The notes beneath the pieces were generated by a model. The model searched no databases. It had not been told where the DNA came from and worked only from the letters and a program-made list of their open reading frames with translations. A stretch of 64,000 nt of DNA from Thermoplasmata archaeon (GTDB lineage Archaea; Thermoplasmatota; Thermoplasmata; Thermoplasmatales; GCA-001856825): contig JBMFVV010000003.1 of assembly GCA_049965815.1 (NCBI GenBank), positions 19,846-83,845 on the forward strand, in the 5' to 3' direction. The position numbers and the translations under genes were made by a program. Shown here piece after piece: positions 1 to 64,000 of this stretch. Numbering within the stretch: position 1 is the first letter of the stretch; every line of letters starts with the position of its first letter.

Positions 1-220
1 AGCAGGGACAGCATGGACACAGAAGAACAATTCAAAGAGGGACTATCTACCGGCCGGAGCAACGGGGTTCGGTGTTCGACTACTTTATGAATTCCTAAAG
101 GAAGAATAAGCCAGTCCAGGGCAGTGTTCTCTCTTAAGAAAGAGATCACTCAATAGATCAAGCAACCTGAAACAGAACACTAGGTGCTTAGAAGTCTTCA
201 TCCCACCAAAAATACTGAAG

Positions 221-1546
221 TTGTTTTATATCATCCGTCCATTTATGTTCATGCAAGTGTCTTTTGATGACGACTTCGTGAAAGAGATAAGAAGGAGATT
301 TCCAAGGGCAGAGAGGGATTTTAACGGTAGGAAGAGGGTTTTTGTTGACAATGGAGCAGGTAGCCTTGTTCTAGGGGATGCAGCTAAGGCGGAAAGCAAT
401 AGCAGAATTGATTACAGTGCAAACACAGATGCGATTTACACTGAATCAAGGGCAAATGAACGCATATTATCGGACGGAAGAAGAGCAGTTGCAGATCTCC
501 TGAATGCCCCCAGTGAGGCTAACATCTACCAGGGAGAGTCTGCATCTGATTTATTCTTTAGAGTTTCGTATGCGTTGAGAGGAATTTTCAATAGAGACAG
601 CAACGTAGTTTCATCCTACGCCGAACATTTTGCAAACGTATCTCCGTATATGGAATTGAAAAACAACAATAAGATTTCTGAACTCAGGCTGGCAAACCTG
701 AATAAAGAGGATGGGACTGTGGACATAAACCACCTCTCATCTCTTGTCGACAAGAGAACAAAGATCATCGCAATCACGGCAGAGAGCAATCTTTTGGGAA
801 ATAAGGTCAATGTTGCGGACGTGTCAAAGATTGCAGAGGAAAATGATGCCATATTGGTCGTTGACGGAGTGCACTATGCCCCTCAAGGATACTCAGACAT
901 CAAACAGATGGGCTGTGACTTCTTCGTGTTTTCGGCGTACAAAATATTTGGTCCCCGTGGCAGTTTTATGTACATGAGCGACAGGGCACAGGACATCATA
1001 AAACCATTCTATGTGGACAGAGAGGCTGGACCTGGAGCAAGTTCCTATTTTGAAATTGGAACGAGAGACCAAGGTATATTTTCAGCAATGACCTCAGTTG
1101 TAAATTACATTTCTTCACTTTCACTAGACCTTAAACAGTTCAAGAGCAAGAAAACTCCAAAGAACAGAAGAAACGGCGTAAGGAAAGGGATGGAGAGAGT
1201 TGAGAGGTACCACAAAGAGCTTAGCAAGCTAATTTTGGATGGAACAGAAGAGGCTGAAGGAATTGGCTCCATGAAGAATGTTGTCCTTTATGGCATCACG
1301 GATTCAAAACGACTGAATGAGAGAGGCACAACTTTCTCGTTCAATTTTAAGAATGTTAGCGACAAGAAGGCCGAGGATATTTACTGGAAAAAATTCGGAA
1401 TTACTGCTGTGGGCGGAAGCCACTGGAATATTTCACACGATTATTACTCAAACCCTTCGATGCTTAGGGTGACTTTCCTGCATTATAATTCAGTAGAAGA
1501 GGTCAAACTGTTTCTCAAGGCTACAAAATGGATTTCATCTATATAG
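221..1546 (+). CDS. Class V aminotransferase-fold PLP enzyme (cysteine desulfurase / SufS-CsdA-like)
   Basis: 441-aa ORF. 'VVDGVHYAPQG...DFFVFSAYKIFGPRG' fits the class V fold, with the PLP lysine in an S-x-x-K-x-x-GP context (family signature recalled from memory). The ORF starts at TTG 221; in-frame ATGs at 245 and 251 are equally plausible starts. Confidence 0.7.
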   Translation: MFYIIRPFMFMQVSFDDDFVKEIRRRFPRAERDFNGRKRVFVDNGAGSLVLGDAAKAESNSRIDYSANTDAIYTESRANERILSDGRRAVADLLNAPSEANIYQGESASDLFFRVSYALRGIFNRDSNVVSSYAEHFANVSPYMELKNNNKISELRLANLNKEDGTVDINHLSSLVDKRTKIIAITAESNLLGNKVNVADVSKIAEENDAILVVDGVHYAPQGYSDIKQMGCDFFVFSAYKIFGPRGSFMYMSDRAQDIIKPFYVDREAGPGASSYFEIGTRDQGIFSAMTSVVNYISSLSLDLKQFKSKKTPKNRRNGVRKGMERVERYHKELSKLILDGTEEAEGIGSMKNVVLYGITDSKRLNERGTTFSFNFKNVSDKKAEDIYWKKFGITAVGGSHWNISHDYYSNPSMLRVTFLHYNSVEEVKLFLKATKWISSI

Positions 1547-1816
1547 ATCAACGGCAGAATTTAATGTTCAAAGCTAACAGACAATATAGATTCCATACAA
1601 TCTTTCCTGCGAGAGTATTAGCGGGTATCGCTTTGCGCAACTTTTCATAAGTTTATCTTCCTTCTCTTTAGGGTCTGAATAATATGTTACGGAGTTGTTA
1701 ATTACCTCTTGATTACTCCACGATCAACCGCCTACCGGTTCCACTTTCTTCAAGATTTTACTTTTCCAGACATGAGAATGCATCTCCATGGAAAATGACT
1801 TAACCTAATTTGATTA

Positions 1817-3832
1817 TTGACAAATATGGAGATAGAGGACATAAGGGGAAGAATCAAAAGAATCAGTGATAATGAAAAGCCTGAATATCCAAAGTTTTCA
1901 GTAAGCTACATGGATACGAGGGAGGACCCAGTATCTAATTTCTATCGCTACAGCAACGGCAACTGGATTGCAACTCACCCGATACCAGATGACAAGATAC
2001 GCTGGGGGGCCTTTATGGAAATTGCAGAAAGAAACAGGTACGTGCTGGGTAAGATATTGGAGGAATGCGCATTCAGTGAACAATGGAATGATAAGACCAT
2101 TCAACAGTTGGGTTCCTTCTATCTATCTGCAATGGACACCAAAACGATTGATGAACTAAAGTTTGAACCGATAAAGAAACTGGCAGAAAAGATAAATGCG
2201 ATCAAAAACAGGGATGAACTTGTCTCTTTGATATCAGAACTTCACAGGTATGATCTGCAAGCAATGTTTTCATTTTCTTCTGACTCAGATGAAAGGAATA
2301 GCTCAATATATGCATATTACCTTGAACAGGGCGGGCTTTCCCTCCCCAACAGGGACTATTATCTCCTGGACTCTTTTGAAAATATAAGGGTTCAATACAA
2401 GAAGCATATCGCCAATCTGTTCACCCTCTACGGACAGACCCCGGAGGAAGCTGAGCGATCTTCCGAAACCGTCTTCAAGATTGAACTTCAGATGGCAAAG
2501 TCAAGCAGAACGCCCGTAGAATTAAGGGACCCAGAGAGGAACTACAACAAATTCATGTTCGAAGACCTTGATCAAGCTATCCCATCTATCAATACCAAAA
2601 AGTATCTTTCAGAAATTGGTCTTCCTGAAGTGGAACATATTGTCATAAGACAGCCAGAGTTCTTTAAAAGTCTAGGAAATATGGTGGACTCTATTCCAAT
2701 ATCAGAGTGGAAAATATACCTAACCTGGAACCTTCTCCACTTTGCATCTCCTTTTCTCCACGAAGAAGTGAGGAATGAGTACTTCGATTTTTATGAGAAG
2801 AAACTGCTTGGCCGTCAAAAACCCGAAGAGAGATGGAAACAGGTAGTGCAGCTGATAGATGGACAGATGGGTGAAGCTCTCGGTAAGCTATACGTACAGA
2901 GAGAATTCACAGCTGAATCTAAACGTAAGATGGAAGAAATGGTGTCTGATCTCAAGGAAGCATTCAGGGAAAAACTTGCAAAACTGGATTGGATGTCGGA
3001 AGAGACTAAAAAGACAGCTCTTGAAAAATTCTCCAGGTTCAATGCAAAGATAGGCTACCCGAACAGATTCATTGACTATTCCTCAATAGAAGTATCGCCA
3101 AGTGATTTCTTCGGGAATGTCTTAAGAACCAATGAATTTGAAATCAATAGGAGGATAAAGAGAGTAAACACCCCAGTTGACAGGGAACTTTGGGAAATGT
3201 CCCCGCCCACTGTGAATGCGTATTTCTCCCCGACAAAGAATGAGATTGTGTTTCCAGCTGGTATTCTCCAGCCCCCATTCTTTGATCCTGAAATGGATGA
3301 CGCCGTTAATTATGGTGCGACGGGAGGGATAATAGCACATGAAATGACTCACGGTTTTGATGATGAAGGTAGAAAATACGACAAGGATGGTAACCTTAGG
3401 GACTGGTGGTTGAAGGTTGATGCTGATGAATTTGAGAAGAGAGCAAAAAGCATAGTAAATCTCTATGGGCAGCTCGAGGCGCTTCCTGGACTTCACGTCA
3501 ACGGAGAGCTAACACTTGGCGAAAACATAGCAGACATGGGAGGAGTGAGCATTGCATATGAAGCGCTCCAGAGAAAACTGGCTAGGAATCCTAGTTTAAG
3601 AAAAAATATAGATAGCCTGACTCCAGAACAAAGATTCTATATCAGCTGGTCACAAAGCTGGAGGGCAAATGTAAGGGAAGAAGCTGTAAAATGGCAAGTA
3701 TCCAACGATCCACATTCGCCCGACCGTTTCAGGGGGGAGATACCAGCGGTGGTCCACCTGAAATTCCACGAACACTTCAGCAGCCCTAATCCAGAAAGCA
3801 ATAGGATTCAGGATGTAATCACGATATGGTGA
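1817..3832 (+). CDS. M13 family zinc metallopeptidase (neprilysin / PepO-like endopeptidase)
   Basis: 671-aa ORF with the HExxH zinc site 'IIAHEMTHGFDDEGRKYD' and the downstream 'GENIADMGG' (ENxAD third-ligand motif) typical of M13. No N-terminal TM or signal segment is visible. The first ATG is at 1826; the ORF track starts at TTG 1817. Confidence 0.85.
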   Translation: MTNMEIEDIRGRIKRISDNEKPEYPKFSVSYMDTREDPVSNFYRYSNGNWIATHPIPDDKIRWGAFMEIAERNRYVLGKILEECAFSEQWNDKTIQQLGSFYLSAMDTKTIDELKFEPIKKLAEKINAIKNRDELVSLISELHRYDLQAMFSFSSDSDERNSSIYAYYLEQGGLSLPNRDYYLLDSFENIRVQYKKHIANLFTLYGQTPEEAERSSETVFKIELQMAKSSRTPVELRDPERNYNKFMFEDLDQAIPSINTKKYLSEIGLPEVEHIVIRQPEFFKSLGNMVDSIPISEWKIYLTWNLLHFASPFLHEEVRNEYFDFYEKKLLGRQKPEERWKQVVQLIDGQMGEALGKLYVQREFTAESKRKMEEMVSDLKEAFREKLAKLDWMSEETKKTALEKFSRFNAKIGYPNRFIDYSSIEVSPSDFFGNVLRTNEFEINRRIKRVNTPVDRELWEMSPPTVNAYFSPTKNEIVFPAGILQPPFFDPEMDDAVNYGATGGIIAHEMTHGFDDEGRKYDKDGNLRDWWLKVDADEFEKRAKSIVNLYGQLEALPGLHVNGELTLGENIADMGGVSIAYEALQRKLARNPSLRKNIDSLTPEQRFYISWSQSWRANVREEAVKWQVSNDPHSPDRFRGEIPAVVHLKFHEHFSSPNPESNRIQDVITIW

Positions 3833-3840
3833 TTTCAACA

Positions 3841-3860
3841 TTTTCTTCCTTTTTAATTTT
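3841..3860 (+). terminator. Oligo-T tract downstream of the M13 peptidase gene (candidate archaeal terminator)
   Basis: 'ttttcttcctttttaatttt' lies 9 nt after the stop codon, in a convergent intergenic region. Archaeal RNAP terminates at oligo-T runs (established knowledge). Confidence 0.3.
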
Positions 3861-4034
3861 AACGAAAATGTAAGCGATGAAACCAATGAATCGTATAATC
3901 TAGCTTATACCGCTTTACTTTTTACTCAAATAGTTTATAGATGGTCTCTAGCTGTAGATTGGAGTTAATAAATAACAGAAAATTTTCAAATTCTGAAGAG
4001 CATACCTTTCTTCACTTGTTTTTGGAAGGTGCGT

Positions 4035-5045
4035 TTACAACACCCTGTCTCTCTTCTGCTGGTCTTCTGCCCTCTGATCGTACGGATAAGTTACGTCAAG
4101 TGCACTTGCAATGTTTAGAATGTCCATCTGTTTGTTCGTCAATTTCCACTCAGTCGCTCTAATATTTTCGACAAGCTGCTTCTCATTCCTTGCACCTATA
4201 ATTGGTGACGTGACATTCTTGTTGTTAAGAAGCCAATTAAGAGCTATTTCCCCGTTTAATTTCCCGGTTTCCTTTGCAACTTCCTTTAGCGCTTGAATGA
4301 TACGCTTTGCCCTGTCGCTCTCCAATTTCTCATAGTATTCTTTATTCTGTGATTCTCCTATTCTGGTTTCCTTAGGTGCGGATGCAATGCCAGATTCATA
4401 TTTACCCGTAAGGAACCCTCCTGCAAGGGGACTCCATGGCAGAACAGCCAGATTATTGTATGAAGCAACAGGTAAGATTTCAAATTCTGTTGCCCTCGTT
4501 ATAAGATTGTACTGTGGTTGTATGCTCACTGGCTTTTCCCAACCCCTTTCCTCACAGATGTCTATCGCCCTCTGAAGTTGCCATCCTCTGAAGTTGCTTA
4601 TGCCCACATACCTTATCAATCCCTCTTCAACTAGGTGATTCATTGTGCTCATTGTCTCCTCCAATGGAGTTAACGGATCCCAAGCATGAAGCTGCAGTAT
4701 ATCCAGATAATCCAGGCCGAGCCTCCTTAGACTCTCTTTTACTGAATGAATGATGTGTTTTCTCGAAAGGCCAACGGAATTGATGCCTTTTCCAGTCCTG
4801 AACCTGACCTTGGTCGCAACAACAAAATCTTCCCTCTCTCTTCCCTTCATCCATTTCCCAACTATCTCCTCGGACTTTCCATCGGAATAGACATTTGCAG
4901 TGTCAATAAAGTTTCCTCCGTACTCATAGAATTTATTCATCACTTTATTACTAGTCTCCTCGTCCGAGTGCCATCCAAATGTCATAGTTCCAAGACATAG
5001 TTCACTAACCAGAAGGCCTGACCACCCAAGATTCTTGTATTTCAT
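4035..5045 (-). CDS. Aldo/keto reductase family oxidoreductase
   Basis: 336 aa. The N-terminus 'MKYKNLGWSGLLVSELCLGTMTFG', 'IDTANVYSDGKSEEIVG' and 'LDILQLHAWD' are classic AKR (Tas/YajO-like) segments. Its start overlaps the stop of the upstream MFS gene by 4 nt. Confidence 0.85.
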   Translation of the reverse strand: MKYKNLGWSGLLVSELCLGTMTFGWHSDEETSNKVMNKFYEYGGNFIDTANVYSDGKSEEIVGKWMKGREREDFVVATKVRFRTGKGINSVGLSRKHIIHSVKESLRRLGLDYLDILQLHAWDPLTPLEETMSTMNHLVEEGLIRYVGISNFRGWQLQRAIDICEERGWEKPVSIQPQYNLITRATEFEILPVASYNNLAVLPWSPLAGGFLTGKYESGIASAPKETRIGESQNKEYYEKLESDRAKRIIQALKEVAKETGKLNGEIALNWLLNNKNVTSPIIGARNEKQLVENIRATEWKLTNKQMDILNIASALDVTYPYDQRAEDQQKRDRVL

Positions 5046-6466
5046 GAAGTTTTATGGAAAGAATGGATAAGAACGTTTCCTGTTTTATCTCTCATCATCG
5101 ATGAAACGGCCCCTGCAAAGCTGATGATCGAGGATAGAAGCATCACTTGCTTAAACCCAGTTACGAAGTCGTAGAAATAAAGTTGCCCGATCGAAACGTA
5201 CAATCCAGAAAAAATACCCACCATCACGTTCCTCGGAATTTCAAGGGAGAAGAGATAGGTGGCAACTATGATGCTGGCAAGTTGCCCGATGAATCTCATT
5301 GTCCCAAGAAAACCGGATGCAAATCCAGAATATTCCATTTTAATGGAGCCCATTACTGAATTGGTATTTGGAGCAGAAAAGAGGCCAAACCCTGCCCCTA
5401 GAAATGCAAGGATTAATAAGATCTCTCTGACGGATGGCTGACCCAGGACAAAGAAGATCAAAAATGAAAGGCCGATTATGACCATTCCGGTTGATGCAAT
5501 CTTCCTCGAACCTATCCTGTCAGAGAGTCTCCCTGCAATGGGAGACATTAGAACCATTAGAACAGGTTCAGGGAGTATGTAGAGACCCGATAGAAACGGG
5601 GATATGTGAAGCGTAACCTGAAGGTATATGGAGAAGACAAAAACGATAGAGAACGTTCCAAGATAATTGAGCAAGGCTGCCAAGTTAGATGCAACGAACG
5701 TCCTTCTCAGCTTCATCATCTTCATGGAAATAAGTGGTGTTCTGGACCTTCTCTCTTCCAGTAAGAAGAGAATAATTGACACTATGAAGAGAAGCAAAAG
5801 CGGCAATAACCTCACAAATCCATAAATGTAGCCGAGTGAAAGGTACAAGGAGATTGAGACCAGAAGAATTGCAAAGAGCAGTGATCCGTAGAGCTTCATC
5901 CCCTTTCCGCCTTTCAACTCAGTTCGAAGCGTGACAAAAGATAGCAAAAAACCCACTAGTGCAATTGGAAGTACAATAAGGAATAGTAGCCTCCAGTTTG
6001 AAAATTCTACTACTAAGCCACTGATGAATGGCGCAATGGTAAGGCCAAGATATACTGACATTGCATTAATTCCGAGTGCGAAGCCTCTCCCATCCTTGAA
6101 AATAGTGCTGACAATTGCAGTTGAGTTGGCGCTCATTATTGACGCTCCAAGACCTAAAGTGAATAATGATGCGACAAGTATCTGAAAATTCGGAGAAAGT
6201 AGTGCAACTATGGACCCTAATGAGAACACTATGAGCCCTATCCTAAACAGCAATATTCTTCCGAGCTGATCAGACAGCCTCCCAAATAGCAAAATGAAGG
6301 AGGCCAGAGGTATGAGTATCACCAAGGGTAGCAGTGCGGCCTGGTAAAATGTTAGATCCATTTCCTGACCGATCTTGGGGACAACGAATGAAATAGAGCT
6401 TGAAATGAATGGGGTGAGGAAAGCAGCAAGAGACGTTGTTACTAAGATCAGGGCCCCCCTTCTCAT
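5042..6466 (-). CDS. MFS transporter, DHA2 (EmrB/QacA-like, 14-TMS) type
   Basis: 474 aa and almost entirely hydrophobic helices. The 'GRLSDQLGRILLFRIG' loop between TM2 and TM3 resembles MFS motif A. About 14 predicted TM segments by eye. Confidence 0.8.
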   Translation of the reverse strand: MRRGALILVTTSLAAFLTPFISSSISFVVPKIGQEMDLTFYQAALLPLVILIPLASFILLFGRLSDQLGRILLFRIGLIVFSLGSIVALLSPNFQILVASLFTLGLGASIMSANSTAIVSTIFKDGRGFALGINAMSVYLGLTIAPFISGLVVEFSNWRLLFLIVLPIALVGFLLSFVTLRTELKGGKGMKLYGSLLFAILLVSISLYLSLGYIYGFVRLLPLLLLFIVSIILFLLEERRSRTPLISMKMMKLRRTFVASNLAALLNYLGTFSIVFVFSIYLQVTLHISPFLSGLYILPEPVLMVLMSPIAGRLSDRIGSRKIASTGMVIIGLSFLIFFVLGQPSVREILLILAFLGAGFGLFSAPNTNSVMGSIKMEYSGFASGFLGTMRFIGQLASIIVATYLFSLEIPRNVMVGIFSGLYVSIGQLYFYDFVTGFKQVMLLSSIISFAGAVSSMMRDKTGNVLIHSFHKTS

Positions 6467-6629
6467 GATCTAGAAGGAATTTAAAAGATAAGGATTTTTA
6501 CAAAGAGATTGTAATTCAAAATCGTAGCCGAATCATCGCGGATGCAACTCGGATATTACTAAACCGCGAATATTAAGGATGTCGTATCACTCTCTATAGA
6601 CCGTTGAATTCCTGAGCCTGGAAAGCCAA

Positions 6630-6704
6630 CGGGCCCGCGGGGATTTGAACCCCGGATCATTGGCTTAGAAGGCCAATGCCTTATCCAGACTAGGCCACGG
6701 GCCC
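6630..6704 (-). tRNA. tRNA-Arg (anticodon UCU)
   Basis: The reverse complement folds as a cloverleaf by hand. Acceptor GGGCCCG/CGGGCCC; D stem GCCT/AGGC with G18G19; anticodon stem TTGGC/GCCAA with loop CTTCTAA (UCU); T arm CGGGG-TTCAAAT-CCCCG. No intron and no encoded CCA. Confidence 0.92.
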
Positions 6705-6829
6705 AAGACAGATTCCAATGGCAATCACCAAGGCATTATTATTTTTTCTCAATGATTGAAGCTTTGATTAGTTCAACATCACACATTTTTCTATAGTTTC
6801 CTTTTTAATCTTTGTCGCATACCGGTCTG

Positions 6830-7420
6830 ATGGCATCCAGTCTGATGATAGCAGTGGCACGTCACGGACAAACTGACTCGAACGTTAGGGGGCTATGGGT
6901 TGGCAGCGGTGACGACCCTCTTAACGAAATGGGAAGAAAACAGGCAGAAGACTTGGCAAAATCACTTTCAGATTTCAAATTCGATTTCGTTATATCAAGC
7001 GACAAGAAACGGGCAGTTGAGACTGCTCTGATAGTTTCAAGAATACTAGACATACCTGTCTTCGGGCATCATTCAACGCTAAGGGACAGGGAGTATGGCG
7101 AGCTTGAGGGCCTCACAACCGACCAGATTCGGGAAAGATATGGGGTAGAGATGAAATCCCTCTCAAGGGAGATTGACGATTTGGGATCTGCAGAACCCGT
7201 CAATTCAGTAATGAAGAGAGTGAGGGATTTTGTGAACACTGCAATGGATGCCTTCAACGGGAAGAAATTTATTGTGATTACTCACGGTGCATTCATCAGG
7301 TCATTTTACGAAATGTACGTGGGAAATTCTGAAGGCATCAGGTTCACGAACTGTTCAAACTTCATTGTGAAGTTTTCCGAAGATGGACCCGAGGTTGTAA
7401 GGGACATAATGACTATTTAG
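6830..7420 (+). CDS. Histidine phosphatase superfamily protein (phosphoglycerate mutase / alpha-ribazole phosphatase-like)
   Basis: N-terminal 'IAVARHGQTDSN' is the RHG catalytic motif, followed by 'VISSDKKRAVETA' and 'VITHGAFIRSF' (second His). The ORF opens at TTG 6812; ATGs at 6830 and 6845 are both upstream of the RHG motif. Confidence 0.8.
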   Translation: MASSLMIAVARHGQTDSNVRGLWVGSGDDPLNEMGRKQAEDLAKSLSDFKFDFVISSDKKRAVETALIVSRILDIPVFGHHSTLRDREYGELEGLTTDQIRERYGVEMKSLSREIDDLGSAEPVNSVMKRVRDFVNTAMDAFNGKKFIVITHGAFIRSFYEMYVGNSEGIRFTNCSNFIVKFSEDGPEVVRDIMTI

Positions 7421-7449
7421 CGTTGATTAAGCGGCACCGTTAGTGAATC

Positions 7450-7457
7450 ATAAATAC
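7450..7457 (+). promoter_or_regulatory. TATA-like box upstream of the RNase P RNA gene
   Basis: 'ataaatac' is centred about 23 nt upstream of the proposed 5' end of the P1 helix (7476). The spacing is compatible with archaeal TATA boxes. Confidence 0.3.
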
Positions 7458-7475
7458 TGAAAGCATATTGAGAAA

Positions 7476-7772
7476 GGGTAGTCCCAGGATGGCCATCGCC
7501 AGAAATGGTGAGGAAAGTCCTCCCTCCAGGTAGCAATCTGGATAAAACCCTGGTCGAGAGACCTGCTTCTCCTCAAAAGAAATGACACAGTTTCGGTAAA
7601 GGGTGAACCTTCTGAAGGGGACGTTCCCGAAAATATGATGAGACAGAGGGGAAGGGATGGGAGCAAACTCAAGCGGTTCCTATGACAGCTATCAGAGGAA
7701 CGGGTAGAGCGCACTAGTCAAATGCCATCAACCCGAAAGGGCTAACAGAAGGAGGCTTACTCGGGACAACCC
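7476..7772 (+). ncRNA. rnpB: RNase P RNA (archaeal type A)
   Basis: Universal CR-I 'GAGGAAAGTCC' is at 7510-7520 and CR-V 'ACAGAAGGAGGCTTAC' at 7745-7760. The P4 strands covary: AAGTCCTCC pairs with GGAGGCTT with the usual single bulge. The terminal helix P1, GGGTAGTCCC (7476-7485), pairs with GGGACAACCC (7763-7772). The length of about 297 nt fits. Confidence 0.9.
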
Positions 7773-7845
7773 AACTTTAAAATCGATATATGTAATTTTG
7801 AGTTTTTTACGGAAGTTTTATTATTTCTCTTATCATAAATGTGTA

Positions 7846-8331
7846 ATGGAAGACGAAGTCCCTAATAGAACTGAGGCACTCTTGATTGCTACAGTTAACC
7901 CCTTGGCTAAGAACGAAATTTCTGCAGCACTTGCCATTGATCCTAAGGATGTCGCAAGATCACTGCGCCTCCTCAAGAAGAGGTATGAAAATACTGCCCT
8001 GGAACTGAAAGTTATAGGAAGAAAATACAAGGTTGGAGTGCGCGACAAATATAGCGAAGTTGCATTCAAGTATTCGGAAAGCGAGATGAACAAGGGAGAA
8101 CTGGAGATCATCGGCCTTCTTTTCAGGAAGGGAAAGACTTACATTTCCCACATTGAAAGGCTCAGGGGCAAGAGAGCGGAGGAAGAACTTGAACATCTGA
8201 GCAAGTTGAATCTTGTTGAAATAATACCAAGAGGAAGGAGAAGAATTGTGAAGCTAACGAGGAATTTCTTTACAAAGTATGGGAAGGAACTTAAGGAAAG
8301 AGTGAGACAGGAAGAGAAGGTGACTGATTGA
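7846..8331 (+). CDS. scpB: ScpB-like segregation and condensation protein B (tandem winged helix)
   Basis: 'EALLIATVNPLAKNEISAALAIDPKDVARSLRLLKKRYEN...LELKVIGRKYKV' and a second wH 'GELEIIGLLF...ISHIERLRGKRAEEELEHLSKLNLVEI' follow the ScpB pattern recalled from bacterial and archaeal homologs. I took the start at ATG 7846, because the ORF-track start (7798) lies in the AT-rich promoter region just after rnpB. Confidence 0.6.
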   Translation: MEDEVPNRTEALLIATVNPLAKNEISAALAIDPKDVARSLRLLKKRYENTALELKVIGRKYKVGVRDKYSEVAFKYSESEMNKGELEIIGLLFRKGKTYISHIERLRGKRAEEELEHLSKLNLVEIIPRGRRRIVKLTRNFFTKYGKELKERVRQEEKVTD

Positions 8332-9641
8332 GGGCACTGCTAATAGGCGGAGGCGGTAGGGAACACGCAATAGGGCTCTCCATTGTCAAGTCAGGGACAG
8401 AGCTTGTAGTCATTTCACCTAACGAGAACCCTGGTCTGATGAGGATTGCGAAAAAGGTAATCGTAGGGGACGAAAATAATGGGAAATGGGTATTGCGGAA
8501 TGCAACCAAAATCAATCCAGATTATGTGTTCATTGGGCCAGAAGCGCCAATAGCACATGGAGTTTCTGACACTCTAATAGATAACGGTTTCAAGGTGTTT
8601 GCTCCGTCTTCTGAGGCTGCTAAATTGGAGACATCAAAGGCATTCTGCAGACAGTTCATGTCTGATAATCACGTTAAAGGCAATATAGAAAGCACGCCAT
8701 TCCTCGATTCTGAAAAGGCAGAGCGATTCATCAAAAGCATAGATTATGATTTTGTCATAAAGCCAGACGGACTCACAGGTGGCAAGGGAGTGGTGGTCCA
8801 GGGCGTGCATTTCGAATCAAAGGAAGAGGGCATCAAGATTGCTAAAGGATATCTTGCTTCTGGGAAGGGAGAATTGCTGGTAGAGAGGAAAATGATTGGT
8901 GAGGAATTCAGCCTCCAGGGGTTCGTTAAAGGGTCGAATATTTCATTTCTTCCAATCGTTCAGGACTACAAGAGGGCATTTGAAGGGGACAAGGGCCCAA
9001 ACACAGGGGGAATGGGGTCGATATGCTTCTCTGAAAGGGGTCTCCCATTTATATCTCGGGAAACACTCGATGACGCAAAGGAAATACTCGAGGACCTGGT
9101 AAGGAAGTTCAATAGAAAAGTTACGACCTATGTCGGCCCAATATATGGAGGTTTCATAGCCACTCCAGAAGGCCCAAAACTGCTTGAAATCAACGCGAGG
9201 CTGGGTGACCCAGAGGCAATGAACGTACTGTCCCTGATGGAAGATTCTATAATGGACGTTGCTGTACGAATGCTTAACGGTGAGGGTATTCAACCAGAAT
9301 TCAGGGACAGGATAAATGTCATCAGGTATGCAGTTCCAAAGGGATATGGAATCAAGCCCATCCCATCGACCTTAGAAATTGACGAGGAAGAGATGTTAAT
9401 CAAGGGGCTGAAGATATTCTATGCTTCTGTGAATATTGACGGCAAAAAGATAAGTCAGACAACTTCAAGATCAGTTGCCTTGATGTCGGAAGGGACAAAT
9501 CTTAGAGATATAAGCAACAGATTCTCTGGCATTTCGTCCCTGCTTAGGGGGGAATATGAGATGAGAAACGACATTGGGACAACAAAGTCTATTGAAAAGA
9601 AAAAGAGGGCAATGAGGGCTATAATGAGTCAAAGAGCTTGA
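8328..9641 (+). CDS. purD: Phosphoribosylamine--glycine ligase
   Basis: N-terminus 'MRALLIGGGGREHAIG' is the hallmark PurD motif. An ATP-grasp body follows ('VIKPDGLTGGKGV', 'EEFSLQGF', 'LLEINARLGDPE'). The TTG start overlaps the scpB stop. Confidence 0.93.
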   Translation: MRALLIGGGGREHAIGLSIVKSGTELVVISPNENPGLMRIAKKVIVGDENNGKWVLRNATKINPDYVFIGPEAPIAHGVSDTLIDNGFKVFAPSSEAAKLETSKAFCRQFMSDNHVKGNIESTPFLDSEKAERFIKSIDYDFVIKPDGLTGGKGVVVQGVHFESKEEGIKIAKGYLASGKGELLVERKMIGEEFSLQGFVKGSNISFLPIVQDYKRAFEGDKGPNTGGMGSICFSERGLPFISRETLDDAKEILEDLVRKFNRKVTTYVGPIYGGFIATPEGPKLLEINARLGDPEAMNVLSLMEDSIMDVAVRMLNGEGIQPEFRDRINVIRYAVPKGYGIKPIPSTLEIDEEEMLIKGLKIFYASVNIDGKKISQTTSRSVALMSEGTNLRDISNRFSGISSLLRGEYEMRNDIGTTKSIEKKKRAMRAIMSQRA

Positions 9642-10224
9642 AGTGCAATAGCTCAAGTATACCGGGAACCGTTATCTCATTATCGTGCAGAGAGAATTTC
9701 TTCAGGTTGCCCAGATCTGACCTGTAGTCACCCTCCGGGAATCCTCCTATGACGTAATTGAATTGATCGTTAACAACCAACCCTGATTTTCCATTTGGGT
9801 GTAGCACCACTGTATTCCCGGGAGTTCCAATCTCTTCTATATATTCCACAAGCTTCTTCCTTTTTGGATTCTTCTGCAATATCATCTCCATCCTTTCAGC
9901 AAATTCAGTATATCCTGCACCTATTCCTTCGATGTCAGATCTCTCTATGATCACATTGTGTTTCGTGTGAATTGCATAATTCATTTTTACCGTCTCATTC
10001 AGGACTGATTCATTATTAAGTGTGGCGAAAACGTAAGCTATGTGCGGGAAGCCTATCCTGTTGACACTCCCTGGAAAATGTTTAGCAATTGAGGTTCTCA
10101 TCCTACTGTTATCAAGGAGCACGTTTTCCTTTCCATACTCCTTAAGGATGGACCTTATCTCTCCTTCACTTTTTAGCTCATCCGGTACAAGCTCAAGTTC
10201 CGCGTCTGCTAGTATGATGAACAT
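9619..10224 (-). CDS. nep1: Nep1/Emg1-like SPOUT rRNA (pseudouridine-N1) methyltransferase
   Basis: 201 aa. 'MFIILADAELELVPDEL' and 'YVIGGFPEGDY' mirror the 'IILAKSALELIPEE' and 'FIIGGFPYGK' segments of archaeal Nep1 that I recall. The size fits. Confidence 0.65.
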   Translation of the reverse strand: MFIILADAELELVPDELKSEGEIRSILKEYGKENVLLDNSRMRTSIAKHFPGSVNRIGFPHIAYVFATLNNESVLNETVKMNYAIHTKHNVIIERSDIEGIGAGYTEFAERMEMILQKNPKRKKLVEYIEEIGTPGNTVVLHPNGKSGLVVNDQFNYVIGGFPEGDYRSDLGNLKKFSLHDNEITVPGILELLHFKLFDSL

Positions 10225-10512
10225 CTAACCAAAAATTGAGCCAAAGCTCTCGTTTACGTCCTGTCTCTCCTTCTCGATGAGTTCTTGCACCCTCTTAGAC
10301 GTAGTTGCGTCAATTTTTTCAGATATTTTTGATAATTCCTCTCTTGCAACCCTTAATCTATCATCCGTACCCTCCAGAATCAGGTACTGGAATCCCTCTT
10401 CCCCAGTTATAGAAGAATCCTTTATCGTTATGGAGAGCCTGAACACCTGGTCCATCGCCAGTATCTTCTCCATCTCGGCCTTCTTGGCGACAGGTATTTT
10501 GTAAATGTCCAT
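10225..10512 (-). CDS. Small conserved-looking hypothetical protein (95 aa, acidic C-terminal helix)
   Basis: A clean ORF whose stop abuts the start of nep1 (10224/10225), which suggests co-transcription. I recognise no family motif. Confidence 0.45.
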   Translation of the reverse strand: MDIYKIPVAKKAEMEKILAMDQVFRLSITIKDSSITGEEGFQYLILEGTDDRLRVAREELSKISEKIDATTSKRVQELIEKERQDVNESFGSIFG

Positions 10513-10535
10513 AGTACCTCAAGAATAATACCTAA

Positions 10536-12020
10536 TTATTCTTTTTCAAGTTCCTTTACCCACCTTCTCCTGGAATAAATTATGAGGGAGCCTGCAACCA
10601 CCACGATTGAAGTAGCCGATACAACCAGTACAATAAGGGAGAAATGGTTGGGCTGGACTATAACAGGAGCTACAGAAAGAGAGAGCGAGCCCTGACCGCT
10701 TCCGTTTGTCGAGAAGGAAATTATCGTTTGGTTCGAAGTTCTAGAAACTGAATAATGGGAATTGTTCTGCCCTGGACCCTGGAAAGAGAACGCTGATACA
10801 CTGAAGTTTCCCTGCATTACTATAACAAAATCCTGTGTTCCATTCTGAATGAAATCAAAAGTAAGGGTGTTCTGGTTGAATGACAGGTTCTGTGCGGTGA
10901 CGTTGGGTGAAAAGGGAACGAAGTACGTACCATTGTCTACATATATCGCAGTCGTTGCGTTTCCCAGGTCATCATTGCTGTGATTTTCCCCCGCAGCAGA
11001 CTTGAAGGAAGGGAGGAATCTGACTACTACAAAGCTCATTGGGGAATTGACGGACAAAGTCGTATTGTTGAGCGTTGTCTTGCCGTAGACGTCAACATAC
11101 CCCACTGTCCTATGCCCACTAACTATCTTGAAAATTTGTTGTTCGGGCATCTGAATTGAACCAATACCAGAATGATCCTCGCTACGCACGTTATTGCCAT
11201 TCCCGTCACCACCGTGGAATGGCCTTTCCCCAGAAGACCAGAACCGGAAACCGTTTGCAAGAGTTATGTTGATTGCCGTGTCGAATCCATTCAGGTATAC
11301 CATAGGAAACAATCCATCAGATGCAAACACACCGTTCTCATCTGCAGTGGATACCCCAGCGGTATTCATCGAGAGGGATAGACCCTTAGAGCTAGAGATG
11401 CTTGATATGATTTGAACAGATGATTCTTCGTTAATTAGTGAAAAGTTGACTATGCTTCCAGATGAGTAGGAAAAGCTGGAGTAATTTCCTTTATAAGAAT
11501 GACCGATTGCCTGATAGCTGTTCTGTGTGAAATTATAGTCGGATATCGGAGAATTTACAAGCTCAACAGAATTCTCTGTGAGGGAATTAACAGCGTTTAT
11601 GAATATTTGACCACCAGATTCTGAAATCTGACCGGTAGTGAGTATCACACCTATATAATCTGACTTGTAGAGATATAGGTATTGCACAGGAATTGAGGAA
11701 TAATTGAATGATCCAACGCTAGAAAATGAAATGGCAGGAACGATTGAGACATTACCAAATCCATGCCAAGAGATCGGTACCATCCTATTTTCGTTGACAT
11801 TTGGTATGTTCAGGAATTGCGTTGACCCTGATATGTTGAAATATCTGAACACTACAATTGCCTGATTGTTTATCCTGACCGTGAAATTTGAAATACCGTT
11901 ATGACTGAGGTCGAAGTTATCGTATCCTGTTGCCTGATTCCCTGGTGCGGCGCTTGCAAAAGCCATGCTAGAAGCCAACATAAGGGCAGCGAGCAGAATA
12001 GCAATGGCCAGGTATTTCAT
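10536..12020 (-). CDS. Secreted, C-terminally membrane-anchored surface glycoprotein (N-glycosylation sequon-rich)
   Basis: Signal peptide 'MKYLAIAILLAALMLASSMAFASA'. More than 20 N-x-S/T sequons, Ser/Asn-rich and beta-like. C-terminal TM 'LIVLVVSATSIVVVAGSLIIY' followed by a basic tail 'SRRRWVKE'. The start is set at the Met that precedes the signal peptide. Confidence 0.75.
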   Translation of the reverse strand: MKYLAIAILLAALMLASSMAFASAAPGNQATGYDNFDLSHNGISNFTVRINNQAIVVFRYFNISGSTQFLNIPNVNENRMVPISWHGFGNVSIVPAISFSSVGSFNYSSIPVQYLYLYKSDYIGVILTTGQISESGGQIFINAVNSLTENSVELVNSPISDYNFTQNSYQAIGHSYKGNYSSFSYSSGSIVNFSLINEESSVQIISSISSSKGLSLSMNTAGVSTADENGVFASDGLFPMVYLNGFDTAINITLANGFRFWSSGERPFHGGDGNGNNVRSEDHSGIGSIQMPEQQIFKIVSGHRTVGYVDVYGKTTLNNTTLSVNSPMSFVVVRFLPSFKSAAGENHSNDDLGNATTAIYVDNGTYFVPFSPNVTAQNLSFNQNTLTFDFIQNGTQDFVIVMQGNFSVSAFSFQGPGQNNSHYSVSRTSNQTIISFSTNGSGQGSLSLSVAPVIVQPNHFSLIVLVVSATSIVVVAGSLIIYSRRRWVKELEKE

Positions 12021-12123
12021 GTAATTTGGAATATACATCCATATTAAAGGTGTTTGATACAAAATTCGAATTCGTTTAAGAAGAGTTATTATTCATTGCA
12101 CCGATAAAGGTGAAGGTGATATT

Positions 12124-12987
12124 GTGCCTGGAAGTATAAAAGTTAATCAGCCTCCTCCGAAAGCTCCAGTAGACTTTAAGTTAAGCCCTGAAGACGAGAG
12201 TATCAAGAACATCAGCAATGTTGTCGTCGTAATGAGCGGGAAGGGAGGAGTTGGCAAGTCCACCGTTTCTGCAAACCTGGCAGTTGAACTTTCTGAGAGA
12301 GGGTTCCAGGTAGGTCTTGTTGATGCGGATATGCATGGCCCTGACATACCTCAAATGCTTGGATTGATTGATGATAGGCCCGTGATGAATGAAGATAAGA
12401 AGATAGTCCCTGTAAGATATAGCAATAACCTCAAAGTGATTTCAATAGAATATTTCCTTCCATCAAGGGACACCCCCGTCATCTGGAGGGGTTCGCTCAA
12501 GCATAAAATGATCGAACAGTTCATAAAAGAGATAGCCTGGGGAACACTGGATTTCCTGATATTCGACCTTCCCCCTGGAACAGGGGACGAGCCGCTTTCC
12601 ATCGTTCAAATAATTCCGAAGATAACTGGAGTCGTTATAGTTGGTACGCCTCAGGAAGTCGCAATGCTGGATGTGAAGAAAGCGATAAACTTTGCAAAAC
12701 AACTTAATACGCCTATTATTGGACTGATAGAAAACATGAGTGGCTTCGTCTGCCCATACTGTGGGAAGACTACATACATATTCAAGAGCGGAACGGGGGA
12801 GAAGATATCGAAGGAATTCGGAATAAATTTCCTGGGATCAATACCCATGGAATCAACTGTAGTTGAGGATGGGGACGACGGGACTCCAATGGTGATTTCC
12901 CATCCGGAGAGCAACAGCTCAAAGAGTTTCAGAAATATAGTTGATGCCATACTGGCATACCCAGGAGTCATTAAAAGGCAGAGTTAG
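12124..12987 (+). CDS. Mrp/NBP35/ApbC-family Fe-S cluster carrier ATPase
   Basis: Deviant Walker A 'VVMSGKGGVGKSTVSANLA', 'DADMHGPDIP', 'DLPPGTGDE' and the C-x-x-C 'FVCPYCGK' cluster-binding motif. Confidence 0.9.
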   Translation: MPGSIKVNQPPPKAPVDFKLSPEDESIKNISNVVVVMSGKGGVGKSTVSANLAVELSERGFQVGLVDADMHGPDIPQMLGLIDDRPVMNEDKKIVPVRYSNNLKVISIEYFLPSRDTPVIWRGSLKHKMIEQFIKEIAWGTLDFLIFDLPPGTGDEPLSIVQIIPKITGVVIVGTPQEVAMLDVKKAINFAKQLNTPIIGLIENMSGFVCPYCGKTTYIFKSGTGEKISKEFGINFLGSIPMESTVVEDGDDGTPMVISHPESNSSKSFRNIVDAILAYPGVIKRQS

Positions 12988-13019
12988 TACTACGTGGAGA
13001 AGGAATACAAAAGCTGAGT

Positions 13020-13937
13020 ATGCGAATAAGAACTGAAGAACTTTCAAAAACATACGATAGAAAGCATAGAGCACTGGAGAATCTGTCAATAGACATAAAC
13101 ATGAATGGCATATTCTCGGTGATAGGCAGGAATGGCGCCGGGAAGACAACGTTTGTAAGAATAATGTCAACAGAACTATTACCGACTTCAGGTAAAGGTT
13201 ACATCAACGAAATGGATGTTGTAGAACAGGAGGATGCTGTCAGGCAGGAAATTGCAGTTGTCCCCCAGGAAGCCAGACCTCTACCCTGGTTAACTCCTCT
13301 CCAGACTGTGAGCTCTTACCTTATGTGGAGAGGATACTCTTACAGGGAGGCAAAGGAGAAGGGAAAGGAAGCCCTGAGAGAGCTTGGCTTAGAGGATAAA
13401 GAACACGAAAAGAGCAGGAAACTTTCCGGGGGCCAGAAACGTAAATTGATGGCCGCTACCGTAATATCGAGCGAAGCACACATAGTCTTCCTGGATGAGC
13501 CTACGACAGGATTAGATTACCTTTCAAGAAAGGAGTTATGGCAGCTTCTTTCAAAGATGAAGAAAGACCGTCTCATGATTCTTACAACGCACTACCTTGA
13601 GGAGGCAGAAATACTCGGAGACCAGATAATGATACTTGATCACGGAAAACTGGTGGACTTAGGGACTATAGACAGCCTGAGAAACAAAGTCAAGCTACCA
13701 TATGTGCTAAAAGTCCATGCGGAGAATTTCAAAATCGAGGACGATGAAGTTCAGGTTCATCCAGTATCAGAGAAGGAAACATTCGTCTATGGGTCTGCTT
13801 CCAAGATATACGGATTGATACCTTATTTAGTCACCAACAAGATGAAATTTACAGTTGAGGAGGCCTCTCTTACCAACATATTTGAGCAGTATCTTGGAAA
13901 CGAGGAGGATGAGGAAAACGAAAAGGAAGATTGGTAG
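13020..13937 (+). CDS. ABC transporter ATP-binding protein (ABC-2 exporter type)
   Basis: Walker A 'GRNGAGKTT', signature 'LSGGQKRKL' and Walker B 'VFLDEPTTGLD'. Confidence 0.92.
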   Translation: MRIRTEELSKTYDRKHRALENLSIDINMNGIFSVIGRNGAGKTTFVRIMSTELLPTSGKGYINEMDVVEQEDAVRQEIAVVPQEARPLPWLTPLQTVSSYLMWRGYSYREAKEKGKEALRELGLEDKEHEKSRKLSGGQKRKLMAATVISSEAHIVFLDEPTTGLDYLSRKELWQLLSKMKKDRLMILTTHYLEEAEILGDQIMILDHGKLVDLGTIDSLRNKVKLPYVLKVHAENFKIEDDEVQVHPVSEKETFVYGSASKIYGLIPYLVTNKMKFTVEEASLTNIFEQYLGNEEDEENEKEDW

Positions 13938-13944
13938 CCAGATA

Positions 13945-14661
13945 ATGGCTTCAATCCTTGTCAATTCCATATATGCAATGATAAATTACCCTGTGGTGCT
14001 CATCAATACCCTCCTTGCACCGCTTGCCATTCTTGCTGTCGTGACATTTGCCAGCAAGGGTACGTTACTCCCTGTGGCTGCCGTAGGTGCGCTCATTATG
14101 AACATGGTGTCCAGCGGGACATCGCTGCAGCAAGATCTTTCTCATCTGAAGAACGACATGAGGCTGCAAGACATGATTGTCAGCTCTCCGACAACTTCCT
14201 TCATATATATCATAGGCATGGCAATTTCCGAGATTGTCTATTCAATACCCACTCTGGCATTCCTTATAATATTGAATATTATTTTCGTTAAGATCACCTT
14301 TCTGGGAGCGTTCATCCTTTTCCTCGACATGGCAACTATTTTCACATTCTCCATATCGCTTGGGTTCTTCCTCTCTACTTTTACATCAGACATAATTCAG
14401 TCGTGGGGATTCTCTGGTATTCTCTCTCCGTTGCTGACAACTATCCCTCCAGTATATTACCCGATTAGTTACATTCCATATCCTTACAGATATCTTGCCT
14501 ATCTGTCACCAACCACCTATGCCTCAGAGATAGCACAGAGCCAGACAGGTTACTACGTACTGAGCACATCAGGATTTGCATTAGCCTGGATAGTACTCAT
14601 AGCAATCACAGCAGTCCTCACGTATCTGGCTCTAAAGAGGTCAAGATGGCGAGAGATATAG
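13945..14661 (+). CDS. ABC-2 type transporter permease
   Basis: About six hydrophobic helices, immediately downstream of the ATPase gene. I used ATG 13945, 8 nt after the ATPase stop. The ORF-track start at 13855 would overlap the ATPase C-terminus by 83 nt. Confidence 0.8.
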   Translation: MASILVNSIYAMINYPVVLINTLLAPLAILAVVTFASKGTLLPVAAVGALIMNMVSSGTSLQQDLSHLKNDMRLQDMIVSSPTTSFIYIIGMAISEIVYSIPTLAFLIILNIIFVKITFLGAFILFLDMATIFTFSISLGFFLSTFTSDIIQSWGFSGILSPLLTTIPPVYYPISYIPYPYRYLAYLSPTTYASEIAQSQTGYYVLSTSGFALAWIVLIAITAVLTYLALKRSRWREI

Positions 14662-14719
14662 ATTACACACATGACAGATTCAAGCTTATATACACCAGAT
14701 AATTGAGTTATCAATACAG

Positions 14720-15097
14720 ATGAAAGAAGAGAAAAGAGGCAGGACGTTCAAGGGGATTATTTCCCTGGTGATATTGCGTAATCTATGGAACGAGCCCAAC
14801 TACGGTTACGTTCTCGAGAAGGAAGTCAACAGATGCCTCGGCCAAAAGCTCTCCAACGGTGAAATATATTCCATTTTGAGGAACCTGGAAATCAGAGGAC
14901 TTATCTACAAGAGAGCCAATCAGGAAAAGGATAGCAAACGAAAGTACTACGAGATTAGCAACGATGGAAGAAGATACCTGATAAACCAGTCCAGGACGCT
15001 GGAGTTTGCAATGGATTCAATAGGAGAAATAATAAGGTTTGTACACTCTGTCTCTGACAAGGAAAAGGAAACACCTATCACAAATCAACCACTCTAA
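14720..15097 (+). CDS. PadR family transcriptional regulator
   Basis: 'NYGYVLEKEV...GEIYSILRNLEIRGLIYKR...KRKYYEISNDGRRYL' is the PadR winged-helix signature. Confidence 0.85.
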   Translation: MKEEKRGRTFKGIISLVILRNLWNEPNYGYVLEKEVNRCLGQKLSNGEIYSILRNLEIRGLIYKRANQEKDSKRKYYEISNDGRRYLINQSRTLEFAMDSIGEIIRFVHSVSDKEKETPITNQPL

Positions 15098-15161
15098 CCT
15101 AACGCTATAGTGCGTCCACAAAAGTCGAAACACTTTTTATAAAAGCAGTCAATCATTGTAG

Positions 15162-16076
15162 GTGAACCAGACAATTCTGTTCTTCGGAGATGAAGGAATA
15201 CTAAAGGACCTGGCAAAAAAGGGATCTGAGACAGATATCAGGTATTACAACACAAAGATTTCAGGGGATGAAATTTCATTTCTCTACCCGTTCAAATTTC
15301 CCGAAAGAATCCAAACTTTACTCAATGCTGCGTCTGTCGCAAACAAGGCAATATTAACCGTTGGAGAACTGGATAAGAGTATCGGAGAGTTCCTCCTGAC
15401 ACTGGATTACCACAGGATAACCACGCTAGGCATTATCGCAGACCCTACTGTAGTTGCACAGATCCAGAAAATCACAAGTGGTATGGGAATATCTGTCCAT
15501 CCGCTCACTCCAAAGTTTGAAGACTTGGAAAAGTTTGCACAACTCCCAGTTGGCCCTTCCAAGGAGGAAAATATGGTTGTGCTGGACCAGAGCTTCCAGG
15601 TAAAGGGAGTCGGAACTGTAAGCCTAGGTTTTGTCCTTGGAGGACAGATAAGGAAGCATATGGTGATGAAGGCATACCCATCAGGAAAGAGCGTTGATAT
15701 AAAGAGCATCCAGATAATGGACGTGGATATGGAGACTGCAAACCCATTTTCAAGGGTAGGATTGGCATACAGAAACTCAGAAGTTGATGATGTCCCAAAA
15801 GGGACAATTCTCTATTCACGAGAAGGGATTGAATTCACTGAGAGCGTCCAGCTTAATGTAAGAACCAACCCAACTGTAAAGGTCGTACCATCTGTTGGGG
15901 AAAAGATACAACTCAATTTCCTGTTCAATAACATTAATGCAGAGATATCAGACATTTCAGAAGGAAAATATTTGATAGACGTCGACAAGAAAGTACCCAT
16001 TATTGATGAAATATTCTCTATAACATCCCTAAATTCAAGCCCGAGAGTGATAGGAGCTGGGAAACCTGGAAATTGA
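15162..16076 (+). CDS. EF-Tu/EF-1alpha-like protein with degenerate G domain (EF-Tu domain 2 beta-barrel present)
   Basis: 'VVLDQSFQVKGVGTVSLGFVLGGQIRKHMVMKAYPSGKSVDIKSIQIMDVDMETANPFSRVGLAYRN' is a typical translation-GTPase domain II. The N-terminal ~130 aa lack a GxxxxGK(S/T) P-loop ('FFGDEGILKDLAKKGSETD'). Confidence 0.6.
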   Translation: MNQTILFFGDEGILKDLAKKGSETDIRYYNTKISGDEISFLYPFKFPERIQTLLNAASVANKAILTVGELDKSIGEFLLTLDYHRITTLGIIADPTVVAQIQKITSGMGISVHPLTPKFEDLEKFAQLPVGPSKEENMVVLDQSFQVKGVGTVSLGFVLGGQIRKHMVMKAYPSGKSVDIKSIQIMDVDMETANPFSRVGLAYRNSEVDDVPKGTILYSREGIEFTESVQLNVRTNPTVKVVPSVGEKIQLNFLFNNINAEISDISEGKYLIDVDKKVPIIDEIFSITSLNSSPRVIGAGKPGN

Positions 16077-16278
16077 GGCAAAATTAAAGATAACGGGCGG
16101 AGAATCTGACAACATAATTAGGGCCATAAAGGCAGACCACGGCAAGTACATAAGATGCAGAAAAATTAAGGATGGATACCTCTGTTCTGTCAAAGGCCAA
16201 GCGAACGATGTCAGAAAGACCATAAATGAATTCCTCGAGTCGATCATTTATTTAGAGAGAGTGTCTGAAAGCCTTTAA
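16072..16278 (+). CDS. pcc1: Pcc1-like KEOPS subunit (small ORF without canonical start codon)
   Basis: An open frame runs from 16054 to TAA 16276-16278 and is absent from the ORF track. The translation is 'IEAKLKITGGESDNIIRAIKADHGKYIRCRKIKDGYLCSVKGQANDVRKTINEFLESIIYLERVSESL'. It parallels archaeal Pcc1 as I recall it ('AKIEMEF..ED.A..VY.A......GKKIILDIKATD.SALRGTVNSYLRWIKAALDV'). There is no in-frame ATG/GTG/TTG before codon 60, so the start codon is unresolved; candidates are ATT 16072 and CTG 16057/16066. Confidence 0.5.
   Translation: MEAKLKITGGESDNIIRAIKADHGKYIRCRKIKDGYLCSVKGQANDVRKTINEFLESIIYLERVSESL
16246..16254 (+). promoter_or_regulatory. TATA-like box for tRNA-Arg(GCG), embedded in the 3' end of the Pcc1-like ORF
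   Basis: 'atttattta' is centred about 29 nt upstream of the tRNA 5' end at 16279. The tRNA starts directly after the ORF stop codon. Confidence 0.35.
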
Positions 16279-16353
16279 GCCCGAGTGGGGTAGTTTGGAT
16301 TATCCTAGAGGCCTGCGGAGCCTCAGACCTGGGTTCGAATCCCAGCTCGGGCG
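16279..16353 (+). tRNA. tRNA-Arg (anticodon GCG)
   Basis: Hand-folded cloverleaf. Acceptor GCCCGAG/CTCGGGC; D arm with G18G19 and A21; anticodon stem GAGGC/GCCTC with loop CTGCGGA (GCG); T arm CTGGG-TTCGAAT-CCCAG; discriminator G. No intron and no encoded CCA. Confidence 0.92.
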
Positions 16354-16382
16354 CTTATATTTATATACACAGATATACTATT

Positions 16383-17351
16383 TTACTTATATCCATTCGC
16401 TGATATAATTATAGCATCTCCCCTGAAAGTGTTTTCAAACTCCGCTTCAACAATTGTATGTCCTAAATCTGTTCCAGTTCTCCTTACGAGCATAGGTTCA
16501 ATTTCCTTAAGACCATCACCTAACTTTTTCTTTATCACGATGTCTTTCCCTTTAACCACTTCACAGTTTACCTTCAAATAATTAAGATCAGAAGGAATGA
16601 AAATATTGATTGGTTTGTCCTCGTAGCTTAAACTATAATTAAGAAAGATATTGGCTTCTTCTGATTTGCGTAAAGCCCTACTTAGTGTTATTGAGATACC
16701 CGTCTGGTCTATATATGAATAAGTTATACAATCTTTATTCACAGTGATTTTCTTCGTTTCATCAAACGCAATCAGATCTATTTGATCTGGGGAATCGATA
16801 ACTCCAATAGGTAAGGAAACTGGAAAACTATTTATCAACTTAAGCCCAAGATTCTTGATATGAACGAATTGGGTCACTAATACACGATTTCCTGTAAAAT
16901 CAAACCCAATTGACATATTAGTTGTTGTTTCGCCTTCTAAATATTTGGTCTTAGTCTTCTTACTATATAATACACTATTTCCATCTTCTCTCTTACTTAT
17001 AAGATCAAGTCTTAGCATTTTGTTAATATTCCTATAAACTGTAGCTGTACTTACTGGCCGTCCATAAGACTTATCAAGCGATGATTTAATTTCTGTAAAA
17101 GTTAACTCCCTCCCGTCAGCCTTGACATCTAATACATTTTCAAGTGAATCGAAGATAGAAACCTTAGGTTCAATAACTCCTGCATCTTGCGTTGCAAGAC
17201 CTTCCTTTAGTCTGAAGTAATGTGTTACCCCATTGGAGTGAACAAACTTATAATATCTATAGGTCCTTCCTTTTGCTTTAGAAGTATAGTTGATTTTTCT
17301 TGCTTGCTTCCCACAAACTTTGCAAATTTCCTTGGTTACTTTCCTTCCCAT
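16383..17351 (-). CDS. Uncharacterised Zn-ribbon (CxxC...H..H) + winged-helix protein, paralog A
   Basis: 322 aa. N-terminus 'CKVCGKQARKINYTSKAKGRTYRYYKFVHSNGVTHY'; wH-like 'TATVYRNINKMLRLDLISKREDGNSVLYSK'; about 170 aa of unassigned beta-rich C-terminal region. It is a paralog of 17411..18370 and of the decayed copy at 29965..30569. Confidence 0.7.
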   Translation of the reverse strand: MGRKVTKEICKVCGKQARKINYTSKAKGRTYRYYKFVHSNGVTHYFRLKEGLATQDAGVIEPKVSIFDSLENVLDVKADGRELTFTEIKSSLDKSYGRPVSTATVYRNINKMLRLDLISKREDGNSVLYSKKTKTKYLEGETTTNMSIGFDFTGNRVLVTQFVHIKNLGLKLINSFPVSLPIGVIDSPDQIDLIAFDETKKITVNKDCITYSYIDQTGISITLSRALRKSEEANIFLNYSLSYEDKPINIFIPSDLNYLKVNCEVVKGKDIVIKKKLGDGLKEIEPMLVRRTGTDLGHTIVEAEFENTFRGDAIIISANGYK

Positions 17352-17410
17352 TAAAATCGCAATTAAATCTCTTGATATTCAAGTTTCCGCATTTATTGTT
17401 TAAAGTGTTC

Positions 17411-18370
17411 TTAGTTCTGTTTCCATTTCAATTGAAGGACTGAAAATGGTTCCACGTCTTTTAAACTTAGCCTACTAACTGACTTCCATTTTTCCGAGAA
17501 ATTTTCTCTAACCATTTGAGATAGATCTAGTGTTTCATTTCTAGAAGCGCTAGTTAGAGAGGCACTAAGTTTTGTCGGACTATTACCGGCAATTGAAAAT
17601 TCAAAATTGTCCATTCTAGTTGCCGACGAATATACAAATAACTGTTTTGGTTCTGGCCAATGATATTCTATACTGATATCCCTGGCTTCATTCGGTAGCA
17701 ACGGAGATGGTAACCTTAACAATACCCTTTTGTCATTTGCTGAATCCTCTATCGTCATCAATCTTATGTCCTTGGAATTAGAAGGATCTTTGGCCCTCAT
17801 TGATAAATCTTCAAAAGTTGCATCTACATCACCTACTGCTCTAAATGGAACATAAAACAATGGCCAAGAGTGGTCATTTCTTATTCTATAATAGAATAGA
17901 TGCCTGCTAAACATATTGTCATCATTTTCATCCTCAAGGGCGACCGTTATGCTCTCTATTATGTAGCTTAGTCTCTCCTTGGATACGGTGTTAACATAGA
18001 ATAGATCTCTCCCTTTCTTTTGTCTTTCTATGATTCCAACCTGTGCAAGTCTATTTAGGCTAACCTTTATTGAACTGAATCCAACTTTGGGATTGTCTTT
18101 AATGATTATATTCCTAATATCACTTATTCTGAAGGACCCTAATTTAAAATCCTGGGAGTTTATAGTTTCTATTAGTATCTTTTCCAGTTGCCCTTTTCGG
18201 AATTCTTTGGAATTTCTATCATTTTGGTTCGAATAATGAATATACCCTTGATGATGATAAAGAAAATAGTTATAGCGTTTTCCATATCTATTTAAAACCC
18301 ATTTGCTAGAAACTCTAGCTTTCTCTCCGCAGACAGGACAAACGCCCTCCCTTTGAGCAATAACCATCAC
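17411..18370 (-). CDS. Uncharacterised Zn-ribbon (CxxC...H..H) + winged-helix protein, paralog B
   Basis: 319 aa. 'CPVCGEKARVSSKWVLNRYGKRYNYFLYHHQGYIHY'; wH-like 'SIKVSLNRLAQVGIIERQKKGRDLFYVN'; same architecture as paralog A. The two genes are tandem and co-directional with a 59-bp spacer. Confidence 0.7.
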   Translation of the reverse strand: MMVIAQREGVCPVCGEKARVSSKWVLNRYGKRYNYFLYHHQGYIHYSNQNDRNSKEFRKGQLEKILIETINSQDFKLGSFRISDIRNIIIKDNPKVGFSSIKVSLNRLAQVGIIERQKKGRDLFYVNTVSKERLSYIIESITVALEDENDDNMFSRHLFYYRIRNDHSWPLFYVPFRAVGDVDATFEDLSMRAKDPSNSKDIRLMTIEDSANDKRVLLRLPSPLLPNEARDISIEYHWPEPKQLFVYSSATRMDNFEFSIAGNSPTKLSASLTSASRNETLDLSQMVRENFSEKWKSVSRLSLKDVEPFSVLQLKWKQN

Positions 18371-18428
18371 CCAACAATAATATATAGTATAAAAAAGTTA
18401 GAAAATATTCTCAGCGATCGAGAATTCT

Positions 18429-18602
18429 TCATCCATTGCCCATAAAGGCTCCACCCAGTGACTTCACGATTGCGAAGAACGTGAAAGCACTTAGCGAAAG
18501 CACCATTGCGATTATTTCAAACATTCTAATCCCCCGAACTTCTATAATTAACTGGTATTTCGATACTACTGTAAAGTTAGAAAGTTTTTCTAACTTTATC
18601 AT
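18429..18602 (-). CDS. Small membrane protein (57 aa, single C-terminal TM helix)
   Basis: ATG at 18602 lies 12 nt downstream of a strong 'GGAGGT' (reverse complement of 18615-18620). The C-terminus 'MFEIIAMVLSLSAFTFFAIVKSLGGAFMG' is a TM helix. It sits directly upstream of paralog B on the same strand. The ORF-track version (88 aa from 18695) has an implausible N-terminal extension. Confidence 0.4.
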   Translation of the reverse strand: MIKLEKLSNFTVVSKYQLIIEVRGIRMFEIIAMVLSLSAFTFFAIVKSLGGAFMGNG

Positions 18603-19061
18603 ACTATTGAATATACCTCCTTGATTATTAGGTTGAAAGAAAAATGAAAACTGAATATGTAAGTCCTGTGTGGGTGATGCGAAGTAACCTGCCACAGTAC
18701 TTCTTAGAATCGGTAAACAAGAAGAATAGATTGGAAGCTGGAGAAACTGGGCTATGGCAGAGAATAGGATTCATACTGAGGAACAAATCCCCCTCCTCAG
18801 ATAGGAAGACCATTTCCTACAATAGCCTGTATTCTCCGAACAAGTCTGATCTACATAATTTCCAGAATATAAAAGGGACAGTTCGTGAGAGTGGTTTCAG
18901 TTTTCTCAGTTTAGCCGATAATTTAATATTAAAATCTAAACCGATATTCATGATGCTCTATAGTGCATTGTCAGTAGTGAATTCCATTTCTATGAATGAT
19001 ATAAATTACAACCGTTTTTTTGAGCTGCCCGCTATTAAATGCGAAGGAGGTGACGATTAGA

Positions 19062-19493
19062 ATGACAACATCTCAAGAAATAGCTTCAAAAGAGAGATTT
19101 ATGAAAGAGTATAGGAGAGACTCAAACCCAGACACCAACGATTCAAGGCTTCTAGTATCGTTGCACAGCATAGAGTTCTCTGAGAAGACTAATGGCTACT
19201 TCGAAGTCGCCAGTGACATATACTTCTCGAATCTACTTTACCTCCTGTACATTAAAAAGGTAACTGCGGGTAACGACTTTGAAACTGCAAAGAACAAAGC
19301 TAAATCTGTGCTGATAGGCGAGTTAGAGAAGAAGAGGTATTCGATACTTACAAGAGCATCGTCCTTGAATGAAGACACGCTTGATTCTGTCATAACAGAA
19401 AGAAAGTTGGTCCTGATTGACAGAGCAATCTATCTACTTGAGACCGATGAAACCGATGGGGTATACTGCAACTACGATGTCCCAGATGATTGA
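19062..19493 (+). CDS. Uncharacterised ~140-aa partner protein P1 (paralog of 29512..29907)
   Basis: ATG 19062 is preceded by 'GGAGGTGA' (19046-19053). 'RLLVSLHSIEFSEKTNGYFEVASDIYFSNLLYLLYIKKVT..DFETAKNKAKSVLIGELEKK' aligns by eye with 'KLLISFHNIEFSNITKGYYRIAKNIFMSALPFLLYVKKVT..DFETVKGRAKLVLLDEMKHR' of the second copy. Confidence 0.65.
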   Translation: MTTSQEIASKERFMKEYRRDSNPDTNDSRLLVSLHSIEFSEKTNGYFEVASDIYFSNLLYLLYIKKVTAGNDFETAKNKAKSVLIGELEKKRYSILTRASSLNEDTLDSVITERKLVLIDRAIYLLETDETDGVYCNYDVPDD

Positions 19494-19591
19494 TGAATAA
19501 TATCTGAATTAATCTCAAAACAGGTTTTTGACAATAGGAAAGCAGGTCATTTAGACCATTGTCTTTGACACACTTGATATGAGAAGATTAC

Positions 19592-20359
19592 CTACTGCCC
19601 CTTCACTTCCAGTTCTATTGATTTTATCTTCTTTAGTACTTCTTCAACGATCCTCTTTGAATTTTCAAGAGTGTCTGCCTTTGCCGATACCTCTATTTCA
19701 AGCGATGATTCATTTCCATCCTTAATGGTCGGGTGGGACTTTATGTATACCTTACCGCCATACTCGCTCATCAGTCTTGTTATATAGGGTGCTAACGATG
19801 CTTCGTAAATCCCGACTATAACAAACGAATCTTCGAAATAGAAACTGTCCTTTAACTTAATTTCTCTTTCTATCAACCCTAGCATAGACCTCATCTCCGA
19901 TGGAACTCCGGGAGTAAGAAAGATACGAGTTGACTCAATCTTATACTCGATTCCAGGAGCTGTCCCAACTTCGTTCTTTAGTATTATAGAACCCTTGGGA
20001 ACCATGGCCATCTTCTCGCGTTCCTTCGTCATTTCCATTCCCCTTTTTTCTGTCTTCATCTTAATCTCACTGTAAACATCCTCATTCACCTCTAGTGGTA
20101 TATTGAATTCTTCTGCAAATGAAGATATAGTCATGTCATCGAATGTCGGTCCCAGTCCACCCGTTGACACAATCACATCGCAGACGCCTATGAGGGATCT
20201 GAAAGCACGACCGATCTCCTCCTTTATGTCTGGGACGACAAGACCTCTGTAAATATCATATCCTGAAAAGTTAAGCATTCTACCTATTTCAGCTGCGTTG
20301 GTATTCACTGTTTTCCCCTTAAGTATCTCGTTCCCAATTGTAAGGATGCAAGCCTTCAT
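19592..20359 (-). CDS. cinA: CinA-like protein (MoCF-binding domain + C-terminal KH-like domain)
   Basis: 'MKACILTIGNEILKGKTVNTNAAEIG...VIVSTGGLGPTFDDMT' is the CinA/MoeA-type molybdopterin-binding-fold signature. The 255-aa size matches short archaeal CinA. Confidence 0.8.
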   Translation of the reverse strand: MKACILTIGNEILKGKTVNTNAAEIGRMLNFSGYDIYRGLVVPDIKEEIGRAFRSLIGVCDVIVSTGGLGPTFDDMTISSFAEEFNIPLEVNEDVYSEIKMKTEKRGMEMTKEREKMAMVPKGSIILKNEVGTAPGIEYKIESTRIFLTPGVPSEMRSMLGLIEREIKLKDSFYFEDSFVIVGIYEASLAPYITRLMSEYGGKVYIKSHPTIKDGNESSLEIEVSAKADTLENSKRIVEEVLKKIKSIELEVKGQ

Positions 20360-20414
20360 GACTATGGCAGTGCAGACTGAGTCTTATTCGTTTCCTTCTT
20401 GCATTCTTCTGTTT

Positions 20415-20708
20415 TTATAAATATACAGCTTTTAGGAAGATGTCGTGGATTCTCTTAACTGTCTCATTGCTAGGCTGTCTGAATGTCCCAACATCAGTGA
20501 TTAGACTGTTAATCAAAGAAAGGGGGACTCTATCAAATAGGGGGATTATGGAAGAGTTCTTACGACCTATCTTTCTCTCCATTATCTTTCCAGGGGCGTA
20601 ATCTGAGGCTTTGAATGATTCTCCAATGGCATAAACACCAATACCGGCTTCTCATGCCGATAGACATAAGGGTACCGAGCCAATTTTGTTGATCAGGTAC
20701 CCATTTGA
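20415..20708 (-). pseudogene. C-terminal fragment of an eIF-2B alpha/beta/delta-family (e2b2 / ribose-1,5-bisphosphate or MTR-1-P isomerase-like) gene, split by the IS
   Basis: The minus-strand translation is 'SNGYLINKIGSVPLCLSA*EAGIGVYAIGESFKASDYAPGKIMERKIG...DVGTFRQ...'. It matches the family core 'NGAV(I/V)NKIGT..LAL.AKE..VP.YV.AE..KF'. An in-frame TGA sits at 20652-20654 and the stop at 20415-20417. The fragment continues the N-terminal fragment at 22606..23127. Confidence 0.8.
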
Positions 20709-20763
20709 ATATGGGCACAAATAGTAATAATATAATATATTTCTGATATATAAGGTATTAACA

Positions 20764-21360
20764 ATGAAAGCAAATGAAGTTTTGAATCTTTTGCAGATAT
20801 CCAGAAAGACGCTCCATGTCTATGCAAAAGATGGAAGAATCAGGTATATAGTAATGCCGAACAAGATGTACAATTACAACGAGGAGGATGTCTATAAGAT
20901 TCTCAATAAGGATGTGAAGAGAAAGACCGTTATCTATGCCAGGGTATCAACAGTAAAGCAGAAGAACGACTTACAAAACCAGGTTGAGCAGTTGAAGCAG
21001 TGGTGTTTCATGAATGGGTATACCATAAATGCCATATACGCTGATATTGCCCCCGGCATATCATTTGAAAAGAGAAAAGTGTTCTTCGAGATGCTTGATG
21101 AGATCATGAACCACAGGGTAGAGAAGGTGATCGTAACATACAAGGACAGGTTGAGCAGGGTCGCATTTGAATTATTTAAATACCTGTTTGCGAGATTCAG
21201 GACAGGAATAGTTGTTATTTCGGAAGTGGGCAATGCCAAACTTGATTCAGAAGAAATTTTCGAAGAAATTGTATCAATGCTTCACTGCTATTCAATGAAA
21301 ACGTATCCCAGGAGAAGAAACCATTCGATTGAGGTGGGATATGAAGACAACAAGAACTGA
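20764..21360 (+). CDS. tnpA: IS607-family serine recombinase transposase TnpA (MerR-like HTH + resolvase catalytic domain)
   Basis: N-terminal HTH 'ANEVLNLLQISRKTLHVYAKDGRIRY' followed by the resolvase motif 'VIYARVSTVKQKNDLQNQ' (catalytic Ser) and 'VIVTYKDRLSR'. Confidence 0.9.
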   Translation: MKANEVLNLLQISRKTLHVYAKDGRIRYIVMPNKMYNYNEEDVYKILNKDVKRKTVIYARVSTVKQKNDLQNQVEQLKQWCFMNGYTINAIYADIAPGISFEKRKVFFEMLDEIMNHRVEKVIVTYKDRLSRVAFELFKYLFARFRTGIVVISEVGNAKLDSEEIFEEIVSMLHCYSMKTYPRRRNHSIEVGYEDNKN

Positions 21361-22585
21361 ACAGGTCTATCTGAAGGAGAATGAAACAGTCTCACGGATG
21401 TGCCATCTTTCCAAGAACCTGTTCAATCAAGTCAATTACACACTCAGGAACCAGTTCCTGAACCATGAGAAACTGACTGAGTACAAGGCGCTTGCAAAAC
21501 AGCTTTCGAAACCTTCCGGCATAGAAGATCATGACAACTTTCAGAAGCTGCCGGCACAGACAGCGCAATGGGCAATTAAAAAGGTGGTACAGTCATGGAA
21601 CTCATTCTTCAAAGCCATGAGGGCATGGAAAAAGCATCCTGAAAAGTTCATGGGGATGCCTAAACCGCCTAAATACAAGAATAATGATGGCGAGTTCATG
21701 CTGATATTTACGAACCAGCAGTGCCATATCGATGATGGAATTTTGATTTTTCCAAAGATTATGAATATGGAGGTGGAGACCAGACTGAAGGATGTGGAAC
21801 TGAGAGAGGTTCGGATAATTCCACAGGGCGTGGGTTACACTGTGGAAATAGTATATGTGAAAGAGGCAACGGAAACGGGCACAACGGAACCGCGGAGAGT
21901 TATGGGTATTGATATCGGTGTGAGAAATCTTGTAACCATTGGAAACAACATCTCTGAACAGGGGATTGTTGTTAGGGCAGGATTGCTGAAATCCGTAAAT
22001 CAGTACTTCAACAAGGAATTTGCAAGACTGAGATCAATAAACGATCTGCAACACAATGAAAGAAAGCGGACAAAGAAGATGCAGAAACCCTTCACTGAGA
22101 GAAACAGGAAAGTAAAGGACATTATGCACAGGGTCTCGAAAGCAATCGTAGCTTACGCGAAGATCCGGGAGATAGATACGATCGTCATAGGCCACAACAA
22201 CGAATGGAAACAGTCAGTTAGCATGGGAAAGAGGAATAACCAGAATTTCGTCCAGCTCCCCTTTAACACGTTGATTCAGCAGATCAGGTACAAAGCCGAA
22301 GAGAAAGGGATTAATGTCATGATACAGGAGGAGAGCCACACAAGCAAGTGCAGTTTCCTTGACAATGAAGTGGTAGAACATCACGACACGTACATGGGAA
22401 AGAGAATAAGCAGAGGCACATTTCTATCTGCAGATGGAACACCAATACACGCCGATCTCAATGGATCGTACAACATAATAAGAAAAGCAATCCCTGAAGC
22501 TTTCGCCGACGGGATAGAGGGTATAGGGTTATACCCACGAAGTTTAAGCATCAGACAGATGATAACTTCCAAAGGTGGATGTTAA
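21329..22585 (+). CDS. tnpB: TnpB / IS605 OrfB-family RNA-guided nuclease-type protein
   Basis: Candidate RuvC triad: 'MGIDIGVRNL' (D), 'MIQEESHTSKCS' (E), 'IHADLNGSYNIIRK' (D). Overlaps tnpA by 32 nt. It belongs to the 'SKCSFLD' subgroup, which has no CxxC..CxxC zinc finger between E and D. Confidence 0.9.
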   Translation: MRWDMKTTRTEQVYLKENETVSRMCHLSKNLFNQVNYTLRNQFLNHEKLTEYKALAKQLSKPSGIEDHDNFQKLPAQTAQWAIKKVVQSWNSFFKAMRAWKKHPEKFMGMPKPPKYKNNDGEFMLIFTNQQCHIDDGILIFPKIMNMEVETRLKDVELREVRIIPQGVGYTVEIVYVKEATETGTTEPRRVMGIDIGVRNLVTIGNNISEQGIVVRAGLLKSVNQYFNKEFARLRSINDLQHNERKRTKKMQKPFTERNRKVKDIMHRVSKAIVAYAKIREIDTIVIGHNNEWKQSVSMGKRNNQNFVQLPFNTLIQQIRYKAEEKGINVMIQEESHTSKCSFLDNEVVEHHDTYMGKRISRGTFLSADGTPIHADLNGSYNIIRKAIPEAFADGIEGIGLYPRSLSIRQMITSKGGC

Positions 22586-22590
22586 AATGG

Positions 22591-23127
22591 TTAACAGAAA
22601 TCATAACCTAGACCATCAAATCCAATTATGACTGCCTCCACTGAATTTACGAAGGCATACGATGCGCTATCCGGTATCACGGTAACATTGCAGATTGCCC
22701 CATAATCTTTCTCCGCAACTTTATACTCATTACCTGGACTGGACTTTAGGAGCAGCAACTCTTCCAATCCAGTAGATTCAATAAATGTCTTTACAGCACT
22801 GCTATAACTTATTGCAACTGCACTCCTAATTCTAAGTTTCCTAACTTCGGATTTAAGATTGTCCACTGCCCTTTTCCTGTATTCGACCAATAACCTGCCA
22901 GTCTTCCTTAAATCTTCATCAGATTCAATCTTACTTGTCTTCAGAACCAGCCCAGTATTTGAAATGCTGGCCATACCTGGACGAATCTCATCCATGGACT
23001 TTACCAGCAATTTTAGGTCATTCAGATTAATGCCAGTTAAAAGTTCGGCTATCCTTTCGAAATACCAAGAAGAACCATGAATGTAATCACGCTTGAGTTC
23101 TGAAATTGTTCTCTGGAATTCTTCCAT
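22591..23127 (-). pseudogene. N-terminal fragment of the same eIF-2B/e2b2-family gene, truncated by the IS insertion
   Basis: 178-aa ORF ending '...IPDSASYAFVNSVEAVIIGFDGLGYDFC*'. 'DSA....V..V..VI.G.D' is the family segment just upstream of the NKIGT core. The last ~5 codons and the stop are read from the IS right end. Confidence 0.8.
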
Positions 23128-23268
23128 GTCAGGGTATTACTAGGACAGAATTAATCTCTTTCAGGTACGAGTATTTGGGTATGACCACCCGCATTTAATT
23201 AAAACTTAAGTTGGCTTCTTAAATAGTTCAATACTAAAACTTTTATTTATGAAATAACTATCGGGTAA

Positions 23269-25011
23269 ATGGAATACAAGTGGACAGTCCTGGTTAATAC
23301 TACCCTCGGTGGGCTGATGGCTTCAATTAACATGACGATTGTTCTAATTTCACTTCCAACAATCTTCCGTGGATTGAATATTGACCCCACAGCATCAGGG
23401 GAATTTATCATGCTTCTCTGGGTAATGATGGGCTACAGCATTGTCTTGGCCACACTTCTGGTAACTTTCGGTCGCCTCTCTGACATATATGGAAGAACCA
23501 GGCTATACACCCTCGGTTTTCTTATATTCACTGTTGGGTCTATCCTGCTTTCCATAATCCCTGATAACTCGGGCAACCAAGGCGCAGTGATGCTTATTGG
23601 ATTCAGGATGGTTCAGGCGGTGGGCGGAGGCCTGCTGATGGTCAACAGCACAGCACTGATAACGGATTCCTTTGGCCCAAGTGAGCGTGGAAGAGCTCTT
23701 GGAATCAACCAGATTTCATTCATCACAGGATCACTGATTGGCCTCATTGCAGGTGGATTGCTTGCTTCTGCCAACTGGCACCTGATATTTATTGTAAACA
23801 TTCCGTTTGCAGTAGCAGGGTCTTTATGGTCCATTTTCAGGCTGAAGCAAATAAAGAAGAGGGAAAAGGTTCCAATGGACATAGCAGGAAACATAGGTCT
23901 TGGAGGAGGTTTGGTGCTGGTGAGCCTGGGGTTCACTTATGCGCTCGTGCCATATGGAACTTCTGCAATGGGTTGGTACAATCCATGGGTGATTGCTTCA
24001 TTCATCGGTGGCTCAGTTCTTCTTGTTGCCTTTGTATTCATAGAGACAAGAGTCAAATATCCGCTCTTTGACCTAAGTCTGTTCAGAATTAGGGCGTTCA
24101 ATTACGGCAACATGGCCAACTTCATGTCTTCCCTTGGCAGGGGGGCAATCATGTTCCTTGTAATTATCTGGTTACAGGGGATTTACCTTCCTCTGCACGG
24201 TATTTCGTATTCCTCTACTCCGTTCTGGGCTGGGATATACATGATCCCCATGATGGCTGGATTTATTGCACTCGGACCAATTGGTGGAATATTGACTGAC
24301 AAATACGGTGCACGGATTTTCGCCACTGCAGGAATGATAATTGTTGCCATTTCTTTATATCTCCTGACTAGACTTCCTTATAATTTCAATGTTTGGCAGT
24401 TTGAAATAATACTGCTCCTGAATGGAATAGGAAGTGGCCTGTTTGCTGCCCCAAACACAACTGCCGTAATGAACTCGCTACCTGAACAGAGCAGGGGGGC
24501 CGGTAGTGGAATGAGAACGACCTTCAACAACATAGGACAGACAATCAGCATGGCCGTTTTCTTCTCCATAGCCATAACCATATTCTCAGACAAGCTTCCA
24601 ACCTCTCTCTATCAAACCTCTTTATCCATTGGGCTACCTCAAAAACTTGCGACTGCAATTTCCCAGATTCCACCGTCTGGCGCATTATTCGCTGCATTCT
24701 TGGGAATAAATCCAGCCGCTAGCTTCCCGTCATCAATGCTGAATTTGATACCTCCAGCTGCACTGAAATCGTTGATGTCCCTCACATTCTTCCCCAGTTC
24801 CATAGGTCCTTCTTTCATAATCGGTCTAAGGGATTCACTCTATGTGGCCATTGCCATGTCTATTGCGGGAGCCATTCTTTCTGCCCTCAGTGGAGGCAGA
24901 TATGTACATGGGGAGGGATATACCAGTGGGAAGGGTGCAATAAAGAATGAAACCAAGAAAACAGTTGAAACACCAAGCAACGACCCTTCACCCGGCCACG
25001 GGAGCAAGTGA
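23269..25011 (+). CDS. MFS transporter, DHA2 (14-TMS drug:H+ antiporter-like) with hydrophilic C-terminal tail
   Basis: 'FGRLSDIYGRTRLYTLGF' (motif A), 'GFRMVQAVGGGLLMVNSTALITDSF' (motif C-like) and about 14 hydrophobic segments. The stop overlaps the start of the MarR gene. Confidence 0.85.
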   Translation: MEYKWTVLVNTTLGGLMASINMTIVLISLPTIFRGLNIDPTASGEFIMLLWVMMGYSIVLATLLVTFGRLSDIYGRTRLYTLGFLIFTVGSILLSIIPDNSGNQGAVMLIGFRMVQAVGGGLLMVNSTALITDSFGPSERGRALGINQISFITGSLIGLIAGGLLASANWHLIFIVNIPFAVAGSLWSIFRLKQIKKREKVPMDIAGNIGLGGGLVLVSLGFTYALVPYGTSAMGWYNPWVIASFIGGSVLLVAFVFIETRVKYPLFDLSLFRIRAFNYGNMANFMSSLGRGAIMFLVIIWLQGIYLPLHGISYSSTPFWAGIYMIPMMAGFIALGPIGGILTDKYGARIFATAGMIIVAISLYLLTRLPYNFNVWQFEIILLLNGIGSGLFAAPNTTAVMNSLPEQSRGAGSGMRTTFNNIGQTISMAVFFSIAITIFSDKLPTSLYQTSLSIGLPQKLATAISQIPPSGALFAAFLGINPAASFPSSMLNLIPPAALKSLMSLTFFPSSIGPSFIIGLRDSLYVAIAMSIAGAILSALSGGRYVHGEGYTSGKGAIKNETKKTVETPSNDPSPGHGSK

Positions 25012-25445
25012 TGAAGAACGAATATGCTATGATATTGGACCAACTGACTGCGCTCAGAAAGCTCAGGAGAAAGATGCTGGACGAAATCAATGCCAACCTG
25101 AAGGATATGAACTCAAGTGAATTCTATGTACTGAACAAAATATGTGAGGGGTCCGGGGAACAAACGATGAGCGATTTATCTGCCTCCACGGGTCTGTCAA
25201 ACGCACTGATAACCGCTACGGTAGATAGTCTCGAAGGTCTAAAATTTGTAAAGAGGAAAAGGGGACCAGACAGGAGAAGCTACATTGTTGAGCTCACTGC
25301 AAATGGAAAGGAAAAATGTCTGGAAATGGAAAAAATAAAGAACAGAAGTATTGAGACGCTTTTCAAGAACATGACTAAAGAGGATCTTTCTGAACTGAAA
25401 GAAACATTGAAAAAACTTAATGAGCTCATGGACAAATATTCTTGA
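25008..25445 (+). CDS. MarR family transcriptional regulator
   Basis: 'MSDLSASTGLSNALITATVDSLEGLKFVKRKRGPDRRSYIVELTANGKE' is the MarR wHTH + wing signature. Translationally coupled (ATGA overlap) to the MFS gene. Confidence 0.85.
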   Translation: MMKNEYAMILDQLTALRKLRRKMLDEINANLKDMNSSEFYVLNKICEGSGEQTMSDLSASTGLSNALITATVDSLEGLKFVKRKRGPDRRSYIVELTANGKEKCLEMEKIKNRSIETLFKNMTKEDLSELKETLKKLNELMDKYS

Positions 25446-25476
25446 AGACAGGACTAAATATTTTGTCCATACTTCC

Positions 25477-26460
25477 TCAGTCCTGCAGAGCATCTATCAG
25501 AGACGGAAGCGATTCTTCATACAAATATTCTATTCCAAAATGGCCTACATCATACTCCTTGTATTCGTGTCTTATCTTGTTCCTGGCCAGAAGTTTGCTC
25601 ATCCCCTTCATGCCTACGTTGATTGAAAATTCATCCTTCCTCCCAACCTGGAGTATAATCTTTTGGTCCCTTATGTTTTCAAGCCTTTTCTCAACGTTCC
25701 TGAGCGGATCAAATTCCAACCATTTCTTCCAGATCTCTTCCCTAAATATGTGGTACTTGGTGTCGAATGGAAGGTCAAAGCCTAACCCCGGATTACCGTT
25801 TGGGGAATAGAAGGCTGCCATTGCAATTGTATTCATCGTGTTGAGTTCAGAACCGTCTGGACGTGGCTTCTCGTTTAACTGTTTCATAAACTTCTGAACA
25901 GTTGTCCCTTCCAGCTTAGAAATTGCATCAGGGAAATCCTTGAGATAACAGTACTCGAAACCTGAATCTCCAGAAACGTCCACAAAACCACCAAATATTT
26001 CAGGATGCCTAGAAGCCAGATTGTATGAACCAAAACCGCCTGACGATTTACCAAACAGACCTATTTTTCTCTTTCCGTATTTGTTATTTATGAAACTTAC
26101 TATGTCCTTAACAATGAAATCCTCATAATTACCTACTGCAGTAGAATTTACATACTGATTGCCATAGTAAGATGTCATAGAATCCGGAAGAAATATCAGA
26201 AATGAATTAGTTTTATTCTCCGAGATCCTTTCCAGTGCACGGAAGAAATCGTGGCTGCTATAAGATCTATTTAAAAAACTTATGGAACTCCCAAAGAATC
26301 CTGCCAATCCTATAAGTGCAGGGGTAGTTTCCTTGACGTTCCTTTCAAGCACAATTACTTCTCTTTCAACTGGGTCACCAACACGATTCCCCCTGAGACT
26401 TCTACCATTTACCATGAATTTCTTTACTTCAAAAGGCATTTTTCGGTTCAATAGTGGCAT
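25477..26460 (-). CDS. Alpha/beta hydrolase, putative esterase (esterase D / enterochelin esterase-like)
   Basis: Nucleophile elbow 'IGLFGKSSGGFGS' (G-x-S-x-G). 'LIFLPDSMTSYYGNQYVNS' resembles the PF00756-type 'putative esterase' family as I recall it. Confidence 0.65.
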   Translation of the reverse strand: MPLLNRKMPFEVKKFMVNGRSLRGNRVGDPVEREVIVLERNVKETTPALIGLAGFFGSSISFLNRSYSSHDFFRALERISENKTNSFLIFLPDSMTSYYGNQYVNSTAVGNYEDFIVKDIVSFINNKYGKRKIGLFGKSSGGFGSYNLASRHPEIFGGFVDVSGDSGFEYCYLKDFPDAISKLEGTTVQKFMKQLNEKPRPDGSELNTMNTIAMAAFYSPNGNPGLGFDLPFDTKYHIFREEIWKKWLEFDPLRNVEKRLENIRDQKIILQVGRKDEFSINVGMKGMSKLLARNKIRHEYKEYDVGHFGIEYLYEESLPSLIDALQD

Positions 26461-26528
26461 AATGGAGGATAAAAGTATCGTGAATATCCTTTATGGTTTG
26501 CGACTCGAGGAAGATTGCAATTTCTATT

Positions 26529-27809
26529 TCAGATTATGAGCGTCTCCTGGTCAACCCTTCTACTGGAAATACCCAGATCAGCCACTCTTATTTCAGCGTC
26601 TCCGTATAATTTGGCCTTTTCCTTTCCGGAGTAGAGCGAGGACGCGAGTCTACCAGCTGCATCTGCCTTCATGATACCGCTACCACTGCTTCCACTTATT
26701 ATCGATAGATTCATATTCCTTTCAAGAACATAGGTACCATCCATGTTGTTCATCGAGTAATACCCGGCCCAGCTTGACATTATCCTTGAATCAGAAAAGG
26801 AAGGGACGTATTCCCTCAGCACCGGGTATAGATTGTTTGAATAATAGTCTGCTTCAGCGGTTGGATTCTCCTCAAGCGAGAACCCCCTTCCTATTCCCTC
26901 GCTGTATGACACCCAGAAAGTTTTCGACTTTGGATCAGGTCTGAGGTCGATCGATGGGCTGGGAAGAATCGTGAAAGGGAATATGTCCTCTTCGCCAGTC
27001 ACCCTTCTAGTTATCATTTTCAAAATGCCCTCCCCCTGTACCTGGAAGACCTGAACCTTCTTTGGTCGGGTGAAGGAATCTATTCCAAGAGGACTGACAA
27101 GATCACTCGTCCATACGTCCGTTGCAAGAAGGAAATGATCAGCAAATATTTCACCTGATTTGGTTGTAACTGATTCAATGAATTTGTCCTGCCAGATAAA
27201 TGGCTCACCAGGAAAATTCAGCTTTGAACGAGGAGAGAGATTTAATCTTGTAACCAGAGTGTTGTACCTGAATTCTACCCCCATCGTCTCAAGTTCCTTG
27301 ACATAAAATGAGGCCAGCAGGTCTGGTTCCATTATGCCACAGTTCTCTCCAACGAAACCACCATCTATATTTTTTAAACCCATTATTTTAGCAGCCTCAG
27401 GATCAGGGTTTGTCCTTATGCCAAGATCAGAAATTTCTTCCCTGCTTATGACTTTTGATTTCACCCTCTTCAAAAGGCTCTTTACTGCTGAGGAGTTTAA
27501 ATTTCTTTCATCCATAAGAAACAGGTAGCCGTTGAAATGCATCCCCAAGTTGAATCCACCTTGCTGAATAGATTTATAAAATGAGATCGACGAAGATGCT
27601 AGTTTATAATTTGTGTCTGATGTAAAAACGTCTCTGAACGCCGCATCGCTCTTTGCGGTATTCCCCTGTGCATATGTGCCCCATTTATCCACAATGCAGA
27701 TGCTCAAGTCAGGATTGTCTTTCTTTATGTGATAGGCTGAGGATAGACCAGTCACACCAGCTCCAACGATCAGCAGATCGTACTTTTGCATGTGCACCAC
27801 GCATTGCAT
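26529..27809 (-). CDS. FAD-dependent oxidoreductase (DAO / glycine-sarcosine oxidase beta-like)
   Basis: N-terminal dinucleotide fold 'YDLLIVGAGVTGLSSAY' and 'ICIVDKWG'. The ~420-aa length is typical of the DAO family. An alternative ATG is at 27791. Confidence 0.75.
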   Translation of the reverse strand: MQCVVHMQKYDLLIVGAGVTGLSSAYHIKKDNPDLSICIVDKWGTYAQGNTAKSDAAFRDVFTSDTNYKLASSSISFYKSIQQGGFNLGMHFNGYLFLMDERNLNSSAVKSLLKRVKSKVISREEISDLGIRTNPDPEAAKIMGLKNIDGGFVGENCGIMEPDLLASFYVKELETMGVEFRYNTLVTRLNLSPRSKLNFPGEPFIWQDKFIESVTTKSGEIFADHFLLATDVWTSDLVSPLGIDSFTRPKKVQVFQVQGEGILKMITRRVTGEEDIFPFTILPSPSIDLRPDPKSKTFWVSYSEGIGRGFSLEENPTAEADYYSNNLYPVLREYVPSFSDSRIMSSWAGYYSMNNMDGTYVLERNMNLSIISGSSGSGIMKADAAGRLASSLYSGKEKAKLYGDAEIRVADLGISSRRVDQETLII

Positions 27810-27864
27810 GCGATTATTTAAGGAATCAAGAAGAGAACTGATCCAAAGAGCAACAGCGACTCAA

Positions 27865-28770
27865 TCAGATCAATTTCATTTCTTTCAGCAGGTATCTTGC
27901 ACAGGCAATATCTTCCAGACCGATCCCCATAGTCTTGAAAATTGTCTTCCTTAACCCTCTGAACTTTTGCCTTTCACCCACCACTTCCTTGAATTCAACT
28001 GGCTTACCGCCGTCGTTGACGAATTCAGAGATCTCTGAAGACTCCCTCATCGCCTGCTCAAGGTGCTCAACAATTACAAGATTTGCATCTTTTATCACAT
28101 CCTCGGAGACCTCCCTTCTTGACATGATGTTAGAACCCGCTATGTTAAGGTGATACCTGTCCAGAAATGAAAGATCCTCTATTACAGGCTCATAGGATGA
28201 TGTTATGCAAGTAATCACGTCTGCACCATTTAGGGCCTGCCTCAAGTCGCCATAGTCTTTGATATCTCTATCAAATTTGTGGGACATTCTATCTGCGAAA
28301 CCTTTACTGTGAGATGCTGTCCTGGAATACACCCTGATTTCATTTGGGTCAGAAATGCTCAGAATCCCCTCAAGCTGGGTTTCTGCCTGAAAACCAGACC
28401 CTATCAATGTGAATATGGAACAATCATCGTGGAGTAGGGAGGTTGCGAGAGCAGTTACGGCACCCGTTCTAATTTGCCCGAGTTTTTCCGCCTCAACGAT
28501 TGCCAGGAGTTCCGTTGAATCAGTATCAAACAGCAGAACAACAAATTTTGCACCGTTCTTTGTCCCAATGTATGATTTGAGGCCACTTATGTGATACTTG
28601 TTCATGAACGCAGGCATGGTGCTTAAAACAGACGAACTTGAATAAGTTCTTTGACGTGGGTCCGATCCTGCATTCCCCTTGAAATATTCCTCAAATGCTT
28701 CTTTCATCAATTCAACTGCGGTTTGCATATCTAAATATTCTGAAACTTCCTTGTCCGTAATGTAGTACAT
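27865..28770 (-). CDS. Ornithine cyclodeaminase / mu-crystallin family protein (archaeal alanine dehydrogenase-like)
   Basis: 301 aa. 'LGQIRTGAVTALATSLL' and the Rossmann segment 'FTLIGSGFQAETQL' are characteristic of the OCD/mu-crystallin family. Confidence 0.75.
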   Translation of the reverse strand: MYYITDKEVSEYLDMQTAVELMKEAFEEYFKGNAGSDPRQRTYSSSSVLSTMPAFMNKYHISGLKSYIGTKNGAKFVVLLFDTDSTELLAIVEAEKLGQIRTGAVTALATSLLHDDCSIFTLIGSGFQAETQLEGILSISDPNEIRVYSRTASHSKGFADRMSHKFDRDIKDYGDLRQALNGADVITCITSSYEPVIEDLSFLDRYHLNIAGSNIMSRREVSEDVIKDANLVIVEHLEQAMRESSEISEFVNDGGKPVEFKEVVGERQKFRGLRKTIFKTMGIGLEDIACARYLLKEMKLI

Positions 28771-28839
28771 CTATTTTCTGAGATGTATAAACCTAAAAAA
28801 CTTTCTCAATGTTTTCCCGGATGAAACGTACCGCCGTAT

Positions 28840-29394
28840 CTAACTGAGTGCCGCAGTGATTGACCCTGTCGTGCCACTATAGTTTATGACTACCTTGAAA
28901 TCAGACAGATTTACAGGGCTGCCTTCCGTGTGGAACTGTATATATATGAATGCCCCCGATTCAATAGATGTTGCTCCATTGACGGGGCTAGCTCCATTAG
29001 AAGTCCATGTACTTCCACTGCTTGTAAAAGTGTTCATATAGAGAACCGAACCATCTGGATTGGTTATGGTGGCATTCACTACTGTCCAGCCGACACCTGT
29101 GGAACTGTCATTTAGTATTTGAAGGTGGAAATCAGACGGGTTCTTTAGAACGGTCGGAGTAGCTAATGTTAAAATCAAAGTGACAGAGTTTGAAGAGGAT
29201 GATTCTTCGGATAAACCTCCTACTAGTGGTCCCGGTCCGGGACTATAGTAAGAGACCAGTAGATATACAGCTGCTGCTAGTACAACAGTTACGGCAACCA
29301 TTAGAATCGTAGCGATAACAGGAGATACTGCCTCGTCCTTTTCAATATGAAGCGTCCAAATCTTCCTTCGAGTTCTCCTTACGACTTCTTTCAT
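28840..29394 (-). CDS. Archaeal type IV pilin-like protein (class III signal peptide, DUF1628-type N-terminus)
   Basis: '...EKDEAVSPVIATILMVAVTVVLAAAVYLLV' is the archaeal prepilin N-terminal signature. A Ser/Thr/Asn-rich beta domain with N-x-S/T sequons follows. Confidence 0.8.
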   Translation of the reverse strand: MKEVVRRTRRKIWTLHIEKDEAVSPVIATILMVAVTVVLAAAVYLLVSYYSPGPGPLVGGLSEESSSSNSVTLILTLATPTVLKNPSDFHLQILNDSSTGVGWTVVNATITNPDGSVLYMNTFTSSGSTWTSNGASPVNGATSIESGAFIYIQFHTEGSPVNLSDFKVVINYSGTTGSITAALS

Positions 29395-29511
29395 CTCTTC
29401 TCCTCTGGATATCCAAGAGTAAGAAGAAATGCTTAAAACAGATATATATTTTGAGGTTTATTAACTCACTGACGTGGGTGGATTTTGCGCCCAAAGTTAA
29501 ATGTGACGTAA

Positions 29512-29907
29512 TCACAATTCCTCAAGAATTGATATCGCTTGATCAAGCAACTTAATCTTAACACTAAACCGGTCATTCTTGTCAGCTGGGTCGAATTCTG
29601 ATAGGTTACTAAGAAGCGTTAGACTTCTCTTCCTGTGTTTCATTTCATCCAGCAAGACCAACTTTGCCCTTCCCTTTACTGTTTCGAAGTCGCAATTAGG
29701 AGGATTGGTGGTGACCTTCTTTACGTAGAGCAGAAATGGCAGTGCAGACATGAAAATGTTCTTTGCTATCCTGTAATAGCCCTTGGTTATGTTTGAAAAT
29801 TCTATATTATGGAATGAAATCAAAAGTTTAAGTTCCCCGTTAACTACCCGGTATTTCTTGTTCACACAGATGACTTCGTAATGTCTTGATTCACTATCCG
29901 AAACCAT
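29512..29907 (-). CDS. Uncharacterised ~130-aa partner protein P2 (paralog of 19062..19493)
   Basis: See the alignment with P1. ATG 29907 is preceded by 'GGAGGGGA'. It is divergent from the decayed Zn-ribbon/wH-family gene, with a 57-bp spacer. Confidence 0.65.
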   Translation of the reverse strand: MVSDSESRHYEVICVNKKYRVVNGELKLLISFHNIEFSNITKGYYRIAKNIFMSALPFLLYVKKVTTNPPNCDFETVKGRAKLVLLDEMKHRKRSLTLLSNLSEFDPADKNDRFSVKIKLLDQAISILEEL

Positions 29908-29964
29908 TTCATATTCCCCTCCGAAGGTAATTTCTCTGGAAAAGTTAAATACACATCGAATTTC

Positions 29965-30569
29965 TTGAATAAAACTAGCGGGAGGAACATCACCTACTAC
30001 AGAAAAAAAGACCCATCTCAGGTGATAAAGGAGATAAAGATCAACGAGACGTCGCTCAATTGGTTTCCTTCAGGTAGGAAGGCTTCTGTTAATCTTTTTC
30101 TCTATCTGAGAAATGATACAGATAGGCCGCTAACATCCATACCCATTTCACTGCCATCAGGTGGGTCAGACTCACCGGAAGACCTCAACTTGAACGCTTA
30201 CGACCAATATGGAAGTATAGATAAAAACCGCATTAATACCACTTACACCTATCCGGGCCGGATATTGATCTCAGTTGGTTCTAACAAAGTTCTAAAACCT
30301 ATTGAAAAAACTTCGTGTTCCTGCAGGGGAATATTGATATAAACGATGATTAGATGAAATTTTCACTCCCCATCAACATAGATTCATTCAAGATGAGCTG
30401 TATTTCTGACCAAACAAGGGAGTTCTACATAAAGAGACTGTTACTGGACGGAATAAAAGAGAGCAATCCAGACCCAGTAAAGAGAGGTACACTGGAAGGG
30501 GGAAATTCCTATACGGAAGTGTAATTCGATAAACTGGTGAAAGGAGAAACGATAGTAGTATCGTGGTAG
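29965..30569 (+). pseudogene. Decayed third copy of the Zn-ribbon/wH family (N-terminally truncated, frameshifted, two premature stops)
   Basis: 'ITYYRKK...PLTSIPISLPSGGSDSPEDLNLNAYDQ' aligns with paralog A 'VLYSKK...LINSFPVSLPIGVIDSPDQIDLIAFDE'. Homology continues in another frame after the A6 run at 30305-30310: 'NFVFLQGNIDINDD*MKFSLPINIDSFKMSC...YTEV*FDKLVKGETIVVSW' versus A 'ANIFLNYSLSYEDKPINIFIPSD..LKVNC...TIVEAEFENTFRGDAIIIS'. In-frame stops are at 30351-30353 and 30522-30524. The Zn-ribbon and wH parts are absent. Confidence 0.75.
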
Positions 30570-30703
30570 GTGAAATTTAGAGTATTGTAACATCATCCAT
30601 TCCCAAGGAAATTATACAAAGCCTTTTGAATTGTGTACCAAATAGTTAATATAAGTTTAAGAGGTTTATCTGCAGTGATGCATGATCAAAAGGTGAAGAT
30701 CGA

Positions 30704-30997
30704 TTGATTGCGTGGAATAGCCTGCTAGATTTCGTACTCAGTTTCGTAGTAGGTTTATTGTTCGGTCTCTCCGTGAAGAAAGGTGCAATGGCGTTCCTCC
30801 TTGCGATCATCGGGTTTATCATAGCGGGATATGTAGGTCTAACATTCATCCCTAAAATATCTCTGGCGTATGAAATAAACAAATTCATAGGCTTATTATC
30901 TGCATACATAAAGGACTTCCATATTGGAGCACTTTCTGTATCCCTTTCAATAGTACTCTTTCTTGTCGGGCTAGCAATAGGACTCTGGAAAGGTTGA
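30704..30997 (+). CDS. Small integral membrane protein (3 predicted TM helices)
   Basis: 97 aa. 'LDFVLSFVVGLLFGLSV', 'AMAFLLAIIGFIIAGYVGLTFI' and 'LSVSLSIVLFLVGLAIGLW' are hydrophobic helices. The antisense ORF 30646..30909 looks like a shadow. Confidence 0.5.
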   Translation: MIAWNSLLDFVLSFVVGLLFGLSVKKGAMAFLLAIIGFIIAGYVGLTFIPKISLAYEINKFIGLLSAYIKDFHIGALSVSLSIVLFLVGLAIGLWKG

Positions 30998-31115
30998 GCT
31001 TCAAAATATGCTTTCCTCTTTTTTTGGCACTTTATAAATGCTATCTTAAGCCATCATATTCGATGATTAGCTACAAGAACCCATAAAGATTCATAAGGCA
31101 GAAAAATATTCATTT

Positions 31116-31877
31116 TTGTTGAAAGAAGTAAGAAGGGAGGAAGCGGTATCAGAGGTCGTGGGAACAATCCTTGTACTTGCGATTACCATTGTACTTTTTG
31201 CCGCTGTTTTTTTCTATATTCAGCAATTTCCACTAGCAAATCCATCAGAGCAGGTAACCGTTTATCCCGAAATATCTTACAACCCCCACTCACAAATCTT
31301 GTATGAGAACATTACGTTGAAAGCAGGAAGCATCCTTCCGAGGAGCAACACATATTTCATTGTTATTATAAACAATAAAGAGTTTACTACCCCTACTACT
31401 AATATTAAGCTCGGAAGCCCTTACAATAATTCGTCAATATACCTGGAACCCGGAGATGTTTTGATGTGGAACAGTTCACTGACAGGTGTGACAATCCCTG
31501 AAAATTCCAGCGTCACCTCTTTCCTGTTCTATAAACCATCTAGCCAGATACTATGGCAGTCTAAGTATGTCGTCTCTAGCCAGTTGTCAATATCTTCTTT
31601 CTATGTCACCCCCTTCCCTGTTAAACCAGATACTTCATTTGAAATCGTGCTGGACGTTGAAACCTATGACCCTAATGGTACCACTGCATACTTGAATCTT
31701 TCATCTCTGTATGGATCAAACTTCAATGTGTCCATGCACCTTTATAGCACATCAGTTAGCACAGTAACCTTCTATTTCTATGGAAGTTCCCCTGATGTTG
31801 TTCCAGCTAATTCAACAGCATATGTTACTGTGAATGCAAATGGAATGATCCAGAATTCTGAACTCATTCTAAGCTGA
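31116..31877 (+). CDS. Archaeal type IV pilin-like protein (class III signal peptide, DUF1628-type N-terminus)
   Basis: 'MLKEVRREEAVSEVVGTILVLAITIVLFAAVFFYI' followed by a sequon-rich (NIT, NSS, NSS, NGT, NLS, NVS, NST) beta domain. Confidence 0.8.
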   Translation: MLKEVRREEAVSEVVGTILVLAITIVLFAAVFFYIQQFPLANPSEQVTVYPEISYNPHSQILYENITLKAGSILPRSNTYFIVIINNKEFTTPTTNIKLGSPYNNSSIYLEPGDVLMWNSSLTGVTIPENSSVTSFLFYKPSSQILWQSKYVVSSQLSISSFYVTPFPVKPDTSFEIVLDVETYDPNGTTAYLNLSSLYGSNFNVSMHLYSTSVSTVTFYFYGSSPDVVPANSTAYVTVNANGMIQNSELILS

Positions 31878-32028
31878 CATCCTGAAAAAAATATCCGTGA
31901 TAAAATGGAAATACTTTGATGATGGGTTTCTTTCATTTCCAGTGACAATGAATAAGAGCCATGAAATGTTATACTACAGTATCATAACAACTGACAAACA
32001 TCTATATAATCCGATGGAATTATAAACA

Positions 32029-32619
32029 GTGATTATTGAGCTTGAGGCTCTTGGAATCATCGGAACTTTATATGTACTTGCTGTGTTTGTTCTATCTATC
32101 CTGAACTTCTCAAACATCATGAGAAGACAGTTCCTGAAGGCATCAGCCCTCTTCTTCATATTCAGCTTGATTTCGATGATATTTGTGGTTTTACTTGGCT
32201 ATTCCAGCATCTTCTTCCTTCCCCTAGTTACCACGGAATTCCTTCTTATGATAACTCTGTTCTACAGTTACTTGAAATCTAATGTCTATTTCCTCTCTGC
32301 GATGCTCTTTCCCCTAGCTACTGGGTCGGGATTTATGACAAGGGTGATACCATACTTTGAAGACATAGTTGTCATCCTGGCAATCTACTTTTCCCTTTAC
32401 ATAACCGGTTCAATCCTTCAAGCCAAATCCCAGGAGAGTAAGGGAAGCACAGTGGTAATGGGATCGTTCATCCTGATGGATGCATCACTCATTTTGGAAG
32501 CTTTCTATATTTTGAAGTTCAACAGCTCGTTCATGGAGATTGGAGTAACTCTCTTCGTACTGTCAATAATTCTATTCCTGCTACCTTTCCTGGTGGGGGT
32601 GTTTTCTAAGAATGCCTAA
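32029..32619 (+). CDS. Polytopic membrane protein, unknown function
   Basis: 196 aa with about six hydrophobic helices. No prepilin-peptidase GxGD motif is visible. Overlaps the downstream wHTH gene by 8 nt. Confidence 0.55.
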   Translation: MIIELEALGIIGTLYVLAVFVLSILNFSNIMRRQFLKASALFFIFSLISMIFVVLLGYSSIFFLPLVTTEFLLMITLFYSYLKSNVYFLSAMLFPLATGSGFMTRVIPYFEDIVVILAIYFSLYITGSILQAKSQESKGSTVVMGSFILMDASLILEAFYILKFNSSFMEIGVTLFVLSIILFLLPFLVGVFSKNA

Positions 32620-32911
32620 TGGGGGGCCTCAACGGATGAGGAAGAACAGAAACGAGGTGCAGATAATATTCGAGTTCATGCAAGAGATAAAAGACGGTAA
32701 CTCTCAAACCTCATCCCTGTTGAGAAAGGTAAATATCCCCTTCAATAAGTATCAGGAGCTTGTACAGCAGCTGAAAGACAGAGGAATGCTGTCTGTAACG
32801 CCAGATGGGAGTAAGGTGGCACTGGAACTCACAGACAAGGGTAAGGAGTTCCTGGAACAGTATAAAAAGTTCAGTAAGATGATGGAGAAAAGCTATGGAC
32901 TGACTCTTTAA
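32612..32911 (+). CDS. Small winged-helix DNA-binding protein (archaeal HTH_45-like)
   Basis: 99 aa. 'VQIIFEFMQEIKDGNSQTSSLLRKVNIPFNKYQELVQQLKDRGMLSVTPDGSKVALELTDKGKEFLEQY' has the layout of small archaeal wH regulators. Confidence 0.6.
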   Translation: MPNGGPQRMRKNRNEVQIIFEFMQEIKDGNSQTSSLLRKVNIPFNKYQELVQQLKDRGMLSVTPDGSKVALELTDKGKEFLEQYKKFSKMMEKSYGLTL

Positions 32912-32976
32912 ATTGTGACATTCTTTAAAGGGCCATTGAACCATTTGAAAAGCAAAAGTATTTCCTGACTTTAGTC

Positions 32977-33297
32977 ATGTACTGGACGATTATTATGGTG
33001 AGCGAAGGGAGAATTGTGGAAAACGCGGCAGGTCCTGTTGTAACTGCTATGGTTCATCTTAAGGCTGATACCGCAAAGATTGAAACAATTAGCGCAAGTC
33101 TTTCGGAACTCAATTTTGTTGAAGACATATACCTGACTACGGGGAACTGGGATATGATCTTAAAAGTGAGATTCCCGAACGTGAATCAGATGAAAAACTT
33201 CCTGGTCAAGGATTTGAGAAATGTTGATGGAATAAAGGATTCTTACACATCCATGGTCATTAATATATTCAAAGATAGGGGGGTTAAGTTCCAGTGA
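32977..33297 (+). CDS. Stand-alone Lrp/AsnC-type ligand-binding (RAM) domain protein
   Basis: 'VTAMVHLKADTAKIETISASLSELNFVEDIYLTTGNWDMILKVRFPNVNQMKNFLVKDLRNVDGIKDSYTSMV' is the AsnC_trans_reg beta-alpha-beta-beta-alpha-beta pattern without an HTH. The start is uncertain (ATG 32977, 32995 or 33049). Confidence 0.7.
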   Translation: MYWTIIMVSEGRIVENAAGPVVTAMVHLKADTAKIETISASLSELNFVEDIYLTTGNWDMILKVRFPNVNQMKNFLVKDLRNVDGIKDSYTSMVINIFKDRGVKFQ

Positions 33298-33585
33298 GTG
33301 ATAATTATGGACGAAATGACACAGATTTTGGTTGACACAACAAAGATGCTAGACGACCTGATTTCAGACTATTCCGTGCCTAGGAACATAAGGAAGAACA
33401 TTCAGGCAGCAAAGATGAAACTTTCCCAGAACAAGGGAACGCTTGACCTGAGGGCTGCAACATCCATCTCTACCCTGGATGAAATAGTGAACGATCCGAA
33501 CACGCCAGGACATGCAAGAACACTGATCTATACTATAATGGGGAAATTGGAGATACTCCAGAAGAAAGCGTCAACACTTCAGTGA
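33298..33585 (+). CDS. UPF0147 family protein
   Basis: 'DYSVPRNIRKNIQAAKMKL...ISTLDEIVNDPNTPGHARTLIYTIMGKLE' matches the conserved archaeal UPF0147 pattern (D..VPRNIR....A...L....R.A.AI..LDEI.NDPN.P.H.RT.IW) as recalled. ATG at 33307 is an alternative start. Confidence 0.7.
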   Translation: MIIMDEMTQILVDTTKMLDDLISDYSVPRNIRKNIQAAKMKLSQNKGTLDLRAATSISTLDEIVNDPNTPGHARTLIYTIMGKLEILQKKASTLQ

Positions 33586-34013
33586 TCCATCTTCCATTTC
33601 TTCTTTGCCACTTTTCTAACGTGGTCTATAACCTGTTCCAGCGGTGTTCCTGGCCCGAAATTCCCGGTAATTCCCATTTTTTCCAGTTTCTTCCTGTCTG
33701 CTGGGGGTATGATCCCTCCGCCCACAACTTGGATATCGTCCGCCCCCAGTTTCTTTAGCCATTTTTTCACTTCAGGGAATGCGCTCAGGTGCGCGCTGTT
33801 GTGAAGGCTTAAAGCCACGACGTCGACGTCCTCGTCCACTGCTATCCTGGCAACTGTTTCTGGAGTTGGCAGTAGTCCGGCATAAAGAACTTCCATACCT
33901 GCATCCCTGAACGCCTTTGCCAGAATAAGAACACCCCTGTCGTGGCCGTCCAGTGCAGGCTTTGCAACAAGTATCCTGATCCTCCTGTTCATATTATCGT
34001 TGGTTCCTTCCAT
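33579..34013 (-). CDS. Methylmalonyl-CoA mutase, small (C-terminal, cobalamin-binding) subunit
   Basis: 'RILVAKPALDGHDRGVLILAKAFRDAGMEVLYAG' contains the DxHxxG B12-binding motif. 144 aa. Confidence 0.9.
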   Translation of the reverse strand: MEGTNDNMNRRIRILVAKPALDGHDRGVLILAKAFRDAGMEVLYAGLLPTPETVARIAVDEDVDVVALSLHNSAHLSAFPEVKKWLKKLGADDIQVVGGGIIPPADRKKLEKMGITGNFGPGTPLEQVIDHVRKVAKKKWKMDH

Positions 34014-35626
34014 CCTCCGAACACCTCCCTACCGACATCTGTGATCTCCTCCAGAGTGGCATAATTCTTGACAGCTTCCATTATGGCTTCCATGGAGTTT
34101 CCATCGCCACTGTAGACTTCCTTGAGTCTTTCAAGGCTCTTCTGTACTAGACTGTTGTTCCTCTTGAGCCTCACTTCCTGCAGCCGCTTCCGCTGAATCC
34201 TTTCCGCCTTGAGGTCAATCTTGAGTACGTTGATCGGTTGTTCATTCTCTTTCACGAATGCGTTGACCCCCACTATCTTCATTTCTCCGCTTTCCACTTT
34301 CTTCTGATGAGCATAGGCAGTGGCAGCTATCTCCCTCTGCAGGTAACCGTTCTTTATGGAATTGACAACGCCACCCATTCCATCTATTGTCTTGAAATAC
34401 TTGTATGCCTCCTCTTCCATCTTGTCTGTAAGGCTTTCGATGTAATACGAGCCTCCCAGTGGATCTATCACATCTGGAATGCCTGTTTCGTAAGCAAGTA
34501 TCTGCTGAGTTCTCAGTGCCACCTCAACTGCCTGCTCCGATGGAAGAGCCCATGCCTCATCGTACGAATTCGTGTGAAGGCTCTGTGTTCCTCCCAGCAC
34601 TGCAGCGAGTGCCTCGATTGACGTCCTCACAATGTTATTAAGTGGTTGCTGCCAGGTTAGCGAATATCCGGAAGTCTGGCTGTGGAATCTCAACTTCATC
34701 GATCTGTCGTTCTTCGCGCCGTAAGTCTCCTTCATCTCCCTTGCCCAGATCCTCCGGGCTGCCCTGAACTTGGCAATTTCCTCAAAGAAGTTTATTGAAC
34801 TGTTGAAGAAGAAGCTGAGCCTCGGGGCGAATGAATCCACATCCAGCCCGTTATCTATCCCCATTTTAACGTATTCGAAGCCGTCGGCCAGTGTGAATGC
34901 AAGTTCCTGTACTGCAGACGCACCTGCCTCCCTTATATGGTAACCTGATATTGATATGTAATTCCATTTTGGCATGTTTTTGGTACAGTACACCATCATG
35001 TCCCGTATCAGTCTCATGTGCGCTTCCGGAGGATATATCCATTCCTTCTGCGCTATGTATTCCTTCAATATGTCTGCCTGTACTGTCCCCGCAAGTTGAC
35101 TCTTAGAGACTCCCGCCTTTTCACCCACAACTGCATACATTGCAGTGAGGATGTTTGCGGGCGCATTGATTGTCATTGAAGTAGACACCTTGTCGAGCGG
35201 TATGCCCTTGAAAATTATTTCCATGTCTTTCAGGGAGGAAACGTTGACTCCGCATTTTCCAACTTCACCATGTGCCCTTTCAGATGTTGCATCCAGCCCG
35301 TAAAGGGTGGGCATGTCAAATGCAATACTCAGCCCCGTCTCGCCATGCGAAAGCAGCAGTTTCAATCTTCCGTTTGTGTCCTCTGGTGTACCAAAACCTG
35401 AAAACATTCTCATAGTCCAGAGCTTTCCTCTGTACATATCCTTGTGAATTCCCCTTGTGTAAGGATACTCTCCAGGGTTGGCAAGCTGGTCCTCGTAACT
35501 CTTCGTGAAGTCATCCGGGGTGTAATATTCTTTAAGCCTTATGCCAGAGCTGTTTGTCCTCTCCCCAGATCCAGCACTTTCCATCTGTTGTTTGTATGCC
35601 TTCTTTGCTCTGTTTTTATCCGGCAT
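33989..35626 (-). CDS. Methylmalonyl-CoA mutase, large (N-terminal, catalytic TIM-barrel) subunit
   Basis: 545 aa. 'GEYPYTRGIHKDMYRGKLWTMRMFSGFGT', 'GLSIAFDMPTLYGLD' and 'LRFHSQTSGYSLT' are MCM catalytic-domain hallmarks. Overlaps the small-subunit gene by 25 nt. Confidence 0.92.
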   Translation of the reverse strand: MPDKNRAKKAYKQQMESAGSGERTNSSGIRLKEYYTPDDFTKSYEDQLANPGEYPYTRGIHKDMYRGKLWTMRMFSGFGTPEDTNGRLKLLLSHGETGLSIAFDMPTLYGLDATSERAHGEVGKCGVNVSSLKDMEIIFKGIPLDKVSTSMTINAPANILTAMYAVVGEKAGVSKSQLAGTVQADILKEYIAQKEWIYPPEAHMRLIRDMMVYCTKNMPKWNYISISGYHIREAGASAVQELAFTLADGFEYVKMGIDNGLDVDSFAPRLSFFFNSSINFFEEIAKFRAARRIWAREMKETYGAKNDRSMKLRFHSQTSGYSLTWQQPLNNIVRTSIEALAAVLGGTQSLHTNSYDEAWALPSEQAVEVALRTQQILAYETGIPDVIDPLGGSYYIESLTDKMEEEAYKYFKTIDGMGGVVNSIKNGYLQREIAATAYAHQKKVESGEMKIVGVNAFVKENEQPINVLKIDLKAERIQRKRLQEVRLKRNNSLVQKSLERLKEVYSGDGNSMEAIMEAVKNYATLEEITDVGREVFGGWKEPTII

Positions 35627-35737
35627 CTCCTACTACATCAGTATTCAATAAAAAATTCTTTCCTTTAACGGTTTTCCCCTGTAAGAACGATATTTGCCTT
35701 CCATAACAGTTAATTATTCTCCTTTAATCAGAAGCAT

Positions 35738-38392
35738 ATGAGTTCTAAGATCAATATCGAAGGAAAAGAATACGATTATTTCCCCCTGAAGGAACTAGAG
35801 TCGAAGGGATACAGTATCGCCAACCTGCCATATTCAACCAAAATACTCCTTGAAAACCTGCTGAGAAAGATGGATGGAAAAGTGGTAAGGGAGGAGCATA
35901 TAGTTAAAGTGTTGGAAAGGAAGAGGGAGGAGATACCATTCTTCCCATCAAGGGTCATACTTCAGGATTATACCGGTGTTCCACTGATTGTTGACCTCAT
36001 AGCCATGAGGAATGCGGCATCAAAGATGGGTAAGGACCCACAGAAGATAAACCCGGTAATACCGGTACAACTGGTTGCAGACCATTCAGTTCAGGTTGAC
36101 AAGTTCGGGACGAGCTATGCGATAATGCAGAATCTGTCGCTTGAATATCAGAGAAACAGGGAAAGGTATGCTGCCCTTAAATGGGCGCAGAACAACTTCA
36201 AAAATTTGAAGATAGTGCCACCGGGGAATGGGATAGTTCATCAGGTGAACATAGAGTTCCTTTCTGAGGTGGTCACCGAGAGGGATGGAATGCTCTTTCC
36301 TGACACATTGATAGGGACCGATTCCCACACCACTATGGTGAACGGTATCTCTGTCTTGGGTTGGGGCGTCGGTGGACTGGAGGCTGAAGCTGTGATGGTG
36401 GGAGAGCCTTCATACATCATCGTTCCGGAAGTTGTAGGCGTGAAATTAAAGGGAAAACCACATGAAGGAGTGACGGCAACAGACATAGTTCTCTCAATAA
36501 CTGAATTCCTGAGGAAATCCAATGTCGTCGGGAAGTTTGTTGAATTTTACGGCGACGGAATTAGTCATCTCACGACACAAGACAAGACAACGATATCAAA
36601 CATGTCGCCGGAGTATGGAGCAACCGTCGGCTATTTCCCCTACTCCAGGAACACCTCTAGGTATCTTTCCCTCACGGGAAGAGATGAAGAACACATCAGT
36701 ATCGTGGAGAAATATCTCAAGGAACAGGGGATGTACTACGATGGAAAGAAGAAGGCATACGACCAGAATCTGGAATTCGACCTGGCAAGCGTTGTCCCAT
36801 CCATCGCTGGACCTGCAAACCCCGAGGACAGGATATCTCTTTCCAATGTACAGAGCGTGAAGAAGATTATAGAAGATAGCCTTTCGAAGAATCTCAACCT
36901 GAACCAGCAGAGGACTTTTGAATTGAAGATAGGAGGCGAGGAGGCACAGATGAAGGACGGAAGCGTTGTCATTGCAGCCATAACGAGCTGTACCAACACA
37001 TCCAACCCTGAGGTGCTGATCGGCGCTGGACTTGTTGCAAAGAACGCTGTCGAAAGGGGACTTACGAGAAGGCCGTACGTCAAGACGAGCTTTGCACCAG
37101 GGAGCCCTGTTGTGAAAGAATATCTAGAAAAGGCAAACCTGCAGCCTTATCTGGATGCTCTTGGGTTCCACATCGTTGGATTCGGTTGCACAACCTGCAT
37201 CGGGAACTCCGGACCACTGATCAGCGAAGTGGATGAAGCCATTAAGAAAGACAAGATATATACCACAGCTGTCCTCAGCGGCAACAGGAACTTTGAGGGG
37301 AGGATCAACCCATCTGTGATGGGGGCATTCCTCGCATCACCGATGCTAGTTGTCGCATACGCGCTGGCCGGCAGGATAGACATTGACTTCGAAAAGGAGC
37401 CGATTGCAATGGACCCGAACGGAAACCCCGTCTTCCTCAGGGATATCTGGCCTGGGGACTCTCTCATTGCAAAGTATGAGGAGGAGTTCCTGAGCAAGAA
37501 GCACTACAGGGAGAGGAAGGAGAAAATTTTCGAGGGGGTGGATGAATGGAAGAATCTGGAGATCCCATCAGGGAAGGAATACACTTTTGACCCCAAGTCC
37601 ACATATGTAAGGGAACCTCCTTGGTTTGACGTCTCGAATACCCTTGTGCCAATTGAGAATGCCAGAATCTTGGCGGTACTTGGCGACAGGGTCACAACTG
37701 ACCATATTTCACCTGCGGGAGCTATTGTGACTGACCTGGAGAAATACAGGGCAATATGGGATGGACTCAAGAGGGGAGACAGCAGCGTGCTGAGTAAGAT
37801 AGATTCTCCAGCAGCAAAGTACCTGATGGAAAATGGCGTGGCACCAGACGAGTTCAATTCATTTGGTGCAAGAAGGGGGAATCACGAAGTCATGATGAGG
37901 GGAGGCTTCTCTAATCCGAAGATCAAGAACAAGATGGTGGATATCAGTGGAGGTTTCACAATTCATTTCCCTGCTGGAGAGAAGGTTTCATTCTTCGATG
38001 CAGCAGAGAGCTACAGGAAGGAGAACATACCGCTGGTAATATTTGCAGGGAAGATGTACGGAGCCGGTAGCAGCAGGGACTGGGCGGCGAAAGCCACATA
38101 CCTGCTGAACGTGAGGGCAGTAATTGCTGAAAGCTTCGAGAGGATACATCGGTCTAACCTGACAAACATGGGAGTTATACCGATCGAGGCTAACACATCC
38201 AGCTTGAACCTGAAGGGTAACGAAGTTGTGTCAATAGACCTTAGCAACGTCAAAGAGGGCCAGACGGTAACAATTCAGATCAAGGGCGAAAGTGTTCAAA
38301 CAATTGAAGGAAAGTTGAGGCTTGACACTGAAGCTGAGGTTGAATATTGCAGGAACGGGAACATACTCAACTATACGCTGAAAAAAATGTGA
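35738..38392 (+). CDS. acnA: Aconitate hydratase (AcnA/IRP type)
   Basis: 884 aa. 'RVILQDYTGVP', 'IGTDSHTTM', the cluster ligands 'ITSCTNTSNP' and 'GCTTCIGNSG', and 'GAGSSRDWAAK'. Confidence 0.95.
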   Translation: MSSKINIEGKEYDYFPLKELESKGYSIANLPYSTKILLENLLRKMDGKVVREEHIVKVLERKREEIPFFPSRVILQDYTGVPLIVDLIAMRNAASKMGKDPQKINPVIPVQLVADHSVQVDKFGTSYAIMQNLSLEYQRNRERYAALKWAQNNFKNLKIVPPGNGIVHQVNIEFLSEVVTERDGMLFPDTLIGTDSHTTMVNGISVLGWGVGGLEAEAVMVGEPSYIIVPEVVGVKLKGKPHEGVTATDIVLSITEFLRKSNVVGKFVEFYGDGISHLTTQDKTTISNMSPEYGATVGYFPYSRNTSRYLSLTGRDEEHISIVEKYLKEQGMYYDGKKKAYDQNLEFDLASVVPSIAGPANPEDRISLSNVQSVKKIIEDSLSKNLNLNQQRTFELKIGGEEAQMKDGSVVIAAITSCTNTSNPEVLIGAGLVAKNAVERGLTRRPYVKTSFAPGSPVVKEYLEKANLQPYLDALGFHIVGFGCTTCIGNSGPLISEVDEAIKKDKIYTTAVLSGNRNFEGRINPSVMGAFLASPMLVVAYALAGRIDIDFEKEPIAMDPNGNPVFLRDIWPGDSLIAKYEEEFLSKKHYRERKEKIFEGVDEWKNLEIPSGKEYTFDPKSTYVREPPWFDVSNTLVPIENARILAVLGDRVTTDHISPAGAIVTDLEKYRAIWDGLKRGDSSVLSKIDSPAAKYLMENGVAPDEFNSFGARRGNHEVMMRGGFSNPKIKNKMVDISGGFTIHFPAGEKVSFFDAAESYRKENIPLVIFAGKMYGAGSSRDWAAKATYLLNVRAVIAESFERIHRSNLTNMGVIPIEANTSSLNLKGNEVVSIDLSNVKEGQTVTIQIKGESVQTIEGKLRLDTEAEVEYCRNGNILNYTLKKM

Positions 38393-38400
38393 AGGGAGAA

Positions 38401-40293
38401 TTAATTTTTCTTTCTTCTCCTCCTCATTATTAGAACCCCGAACACTATTATTATAACTGCCACTACTGCTAGAACTGTGTATGTTAGCCCTGTGTCTGAG
38501 GAGAGATGCTGTATGGGAGTCTCTGTCACTGAAACGTTGAAATTGTGTGTGACCAGAAACTGGTTAGAAGAGTTGTTGAGCATGTAGGTGACAATAAGCT
38601 GTGACGGGTAATTCCCCGGAGTCGCTGCAGATTCAACATTCATCACAAATGTGATCGTTATGGACTGGCCGGGGACCAACTGTGCAAAAGTTATGTTGTT
38701 TGCCGTAAGGCTGCCAAGTGGGTTTGAAGACGGGACGTCAATGTAGAACACATCTGGAGTGAGTATGTGGAAGTTCAGATCAACAAGAGTGACATTGCCG
38801 TTGTTTTTGGCCGTGAAAACAAATAGGTTCGCATTCGTACCTGAGTTTACTGATATCTGACCGGATGTCAGTTCTACGGATCCCTTGTTAAGTATTTTCT
38901 CGCTCAGGGTCAGAGTCTTATTGTTTATGTGCAGGTATATGTTGGCAGGACCAGCTGTCATTGACGCATTGAGCAGGAATGTCAGGTTTAGCAATTGACC
39001 GGAGGGTAGACCGGGCAGATGGTATGGAGCTGTTGAAACGTTGAAAGCACTGGAAGTCACACTTACGTTGATTGAAGGTGAAATGGAATCTCCGCCATTT
39101 ATCAGCGCCACCTTAAGCAGGACGAACTGCTCACCCTGGTAAATGTAAGGAGGGGTTGTATAATAGTTCACGAGGGAGATATTGGAATATCCCGGCACAA
39201 TTACCTTGAATTCCACATCCCTGGAACTTCCATTGTAATTCAGGGTCAGGTTCTGGTAGAAAGTTGTTCCATTTCCAGTTATGCTTACTATGAATGTGAC
39301 AGGTACAGCTTCAAAAGCTGGTATGGCCGAAATGACAGTTTTTTGCGTCACTCCGCTTAATGGTGAAGTGGGGGTGTAAATGACTGAAACATTTGTTACG
39401 GGAACGGATGAATCTTCCTCCAGGTAGAACTGCAGAGGTATGTTCTTCATATCCTGGCCAGCAACCACTGTTCCAGTGTTAAAGGCAGCTGCAGCACCTA
39501 CAATATACGGGAATGAAGCCAGTTTTACGGAGAACTGCTCGTTATGCGTCAGCCCAAACACCGTAATCTCCAAATTCTGACTAGTGACAAGTGTTGCAGG
39601 ACCGATATCAACTGTGAATGTCACGGGAATAGATGTGTAAGCTGGGAAAGCGGGTATAACCACGTGCTGTAACGAGCCTGTCATTGGGGATTGTGGGGAA
39701 TATGTTACAGTTACATTTGTAGCCGGTGAATTACCATTATTCTCAAGGTATATGGTAATGGGTATACTGGACTCATAGGACGTTGCAGATATGGGGCTTC
39801 CTGGGAGACCAAAATACGCCTGCAGCGGAATAATGCTTACCGTACCCAGCAGTGCTACCTGTCCTGTCATGTTCCCGCTGATTGTCCTGTTTCCTGAGAT
39901 GAAGCTGTAGTCAATGGTCATCTGGTAGATGCCGCTAGGTGCAGTTGCGCTGATGTTAGTTAGCTGATATATCGTGTACTGCCCGCCCGTCTGTGTCATC
40001 GGGAAGGTGAAGTAATCCCTCACGTCCTTATCTGGGCCATGGACATAGCTGTAGCTGAAATATCCTCCTGAAGCAGTGAAGTTGAACGATACATTGAGAT
40101 CGACAAGCGCCGATTCCGTCACAAAAGTCGCAACAAGCGGGACATAAGAATACCCAGGTGCTACCAGCTCGGTACTGTTGGTTGAGTACCAATTCATGCT
40201 GGTAACAGCTATCGGCGCATTCGTTCCAAAACTCATAGGCATGCTAGACATAAGCAGAACTGCAATTCCCAAAAATATCAACAGTTTCTTCAT
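38401..40293 (-). CDS. Large secreted, C-terminally anchored surface glycoprotein with internal CARDB-like repeats
   Basis: Signal peptide 'MKKLLIFLGIAVLLMSSMPMSFG'. C-terminal TM 'VLAVVAVIIIVFGVLIM' + 'RRRRKKN'. Many N-x-S/T sequons. Internal repeat 'PITIYLENNGNSPATNVTVTYSPQSPMTGSLQHVVIPAFPAYTSIPVTFTV' versus 'PLQFYLEEDSSVPVTNVSVIYTPTSPLSGVTQKTVISAIPAFEAVPVTFIV'. Confidence 0.8.
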   Translation of the reverse strand: MKKLLIFLGIAVLLMSSMPMSFGTNAPIAVTSMNWYSTNSTELVAPGYSYVPLVATFVTESALVDLNVSFNFTASGGYFSYSYVHGPDKDVRDYFTFPMTQTGGQYTIYQLTNISATAPSGIYQMTIDYSFISGNRTISGNMTGQVALLGTVSIIPLQAYFGLPGSPISATSYESSIPITIYLENNGNSPATNVTVTYSPQSPMTGSLQHVVIPAFPAYTSIPVTFTVDIGPATLVTSQNLEITVFGLTHNEQFSVKLASFPYIVGAAAAFNTGTVVAGQDMKNIPLQFYLEEDSSVPVTNVSVIYTPTSPLSGVTQKTVISAIPAFEAVPVTFIVSITGNGTTFYQNLTLNYNGSSRDVEFKVIVPGYSNISLVNYYTTPPYIYQGEQFVLLKVALINGGDSISPSINVSVTSSAFNVSTAPYHLPGLPSGQLLNLTFLLNASMTAGPANIYLHINNKTLTLSEKILNKGSVELTSGQISVNSGTNANLFVFTAKNNGNVTLVDLNFHILTPDVFYIDVPSSNPLGSLTANNITFAQLVPGQSITITFVMNVESAATPGNYPSQLIVTYMLNNSSNQFLVTHNFNVSVTETPIQHLSSDTGLTYTVLAVVAVIIIVFGVLIMRRRRKKN

Positions 40294-41739
40294 TTATACC
40301 ACCTCATTCGATTCATTTACTATCACCTTCTTCATTGACAACGTGAAGATTAGTGAAATTAGAAGCGTAACGAAACCTATTATGTAGATCCAGTTGAACG
40401 CCTGCTGGGAGGGGAAATCCTCAAACACGGGAGTGAATGGAATTACTCCCAGGGAAATGGGGAAATACGAGACCAGCGCCGGTGCAACGAACTGCGTTTC
40501 TATGGACCCGGATATTGCCGGGGAGAGGCTTGACCCTATGTTCCTGAATACTGTGTTCATTCCCGTAGCCATTCCAGCTGAATCCTTCGGGGTTGAGATT
40601 ATGATCATATTGATCATCCCAACAAAGACGAATGAAGTTCCACCACCTATGAACGCTGCATCCTCTGTTATGGCAAGGGGAGTTCCCCTATTCACATACA
40701 AAAGTAAGAATGCCATAAGCATGATGATTGTACCTATCAGGATTGCAAGCTTCGGGCCTCTCTTCTTTACCACCAGCGCACCAATGGGTGCAAGTGCAAT
40801 TCCCATTATTGCCCCAGGCACCACCGTCAGCCCGGCGGTGAACACGTCCTTTCCGAAACCCAGTGGGATTGGATCCTCAAGGATCGTGGGTATGGTATAG
40901 AAGAGATAAAACATCCCCCCAGAGACCAAGAGTCCCGCGAAATTGGCCAGGAAGATATTTCGGACGCTCAGTAGCTTCAGGCTGATGAAAGGATCATCAG
41001 TCACCCTCTCGTAGAGGTAGAACATCACCAGTGAGACAATCGACAAAAGTCCAACTGACAGGCTCAAGGAAGAAGTCCATCCCCAGTACTCCCCCTGTGA
41101 CAGCACAAGAAGTAGAGATATTATGCCAACCACAAGCAGGAATATCCCCCCTGCGTCTATCTTCTGCTTTTTCCTGAATGGGCTTTCCTTCAGACTTATT
41201 GCAGATGCAATCAGCAATCCAAATGCGATCGGTATTGCAGAATGATATGCCCACTCCCAGCTGAAATTCTGCGTTATCCAGGCCCCGATCACCAGCCCTA
41301 TCGACGCACCAACCGTGAATGTTGCCGAAATTATCCCCTGGGCTAGGGGAAGGTCCTTTGGTGGAAGTTCGTCATTCAGCAGTGCAAATGCAACTGGAAA
41401 CATGCCCATTCCAAGTCCCTGTATCGTTCTAATGAGGATGAATTCAGAAAGCGTTGTTGCAAATCCTCCGAATGAAATGGCCACTGAATAAACGACTGCA
41501 AGCGATACAAAGATCTTCTTCTTACCTACAATGTCAGCCAGTTTACCGAATATTGCCGCTGAGACCGTTCCTGATATCAGGTAAGCAGTAAGCACCCATG
41601 AAAGTGAGCTGTATGATGCATCAAAGTACCTGGAAAGGACCGGAAGCGCCGGAACAACCATTGTCTCAACATAGGTGATGAGAGTCCCCATCAGTGCCAT
41701 TATTACAATGGTTGACCCTGCCCTTTTACTGAACGCCAT
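40294..41739 (-). CDS. MFS transporter, DHA2 (14-TMS) type
   Basis: 'FGKLADIVGKKKIF' (motif A) and 'IRTIQGLGMGMFPVAFALLND', with about 14 TM segments. Its stop abuts the start of the glycoprotein gene (40293/40294). Confidence 0.85.
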   Translation of the reverse strand: MAFSKRAGSTIVIMALMGTLITYVETMVVPALPVLSRYFDASYSSLSWVLTAYLISGTVSAAIFGKLADIVGKKKIFVSLAVVYSVAISFGGFATTLSEFILIRTIQGLGMGMFPVAFALLNDELPPKDLPLAQGIISATFTVGASIGLVIGAWITQNFSWEWAYHSAIPIAFGLLIASAISLKESPFRKKQKIDAGGIFLLVVGIISLLLVLSQGEYWGWTSSLSLSVGLLSIVSLVMFYLYERVTDDPFISLKLLSVRNIFLANFAGLLVSGGMFYLFYTIPTILEDPIPLGFGKDVFTAGLTVVPGAIMGIALAPIGALVVKKRGPKLAILIGTIIMLMAFLLLYVNRGTPLAITEDAAFIGGGTSFVFVGMINMIIISTPKDSAGMATGMNTVFRNIGSSLSPAISGSIETQFVAPALVSYFPISLGVIPFTPVFEDFPSQQAFNWIYIIGFVTLLISLIFTLSMKKVIVNESNEVV

Positions 41740-42283
41740 GCCTCACTTCCCCTATGAGTGTCTTCAGCTTTTTCTTTGTCTGGCTGATCCTCTCATAGTC
41801 CTCTTCGAACGCCATGTTAAATATTTCTGTTATGAGCTCTATCAGTTCGTCACCGATCTTCTCGTAAATGATCTCCAGTCTCTTCACAAAATCAGGAGAC
41901 AGAAGGAGCTCTCTACTCTTCGTTTCAGAAATCAGCATTTCCTGTCTCAAAAAGGCAGTAAGGAAACCCTTCCTTATCTCTCCGCTAAGGCGCTTCAGTT
42001 TTCCAACGTGTTTTCTTCCCTTTGAAGTGAGGGCATAGTACCTGACTCTCCCAGAACTTTCCTTGGATACGTAACCTTCTTCCTCAAGCTTCCTCATGAT
42101 TGGTACAAGGGTTCCACTTGACTTGTTTCGTCCATCGCTTGATAGTAACTTTGACAGCTGATATAGGCTCTTCTTTCCTGTTGAGAGAGTGAAGAGTACC
42201 ATCATGCGGTTGGACGATGTCATATGTCGAAATCGACAGTTAAACATCGTATAAAACTCTTGCAGTTCTCCAGACATCGTCAT
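41726..42283 (-). CDS. PadR-like winged-helix transcriptional regulator with extended C-terminal helical domain
   Basis: 'LYQLSKLLSS...SSGTLVPIMRKLEEEGYVSKESSGRVRYYALTSKGRKHV' follows the PadR recognition-helix and wing pattern. Overlaps the MFS start by 14 nt. Confidence 0.7.
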   Translation of the reverse strand: MTMSGELQEFYTMFNCRFRHMTSSNRMMVLFTLSTGKKSLYQLSKLLSSDGRNKSSGTLVPIMRKLEEEGYVSKESSGRVRYYALTSKGRKHVGKLKRLSGEIRKGFLTAFLRQEMLISETKSRELLLSPDFVKRLEIIYEKIGDELIELITEIFNMAFEEDYERISQTKKKLKTLIGEVRHGVQ

Positions 42284-42346
42284 CGCAACGTTCTGTAGCA
42301 GATGTCTGCTCGAAAGTGTTAACTATCGACCCATTATCTACAGCTA

Positions 42347-42877
42347 ATGACCCAGGCCCCAGGAACAGGCATTTCTTTCACATTCGGTAGTGGTTATCAG
42401 TTTGAACTGATAATTGCGATCATAATCATATTCGGAATTTTTAGGGGGCTATCTGGGAGACGATATACCAGATTGAGGGTCATCAGGACACCGGCATTAT
42501 ACCTGCTTCTTACCCTACTGGCCGTCTTCCTGACTTCACTTCCAAACATATATGCTCAACTCATGATTCTTTTGGTGCCTGTTGGAATACCTGCTGGAAT
42601 TAGATTCGGGAAAGACGTAAGATTTTTCTCAAGAAACGGAGTGCTATACTACAGACGATCACCTTCCATACTTTTACTCTGGGCAGTTGCATTGGTTGCG
42701 CGAACCAGCCTGGAGTTATTTTCATTCAGGTCTCTGCTGGCTATCATCGTTTTCAATGCAATCCTATCTTTCATCACAGGAATGCTTGTAGGGGAGGCCG
42801 TGCACATCCTGAGAACAAACAAAGAAGAAACAATCGAACAAGAAAAGGTATCAACTGGTCTCAGCGGGAGCGGATGA
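42347..42877 (+). CDS. Membrane protein, unknown function (4-5 TM helices)
   Basis: 176 aa and hydrophobic throughout ('FELIIAIIIIFGIF', 'ALYLLLTLLAVFL', 'LMILLVPVGIPAGI', 'ILLLWAVALVART', 'AIIVFNAILSFITGMLVG'). I recognise no catalytic motif. Confidence 0.55.
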   Translation: MTQAPGTGISFTFGSGYQFELIIAIIIIFGIFRGLSGRRYTRLRVIRTPALYLLLTLLAVFLTSLPNIYAQLMILLVPVGIPAGIRFGKDVRFFSRNGVLYYRRSPSILLLWAVALVARTSLELFSFRSLLAIIVFNAILSFITGMLVGEAVHILRTNKEETIEQEKVSTGLSGSG

Positions 42878-42879
42878 CA

Positions 42880-43677
42880 TCATATAAGTCCATAAAACTC
42901 CATGAAGAAGTTCATTGATCTCTCAATTTTTTCCTTATCTACGCCTTCCTGGATGAGCATGGTTACCCTCTTGGGAACCGAGTCTGCAGGGAGTACAAAA
43001 TTCGGATTCGTTTCGTCACCTGCGAAGTCAGTTTCAAGAAAGAAACCCTTCTCGCCCCAGGGTGCAGCCCTGGCATTTTTTCTTCCGGCGGGAACGGAAG
43101 GAATTATATCGCAGTTCTCAGAGAATATTGGAGCACTGAAGTGCTTCACGACCAGTGACTTCTTCCCGCTGTTTCTGGCCATATGCATCACGTCGCACAT
43201 ACCTGCAGAATCCAGAGATTCGGTGTGAAGGATGACAGGTATGTCCTTGTCTGCAGTGCGCTGAAAAATGTATTCCATTATGCTGTTGCTCTCTTCGATG
43301 ATATCGTTTGACATATCGAAGTGTGGCCTTCCAACCTCCCCAATGGCGTTGGCCTTCCCATCCTCTATTCTTCCGATTGCAGAATCTACTGCTCTCCTGT
43401 ACGTTTCTAGAGCTTTCTCTTTCCCAATCTTGTCCCTCATTTGGATGTAATTCACTGGATAAGGACCTATGCTCACAACAACATCAATCCCCCTTTCTTT
43501 CAGAAGTTTTGATATGGAGATAGTTTGGTCGTATTTTCTCTCAAAGTCCTCCAACAGGAAGCAATCTTCAGTCAGGTTCACAAGGTTCAATGAAGTTCCC
43601 CCTGCCTTGGTGAAAGTCTTAAGGAAGAAGTCTACAGAAGATGGAGTCAAATGGACATGGTTGTCAAATACCTTCAC
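42880..43677 (-). CDS. TatD-related metal-dependent hydrolase (amidohydrolase fold)
   Basis: N-terminal 'MKVFDNHVHL' (HxH metal site), 'AIGEVGRPHF' and 'PVILHTES' follow the TatD pattern. Confidence 0.75.
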   Translation of the reverse strand: MKVFDNHVHLTPSSVDFFLKTFTKAGGTSLNLVNLTEDCFLLEDFERKYDQTISISKLLKERGIDVVVSIGPYPVNYIQMRDKIGKEKALETYRRAVDSAIGRIEDGKANAIGEVGRPHFDMSNDIIEESNSIMEYIFQRTADKDIPVILHTESLDSAGMCDVMHMARNSGKKSLVVKHFSAPIFSENCDIIPSVPAGRKNARAAPWGEKGFFLETDFAGDETNPNFVLPADSVPKRVTMLIQEGVDKEKIERSMNFFMEFYGLI

Positions 43678-43832
43678 TCTTATCTATCGATTATAGTTTT
43701 AAAAATTTATGCACATACGTATCATCTTTTCGAAATAGAATTATTTATTTGGAGGGGAGGGGAAAGTTTTGTCATTCATTTGAGACACAATACTGCTGTA
43801 AGGTTGATATAACCTTTTGAGATTCAGGATGA

Positions 43833-46800
43833 ATGCTTGAAGGCAGATTCAGAACACTTGGAAATTTCATCAAAAAAAGATATAAGGCGATCATAATTGT
43901 ATGGGTAGTTCTCATTGTCGCTCTTCTTCCTTTTGCTGCTATGTCAACAAGTTTGATAAACTATAATGTAGAGGACATAGAGTTTGCCGGAAGCAGCCAC
44001 ACTCAATCCGTTCAGGCTCAGAACATCATGAATAGCGAATTCAATTTTTCAAAGGGCAATTCCAGCGGGACGGTGGCAGTACTGTACGTTGAGTCTCCCT
44101 TCAACTCATCTACCTCCTATAGCATCTGGGAGAAAATTAACTCCACCTACGCCAAAAATCTGTCAAGTTTGGGGCCATCTGGCATAGTTTCGCCTTATCA
44201 GATAGCAGATGGTGTTGTGAATTCGCTTGGTAATTCTACAGATACGATATACGGAGGCATAATGAAGGCTTCAAATTCTACCATATCAGCGTACGGCACT
44301 TTCACAAATGCAACAAACGGCTTTGAGAGTTTCACTTCCAACCTGATCACCATAGATGGTTATTTCAATTCCACTTACCACAATGTCTCGAGGGCTGTTG
44401 TCGGTTATAATGGGCTATTTGAAAGCATTTCAGGAGCATCAAGCTTGATTTATGGAATACCCATTGCCTTCTATGGTATTTATCTAAGCTCACCACTTAC
44501 AAACAGTTCAGAGAAAAGCAGCTATGCTTACTCTGCGCTATTAAAGGAAACTAACAATTTTAGTGACAATCAGACGAGCCTAGGGTACTTCAACGCTTTC
44601 TATGCTTCATGGAGCAATATTGTATCAAGCAACTCATCATTCCCCAACACAACCACACTACAACTTGCCATAAATGATGCATTTACAAGTTTCAGTGCAG
44701 AGATGACCAAACAGCAGCAACAGTTCTTTTATTCTGTCCTCTCAAGTTTCAACGTTACCACATATCAAAGTAGTTCTGAAAGATTGAGCATAACGGACGA
44801 ACTCGCCCTTTCCATTTCGTCTCCGTCATCCGCGGTAGAAATGCAGATATTCAACTATACGTTTGAAAATTTTGTCATAAACGGCAGTCTCCCGGCTCTA
44901 TCTGCCAATATCACAGGAACTCTGCTTTCATCAAACAATAACGCCATTTCTGAATTCACCAATAGCACGTTCGGAGAGACTCCGGATGAATTCGCTTCAT
45001 CTTTTGAGTCTGTGTCTCAAGTCAACAGCTCAGTGGTGGAGAATCAGATGAATCATTCCCTCCTGAGTAATTCAATGAGCGAATTCTACAAATCCGTCAA
45101 TATGCCGGTGAGCGTTTTCTATTCTGGTCTCATAAACAACAATACATCTCAGTTCAGGCAATATTTTATAAATTCAGCTGCGGCAGGGTTGAAGGAACTC
45201 GCATCCACCCTTGACCAGAACTCCTCATCCGTCGTATCGACTTTCCTCTCAGAAGGCTCATCAAAATCTGCCATGAATCTTACGGAATCTTTTCTCATGA
45301 GTCACTTCAAGGACTATCCCTACTTTTCATTCTCAAATCCGGCCCAGTTCGTATCTTCATCCGTAAAGGCAAAGGGGAACGTATCCTCACTGGTGAATGG
45401 CAACTATTCAGAAGCGGGAATAGACCTGTCTTCGTCTGTGTTTCATTCCCTCGTTCCTCGAGACTTTTCGGGATACCTGATAATCATTGATTTCACGCCA
45501 TCCAGCCTGAACAACTCCCAACTCAATGTTCTGAGCTCCTATCTATCTGGAATACAGAACCGGTTTGATCCCGTTAAGATCTATTCCACGAGCGACAGCC
45601 AGATTGCGAACGGTATAGAGGACACGGCATATTCTGGCCTCATATACTCACTTGTCGCAGGAATGATTCTATCTGTGATCATTGTCGGCATATATTTCAG
45701 GTCTGCTTTCCTTGCATTCGTACCCCTGATGTTCTTTGGGTTAAGCATGGTGGTCATTCTCGGGTTGTCAGAATTGATATTCGGGATAATAATGAAGACG
45801 ACATTATCTTTCATAGTCACAACGCTGAGTGCAATGCTGATCCTAGGTCTCAGCACCGATTATTCAGTGTACATACTAAATAGATATACCAAGGAGGAGT
45901 CGCAGGATAAGCTTGGGACTACAGTTCAGTGGGCTGGCCACGCTGTTTTCACGTCTGGACTTACAGTTATACTGTCATACATAGTACTAGGAATTTTCAA
46001 GGTACCAATAATAGGCGCAGGTGGATTTGTTAACGCGTTGGGGATTGCAATCTCGCTGGGAGTAGCGCTCACACTCCTGCCATCCTTCATGATCATTTTC
46101 AAGAAGAGGATCAAGCAAAAGAGGAATTTAATAAATTTCAGAAAGATTGCTATGGTAAGCCGGAAACACAAAAAGGCACTGGTAGCAGTGCTCATTGTGA
46201 TATTCATATCTACCCTGGTGGTGTATGAGACAACACCTACATCCTTCTCCCTATTCTCACTCATACCAGACAACTCCGGCAAGGCTGGCTATTATGAGAT
46301 GACTTCAGCATTCGGAGGTGATACACTTTCACCAAGCTACATAGTACTTACCTTCCCGAATCAGATATATTATGATGGTCATTTCAACGAGACCGATATA
46401 GGGGTATTGAACAACATAACATCTGCGCTGATAAAGGACAACGGGATTTCAGGACTGACAACTCTGACTTATCCATTTGGAAATTATGTCAATGTGCAGA
46501 ATATATCTGGAAGTTCCATTTCTAAGAGCACAATACTCAACCAGTCCCTGACGTTCATAGGAAAGGACGGTTCAACCGTTCTCCTGAATTTCTCTACTAA
46601 ATACGTATCATACACTGAGCAAGGCATAAATGCCATTGCAAAAGTGGACAACATATTGAAGCAAGTTACACCAACTGACGTGAAGTATGCAGTGGGTGGA
46701 ACACCTCAGTCGCTCCTTGACAGTTCAAACAGCATCAACACTTCCACTTACGACATAATCATAATACTGTCTATAATGATATTCGGAGTACTTGCTTTCC

Positions 46801-47270
46801 AGCTGACGTCCATACTGACACCACTGAGACTTCTATTCAACGTAGGAACTTCGGCACTGCTGGCAGTTTCTCTTTTCTACCTGGTCTTCCATTACTTGAT
46901 GAAGCTCCCGCTGATAGTGTTCGGGCCGCTGTTCGTAATAGTTACGCTCTTTGGAGTAGGCCTTGATTACGATATTTTCATGGTGACAAAGGCAAGAGAA
47001 GCAGTCATGAGGGGAGAGAGTGATGAAGACGCAATTGCAGAGTCTATAGAGCAAAATGGCGGCGTTATATTAGTTCTAGGATTCATACTGGCAGGGGTAT
47101 TCGGTTCCCTCATATTCAGTTCGATTGGAATTATCAGCGAAATTGGCTTCGCAGTAACTGCGGGAGTACTCATAGACACTCTACTGTCCTGGCTCTTTTT
47201 GATACCGGCCCTCATGCTAGTGCTGAAGAAGTATAACTGGTGGCCGTCAAACATAAGGCACGATAGGTAG
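43833..47270 (+). CDS. MMPL/RND-superfamily membrane protein with two large extracytoplasmic, sequon-rich domains
   Basis: 1145 aa. It has two 5-6-helix bundles containing 'LGLSTDYSVYILNRYTKEE' and 'GVGLDYDIFMVTKAREAV' (the MMPL 'G..DY.I......RE' signature). Each bundle is preceded by a long Ser/Asn-rich loop, about 550 aa and about 200 aa. Confidence 0.8.
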   Translation: MLEGRFRTLGNFIKKRYKAIIIVWVVLIVALLPFAAMSTSLINYNVEDIEFAGSSHTQSVQAQNIMNSEFNFSKGNSSGTVAVLYVESPFNSSTSYSIWEKINSTYAKNLSSLGPSGIVSPYQIADGVVNSLGNSTDTIYGGIMKASNSTISAYGTFTNATNGFESFTSNLITIDGYFNSTYHNVSRAVVGYNGLFESISGASSLIYGIPIAFYGIYLSSPLTNSSEKSSYAYSALLKETNNFSDNQTSLGYFNAFYASWSNIVSSNSSFPNTTTLQLAINDAFTSFSAEMTKQQQQFFYSVLSSFNVTTYQSSSERLSITDELALSISSPSSAVEMQIFNYTFENFVINGSLPALSANITGTLLSSNNNAISEFTNSTFGETPDEFASSFESVSQVNSSVVENQMNHSLLSNSMSEFYKSVNMPVSVFYSGLINNNTSQFRQYFINSAAAGLKELASTLDQNSSSVVSTFLSEGSSKSAMNLTESFLMSHFKDYPYFSFSNPAQFVSSSVKAKGNVSSLVNGNYSEAGIDLSSSVFHSLVPRDFSGYLIIIDFTPSSLNNSQLNVLSSYLSGIQNRFDPVKIYSTSDSQIANGIEDTAYSGLIYSLVAGMILSVIIVGIYFRSAFLAFVPLMFFGLSMVVILGLSELIFGIIMKTTLSFIVTTLSAMLILGLSTDYSVYILNRYTKEESQDKLGTTVQWAGHAVFTSGLTVILSYIVLGIFKVPIIGAGGFVNALGIAISLGVALTLLPSFMIIFKKRIKQKRNLINFRKIAMVSRKHKKALVAVLIVIFISTLVVYETTPTSFSLFSLIPDNSGKAGYYEMTSAFGGDTLSPSYIVLTFPNQIYYDGHFNETDIGVLNNITSALIKDNGISGLTTLTYPFGNYVNVQNISGSSISKSTILNQSLTFIGKDGSTVLLNFSTKYVSYTEQGINAIAKVDNILKQVTPTDVKYAVGGTPQSLLDSSNSINTSTYDIIIILSIMIFGVLAFQLTSILTPLRLLFNVGTSALLAVSLFYLVFHYLMKLPLIVFGPLFVIVTLFGVGLDYDIFMVTKAREAVMRGESDEDAIAESIEQNGGVILVLGFILAGVFGSLIFSSIGIISEIGFAVTAGVLIDTLLSWLFLIPALMLVLKKYNWWPSNIRHDR

Positions 47271-47392
47271 ACGGAGAGATCGTTTCAGTAGAATGTTGTC
47301 ATTAAGCAGTTTAAACAGGTGAATGCTTATTAGATAACAACCATTTTATCTCACGGTAGACCCAAAATTGTCAGCCAAAACTATTTTAGGGA

Positions 47393-47746
47393 ATGCAACA
47401 TAATTCCCCGATGAGTTCTATTGATTTGTTAAAAAATGTTGTAAGCTCGCTTGATGGACTTCCAGACCTAAAAAAGGAGGTAATTTCTATAAACAAGGCG
47501 TTCCAGTTCAACGTATCTGACGGAAGCCCCTTCTATGTAACCATAGGCGATGGCCAGGTCATCGTGGAAAGCGGAACAAAGCAACCGGTCTCTGCAACTA
47601 TCATAGCATCAGAACAAGTCCTGACAGATCTGTTTACGGGCAAGCTTGACGGTGTCCAGGCATTCATGCAGGGGAAGCTGAAAATTAGCGGAGACATATT
47701 CTCCGTTCAGAAACTTTCGTCAACATTACTGAAAGCAAGGAAGTGA
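47393..47746 (+). CDS. SCP2 sterol/lipid-carrier domain protein
   Basis: 'AFQFNVSDGSPFYVTIGDGQVIVESG......ASEQVLTDLFTGKLDGVQAFMQGKLKISGDIFSVQKL' is the SCP2 fold signature. It lies 4 nt upstream of the dehydrogenase/hydratase gene. Confidence 0.8.
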   Translation: MQHNSPMSSIDLLKNVVSSLDGLPDLKKEVISINKAFQFNVSDGSPFYVTIGDGQVIVESGTKQPVSATIIASEQVLTDLFTGKLDGVQAFMQGKLKISGDIFSVQKLSSTLLKARK

Positions 47747-47750
47747 GAAT

Positions 47751-49742
47751 ATGAAGGTAGCTGTCATAGGATCCGGGGAGATGGGTAGAGGCATTGCCCT
47801 GGTATTCGCACAGTATGGAAATGATGTTGTTCTCGAAGATTCCATCCCGCAGGCTCTGGATAAGGCGAAAAAGTACATTGCGGACAACCTCTCCAAAATG
47901 GTAGAGAAGGGAATAATAAAGCAGGGGGAAGATCAATCCATACAATCGAGGATCAGGTACTCAGGGACGCTGGAAGATAGCGTCGGGGATGCAGACCTCG
48001 TTGTTGAGGCAGTCCCGGAGATAGTGGAGCTCAAGCAGGAAATATTCTCCAAGCTTGACAAACTCTGCAGGAAGGATGCAATACTTGCAACAAATACATC
48101 AAACATTAAGATAGCTGAGATTTCGAAGAATGTGACGATAAAAGAGAGGGTACTTGGAATGCACTTCTTCAACCCGGCGAACAGAATGAAACTGGTGGAG
48201 ATCATAAGGTCTGAATTCACCGGTGAAGAGTACTTTGAAAGGGCGTTCAAGATTGGACAAGAGATCGGAAAGACGCCAGTTAAAGTCCTGAAGGACTCCC
48301 CAGGTTTTGTGGTCAACAGGATCAATGCTCCAGATATGATGTTCTTCTGCAGTGTACTAGACAAGAATGTTGAGAAACCCGAAGAAATGGACCTCTATGC
48401 GAGGGGACAGGGACTCCCCATGGGGCCTTATGAACTGATGGACTTCGTTGGAATAGACACTGTTGCCCATTCGCTTGACTACTACGCGGCTACGCTATCG
48501 GATGAATATAGCAGGTGCAAGACATTCAGGGACCTGGTGAAGGAGGGCAGGCTAGGAAAGAAGACGGGTAAAGGATTCTATGACTGGTCCTCTGGAAAGG
48601 CAGCAATCCCAAAGGCAGAGCCTTCAGAGAAAGTCACCATAATGGACATTTTTGCCATTGAGATCAATGAGGCAGTAAAGCTGATAGAGGAGCAGGTTGC
48701 ACTTCCTGATGAAATAGATGTTGCAGTTAAACTGGGCATGAATAGGCCGTTCGGCCCGATAACCGTTGCAAAAAGCCTCACCAACGCAGAAGTAAAGAAG
48801 AGGCTTGAACAGCTGAGCAGTTTCTACGGATTCAAGACGTTTGAACCTGCAGAATCCATCAAACAGGGAAGGTTGAAAGAGATAATTCAGGTGAAATCAT
48901 TTCCCAGTGCTGAAAAGAAGAAACAGGCAGAGCAAGCTGCACCTTCAGGGAGCAAGGAAGAGAAAAAGTATTCAACCCTCATACTGGAAAGGAGACCAAA
49001 TCACGTTTCCAGGATATTGCTGAACAGGCCGAAGCATAATTTCATCAATTCTGAACTTCTCAACGATCTGGACAGTGCGATAGATGAAGTGTGGGAAGAC
49101 AAGGACACGAGGGTGCTTCTGATAACTGGATCTGGCGATACTTTCAGTGCTGGAGCTGAGCTATCCCAGTACATACCCGGCCTCTTTGATTTTGTGGAGT
49201 ACTCAAGAAAGGGAGAGAGGATATACAAGAAACTACAGGAGATACCCAAGGTAGTTATAGCTGAAATCAAGGGTTTGGCACTGGGAGGAGGTTTCGAGCT
49301 TTCACTTTCGTGCGACATAAGGGTCTCGACGCCCGATGCCCAAATGGGACTCCCAGAAGTAACGCTGGGACTGCTGCCCGCATGGTCAGGAAGCCAGAGA
49401 CTGGCGAGACTCGTAGGTAACTCAAGGGCAATGTACCTTATACTAACAGGGAAGAGAATAACAGGACAGCAGGCATTCGATTTTGGAGTTGTTTCTGAAC
49501 TCTACACCAAGGAAAAGGTGGATGCAAGCGCAATAGAGTTGGCCGAATCCATAGCAAATGGGACATCCCCCATAGCCACCAGCCTTGTTAAGAGGCTGAT
49601 CAACAGGGGAGTGGACGTGGCTTACGACTCAGGCCTTGAGATGGAATCCATGGCAGCTGGTATCCTCTATGGAACGGAAGACATGAAGGAAGGCATAACA
49701 GCCCTTCTACAGAAGAGGAAGCCGAACTTCCAGGGGAAGTAA
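47751..49742 (+). CDS. Bifunctional 3-hydroxyacyl-CoA dehydrogenase (N-terminal) / enoyl-CoA hydratase (C-terminal) fusion
   Basis: N-terminus: 'KVAVIGSGEMGRGIA' Rossmann fold, 'ATNTSNIKI' and 'MHFFNPANRMKLVEI' (HBD). C-terminus: 'LITGSGDTFSAGAEL' and 'GLALGGGFELSLSCDIR' (crotonase oxyanion and catalytic segments). Confidence 0.9.
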   Translation: MKVAVIGSGEMGRGIALVFAQYGNDVVLEDSIPQALDKAKKYIADNLSKMVEKGIIKQGEDQSIQSRIRYSGTLEDSVGDADLVVEAVPEIVELKQEIFSKLDKLCRKDAILATNTSNIKIAEISKNVTIKERVLGMHFFNPANRMKLVEIIRSEFTGEEYFERAFKIGQEIGKTPVKVLKDSPGFVVNRINAPDMMFFCSVLDKNVEKPEEMDLYARGQGLPMGPYELMDFVGIDTVAHSLDYYAATLSDEYSRCKTFRDLVKEGRLGKKTGKGFYDWSSGKAAIPKAEPSEKVTIMDIFAIEINEAVKLIEEQVALPDEIDVAVKLGMNRPFGPITVAKSLTNAEVKKRLEQLSSFYGFKTFEPAESIKQGRLKEIIQVKSFPSAEKKKQAEQAAPSGSKEEKKYSTLILERRPNHVSRILLNRPKHNFINSELLNDLDSAIDEVWEDKDTRVLLITGSGDTFSAGAELSQYIPGLFDFVEYSRKGERIYKKLQEIPKVVIAEIKGLALGGGFELSLSCDIRVSTPDAQMGLPEVTLGLLPAWSGSQRLARLVGNSRAMYLILTGKRITGQQAFDFGVVSELYTKEKVDASAIELAESIANGTSPIATSLVKRLINRGVDVAYDSGLEMESMAAGILYGTEDMKEGITALLQKRKPNFQGK

Positions 49743-49773
49743 GGAAAGACGCAAGGCTCAGATTGACACAGCA

Positions 49774-50667
49774 TCACTGCTGAAGTGCCTTCAGGAGCAT
49801 CGGTACTACTTGGAATAGGTCACCTACTATTCCGTAATCCGCCTCTTCAAATATCGGTGCTGCCTTGTCCTTGTTTATCGCTATGACTGTCTTTGATCCC
49901 CTCATTCCGGCTATATGCTGTATCTGACCTGAAATGCCAAGGGCGATGTACAGCTTGGGCTTCACCTTCCTTCCTGAAAGTCCTACCTGCCTGTCCTCGC
50001 TGAGCCACTGGTAGTCCAGGCATACCGGCCTTGATCCAGCAAGCTCACCCTTCACAGCCTTCACAAGCGGCATTATCTGATCTATGGACTCCTTCTTTCC
50101 GATTCCCCTCCCTACAGAGACTATGATGCCGGCATGCTCAAGATCCACTGTCGAAGAAGTCTTTGGAATGGTCTGTACGAGGGAAATCTTGGAATCGCCG
50201 AGCTTGATCTGCGATAATTCAGACTTTTCTGGAACCTTGGATGCCTCCAGTATTCCCGGCATCACCGTGAAGACCCTGCATTCTGACTCTTCCTCTGTGA
50301 CCGTCTTCCCTCCCCATGCAAATCTCTTAGTCTTAACCTTTGAATTATCTATGCTGAAATCAAATATCTCAGCAACGATCTCCTTTCCAAGTTTTTCTGA
50401 AACTATTCCAGCTACCTCCCTTCCAAGTGCGGTAGATGTGAAGAAGATGAAATCGTAATTCTCCTTCTGTATGATTCCGAGCAGGGCATCCGAAACGTTA
50501 TCAGAGAATCCATTGCCTTGCAGGATGAACAGCTTCTTTGCACCGTACTCAGCTGATGATTGAGGATTTTCTAAGTATATTGCCGCATCGACATCCATCT
50601 TCTGTCTAAAGAATGTCAGCGCTTGCCCTAGAATGTCTTCCTTGTCTGAAAAGACCAGCCCTCTCAT
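49774..50667 (-). CDS. etfA: Electron transfer flavoprotein, alpha (large) subunit
   Basis: C-terminal FAD-binding signature 'PKLYIALGISGQIQHIAGMRGSKTVIAINKDKAAPIFEEADYGIVGDLFQVVP'. Confidence 0.9.
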   Translation of the reverse strand: MRGLVFSDKEDILGQALTFFRQKMDVDAAIYLENPQSSAEYGAKKLFILQGNGFSDNVSDALLGIIQKENYDFIFFTSTALGREVAGIVSEKLGKEIVAEIFDFSIDNSKVKTKRFAWGGKTVTEEESECRVFTVMPGILEASKVPEKSELSQIKLGDSKISLVQTIPKTSSTVDLEHAGIIVSVGRGIGKKESIDQIMPLVKAVKGELAGSRPVCLDYQWLSEDRQVGLSGRKVKPKLYIALGISGQIQHIAGMRGSKTVIAINKDKAAPIFEEADYGIVGDLFQVVPMLLKALQQ

Positions 50668-51419
50668 AACATCGCCTCCTTTATCACCCTGACCATCACA
50701 GGCATTGCCTTCTCTGGATCTTCATACACTTCCCTCTTCCTTTCGCTCTTCGGTGCCCTATCTGATAGAACCTTTATTGATGATGAATCCTGGATTGATG
50801 CTGTTTCCATCTTGATCTCCCTCTTCCCCGCCTTTATGATCTGGAGGACTGCGGGAAGTCTCGGTTCATTGATTTCCTGCGACACCGATATTATGACTGG
50901 GAAGCTGCCCTTGAGAACTACGTTGTGGTCCTCAAGAACTCTAGTGACCTTAACCTCCTTCTCGCCCGGCTCTATCGAAACTGCATTTCCAAGAAGAGGG
51001 ACGTTCAGTAGACTCGATAGCTTCCCGGGTAGCAATCCGGTGTAGGTATCAGCAGACTGATTACCAAGAATGACCATGTCGTATGTCAATGTCTTGATCT
51101 TTTCTGAAAGAACCTTAGCTGTCACTGATGGATTCTTTCCCTTGTATCCCTTGATGATAATCCCCTCATCGACTCCTATCGCGTACGCTTCCTTCATGGC
51201 GCTGCTTGATTGCTCTCCACCGAAAATGATCCCTGTTATCTTGCCGCCAAACTTTTCCTTTATCCTGACAGCAGCTTCTATGGCATTCTTACTGAGATTC
51301 TCTACACGCATTGGAACACCGTCTGTTATAGGTTCACCGGTGCTCGAATTCGTCTTCATCTGATCTATGTCGAGAATCTGTTTTATTAGAACTATACTGT
51401 TGTATGGCAGATAAATCAC
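50664..51419 (-). CDS. etfB: Electron transfer flavoprotein, beta (small) subunit
   Basis: 251 aa. 'IVLIKQILD', 'NAIEAAVRIKE' and 'DMVILGNQSADTYTGLLPGKLS' follow the ETF-beta pattern. There is a 4-nt overlap with etfA. Confidence 0.88.
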   Translation of the reverse strand: MIYLPYNSIVLIKQILDIDQMKTNSSTGEPITDGVPMRVENLSKNAIEAAVRIKEKFGGKITGIIFGGEQSSSAMKEAYAIGVDEGIIIKGYKGKNPSVTAKVLSEKIKTLTYDMVILGNQSADTYTGLLPGKLSSLLNVPLLGNAVSIEPGEKEVKVTRVLEDHNVVLKGSFPVIISVSQEINEPRLPAVLQIIKAGKREIKMETASIQDSSSIKVLSDRAPKSERKREVYEDPEKAMPVMVRVIKEAML

Positions 51420-51468
51420 CTGATGCCAGTTAATGTCACATTCGCTTTATATTTTTTTGTCTACGGAA

Positions 51469-53454
51469 TCATTCCTCGAGATTTTCCCAAATCAGTTCTG
51501 CGACGTCCTTTATCTCTATCTTGTTCTGCACATCCATGCTCCTCGAAGCATCATCCAGCATTGCATTGCAGAACGGGCAGGCAACAGCAAGCTTGGTCGC
51601 CTTTGTATCGAGGGCTTGCTCCATCCTAAGATGGGATATGTTGTCCTGGCTTTTCACCTTGTACCAGTAGTTGCCTCCGCCAGCACCGCAACACATACTA
51701 TTCTCCCTTGATTTCTCCATCTCCTTGAGATTTCCGAATGAACTGACTATAAATCTGGTATTGTCGTACTCGCCGTTGACCCTGCCCAGGTAGCACGGAT
51801 CATGAAGCGTAACAGTCTCCTGTGTCTTCTTCACCTTGAGTTTACCCTCCTCAACGAGCTTTGCAAGGAATTCTGAATGATGGATGACTTCTGCCTCCAG
51901 TCCAAACTTCGGATACTCGTTTTTGAAAGTGTTGTAACAGTGTGGACATGCCGTAATTATCTTCTTAACGTTGTACTTCTTGAACGTCTCGATGTTCTGC
52001 AGAACTAGTTCCTGGAATCTTCCCTCTTCCCCCATCCTTCTCGCGGTTTCTCCGTTGCATTTCTCTTCAGAACCGAGGATGCCGAAATTCACTCCCGCCT
52101 TTGTCAGCAGTCCCATTACTATTTCCGCAATCTTCTTCCCCCTTGGGTCGAAAGCGCCCATACACCCGGCCCAGTACAGCACCTCCTTGCTTGAATCGTA
52201 CTTTGGTCCAAATTTCAGCAGCGCGTCCCTGTCAGACGGTGAATTCCCGTATGGATTCATTGTGTTTGTGAGATTGTTGAAGTACTGTCCCATCTCCTTT
52301 GTGATCTTGTTCTCCATGACAAGATTTCTTCGTGCCTCAATAACAAATGAGTGGGGGTCTATCAGCACCGGGCATTCCTCAACACAGGCCTGGCAGGTGG
52401 TGCATGCCCAGGCTGCATTCTCGCTCAGTATGCCAGGAACCATTTCCACCTTCCCGTTGTAAACCACTGTCTTCACATTCTGTACCACCACCCTGGGGTC
52501 CAGATCAGAACCTGAAAGAACAGCAGGACACGCCCTCTCACACCTACCGCAGTTGGTGCAGGCTAGTGAGTCTATCTTCATTGGAGTTGACAGGTTGGAA
52601 ACTTCCTTCGCACCAACTGTGAAATCTAAGTTTCCTGTCTCAAGTGCCTCTGAGAGGAGGAATGGAGTTGAAAGTTGCCCCCTGGGGTGGAACTTCTTGA
52701 TCGTCACATTTGTCCACGATAGGGCGATGTGTGAAAATTTTGAGAATGGAAGGTATATCGCAAGAACAAAGGCCGTCAATATATGAACAAGCCACAGCTC
52801 CCTGTAAATCTGAATGGCTGTACTGACGTTCATACCTGCCGGGAATGTGTAAGAAAGATACCACTCAATATATCTGTAAATATCGAAGCTGTTCCTGAAG
52901 AGCGCTATCTTGAGGGCCCCAAGGAAGAACCCCTCAAACGACAGTATCAACAGCCCTGAGATGAGAATGTAGTCGTCAAAGAGAGACTCAAGTTTTATCC
53001 TCTTTACCAGTCTCCTGTATAACGCCATGAAGAGGCCGGCAATGAGCATCAATCCGCCAGTGTTTGCCCACACTTCGAAATTCAGATAAAAAGTACCGTT
53101 CAATATTCCAAAGTGGAAAAGCGGTTTCAGAAAGTCGTGAGACAGTGCAATGAGAGCAGTGCTAATAAAAAGAATGAGCATACCGTAGAATATCAGCAGG
53201 TGCATCACTCCTGCAAAAGTATTCTTAACCGTCTTTTTGTGGAATGCTCCGTAACTCAACGCCTGGACCACCATTGCCTTCCAATTTTTTCTTATGTAGT
53301 CCAGTATGGCAGTGATGCTGATGCCCAGACGACTGTATGATCTGTACCACCAGTAAAATACGAAAATAGCTGCAGAGAACGATGTGGCATACAGGATTAT
53401 TAGCTCTAATTCTGGTATAAAAACGAGGGTTGGACTAACTATTCCAGCAGCCAT
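51469..53454 (-). CDS. Membrane-bound Fe-S oxidoreductase (N-terminal multi-TM domain + 2x[4Fe-4S] + HdrD/GlpC-like CCG domains); candidate ETF:quinone oxidoreductase (EtfD-like)
   Basis: About 5-6 N-terminal TM helices. Ferredoxin motifs 'CTNCGRCERACP' and 'CTTCQACVEECP'. Cys-rich CCG-type segments 'ACPHCYNTF', 'MCCGAGGGNYW' and 'ACPFCNAML'. It lies directly upstream of etfBA on the same strand. Confidence 0.8.
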   Translation of the reverse strand: MAAGIVSPTLVFIPELELIILYATSFSAAIFVFYWWYRSYSRLGISITAILDYIRKNWKAMVVQALSYGAFHKKTVKNTFAGVMHLLIFYGMLILFISTALIALSHDFLKPLFHFGILNGTFYLNFEVWANTGGLMLIAGLFMALYRRLVKRIKLESLFDDYILISGLLILSFEGFFLGALKIALFRNSFDIYRYIEWYLSYTFPAGMNVSTAIQIYRELWLVHILTAFVLAIYLPFSKFSHIALSWTNVTIKKFHPRGQLSTPFLLSEALETGNLDFTVGAKEVSNLSTPMKIDSLACTNCGRCERACPAVLSGSDLDPRVVVQNVKTVVYNGKVEMVPGILSENAAWACTTCQACVEECPVLIDPHSFVIEARRNLVMENKITKEMGQYFNNLTNTMNPYGNSPSDRDALLKFGPKYDSSKEVLYWAGCMGAFDPRGKKIAEIVMGLLTKAGVNFGILGSEEKCNGETARRMGEEGRFQELVLQNIETFKKYNVKKIITACPHCYNTFKNEYPKFGLEAEVIHHSEFLAKLVEEGKLKVKKTQETVTLHDPCYLGRVNGEYDNTRFIVSSFGNLKEMEKSRENSMCCGAGGGNYWYKVKSQDNISHLRMEQALDTKATKLAVACPFCNAMLDDASRSMDVQNKIEIKDVAELIWENLEE

Positions 53455-53579
53455 TATAGGTCTAATTCAAAATGTCTTCATTATTATAACTCTTTTCTGA
53501 GAAAGTTCCATTTTCACTGGCTAGGATATTTGATACTACCACTCAATTTTTAAATGAAGAAAGACTGGAGTGTCGAATC

Positions 53580-54044
53580 TTGATGGAACCTGTTAGGATT
53601 CCAATCACTGACCAACTGCACAGGAACAGAAGGAGGGTAGTCATCGTCAGCGTGGTAGTTTCCATCATCACAATCTCCGTCTTTTTGGGCCTCTCACTTA
53701 ATACGGTTGGTACTGTGAACGTGATGGGTGTTCAGGTGCATATCGATTATATGGGTACGTCGCAAGGTTACTTCGGAAGCACCATCCAGAATTATACATG
53801 GAACGTAAAGACACTTTATGCAGGCGAAATATTCCATTTTAGCCTCCCCATCTACAATTCTGCCAACTCCACCATGACGATAGGCTCCGTATCCCTCTCA
53901 ACCAGTGGTTTCACCCTTCTGGGATCTAGCGAATCTGTTCCCTTACAAATCGGTGCACACTCAAGCCATACCATCGTCCTGACTATCAAGTCACCGAACT
54001 ACGGTTACGTTGGAACAGTAGATATCAATATTTTGGCAACGTAA
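53580..54044 (+). CDS. N-terminally anchored extracytoplasmic beta-rich protein, unknown function
   Basis: 154 aa. 'RRRVVIVSVVVSIITISVFLGLSL' is a TM anchor, followed by a beta-sandwich-like region with N-x-S/T sites. Confidence 0.5.
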   Translation: MMEPVRIPITDQLHRNRRRVVIVSVVVSIITISVFLGLSLNTVGTVNVMGVQVHIDYMGTSQGYFGSTIQNYTWNVKTLYAGEIFHFSLPIYNSANSTMTIGSVSLSTSGFTLLGSSESVPLQIGAHSSHTIVLTIKSPNYGYVGTVDINILAT

Positions 54045-54098
54045 AAATGTTTAGCCTAGGGAAGCGTTACGAATTAAATAGAAGAATTGTATAAATGA

Positions 54099-55304
54099 TT
54101 GGTTTCGATGCGCGACAAGGAAAACGAAGTTTATATTGTATATTACAAAAGAACGGCTTTCTCTCGTTCAAGGCCAAACGACCCATCCAAGGACGCCTTC
54201 AACAACATCAGGATGGATGAAGCACTTGCTGAATTGATGAAGGATTCCATAAAGGAGACCGGTGTTAAGCATAGGGAGATAAACGATGTCATACTGGGTT
54301 CTGCACTGCAGGTTGGGGAGAACTGGATGTACGGTGGCAGGCAACCTGTTCTCCTGGCAGGATTTCCTGTTGAGGTGCCAGCAATGGCTTTGGACAGGGC
54401 CTGTTCGTCGTCTCTGAACGCACTGACAATTGGAGCGATGGAGATAATGACAGGAAATTCTGAAATGGTCCTGGCAGGGGGAATGGAGCACATGACCCAT
54501 GTGCCACTGGGAGACAACCCGATGGTAAGTCCGAATCTCAAACTGCTCCTTAGGCCGGAATACCTGAAGTACGACATGAAAACTGGATTCTATATGGGAC
54601 TGACTGCTGAGAAACTGGCTGCTCTCAAGGGCATAAAGAGGGACGAGATGGACCAGTTTGCTTATGAAAGCCAAACGCGGGCCTCAAAGGCGCAGGATGA
54701 AGGCTACTTCAAGGGAGAAATACTTCCAATAGAGGTGGAGTCTGAAGGGGAGATCAAGGTTGTGGACAAGGATCAGTCGATAAGGAAGGATAGTTCAGTT
54801 GAGCAGATGAGGAAGCTTCCACCCGCTTTCAAGGAGGGAGGCGTGATAACTGCAGGCAACTCTTCGCCTCTTAATGCCGGGGCCTCGCTTGTCATGCTCG
54901 CTTCTGGAAAGAAGGTGAAGGAGTACGGTCTCAAACCCATTTCAAAGGTAAGTGCATTCGGGTGGGCTGCCGTGGACCCGTCAATCATGGGAGAAGGGCC
55001 AGTTCCTGCATCAAAGAAGGCGCTGGCGAATGCCGGCCTCACTGCAGATGACATTGATATATGGGAAATAAACGAAGCATTCGCCGTTGTTGTGCTCAAC
55101 GCCATGAAAGAATTGAATATACCAAGAGAAAAGGTGAACTTAAACGGTGGTGCCATTGCAATCGGGCATCCTCTTGGAGCTTCCGGAGCAAGGCTTGCAG
55201 GAACGCTTTCAAGACTGCTGAATGCCAAGGGGAAGGAAAAGGGGATGGCAACACTTTGTGTCGGAGGGGGGCAGGGCTATTCTGCCATTTTAGAGAGGGT
55301 GTAA
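54099..55304 (+). CDS. Acetyl-CoA C-acetyl/acyltransferase (thiolase, classical type)
   Basis: 'LDRACSSSLNAL' (nucleophilic Cys), 'WEINEAFAVVVL', 'NGGAIAIGHPLGASGARL' and 'LCVGGGQGYSAILE' (C-terminal catalytic Cys). An alternative ATG is at 54108. Confidence 0.92.
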   Translation: MVSMRDKENEVYIVYYKRTAFSRSRPNDPSKDAFNNIRMDEALAELMKDSIKETGVKHREINDVILGSALQVGENWMYGGRQPVLLAGFPVEVPAMALDRACSSSLNALTIGAMEIMTGNSEMVLAGGMEHMTHVPLGDNPMVSPNLKLLLRPEYLKYDMKTGFYMGLTAEKLAALKGIKRDEMDQFAYESQTRASKAQDEGYFKGEILPIEVESEGEIKVVDKDQSIRKDSSVEQMRKLPPAFKEGGVITAGNSSPLNAGASLVMLASGKKVKEYGLKPISKVSAFGWAAVDPSIMGEGPVPASKKALANAGLTADDIDIWEINEAFAVVVLNAMKELNIPREKVNLNGGAIAIGHPLGASGARLAGTLSRLLNAKGKEKGMATLCVGGGQGYSAILERV

Positions 55305-55307
55305 AAC

Positions 55308-56435
55308 ATGGATTTTGAATTGAGTGATGAAGCGAAGGAGGCAATAGTGAAGGCGGGGGAATTTGCAAGCAAATATTTCACTGAAGAAGCTGCTGAAAGA
55401 GCAGACAGGGAAGAGCAGTTTCCGACAGACATCGTTGCCATATCCAAAAAGGAAAAGATACTGGATTTCTCGAACCCGTGGAAGGTGCTTGTAACGATAG
55501 AGGAACTCGTTCGCAGGGATCCAGGTCTCGGGATTTCCGTGACAATATCCGCATTCGGGTCTGAGATATTCTTGCTCTTTGGAAATGATGCACAGAAGGA
55601 GAAATACATGAATCCTGTGTTCGCCGGCCAGAAAACACTTGGACTCGGTGTCACGGAGCCCGGAGGAGGGTCTGATGTTGCTAACATCAAGACGGAGGCG
55701 AAGCTGGATGGAGATTCTTATATCCTGAATGGAGGAAAGATGTTCATAAGCAACGGGCAAATAGCGGATTATTTCCTTGTCCTGGCGAGGACAAGTCCTC
55801 CACCGTCACCTGAGAAAAAACACAGGGGGATGAGCGTCTTTGTCGTTGATTCCAAGAGTCCGGGATTTGCAGTGAACAAGCTTCACGGAAAACTGGGTGT
55901 GAGGGCAACGAATACTGCAGAACTAATATTCAACAATGTCCGCGTACCAAAGGAGAACATCGTTGGAGAAGAGGGGAAGGGATTCTACTACATCATGACA
56001 TTCTTCAACATAAGCAGGATTTACGTAGCCGCCCAGGGTCTGGGGATTGCACACGGGGCACTGGACAGGCTTGTGGAGTACTCAAAAAAATATGGAGAAA
56101 TATCGGAGACAGGGGAGCTGAAGGAGAGCCTGCAGCTAGCAATTGCAGAAATAGCGACTAGGGTGGAGGCCGCCAGGAACCTTACTTACAAAGCTGCTTC
56201 CTACCTGTTCAAGTTCACCCCCAATCCAGTTGTGACAAGCATGTCAAAATATTATGCTGCGGATGCGGCAATGTTTTCGACAAGGAGGGCGATGGAACTC
56301 ATGTCTCTGCACGGTCTTACAACAGATCTTGAGAGATTTTTCAGGGATGCGAAGATACTTGACATATGGGAGGGGACAACTGAAGTGGAGAAACTTATAA
56401 TCACGAGGATGATGTTGAAGGAAGAGGGAGCGTGA
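55308..56435 (+). CDS. Acyl-CoA dehydrogenase (catalytic, MCAD-type Glu base)
   Basis: 375 aa. 'GLGVTEPGGGSDV', 'YILNGGKMFISNG' and 'RFFRDAKILDIWEGTTEVEKLII' (E of the 'EGT' motif). Confidence 0.9.
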   Translation: MDFELSDEAKEAIVKAGEFASKYFTEEAAERADREEQFPTDIVAISKKEKILDFSNPWKVLVTIEELVRRDPGLGISVTISAFGSEIFLLFGNDAQKEKYMNPVFAGQKTLGLGVTEPGGGSDVANIKTEAKLDGDSYILNGGKMFISNGQIADYFLVLARTSPPPSPEKKHRGMSVFVVDSKSPGFAVNKLHGKLGVRATNTAELIFNNVRVPKENIVGEEGKGFYYIMTFFNISRIYVAAQGLGIAHGALDRLVEYSKKYGEISETGELKESLQLAIAEIATRVEAARNLTYKAASYLFKFTPNPVVTSMSKYYAADAAMFSTRRAMELMSLHGLTTDLERFFRDAKILDIWEGTTEVEKLIITRMMLKEEGA

Positions 56436-57478
56436 AACAGATGGAAGAGGAATATGAAATTTTAGAGAGTACAGTCAAGGATTTCAATGCAAAATATGTG
56501 GATAACAATTCCCTTAAACTGGAGAATGAAGCGATGGGAAAGGAGTTTGTAAAGATGCTCGCTGACCAGGGCTTCTTCTCCATGGCAGGCCAGGCAGAAG
56601 AGGGAAAGGGAACAGATGTAAAGGCGCTCTCTGTTGTTCTTGAAAATCTGGCAAAATCTGCACCGGCAATCGCAGTGAAGACGCTCCTGATCAATTCGTT
56701 TTCATCAATAGTGAAGGAAAAGGATATAATAGATTCAATAGGAGATGGCACGAAGTCAGGTACGGTCACATTTTCCGACCTGCTGGTTGCAAACGGTCAA
56801 AATGGAAGCCTCAAGCTTGATGGCGGGAAGATAAAGGGGGAGAAGGAGTTCGTCCTCGGCAGTGACTCAGATTTCGTTGTCACACTTCTAGATTCTGGGG
56901 AAATTGTGCTCATAAAATCTGGCTTCAAGACCGGGAAGAAGCACAAGAAGCTCGGTTTCAGGAGCATCGGCTTCTCGAGTATTTCAGTTGACTCGGGAGA
57001 TTTCGTGATTCTGAGCAAGGATGGAAGAAATGTACTTGAGAGGGCATATGAAGAATTATCAATACCCGTTGCTGCAATTGCACTGGGTATGAGTGAAGGT
57101 GTTTCGCAGAAGGCTCTGGACTACGCCAAGGTAAGGACTGCATTCGGTCATTATCTCAAGGACTTCCAGCCGCTTGCGTTCGATCTTGCATCGCTTGTCG
57201 CAGAAATGGAGATACTGAGAAGGTACTTCCATGATCTCCTGGCCGCAGCGCCCAGCGAGAAGGAGGCAATGTACCTCAAGCACAAGACACTGGTGCTGGC
57301 AAAGGACATCAGCAGGACTTCTCTCCAGATACACGGCGGATACGGGTACCTCGAGGACTTTGGAATCGAGAAATTCTACCGTGACGCAATGGCTCTTTCC
57401 GTGCTGTTCAACAGCGAAGAGAAAGATATGGAGAAACTCTCTGAACTGGTCTTTGAGTCAAAAGCTGGATTCGTCTGA
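56432..57478 (+). CDS. Acyl-CoA dehydrogenase-like protein lacking the catalytic Glu (probable non-catalytic partner subunit)
   Basis: 348 aa, with a 4-nt overlap (ATGA) with the upstream ACAD gene. The C-terminal helices are ACAD-like ('IHGGYGYLEDFGIEKFYRDAMALSVLFNSEEK'), but 'WEGT' is replaced by 'LFNS'. The N-terminal and middle domains are shortened. Confidence 0.75.
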   Translation: MKQMEEEYEILESTVKDFNAKYVDNNSLKLENEAMGKEFVKMLADQGFFSMAGQAEEGKGTDVKALSVVLENLAKSAPAIAVKTLLINSFSSIVKEKDIIDSIGDGTKSGTVTFSDLLVANGQNGSLKLDGGKIKGEKEFVLGSDSDFVVTLLDSGEIVLIKSGFKTGKKHKKLGFRSIGFSSISVDSGDFVILSKDGRNVLERAYEELSIPVAAIALGMSEGVSQKALDYAKVRTAFGHYLKDFQPLAFDLASLVAEMEILRRYFHDLLAAAPSEKEAMYLKHKTLVLAKDISRTSLQIHGGYGYLEDFGIEKFYRDAMALSVLFNSEEKDMEKLSELVFESKAGFV

Positions 57479-57489
57479 TTTAGAGAAAG

Positions 57490-57523
57490 GGACAGATCGG
57501 GAAAACTCTGTCCTACTATTTTT
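57490..57523 (+). terminator. Hairpin + T-run downstream of the thiolase-ACAD-ACAD operon
   Basis: GGACAGA (57490-57496) pairs perfectly with TCTGTCC (57507-57513). 'tactattttt' follows, 12 nt after the stop codon. Confidence 0.4.
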
Positions 57524-57686
57524 CAGAATGCTTATGTTATATCGTTAAAACAATTGGGGCAGTTATGTGCAGTCAGATTTCGTCGGGCGGCACTCATTCA
57601 TTTTCGGCAGAAACTCCTGTACCAATATAATCTTCATTTTGCCATAGCCTATTGAATACTGATTTAGGTTACATTGCCACAGTATC

Positions 57687-59345
57687 TTAATTTTCCCTCA
57701 GTTCCCTTCTGAGTATCTTTCCAACTAGCGTCTTTGGTAGCTCCTTCCTGAATTCAACTGACCTGGGTATCTTGAATTTGGCAATCTTGCCCTGGAAAAA
57801 CTGCTTTATCTCTTCCTCCGTAGCAGTCTGCCCGTCCTTGAGCACGACAAACGCCTTTACGACTTCTCCATGTTCCGCTTCCTTTACCCCAACAGCAGCC
57901 GCCTCTTTCACCTTCGGATTCTGGTAAAGTATCTCCTCAATTTCTCTGGGATAGACATTAAACCCGCCCACAATGATCACGTCCTTCTTCCTGTCAACTA
58001 TGTAGAAGTACCCTTCATCATCCATCTTTGCGATATCTCCAGTATAGAGCCAACCATTCCTCAGTACGCCTGCAGTTTCTTCCGGATTCTTGTAGTAGCC
58101 TTGCATAACCTGGGGTCCCTTAATTATCAGTTCCCCCTCTGCGTTTACTGGCATTTCCTTCATACCCGTTTCTAGGTCAACGATCTTTGCGTATGTCGAT
58201 GGGATGGGTATTCCTATGGAGCCTGCTTTTATATTTCCAAAGAGTGGATTAACGTGAGTCACAGGTGACGCCTCTGTGAGCCCGTACCCCTCCACAAGGT
58301 GCCCTCCAGTTACCTTGTCCCATTGCTCTATTATTTCTACAGGAAGGGAAGCTGAACCTGAAAGACAGTACTGCACGGATTTCATGTCGACGTTCTTTAT
58401 TTCGTCATGAGCCAGGAGGCCACCGTAAAGCGTGGGCACGCCGGGGAAGAATGACGGATGGTACTTCTTGATAAGTTTGAATATACCCTCAATTTCCGGC
58501 TTAGGTTGCAGTACCAGGGTGGCGCCGATCTTCACGGGAAAATTCATCGCAACCGTCATACCGAATACATGGAAGAATGGTATCACACTCAGCATGGTGT
58601 CCTCTCCAAACTTTGGATTCGGCATCGTGGAAATTGATTGAATTGTATTGCAAACGAGATTCCTGTTCGTGAGCATTGCTCCCTTTGGAACGCCAGTCGT
58701 CCCTCCCGTATACTGCAGTACGGCAAGAGATTGACTGTCGTTGTTTTCCTCTGAATCCGGTTTGAATGACTCAAATTCCTTGAACTTTCTGTATTTATCC
58801 GGTATCTTCACAAACTTCCTGCCAGCCCTCCTCTGGAGACCGTACAGGAAATTGAGCGGGAAGGCAAGATAGTCTTCTATCCTAGTTGCAACAACTGTCA
58901 GGTTCGGAAATGTCTTGACAGTTTCTTCTATCCTTGGAAGCAGGTCGTCATAGATGATGAGAACCTTCGCACCAGAATCCCCTATAATTCGATCTATTTC
59001 AACCTTGAAATACGTCGGGGAAATCTGTGTAACAACCGCCCCTATCTGATTGACTGCGTAATACGCTATGATGTACTGTGGACAATTTGGAAGATCAAGC
59101 GCAACCCTGTCCCCTTTTGTCACTCCCAGTGACTTCAGGTATGCGGCGAATGAATTGACTTTCTCATTCAGTTTCCCATAATCAATCTTGTAGTTGAAGA
59201 AGACGATCGCAAGCTTCTGTGGTACCTTTGAGGCTGTGTTTTTCAGGAAATCATAGGGTTTGCCTTCATTACATTCAACGTCCGCAGGCACACCCTTGTC
59301 ATAAACTTTCAACCATATCCTGTCATTATCTGATGTCTGTTGCAC
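57687..59345 (-). CDS. Long/medium-chain fatty acid--CoA ligase (AMP-forming acyl-CoA synthetase)
   Basis: 552 aa. AMP-binding motif 'LQYTGGTTGVPKGAMLTNRN', plus 'EGYGLTEASP', 'GWLYTGDIAKMDDEGYFYIVDRKKD' and 'GKILRRELRE'. Confidence 0.92.
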   Translation of the reverse strand: MQQTSDNDRIWLKVYDKGVPADVECNEGKPYDFLKNTASKVPQKLAIVFFNYKIDYGKLNEKVNSFAAYLKSLGVTKGDRVALDLPNCPQYIIAYYAVNQIGAVVTQISPTYFKVEIDRIIGDSGAKVLIIYDDLLPRIEETVKTFPNLTVVATRIEDYLAFPLNFLYGLQRRAGRKFVKIPDKYRKFKEFESFKPDSEENNDSQSLAVLQYTGGTTGVPKGAMLTNRNLVCNTIQSISTMPNPKFGEDTMLSVIPFFHVFGMTVAMNFPVKIGATLVLQPKPEIEGIFKLIKKYHPSFFPGVPTLYGGLLAHDEIKNVDMKSVQYCLSGSASLPVEIIEQWDKVTGGHLVEGYGLTEASPVTHVNPLFGNIKAGSIGIPIPSTYAKIVDLETGMKEMPVNAEGELIIKGPQVMQGYYKNPEETAGVLRNGWLYTGDIAKMDDEGYFYIVDRKKDVIIVGGFNVYPREIEEILYQNPKVKEAAAVGVKEAEHGEVVKAFVVLKDGQTATEEEIKQFFQGKIAKFKIPRSVEFRKELPKTLVGKILRRELREN

Positions 59346-59592
59346 AATATTAAAAATAACCCCGTAATTAAATATATCGATAATTAACGCATAAAATTCT
59401 AAATATTCTTAGGTTTCCCTAATAAATCGACGGACATCCAATTACATCCACAATCGTCCATTTTCCTAACGCGTGAATCACTCTACTTGGCTATTCTCGT
59501 CGTTTGCTTGATGATTGGGAACAAGCACATATTGCCACGTTTTTTATCCAAGGATTGATTAGCAATGTTGTGAACATTAACTGTTCTGGCAG

Positions 59593-60864
59593 GTGGAATT
59601 GATGGAAGATTTCTTGTTGAATGAAAGCGAGAGGAAAATAAAGTACGACGTGAGGAGGGTGGTGAAGGCTGTTCCGCACGAACTGATTCGCCAGATAGAG
59701 AGTGAACAGGTTGTTTTCCCTAAAGAATTCATAGATATAATCACCAAGAATAATACCGTTGGACTAAGGTACCCTGAAAAGTATGGCGGCAGGGGAAGTA
59801 CATGGATAGCAGAGGCTGCTGCTGTTGAGGAGATGGGATATCTTGGATTCACACTCAGCTGCATGTATTCTCTTGGGACAATCGTTGGAGAACCCATACT
59901 GAGGTTTGGTACAAACGAACAGAAGGAAATTTATCTGAAGGGGATAACGCAGGGAAATAAGTATGGAGCCGAAGCCATTACCGAACCATCAGGCGGTTCT
60001 GACCTCTTCGGGATGATGCATTCAACCGCCGACAAGAAGGGCGGAAAGTTCGTACTGAATGGACAGAAGAGATTCATCGTCGGCGGTAAAGGGGCAGATT
60101 TCTTTGTCACATACGCCATAACTGACAGGAACGCAAAATCCAGGACAAGGGGGATAAGTGCGTTCATCATTGACAGGGACACTCCTGGTCTCAAGGTTGA
60201 AACAATGTACGGCCTGATGGGGAACAAAGGTGGGGGGACCGCAAGGATAGTTTTCAAGGATGCGGAGGTGCCGGAGGAAAATCTCATAGGGGAACTGAAT
60301 GGCGGTTATGAAATATTCAACAGGATGATGGTACCGGAAAGACTTACGACAGCATCTGGGTCTATAGGAGTGGCAATGGCTGCGATTGAAGTTGCGACAT
60401 CCTATGCCATGAAGAGGGAATCGTTCGGGAAGAAACTCATCGACCATGAGGGAATCAACTTCAAGCTTGCTGAAAGCATTGCATTACTCCAGAGTGCATC
60501 TTCCATGGTTTATGTTGCAAGCAGAGCTGCAGATCAGCTTGAGCAGGGGAAGGTGGACTTGCCATACGTGAGGAAGATGATATCAATTGCTAAACTTCAC
60601 TCAACAGAGGCAATGTGGAAGATAGTCAACGATTCAATGCAGATGCTGGGCGGCATAGGATATACCACCGTATACCCGGTGGAAAGATTGCTGAGGGATT
60701 CAAGGCTTGGACTCATTTGGACAGGAAGCAGTGAGGTGATGAAGCTGATAATACAGCATGAATTTGTGAGGGAATTTACATCCAAAGGATACTTAGATAC
60801 AAAGAGGGACGTTGAGAAGGACGCCCTGGATTTCAAGCTGGAAGAGGAAAAGGTCTTCAACTGA
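59593..60864 (+). CDS. Acyl-CoA dehydrogenase (IVD/LCAD-like placement of the catalytic base)
   Basis: 'GAEAITEPSGGSDL', 'FVLNGQKRFIVGG' and 'RLLRDSRLGLIWTGSSEVMKLII'. The start is GTG 59593, TTG 59599 or ATG 59602. Confidence 0.88.
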   Translation: MELMEDFLLNESERKIKYDVRRVVKAVPHELIRQIESEQVVFPKEFIDIITKNNTVGLRYPEKYGGRGSTWIAEAAAVEEMGYLGFTLSCMYSLGTIVGEPILRFGTNEQKEIYLKGITQGNKYGAEAITEPSGGSDLFGMMHSTADKKGGKFVLNGQKRFIVGGKGADFFVTYAITDRNAKSRTRGISAFIIDRDTPGLKVETMYGLMGNKGGGTARIVFKDAEVPEENLIGELNGGYEIFNRMMVPERLTTASGSIGVAMAAIEVATSYAMKRESFGKKLIDHEGINFKLAESIALLQSASSMVYVASRAADQLEQGKVDLPYVRKMISIAKLHSTEAMWKIVNDSMQMLGGIGYTTVYPVERLLRDSRLGLIWTGSSEVMKLIIQHEFVREFTSKGYLDTKRDVEKDALDFKLEEEKVFN

Positions 60865-60911
60865 TTTCTTCTGAATCCAGCGGGAGGGTTGGGGAAGTCA
60901 GCGGGTGGATT

Positions 60912-61343
60912 CTAATCCGGGAAGAACTCGTAACTGTAATACCCCTCTTTCTTCTTTACCGTCTTCAGCTTCATCTTCATTCCTATCTTCACGTCCTCAA
61001 TACTCTCTATGTTCAGCCATGAGAGAACGTTTATTCCCTCGTCGAGTTTTCCCACTGCAACAACGTACCTCCCTTCGCTCGCAAATGAGGTTGGAACAAC
61101 CTCAACTGTAGTGAATGTTTCCAGGGTTGCATTCCCACTGAAATCTATCCATTCCATGTTCTTTGTCATGCATGAATTGCACTCCGACTGAGGTGGAAAA
61201 TACAATTTGCCACAATCCTTGCATTTCGTTCCCCTCACCTTCCCTTCCTCAAGACCTGTGAAGAATTCCCTGATATGCGATATGGGCATCCTGTACCTGA
61301 GATCAAGAATTCTCCTGTCTTCAAGAATCGGTTCATCTGGCAT
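60912..61343 (-). CDS. DUF35 Zn-ribbon + OB-fold protein (thiolase-associated scaffold)
   Basis: 'GTKCKDCGKLYFPPQSECNSCMTKNMEWIDFSGNATLETFTTV' is the rubredoxin-like ribbon + OB arrangement of DUF35. Its start abuts the stop of the thiolase-like gene (61343/61344). Confidence 0.85.
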   Translation of the reverse strand: MPDEPILEDRRILDLRYRMPISHIREFFTGLEEGKVRGTKCKDCGKLYFPPQSECNSCMTKNMEWIDFSGNATLETFTTVEVVPTSFASEGRYVVAVGKLDEGINVLSWLNIESIEDVKIGMKMKLKTVKKKEGYYSYEFFPD

Positions 61344-62525
61344 TCAATCACCCCTGGAATATATTGTGACGTAAGCATAATGCCCTGTTCCACCGACGTT
61401 GTGTTGCAGTGCCCTTCCTTTCCTTATTTCAGCCTGTCTGCCTTTCTCTGCATCTCCCCTCAGTTGCTTTGTTATTTCCACCGCCTGGCTTATGCCAGTA
61501 GCACCAATCGGATGACCCTTTGACTTGAGACCTCCGTCTAAATTCGTCGGATATTTACCGTCCCTATATGTCTGCCTGTCCTTGAGCAGCTTAATGCCCT
61601 CCCCCTTCTTCGCTATCCCCAGGTCTTCGTATGCCATGACTTCAGCGATAGTGAAACAGTCATGAACTTCGAAGACATCAAAATTGTTGCCTATTCCATC
61701 CAGTCCAGCTCCCCTGAATGCTATATCTGCTGCCCTCCTGCTCGCCTCGAGACCGGTATAGTCGTCCCTTCTCCCCATGTATGCCGTGCCTGTTGCCGTT
61801 CCCTGGCTGTCAATGTAAATCGGAGTATCAGTCAGTTTCCTGGCAATATCACCTCTCGCAAGTATCACGGCAGCTGCCCCGTCCGTGATGGGTGATGAGT
61901 CCATCAGTTTCAAAGGGCGGGAAACGTATTTCGATTTCATGCATTCCTCCACAGTCGTCTCCTTCTGGAACTGCGCATAGGGGTTCAAGCTACCATAATG
62001 ATGTGCCTTCACTGCTGCTTCGCACAGGTCCTCTTCCCTGGCATTGAATGCATCAAGATACTTCGTCGCATACAGTGCATAATATCCAGGGAATGTCATC
62101 CCGAAATTCTCGAATTCCCAGAAGTAATTTCCAGCCCTCCCTATCAACTCTATTATCGTTCCATTTGGTGAATTGTACATCTTTTCTATGCCCATTGCCA
62201 ACGCAATCTTGGCAGTACCAGAGAGGATGCTATCCATTGCAATCTTGAGGGATGCACTACCTGAAGCGCAAGCAGCCTCTGTCTTCAGGCTTCCGCATGT
62301 GAGACCGGCATATTCTCCGACAGTGACTGCAGGGAGTATCTCCTCACTCCAGTAACCGAAGTTCCCGACAGAATAGAATTCGACATCCTTCTGGACGATG
62401 CCTGCATCCTGCAGTGCAGGTCTGATCGCCTCCCAACCTAGCTCGTTCATGCTGACATCAAGCCTCTTCCCAAATTTTGAATGCCCCACTCCAACTATCG
62501 CTACCTTTTCATCATTAGATTTCAT
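61344..62525 (-). CDS. Thiolase-like protein, SCP-x / archaeal acetoacetyl-CoA thiolase type
   Basis: 'KVAIVGVGHSKFGKR', 'LKTEAACASGSASLKIA' (nucleophilic Cys), 'FEVHDCFTIAEV' and 'NLDGGLKSKGHPIGATG'. I took the start at ATG 62525, because the ORF-track extension adds 27 non-homologous residues. Confidence 0.88.
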   Translation of the reverse strand: MKSNDEKVAIVGVGHSKFGKRLDVSMNELGWEAIRPALQDAGIVQKDVEFYSVGNFGYWSEEILPAVTVGEYAGLTCGSLKTEAACASGSASLKIAMDSILSGTAKIALAMGIEKMYNSPNGTIIELIGRAGNYFWEFENFGMTFPGYYALYATKYLDAFNAREEDLCEAAVKAHHYGSLNPYAQFQKETTVEECMKSKYVSRPLKLMDSSPITDGAAAVILARGDIARKLTDTPIYIDSQGTATGTAYMGRRDDYTGLEASRRAADIAFRGAGLDGIGNNFDVFEVHDCFTIAEVMAYEDLGIAKKGEGIKLLKDRQTYRDGKYPTNLDGGLKSKGHPIGATGISQAVEITKQLRGDAEKGRQAEIRKGRALQHNVGGTGHYAYVTIYSRGD

Positions 62526-62829
62526 GTGATCACCCAATTCAATATTTTCAAACTGCCAACGGTCCTTTCTGCAATGAAGCACATATCCCTCCCTTTCATG
62601 CTTCATCCATCTCCATAATCCTCGACATTGCAGTCAGGTCATTTGGCATTGAATTCAATTATGATTTGTTACATCATAATTAATGTTGCCGAAGAGTGTT
62701 CCTGCCAATCGCCTTTAATGATACGCCTTTTTGGGCTGTTTGGAATCTCTCCAGACACAAATATGCTTAATACCACCGTTATAATGGTACGTGGGGTCTG
62801 TTTCTACAGATCGTAAGGAGAATGATGAT

Positions 62830-63318
62830 ATGAAAGAAAAAACTGCAAATGAAAGCGAGGCAAGTATTTCAAGGGTGATGCTTCCCCCTGACGCAAACAT
62901 AGCTGGTAACGTATTTGGTGGAACAATCCTGAAGATGATAGACGAGATTGCTGGAATTGTGGCAGTAAAACACTGCAGGAGGAACGCAGTGACGGCTAAC
63001 ATCGAACACATCGACTTCATCTATCCTGTTCACATCGGCGACCTCCTGGAACTGAGGGGGAGGCTGAACTTCGTCGGAAAATCATCGATGGAGGTTGGCG
63101 TTGAAGTATTTGCGGAAAAACTTGAGACAGCAGACATCAACTTTGCGGGGAGAGCCACTGTCACAATGGTAGCACTTGACGATAATGGAAAGCCTGTAGA
63201 GGTCCCAAAACTTAAACTGGAAACTGAAGAGGACAGGCAGCTCTACAAGGCAGGATTGAAGAGGTACAACGAGAGGGTCAAGAGACTGAAAGTGGCCAAG
63301 GAACTCAGGAAAAAGTAG
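62830..63318 (+). CDS. Acyl-CoA thioesterase (hotdog fold, acyl-CoA hydrolase type)
   Basis: 'VMLPPDANIAGNVFGGTILKMIDEIAGIVA' and 'VTANIEHIDFIYPVHIGDLLELRGRL' are typical of hotdog acyl-CoA hydrolases. ATG 62830 lies 9 nt after 'AAGGAG'. Confidence 0.85.
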   Translation: MKEKTANESEASISRVMLPPDANIAGNVFGGTILKMIDEIAGIVAVKHCRRNAVTANIEHIDFIYPVHIGDLLELRGRLNFVGKSSMEVGVEVFAEKLETADINFAGRATVTMVALDDNGKPVEVPKLKLETEEDRQLYKAGLKRYNERVKRLKVAKELRKK

Positions 63319-63404
63319 TCCAATTTTGCTACGATTACTGAAACGGAACATGGGTCCGTCCATCAGACTTAATTTTTTATATATTAAAACCTGATAGACC
63401 TGCC

Positions 63405-63872
63405 ATGAACGTAGGTGAAAAAGCACCAAACTTTGAATTGGTAGATACGGAATTGAAATTAGTGAAATCGTCAAGCCTGGCAGGACGCCCATCTGTTCTT
63501 GTATTTTTTCCGGGGGCATACACGTCAGTATGCACGAAGGAGTTGTGCACATTCAGGGATTCGATGGCAAACTTCAACAAGATAAACGCAGCAGTCCTTG
63601 GCATAAGCGTCGATCAGCCATTCTCCCTTGCTCAGTTCAAGAAGGACAATAACCTGAATTTCCCTCTGTTGAGCGACTTCACTGAATCTGTCAGCAGGGC
63701 ATTTGGAGGCGTTCACGAGAACGCATTCAACGTGAAGGGCTTGACTGTATCGAAGAGGGCCGTCTTCGTCCTAGACAAGGAAGGAAAGGTCACTTACAAA
63801 TGGGTTAGTGAGGACCCGGGTAAGGAGCCAAACTACAAGGAAGTACAGGAAGCAGTGGCAAAACTAAGGTGA
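63405..63872 (+). CDS. Peroxiredoxin (AhpC/TSA, Bcp-like)
   Basis: 'APNFELVDTE...VLVFFPGAYTSVCTKELCTF' has the peroxidatic Cys in the P..(T/S)..C context. 155 aa. Confidence 0.88.
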   Translation: MNVGEKAPNFELVDTELKLVKSSSLAGRPSVLVFFPGAYTSVCTKELCTFRDSMANFNKINAAVLGISVDQPFSLAQFKKDNNLNFPLLSDFTESVSRAFGGVHENAFNVKGLTVSKRAVFVLDKEGKVTYKWVSEDPGKEPNYKEVQEAVAKLR

Positions 63873-64000
63873 GCCATTGTTATTTTTTATTAATTTTAAG
63901 GCATACAACGAATCTATCGGTAAGGGTGCGGTACAGTTAATAAGGAGCATAGAGAGGAATTTATCAGATTACTCTTCCATTGTAGTGGTACTGAACCCTC

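Follow-up and report, generated by a model that had tools for sequence, protein, structure and literature searches.

Does a pair of tandem genes lying beside an archaeal tRNA gene belong to an undescribed system and, if so, to what kind of system? The question arises from a window of 64,000 nucleotides (the whole stretch of DNA analysed here) of a Thermoplasmata archaeon, in which a sequence-only reading had picked out two co-directional paralogs, a small membrane-protein ORF and a divergently transcribed partner as an uncharacterised recurrent module, and had proposed either a regulator/partner pair of a variable island or a small conflict module. The analysis described below suggests that the locus probably represents a new family of self-regulating regulators, and neither a defence system nor a mobile element. 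The promoter box that its transcription units have in common is suggestive of a transcription-factor module under its own control.

The module proved to be larger than first described, with five genes in three transcription units (P2-P1, S and B-A). The 322-aa ORF of the tandem pair is present as reported and constitutes gene A (16383..17351, minus strand). The 319-aa ORF beside it also exists (17411-18370), but gene B encodes 318 aa, with its homologs starting at the ATG one codon in (17411..18367, minus strand). The third gene of this strand, S (18429..18524), encodes a single-pass membrane peptide of 31 aa with a Gly-rich C-terminal tail (MFEIIAMVLSLSAFTFFAIVKSLGGAFMGNG). It had been taken for a 57-aa single-TM ORF; the 26-codon extension on which that reading depends is interrupted by in-frame stops in 4/9 orthologous loci and coincides with conserved promoter DNA, and in every orthologous locus the start of the 31-aa frame has a GGGGGA ribosome-binding site in front of it. 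Equivalents of S in loci L016, L017 and L023 measure 33-37 aa. On the plus strand, the divergent 143-aa ORF with its strong site (GGAGGTGA) is real and represents gene P1 (19062..19493). It does not directly face the A/B genes, as had been thought, since an overlooked gene, P2 (138 aa, 18644..19060, plus strand), sits upstream of it as the first gene of the divergent operon; the P2 reading frame is open in every orthologous locus. Outside the module, a tRNA-Arg(GCG) gene (16279..16354, plus strand), the sole match of an Rfam scan of positions 15500-21000, abuts the stop of A, and the module starts 29 nt from its 3' end. An IS607-like element lies 1.3 kb from the module.

Since the profile-profile alignment of A and B spans 275 columns (hhalign, 97.6 % probability, E 3.7e-12), the two proteins are paralogs over their full length, as had been proposed, though distant ones, which BLASTP joins through the zinc ribbon only (E 6e-5). 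The AlphaFold2 (AF2) model of A (pLDDT 81.8) comprises β-hairpins (residues 7-48), a winged helix (66-131) and an all-β domain (142-318). The hairpins correspond to a CCHH zinc ribbon whose ligands are invariant, namely C10, C13, H38 and H44 in the 21 A sequences and C10, C13, H39 and H44 in the nine B sequences; the N-terminal zinc-ribbon element and the winged-helix-like segment of the sequence-only reading are both corroborated. A and B share one architecture, in which the ribbon is followed by a Fur-like winged helix and a C-terminal β-sandwich. Family-profile searches assigned no family to the proteins, but a Foldseek comparison of the C-terminal domain of A with PDB structures matched known β-sandwich folds: ribophorin I/Ost1, the N-domain of M1 aminopeptidase/LTA4H, and ITIH1 (E 4e-7 to 1e-5, probability 1.0). 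The top matches, 6s7t_E, 6ezn_A, 6s7o_E and 6c26_1 (E 4e-7 to 1e-6), represent the luminal β-sandwich of ribophorin I/Ost1, and the comparison of A with viral structures yielded no matches other than inter-alpha-trypsin-inhibitor-type proteins of giant viruses.

The module is indeed uncharacterised. Scans of all five proteins against Pfam, NCBIfam, PADLOC and PHROGs returned sub-threshold winged-helix matches only (PHROGs gave no match below E 0.01), a search of PDB sequences with A and P1 profiles yielded nothing significant, and literature searches retrieved no description of an A/B family. Below-threshold FUR matches were obtained for 15/21 A members and Penicillinase_R matches for 7/9 B members. 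Among 1.84 billion representative proteins the A family has 28 matches, the only matches outside the family being Fur proteins, and the A homologs form 27 clusters. The AF2 model of P1 (pLDDT 74.6) shows a disordered N-terminus, a 4-strand β-meander and a helical hairpin, for which Foldseek found no known fold in the PDB (best E 1.5). P2 found no family in the Pfam/NCBIfam, PADLOC and PHROGs scans. Two proteins at the corresponding position, L017_134 and L020_138, were considered as P2 counterparts and set aside, their similarity to P2 being undetectable, and the match of L017_127 to the P1 profile (hhalign E 1e-3, probability 22 %) is no more than suggestive.

A 10-bp box, TTCTAACTTT, abuts the TATA-like box of all three module promoters on its upstream side, in the place that a BRE usually takes. 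Its three exact copies all fall within 204 bp of module intergenic DNA and nowhere else in the window, the chance expectation estimated from base composition being ~0.26 exact copies per 64 kb. One copy (18394-18403) abuts TTTTATAC in the B promoter cassette (18377..18405, minus strand), while the other two occupy the back-to-back S and P2 promoter cassettes (18559..18611, not assigned to a strand), at 18573-18582 on the minus strand and 18588-18597 on the plus strand. These two divergent boxes form a palindrome, TTAGAA-N5-TTCTAA (18577-18593), and each locus contains a single instance of the pattern TTAGAA-N4-6-TTCTAA, invariably between the divergent transcription units, against an expectation of 0.07 per window. 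The B promoter carries one half-site without a conserved partner. From the start of the TATA-like box of this promoter to the B ATG is a distance of 26 nt, which suggests a leaderless transcript. Across nine genomes the box is exact at the same three positions (27/27 copies), even though synonymous sites are saturated. No copy was found outside the module in the approximately 64 kb plus flanks that were scanned, so no wider regulon is visible, and of 109 matches to the 26-nt palindrome in a metagenome scan only L123 carries the module, the rest belonging to unrelated organisms.

We place about even confidence in the reading that the locus encodes a lineage-restricted, self-contained, autoregulated regulator pair with P2 and P1 as cargo genes. 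The following scheme is what we infer for DNA binding by A/B, for their pairing and ligand, for the direction in which they regulate and for their role in the cell. A and B would be cytoplasmic DNA-binding proteins (no signal peptide or TM segment was detected in the A sequences) which probably act as a heterodimer and recognize TTCTAACTTT as a candidate operator. Since the box lies at the BRE position of all three module promoters (P2-P1, S and B-A), such binding would control the synthesis of A and B themselves as well as that of S, P2 and P1. The ribophorin-I/M1-N-like β-sandwich fold contacts peptides or proteins elsewhere, and the C-terminal domain is the likely input domain, candidate ligands for it being P1/P2 or the Gly-rich tail of S on its cytoplasmic side. 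In favour of the scheme we count the modelled architecture with its invariant ligands, the consistent though sub-threshold winged-helix matches, the full-length paralogy and fixed order of B and A, and the purifying selection on A, B, S and P1; indirect evidence for an operator comes from the invariance of the box at three promoters and from its co-occurrence with S-B-A. What counts against it is that all winged-helix family matches fall under curated thresholds, that the B promoter has a lone half-site, that the DNA scanned shows no box outside the module and that the distant locus L017 carries another palindrome; furthermore, the box could be bound by P2/P1 instead of A/B.

The five genes occur together, in the same order and orientation, in 8/8 related Thermoplasmata genomes examined, which agrees with the earlier view that the pairing is more than a chance feature of a single locus. 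The sequence-only reading would have been refuted by a lack of co-occurrence outside the source genome, and co-occurrence is present there. The module is vertically inherited and keeps one syntenic position on the chromosome, with a CinA-like gene on one side and tRNA-Arg/EF-Tu-D2-like/PadR genes on the other. It is also lineage-restricted, known to date from a small group of uncultured acidophilic archaea alone; all examined A-family matches derive from uncultured acidophilic Thermoplasmata. B always lies directly upstream of A, this order being kept in every locus with enough sequence (L007-L012, L014-L018 and L021-L023) across at least four subfamilies, and the S-B-A trio, in that order, recurs in other contexts too. 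Purifying selection acts on A, B, S and P1 (dN/dS 0.08-0.12, 0.05-0.09, 0.06-0.15 and 0.08-0.15, respectively), with values that resemble those of housekeeping neighbours, and P2 evolves fast (0.56-0.77). Its one syntenic place and these housekeeping-like values speak against the module itself being a variable island; the variable DNA adjoins it at the tRNA instead, as 0-4.4 kb between tRNA-Arg(GCG) and A in the relatives.

A fast-evolving P2 followed after 1 nt (P2 stop to P1 start) by a conserved P1 would also suit a conflict or addiction-type module, in which P2-P1 would be toxin-antitoxin-like or defence effectors and A/B, with S, their dedicated regulators or sensors. The same may be said of the G+C content of the module (0.37 vs about 0.43 in the flanks), of the adjoining tRNA insertion hot spot, of a second module copy that decays differently in different lineages and of a box whose only visible targets are the module's own promoters. 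We nevertheless regard such a role as unlikely. PADLOC, NCBIfam, Pfam and PHROGs gave no defence or toxin-antitoxin assignment, the weak AbiEi and CARF-wHTH matches being confined to the winged helix, and Foldseek against the PDB found no toxin fold for P1. Moreover, the chromosomal site is the same in 9/9 genomes, four of the five genes are constrained like their housekeeping neighbours, and S-B-A exists without P2/P1 in L016 and L023. The small conflict module that the sequence-only reading had entertained also finds no integrase, att repeat, defence match or viral-contig match in its favour.

The divergent arrangement had been reported to recur at 29512..30569. The small ORF of this second locus, P1b (131 aa, 29512..29907, minus strand), is a genuine paralog of P1 (45 % identity, E 2e-22) and belongs to subfamily P0076-P0081, but the large ORF represents an A-type pseudogene, A' (29965..30569, plus strand), with its first ~116 codons deleted, one frameshift and two in-frame stops, and without the zinc ribbon and winged helix. 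In I-plasma (L015), an intact A' of 310 aa is found at the syntenic place. The box travels with S-B-A: second loci with S'B'A' but no longer P1b (L015 and L023) carry it, whereas that of the window, where P1b is kept and S'B'A' lost, does not. Among more distant loci, L016, which lacks P1 and P2, has TTCTAA/TTAGAA hexamers upstream of S, and L017 carries a different palindrome, TTTTTTTCA-GAA-TGAAAAAAA.

The neighbours of the second copy raise the question as to whether A/B-type proteins control type IV pilin-like or envelope genes, with S as the membrane signal input. S'B'A' is flanked by two Pilin_N genes and by a gene for a 97-aa membrane protein in L015, in L023 and, in decayed form, in the window; the divergent neighbours in L016 are two secreted or membrane proteins, and S is itself a membrane peptide. 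Yet neither the TTCTAACTTT box nor a palindrome lies upstream of the pilin genes of the window, module 1 (the five-gene copy) has no adjoining envelope genes, and the window retains both pilin genes despite the loss of the second-copy regulators. Regulation of the cell surface or of pili is a doubtful assignment, to which we attach a low probability.

It could also be argued that the box is simply part of a strong promoter cassette, present in triplicate and read by the general factors TBP/TFB, and that A/B bind nucleic acids or proteins in some other role. The three cassettes are alike beyond the box (TTCTAACTTT-W-Y-M-R-TA-S-TAT) and include inverted repeats of 25-29 nt, I1 (B cassette) and I4 (S and P2 cassettes), a likeness that resembles the product of promoter duplication; the BRE position of the box fits this view as well. 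In contrast, other promoters in the 64-kb window lack the cassette, the 10-bp core is invariant in 27/27 copies amid promoter bases that differ from copy to copy, and its presence co-varies with S-B-A, all of which makes this explanation very improbable. Least probable is that the module is the remnant of a provirus or plasmid integrated at tRNA-Arg, with A/B as former regulators of the element, since the proximity of the tRNA, the low G+C, the variable cargo at the same tRNA in relatives and the nearby IS607-like element are outweighed by the lack of an integrase among the ORFs and of a direct repeat of the tRNA end in 16000-21000, by the absence of relatives of A and B in IMG/VR viral contigs and of significant PHROGs matches, and by a synteny in 9/9 genomes that leaves the variable DNA outside the module.

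The self-regulated pair, our preferred reading, also admits a more elaborate version, which we consider improbable: B-A, as a zinc-ribbon/winged-helix heterodimer, would serve as a new kind of archaeal promoter-specific factor for which the box replaces the BRE, S would hold B-A inactive at the membrane via the ribophorin-I-like peptide-binding domain, and the fast-evolving P2 with the conserved P1 would provide the response, perhaps one that concerns the envelope or conflict. If A/B do bind the box, they would constitute a new family of archaeal transcription regulators in which two paralogs are obligatorily paired and the operator is unusually clear. The combination of a CCHH ribbon, a Fur-like winged helix and a ribophorin-I/M1-N-like β-sandwich is unreported. 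Furthermore, the module couples a regulator with a conserved membrane peptide of 31 aa, which suggests a possible regulatory role for a micro-protein, and to our knowledge few archaeal micro-proteins have any proposed role. The narrowness of the family, with its 28 matches, limits the impact of these findings.

Among known systems, the Fur family (PF01475) resembles A in its recognition helix, S/T-x-A-T-V/I-Y-R-N (A residues 100-108), and in possessing a structural zinc site, although neither A (16.7 bits) nor B (15.9 bits) reaches its gathering score of 23.1 bits (best member E 1.1e-4). Unlike in Fur, the zinc site of A is an N-terminal CCHH β-ribbon, and a 180-aa β-sandwich (142-318 in the AF2 model) replaces the C-terminal α/β dimerisation and metal domain. 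BlaI/MecI/CopY resemble the module, if its parts act as proposed, in that a winged-helix repressor regulates its own synthesis from a palindromic operator set between divergent promoters and has a partner in the membrane. B falls below the cut-offs of these families (Penicillinase_R, PF03965, 20.3 vs 22.6 bits; CopY_TcrY, TIGR02698, 16.3 vs 121.95), A/B differ from them by the extra zinc ribbon and β-sandwich and by forming a fixed tandem paralog pair, and a BlaR1/MecR1-type sensor-protease is absent: no locus contains a peptidase gene, and S is the only membrane protein of the module.

The luminal β-sandwich fold of ribophorin I/Ost1 (PF04597) is shared by the C-terminal domain of A, with weak Ribophorin_I sequence matches in 2/21 A members (E >= 0.003) that place A outside the sequence family; no OST genes lie near the module. 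Unlike ribophorin I, M1/LTA4H and ITIH1, to which its sequence identity is 7-16 %, A has no signal peptide, membrane anchor, catalytic HEXXH domain or vWA domain, and the fold is fused to a predicted cytoplasmic DNA-binding head. The thermolysin-like domain of M1 aminopeptidase/LTA4H is likewise absent, A ending after the β domain with no Pfam peptidase match. As regards type II/IV toxin-antitoxin systems such as AbiEi/AbiEii, the matches of B to AbiEi (E 0.008-0.09) are limited to the winged helix, and P1, P2 and S match none; the sole match in PADLOC-DB 2.0 is that of the CARF3--CARF model to A residues 71-134 (E 2.9e-5), with none for the other components. The general logic of A/B recalls that of archaeal one-component regulators such as the TrmB family, in which an N-terminal winged helix is followed by a C-terminal effector-binding domain and operators overlap the BRE/TATA region. 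TrmB did not match A/B in the Pfam scans, and it is not known to share the sequence or fold of their C-terminal domain or to have a zinc ribbon, obligatory tandem paralogs or a small membrane peptide. Finally, a B/A switch held by S, if true, would be the functional counterpart in archaea of the ECF sigma/anti-sigma switch of bacteria.

The module comprises five genes in three units: P2-P1 and, on the opposite strand, S and B-A. The tandem ORFs A and B of the sequence-only reading (16383-17351 and 17411-18370) are real. Gene A (16383-17351, minus strand) encodes 322 aa; the B ORF as called runs from 17411 to 18370 on the minus strand and, since its homologs begin at an ATG one codon in, B is assigned 318 aa (17411-18367). 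Gene S (18429-18524, minus strand) encodes 31 aa, MFEIIAMVLSLSAFTFFAIVKSLGGAFMGNG, a single hydrophobic helix with a Gly-rich tail. It had been read as a 57-aa ORF; this was ruled out by an intergenic DNA alignment of nine genomes, in which the 26-codon extension carries in-frame stops in four of nine loci and overlaps conserved promoter DNA. The 31-aa frame, with a GGGGGA site 6-8 nt upstream, is kept in all nine. The 143-aa ORF P1 exists as proposed (19062-19493, plus strand), but P2 (18644-19060, plus strand, 138 aa) had been overlooked: its stop codon ends 1 nt before the P1 ATG, and the GGAGGTGA site of P1 falls within the 3' end of P2.

Searches of Pfam, NCBIfam, PADLOC, PHROGs and PDB sequences yielded an assignment for none of the five proteins. 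By BLASTP, A and B are related through the N-terminal C-x2-C...H-x5-H element only (E 6e-5). When profiles built from 21 A-type and 9 B-type sequences were compared, 275 columns aligned (97.6 % probability, E 3.7e-12), which bears out the earlier claim of paralogs with three common parts and makes A and B old, full-length paralogs that share one three-part build. No variation is seen in the putative zinc ligands (C10, C13, H38 and H44 in A; C10, C13, H39 and H44 in B). In an AlphaFold2 model from the A alignment (pLDDT 81.8), residues 7-48 form long β-hairpins bearing the Cys/His ligands and lead into a flexible linker, residues 66-131 form three helices and a wing, and residues 142-318 constitute an all-β domain. 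The winged helix of A and B is Fur-like. Sub-threshold matches to FUR were obtained for 15 of the 21 A members and to Penicillinase_R for seven of the nine B members, and two Fur proteins were the sole non-family matches in an exhaustive search of 1.84 billion representatives. The C-terminal region of A, previously considered unassignable, is predicted to be a β-sandwich of known fold, non-catalytic in the matched proteins. Its Foldseek matches in the PDB are the OST subunit ribophorin I/Ost1 (6s7t_E, 6ezn_A, 6c26_1; E 4e-7 to 1e-6), the N-terminal β domain of M1 aminopeptidase/LTA4H and inter-α-inhibitor heavy chain 1; in a viral structure library, A matched solely giant-virus proteins of the inter-α-trypsin-inhibitor type. 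Sequence matches to Ribophorin_I were weak and confined to two A members (E 0.003). In the P1 model (pLDDT 74.6) the N-terminus is disordered, and the folded part is a four-strand meander plus a helical hairpin; Foldseek returned no structural neighbour for it in the PDB (best E 1.5).

The most informative new result of the analysis is a cis element. Alignment of the S/P2 and S/B intergenic regions revealed invariant blocks despite saturated synonymous sites. Among them, the 10-mer box TTCTAACTTT has exactly three copies in the 64-kb window, where we estimate about 0.26 by chance from base composition: 18394-18403 (minus strand, B promoter), 18573-18582 (minus strand, S promoter) and 18588-18597 (plus strand, P2 promoter). 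One-mismatch matches elsewhere in the window number 7, against 7.2 expected by chance, and the three exact copies occupy the same places in nine of nine genomes. Each copy directly adjoins a TATA-like element (TTCTAACTTTTTTATACTATAT for B, TTCTAACTTTATCATACTATTG for P2 and TTCTAACTTTACAGTAGTATCG for S), a location that we take to be the usual position of the BRE. The TATA-like box of B starts 26 nt before the ATG, which suggests that the B mRNA is leaderless. Back to back, the S and P2 boxes make the palindrome TTAGAA-N4-6-TTCTAA, found once per locus, at the S/P2 site only (0.07 expected per window).

Two further sequence features were observed. A conserved GAAAyTTGAATAT, ~27 nt upstream of the A start inside the 59-nt B-A spacer (17352-17410) and likewise in orthologous spacers, might serve as an internal promoter giving a leaderless A mRNA; the string TTGAATA is also found after the P2 promoter box. 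The same palindrome as at the S/P2 site, in its 10-bp-arm form (AAAGTTAGAA, an A/T-rich spacer, TTCTAACTTT), also turns up in two dozen contigs with a G+C content near 0.5 (L028, L037, L051, L060, L065, L100, L109, L113, L117, L127 and others). Many of these contigs come from metagenome Ga0247727, and many have common flanks, such as ggtcattggttcacg...tttgaacaggagcgaacagagaaaa; here it appears to be a repeat dispersed in an unrelated organism.

The A family is very narrow, with 27 clusters in an index of 5.8 billion proteins, the named ones all from Thermoplasmat(ot)a MAGs, and 28 matches at E <= 1e-3 among the 1.84 billion representatives. A species-level genome collection contains it in eight MAGs, the acid-mine-drainage 'I-plasma' included, giving nine genomes with the window. 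At every orthologous locus with enough contig, the five genes are present in identical order and orientation between a CinA-like MoCF_biosynth gene and tRNA-Arg(GCG)/EF-Tu-D2-like/PadR genes; the proposed pairing is thus clearly not confined to one genome. Amino-acid identity to the window is 79-90 % for the flanking EF-Tu-D2-like and 65-85 % for the CinA-like protein, 60-91 % for S, 55-80 % for B, 50-78 % for P1, 44-69 % for A and 19-48 % for P2. The dN/dS values of A, B, S and P1 (0.05-0.15) are similar to those of flanking genes; that of P2 is 0.56-0.77. The P2 frame is open in every genome, over 135-145 codons, which would not be expected by chance in such A+T-rich DNA (roughly 6e-5 per frame for 138 codons, by our own estimate). 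The apparent dS of P2 lies below that of neighbouring genes, and the gene may be under unusual constraints, for example disorder or overlapping signals.

The tRNA-Arg(GCG) gene beside A (16279-16354) is an insertion hot spot, where the cargo differs among relatives (L001 7353-12969, L003 7345-10135, L005 7001-11112) and includes a run of small hypothetical genes with a 749-aa protein, 607-aa and 154-aa proteins, and ABC permease genes.

Among more distant copies, locus L016 carries a 34-aa TM/Gly-tail peptide with B-type (334 aa) and A-type (335 aa) proteins in a different context, where P1 and P2 are absent. In a third context (L017/L018), a 37-aa peptide with B-type (382 aa) and A-type (326 aa) proteins faces a 134-aa ORF and a 127-aa ORF, of which the second resembles P1 only weakly (hhalign E 1e-3); tandem pairs also occur in L021 and L022. 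The conserved core is therefore the trio S-B-A, with P2-P1 as a frequent, not obligatory, companion. The L017 B-type protein (4812-5960) has the C-x2-C...H zinc-ribbon element twice in succession. Comparison of the P2-position ORFs (window 18644-19060, L017 4114-4518, L020 177-593) showed that position and length (134-145 aa) upstream of P1 are kept, and detectable sequence similarity is lost between module subtypes.

The small/large ORF pair noted earlier at 29512-30569 holds in part. P1b (29512-29907), adjoining an archaeal pilin gene, is a paralog of P1 (45 % identity), but the large ORF facing it is a decayed A-type gene: it lacks roughly the first 116 codons and has two in-frame stops, and its matches to A profile positions 117-233 and 233-318 lie in different frames. 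The two copies mirror each other ~10 kb apart (A B S | P2 P1 ... P1b | A'). At the syntenic place, I-plasma keeps B' (318 aa) and A' (310 aa) intact but P1b as fragments only, L023 has S' (33 aa), B' and A' without P genes, and L020 has a 138-aa ORF with P1b. From this differing content, the second copy is an old paralogous module that decays differently by lineage. The palindrome is also found at the second loci that keep S'B'A' (L015 of I-plasma, and L023) and in L020, but not at the window's second locus, which no longer has S'B'A'. In L016, S is preceded by TTCTAA-N11-TTAGAA. On this distribution, the element accompanies S-B-A, not P2-P1.

The ~10-kb block between the copies is syntenic in relatives and contains CinA-like, IF-2B, MFS, MarR, esterase, DAO, ornithine cyclodeaminase-like and pilin genes. 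An IS607-type element (20764-22585 and 22591-23127), encoding a 198-aa serine recombinase (Resolvase + HTH_17) and a 418-aa TnpB/OrfB_IS605 protein whose TNB domain is Cas12f-like, is inserted beside or into the IF-2B-family gene, a 178-aa remnant here and a 270-272-aa gene, or none, in relatives. Two type IV pilin-like genes (Pilin_N) and a 97-aa membrane protein (28840-29394, 30704-30997, 31116-31877) bracket the second copy, also in L015 and L023.

With confidence that is about evenly poised, we propose that A and B may be a box-binding autoregulatory pair. In the simplest account, TTCTAACTTT would be bound by B and A, whose invariable pairing makes a heterodimer probable, and through it they would control the B-A promoter as well as the S and P2-P1 promoters, either by repression through occlusion of the BRE/TFB site or by activation. 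The β-sandwich would be the likely input domain; P1, P2 and the cytoplasmic tail of S are, by inference only, its candidate partners. A conflict or toxin-antitoxin-like role for P2-P1 seems improbable, and a role in regulating the cell surface or pili, to which the pilin context of the second copy points, slightly more so. That the boxes are a triplicated promoter read by general factors alone appears quite unlikely. The module, which abuts tRNA-Arg and is A+T-richer than its flanks (G+C 0.37 vs about 0.43), is very unlikely to be what is left, in fixed form, of an element that integrated there: the variable DNA of relatives (0-4.4 kb) falls outside the module, in the interval from A to the tRNA, neither an integrase nor an att repeat was found, and a profile scan of viral contigs yielded no A or B relatives.

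With A and B as a putative box-binding pair, we would class the whole as a one-component-type regulator module. Neither curated libraries nor the retrieved literature contain a description of the family or module, and its interest is moderated by the very narrow taxonomic range. The zinc ribbon, the winged helix, the known β-sandwich fold and a palindromic operator between divergent promoters are familiar parts; what is new is how they are combined, together with the obligatory pairing of paralogs and the link to a micro-protein.

Follow-up and report, generated by a model that had tools for sequence, protein, structure and literature searches.

A probable remnant of a second, inverted regulatory module in a Thermoplasmata archaeon: a disabled large gene beside an intact small partner

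The stretch of DNA considered here (the window; 64,000 nucleotides) corresponds to C3:19846-83845 of a 1.6 Mb metagenome-assembled genome of an uncultured, acid-loving Thermoplasmata archaeon (G000; 154 contigs, 92% complete). It harbours two related gene clusters, referred to as module 1 and module 2, the features of which are collected in Table 1. Module 1 is intact and serves as the reference. In module 2, the small gene P2 is intact and is followed, across a short deletion junction, by the remains of a large gene on the opposite strand (pseudo-A2). Public homologues carry the labels Thermoplasmatales archaeon or Thermoplasmatota archaeon.

Table 1. Features of module 1 and of the remnant of module 2, in window coordinates.
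Feature	Position	Strand	Remarks
Module 1	16383..19493		intact, reference; A1, B1, membrane-peptide gene, palindrome, X1, P1
A1	16383-17351	-	module 1
B1	17411-18370	-	module 1
Half-site of palindrome	18396-18404		module 1
Membrane-peptide gene	18429-18524	-	module 1; 31 aa
21-bp palindrome	18575-18595		module 1; AGTTAGAA-N5-TTCTAACT
X1	18644-19060	+	module 1
P1	19062-19493	+	module 1
P2	29512..29907	-	intact 131-codon small P-family gene; 45% identity to P1, E 2e-22
Shine-Dalgarno-like GGAGGGGA	29915-29922	-	7 nt upstream of P2 ATG; read from sequence
Putative deletion junction, ~30 nt	29923..29954	.	joins last X2/Shine-Dalgarno bases to A2 codon ~106; contains TATTTAA
Pseudo-A2, 5' piece	29955..30309	+	codons ~106-223 of the intact 310-codon A2
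A6 run with -1 frameshift	30305..30310	+	GAAAAGAAC in G010/G012, GAAAA-AAC in G000
Pseudo-A2, 3' piece, shifted frame	30309..30569	+	HMMER E 7e-42, stops counted inside

A complete module consists of two divergent transcription units arranged around a 21-bp palindrome, AGTTAGAA-N5-TTCTAACT. The first unit encodes a membrane peptide of 31-33 residues, followed by B and then A, which are paralogous proteins; the second contains X, a weakly conserved open reading frame, and directly after it P. In intact modules, P is opposite in strand to the B-A pair, with 650-730 bp and the divergent promoters between them. In relatives, the genes and elements that lie between P2 and A2 are X2 (125-138 codons, weakly conserved, with a stop codon that abuts the P2 start), the divergent promoter region, a membrane-peptide gene of 33 codons (e.g. 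MIEIFTLAIGLALSVYFTLINPIIEGGVAAGGG), and B2 (318 codons).

The surroundings of both modules were compared by searching loci of 13 congeneric genomes with all window genes (tblastn). Across the genus, the gene order is the same, namely ABC permease-PadR-EF-like-(A1 B1 pep X1 P1)-cinA-MFS-MarR-esterase, continuing as DAO oxidoreductase-OCD-pilin-like-(P2 X2 pep B2 A2)-orf97-pilin-like. Module 2 is an inverted copy of module 1, located beyond a conserved block of 10 kb that extends from cinA to the pilin-like gene. A mobile element or provirus was considered as the nature of the module and rejected, as the module gives no PHROG, viral or mobility matches and occupies the same syntenic place across the genus. 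An IS607-type element (20764-22585) constitutes a separate insertion between the two modules and is found in G000 only. A scan of 15500-31500 with Rfam for RNA in the long intergenic regions returned only a tRNA-Arg.

In maximum-likelihood trees, the A1 and A2 clades, and likewise the B1 and B2 clades, each receive 100/100 support; A1 and A2 are about 28% identical at the protein level. This split places the duplication of the module before the sampled radiation. The large-gene fragment of G000 groups with A2 of G010 and G012.

A and B can be aligned over their full length, with C10, C13, H38 and H44 invariant, consistent with a Cys2His2 zinc ribbon. Each of the two proteins combines this zinc ribbon with a winged helix and a β-sandwich of about 190 residues. 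In the AF2 model of A1 (pLDDT 84.6), the three parts span residues 6-47, 66-131 and 142-318, respectively. The middle part displays the three helices (66-77, 85-96 and 102-114) and the β-wing (strands 118-123 and 126-131) of a winged-helix fold, with pLDDT values mostly between 70 and 90. None of the curated families is matched by A or B above its cut-off; Penicillinase_R reaches 20.3 bits (cut-off 22.6) and FUR 16.7 bits (cut-off 23.1). Weak structure matches of the middle domain are to Penicillinase_R, FUR and PadR proteins (E 7e-4 to 0.2), and there are also weak matches to AbiEi-type winged helices (E 0.008-0.09). A literature search for the combination of zinc ribbon and winged helix in Thermoplasmatales yielded only unrelated work on ESCRT.

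With their winged helix, and with a perfect 8-N5-8 palindrome between divergent promoters in their module, A and B resemble repressors of the BlaI/MecI/CopY, PadR and Fur types. Unlike these, they have a Cys2His2 zinc ribbon added at the N-terminus and a large β-sandwich at the C-terminus, and they occur as a conserved tandem pair of paralogs. For the β-sandwich of A1, Foldseek gives matches with E 3.5e-7 to 1e-5, a probability of 1.0 and 215-267 aligned columns, to the N-terminal β-sandwich of M1 aminopeptidases and the luminal domain of ribophorin I/Ost1. With TM-scores of 0.3-0.4 and 7-16% identity, and with neither a catalytic domain nor a membrane anchor in A1, this likeness is at the level of the fold only.

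The half-site AGTTAGAA is present in all of the module-1 and module-2 intergenic regions examined (18/18). The full palindrome, with TATA-like elements on its flanks, is found in 16 of the 18; in module 2 of G010 and G012, the right arm has the one-base variant TTCTAATT. A further half-site lies just upstream of B in 14/18 of these regions. The exact 21-mer occurs once in the genome of G000, in module 1; near module 2, no palindrome was found within 28846-33612 with one mismatch allowed. A and B would bind this palindrome and, as DNA-binding regulators, control both units, while P may modulate the module or else form its output.

In module 2 of G000, the region 29955-30569 aligns codon by codon, at the nucleotide level, with the intact 933-nt A2 of G010 and G012, to which it has 70-80% amino-acid identity. 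The 5' piece (70-75% amino-acid identity; HMMER E 9.7e-56 with A2 of G010 as the query) runs from the end of the winged helix to the middle of the β-sandwich domain. The first ~105 codons (~315 nt), encoding the zinc ribbon and most of the winged helix, are missing; as only the end of the wing and the sandwich remain, every DNA-binding part is gone. At the A6 run, G000 is one base short relative to G010 and G012, and the frame is shifted by -1. Downstream of this run, a TAG at 30351-30353 stands where relatives have TCA, and a TAA at 30522-30524 stands where they have GAG; the terminal stop (30567-30569) is at the ancestral stop position. Paralog A detects the same two pieces. In tblastn against the window (E 8e-10), its residues 116-233 fall on 29959-30312, in frame 1; in HMMER against the whole genome (E 1.1e-6), its residues 233-317 fall on 30309-30563, where the frame is different and is interrupted by a TAG and a TAA. 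The neighbours, pilin184 and orf97, are as in relatives. Homology at a syntenic position, together with lesions that are disabling by comparison with orthologues (5' truncation, -1 frameshift, TAG and TAA), marks 29955-30569 as what appears to be a true pseudogene, namely a disabled A2 orthologue.

The greater part of the damage is a net loss of about 1.6-2 kb, in one deletion event or two. Between flanks with 75-76% DNA identity, 211 bp in G000 (29744-29954) replace 1,779 bp of G010; both this deletion and the length of the A run are known from one metagenome assembly. Missing from module 2 of G000 are the palindrome/promoter region, X2, the peptide gene, the whole of B2, and that third of A2 which encodes the DNA-binding part. 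Of X2, just the last bases are left, those that bear the ribosome-binding site of P2. At the junction, homology to the locus L039 ends just upstream of the Shine-Dalgarno sequence, and homology to A2 of G010 starts at about 29955. Local alignments of the junction with intergenic regions of G010 and G012, made to trace it to the promoter box of these relatives, have p values of about 0.02-0.9 against shuffles, and the best of them lies in the 3' end of P2, an unrelated site. The 42 nt of the deletion junction had no exact match in metagenome contigs, and a search of such contigs for loci related to P2 gave 94 pattern matches, none of which was confirmed; no independent contig with this junction was found.

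P2 has two orthologues of the same length (131 aa) with 52-57% identity, and the start position is common to all. All 11 invariant columns of the family (11/11) and all eight near-invariant ones (8/8) are retained. In the AF2 model of P2 (pLDDT 81), a small sheet of four strands leads into a long hairpin of helices. Against the PDB and BFVD, this model has no match with E<0.1, and what it does match are generic helical hairpins at E>0.8; the P alignment, used as a profile against PDB sequences, finds nothing with E<0.2, and P has no match in Pfam, NCBIfam, PADLOC or PHROGs. Clustered at 50% identity, the family amounts to no more than 21 clusters in a set of 1.84 billion representative proteins.

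The Shine-Dalgarno-like GGAGGGGA of P2 aligns with GGAGGCGA upstream of the P2 orthologue in L039; in relatives, the corresponding region falls inside the 3' end of the upstream open reading frame, X2. Most starts of P1 and P2 have a GGAGG-type motif in front of them, with none obvious for P2 of G005, G007, G008 and G017. No conserved TATA box is found at P starts, and the start abuts the stop of X, which suggests that the divergent promoter probably drives X and P together; P2 of G000 would then be without its native promoter/operator. The sole candidate for a replacement promoter element is a TATTTAA on the minus strand, located 37 nt before the ATG of P2. A scan for bacterial promoters found no sigma-70-like sites, this type of scan being not applicable to archaea.

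All that the sequence-only reading had described at the level of the sequence stands, its coordinates included. P2 is intact, has a ribosome-binding site, and is about half identical to P1 (48/106 identities in BLASTP); the large gene has lost its Zn-ribbon and winged-helix parts, changes frame at the A6 run and carries both in-frame stops; and its similarity to paralog A in the C-terminal domain is significant in a formal alignment of the remnant DNA. The view of the locus as a second copy of the module, with the large gene decaying and the small one intact, is likewise upheld, with one correction: the large gene is not a decaying duplicate of A; by its place in the tree it is the orthologue of A2, a separate paralog that diverged long ago. 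Three things escaped that reading, namely the ancient inverted duplication with its genus-wide synteny, the other parts of module 2 that were deleted, and the pattern of loss in related genomes.

Losses within module 2 were counted in the 13 genomes of the genus in which this locus is assembled, G000 included. A2 and B2 are uninterrupted (309-318 codons) in 12 of them. Everything in module 2 is kept in 4/13 (G005, G007, G008 and G017), and P2 is also intact on two metagenomic contigs. In eight of the 13 genomes, P2 is lost or pseudogenised with A2 and B2 intact: it has stops or truncations in G010, G012, G002 and G006, and is undetectable in the 0.8-1.1 kb gap of G018, G014, G009 and G013. The combination of a disabled A2, an absent B2 and an intact P2 is confined to G000 among the 13. 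Its sisters G010 and G012 are the mirror image, having lost P2 and kept B2 and A2. On the tree, the losses of P2 amount to at least four independent events (G002 versus G007/G008; G006 versus G005; G010 and G012 versus G000; and G018), while P1 is kept in every genome. Some genomes also possess extra B-A pairs elsewhere, with no P-family gene within 4-5 kb; this argues for the B-A pair as the conserved core and P as an accessory component.

The pattern is reminiscent of the differential (reciprocal) loss of duplicates, in that an ancient pair of modules has been resolved differently in G000 and in G010/G012, and in the course of decay in G000, with a deletion followed by a frameshift and nonsense codons. 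It differs in that parts of a module are lost here, not whole duplicates, and the retention of module 1 everywhere gives no evidence of a complementary partitioning of function.

Selection was gauged by dN/dS on the unsaturated pair G007-G008 (dS about 0.15). Omega is 0.09 for B2, 0.13 for A2, 0.39 for P1 and 0.48 for P2; P is weakly constrained in its intact copies as well. For G000 compared with its nearest relatives, dS is saturated (about 1-2), and only dN ratios were used. Pseudo-A2 has a dN of 0.122 to G010, with omega at 0.08-0.18 under saturated dS. The ratio dN(G000-G010)/dN(G010-G012) is 1.9 for pseudo-A2 and 1.8-2.9 for intact genes, and pseudo-A2 has changed at 2/22 positions that are invariant in 12 intact A2 orthologues, one of these changes being a nonsense codon. 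The lack of a dN excess and the small number of changed invariant positions suggest that the pseudogene is young, where 'recent' is relative to the split of the sister species only, dS being saturated. Three lesions in 202 codons are somewhat above expectation given no dN excess. At this density of lesions, a neutral open reading frame of 131 codons would stay open with p about 0.14, and at the pseudogene's own rate, 0/19 changed conserved sites in P2 have p about 0.16. The intactness of P2 is weak evidence and not statistically significant (p about 0.14-0.16).

The locus is best explained, with a probability of roughly 85%, as what is left of module 2, one of two inverted, lineage-specific regulatory modules of ancient duplication, after a recent deletion and point lesions. 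The net loss of about 1.6-2 kb would have removed the palindrome/promoter, X2, the peptide gene, B2 and the DNA-binding third of A2, and the surviving tail of A2 would then have gained the -1 frameshift and the two nonsense codons, all of this recently relative to the split of the sister species. This is ordinary recent gene decay in a lineage-restricted regulator family. P2 is most likely an orphan too young to have decayed, or else a second copy of P under weak selection; that it is still expressed and useful in G000 is conceivable, though we doubt it.

A tentative alternative holds that selection has maintained P2 beyond the loss of its large partners through a function in trans, either together with module 1 (A1/B1) or alone as a specialised second P paralog. 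It is in keeping with this that P2 is full-length, with a conserved start and Shine-Dalgarno sequence, beside a pseudogene with three lesions; that it retains 19/19 invariant or near-invariant family positions and gives a confident AF2 model; that omega for P2, where intact in close relatives, is 0.48 and thus not fully neutral; and that the TATTTAA upstream of its ATG is a possible TATA box. An unlesioned P2 and its unchanged conserved sites are nevertheless within the reach of chance (~0.14 and ~0.16, as above), and pseudo-A2 also keeps conserved residues. In addition, the native promoter/operator of P2 and X2 are gone, the genus has lost P2 independently at least four times and always kept P1, and the extra B-A pairs of other genomes exist without a P gene nearby. 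In a related idea, which is rather unlikely, P2 survives since the action of P proteins does not depend on the A/B pair of their own module; they might, for instance, be diffusible and modulate module 1 by cross-talk.

The explanation by recent decay of a duplicated module also has to be compared with a toxin-antitoxin or immunity pair, in which P2 would be an orphaned antitoxin or immunity gene, or else a toxin rendered harmless through the loss of its promoter. A small intact gene beside an eroded neighbour does look like an orphan antitoxin or a solitary immunity gene, one partner is kept and the other lost in G000, the DNA-binding domain of A/B is of a kind found in many antitoxins (with the weak AbiEi-type matches), and deletion of the promoter/operator is expected if unregulated P2 were harmful. 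The two partners are, however, on divergent units and not co-transcribed. P shows no domain of such systems when compared with Pfam, NCBIfam, PADLOC and PHROGs, and its fold has no match; the β-sandwich of A/B is not a toxin-like fold, and A/B give only sub-threshold winged-helix matches. Loss is not one-directional, with P2 lost in eight genomes and A2/B2 in one, and A2/B2 stay under strong purifying selection (omega about 0.1) in the absence of P2. The locus is syntenic, vertically inherited and not mobile, and the promoter region of P2 was lost in the same event as its neighbours. Loss in both orders speaks against a toxin-antitoxin bond of the addictive kind, provided that module 1 gives no cross-protection, and a pair of this type is very improbable. 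The sequence-only reading had seen antitoxin- or immunity-like decay here, and had taken the retained partner as a sign of which component is dispensable; comparison with relatives sustains its pseudogene but neither of these inferences, since P2 is the part that is lost in 8/13 genomes and the large genes are lost only in G000. Finally, a collapsed or chimeric join combined with a homopolymer miscall could be suspected in a metagenome-assembled genome of 154 contigs and 92% completeness, with the frameshift located in an A6 run. Both flanks are, however, collinear with every relative, and no DNA-level similarity exists between modules 1 and 2 by which an assembler might be misled; the protein identity of A1 and A2 is ~28%. 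Each of the two nonsense codons is two base changes away from the codon in relatives, both are placed as expected of a truncated, unselected gene, and a frame restored at the A run still meets the TAG 14 codons on; a miscalled homopolymer thus cannot rescue the gene. Sequencing error is an unlikely cause of the lesions, and an artefact as the explanation of the whole locus is scarcely credible.

Taken alone, the stretch is a young pseudogene and of little weight; its value is comparative. Module 2 has been dismantled differently by different species, with the B-A pair as a conserved core (omega about 0.1) and P as a fast-evolving component that is repeatedly lost, and P and B-A do not appear to be tied by an addictive relationship. 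If P proteins do work without dependence on their own A/B pair, G000 and G010/G012 would form a natural reciprocal knock-out pair, (P1+P2, A1B1) versus (P1, A1B1+A2B2). Such a pair would allow the dissection of an undescribed archaeal module that comprises a zinc-ribbon/winged-helix/β-sandwich heterodimer, a membrane peptide, P, and one palindromic operator. The natural loss variants and the candidate operator may serve the later study of this regulator family.

Module 2, the inverted duplicate of module 1, is bracketed by two genes for pilin-like proteins and one for a small membrane protein, all of which are syntenic in every relative. The G+C content of both module regions is 0.37–0.39 (16001–20000 and 30001–32000), below the 0.42–0.44 of the surroundings. 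The IS607-type element lying between the modules is peculiar to this genome; in all relatives, cinA is followed directly by orf178 or MFS. In the sister genome G012, tblastn splits both the DAO-type oxidoreductase and cinA into two overlapping matches that do not share a frame (locus L028, 7689–8967 and 13232–13997), which suggests that both are frameshifted, either as pseudogenes or through assembly errors.

Positions of the modules' small genes, palindrome and neighbours, and of further B-A pairs
Feature	Position	Strand	Remark
Conserved gene, 31–33 codons	window 18429–18524	-	directly upstream of B, module 1
Its module-2 counterpart (example)	L025:16597–16698		directly upstream of B
ORF X	window 18644–19060	+	125–145 codons
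ORF X, other loci	L039:177–593; L031:3686–4099
Palindrome, 21 bp, perfect	window 18575–18595		between divergent units of module 1
Palindrome half-site	window 18396–18404
tRNA-Arg(GCG)	window 16279–16354		28 nt from A1 3′ end
IS607-type element (serine recombinase, TnpB)	window 20764–22585		between modules 1 and 2
Pilin-like gene	window 28840–29394	-	class III signal-peptide-like N-terminus
Membrane protein gene	window 30704–30997		97 codons
Pilin-like gene	window 31116–31877	+	class III signal-peptide-like N-terminus
Extra B-A pairs	G007:C18, G007:C1, G002:C22, G010:C23, G009:C140, G004:C18		loci L047–L053

The product of the 31–33 codon gene consists of one hydrophobic helix and a Gly-rich tail (e.g. 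MFEIIAMVLSLSAFTFFAIVKSLGGAFMGNG). ORF X is open upstream of the small-protein gene P in both modules, its stop adjoining the P start. It is very weakly conserved, at 47% identity between species whose neighbouring genes are 74–90% identical, and the only common patches are short (LSLADK..KSKP in X1, TRRGQKRG in X2); X may be a protein or a transcribed leader.

Some genomes of the genus harbour up to three additional tandem pairs of B and A, the paralogous putative DNA-binding regulators, beyond the syntenic locus. No P-family gene lies within 4–5 kb of these pairs, the palindrome occurs there as single half-sites only, and one B copy (G010:C23) contains a TGA. At the syntenic locus, the 8-N5-8 palindrome (AGTTAGAAAGTTTTTCTAACT in module 1 of the present genome) is found in both modules, in 16 of the 18 intergenic regions examined across the genus; the exceptions, module 2 of the sister genomes G010 and G012, carry a one-base variant. 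The exact sequence occurs only once in the genome studied here, and the palindrome is a candidate operator of the A/B proteins.
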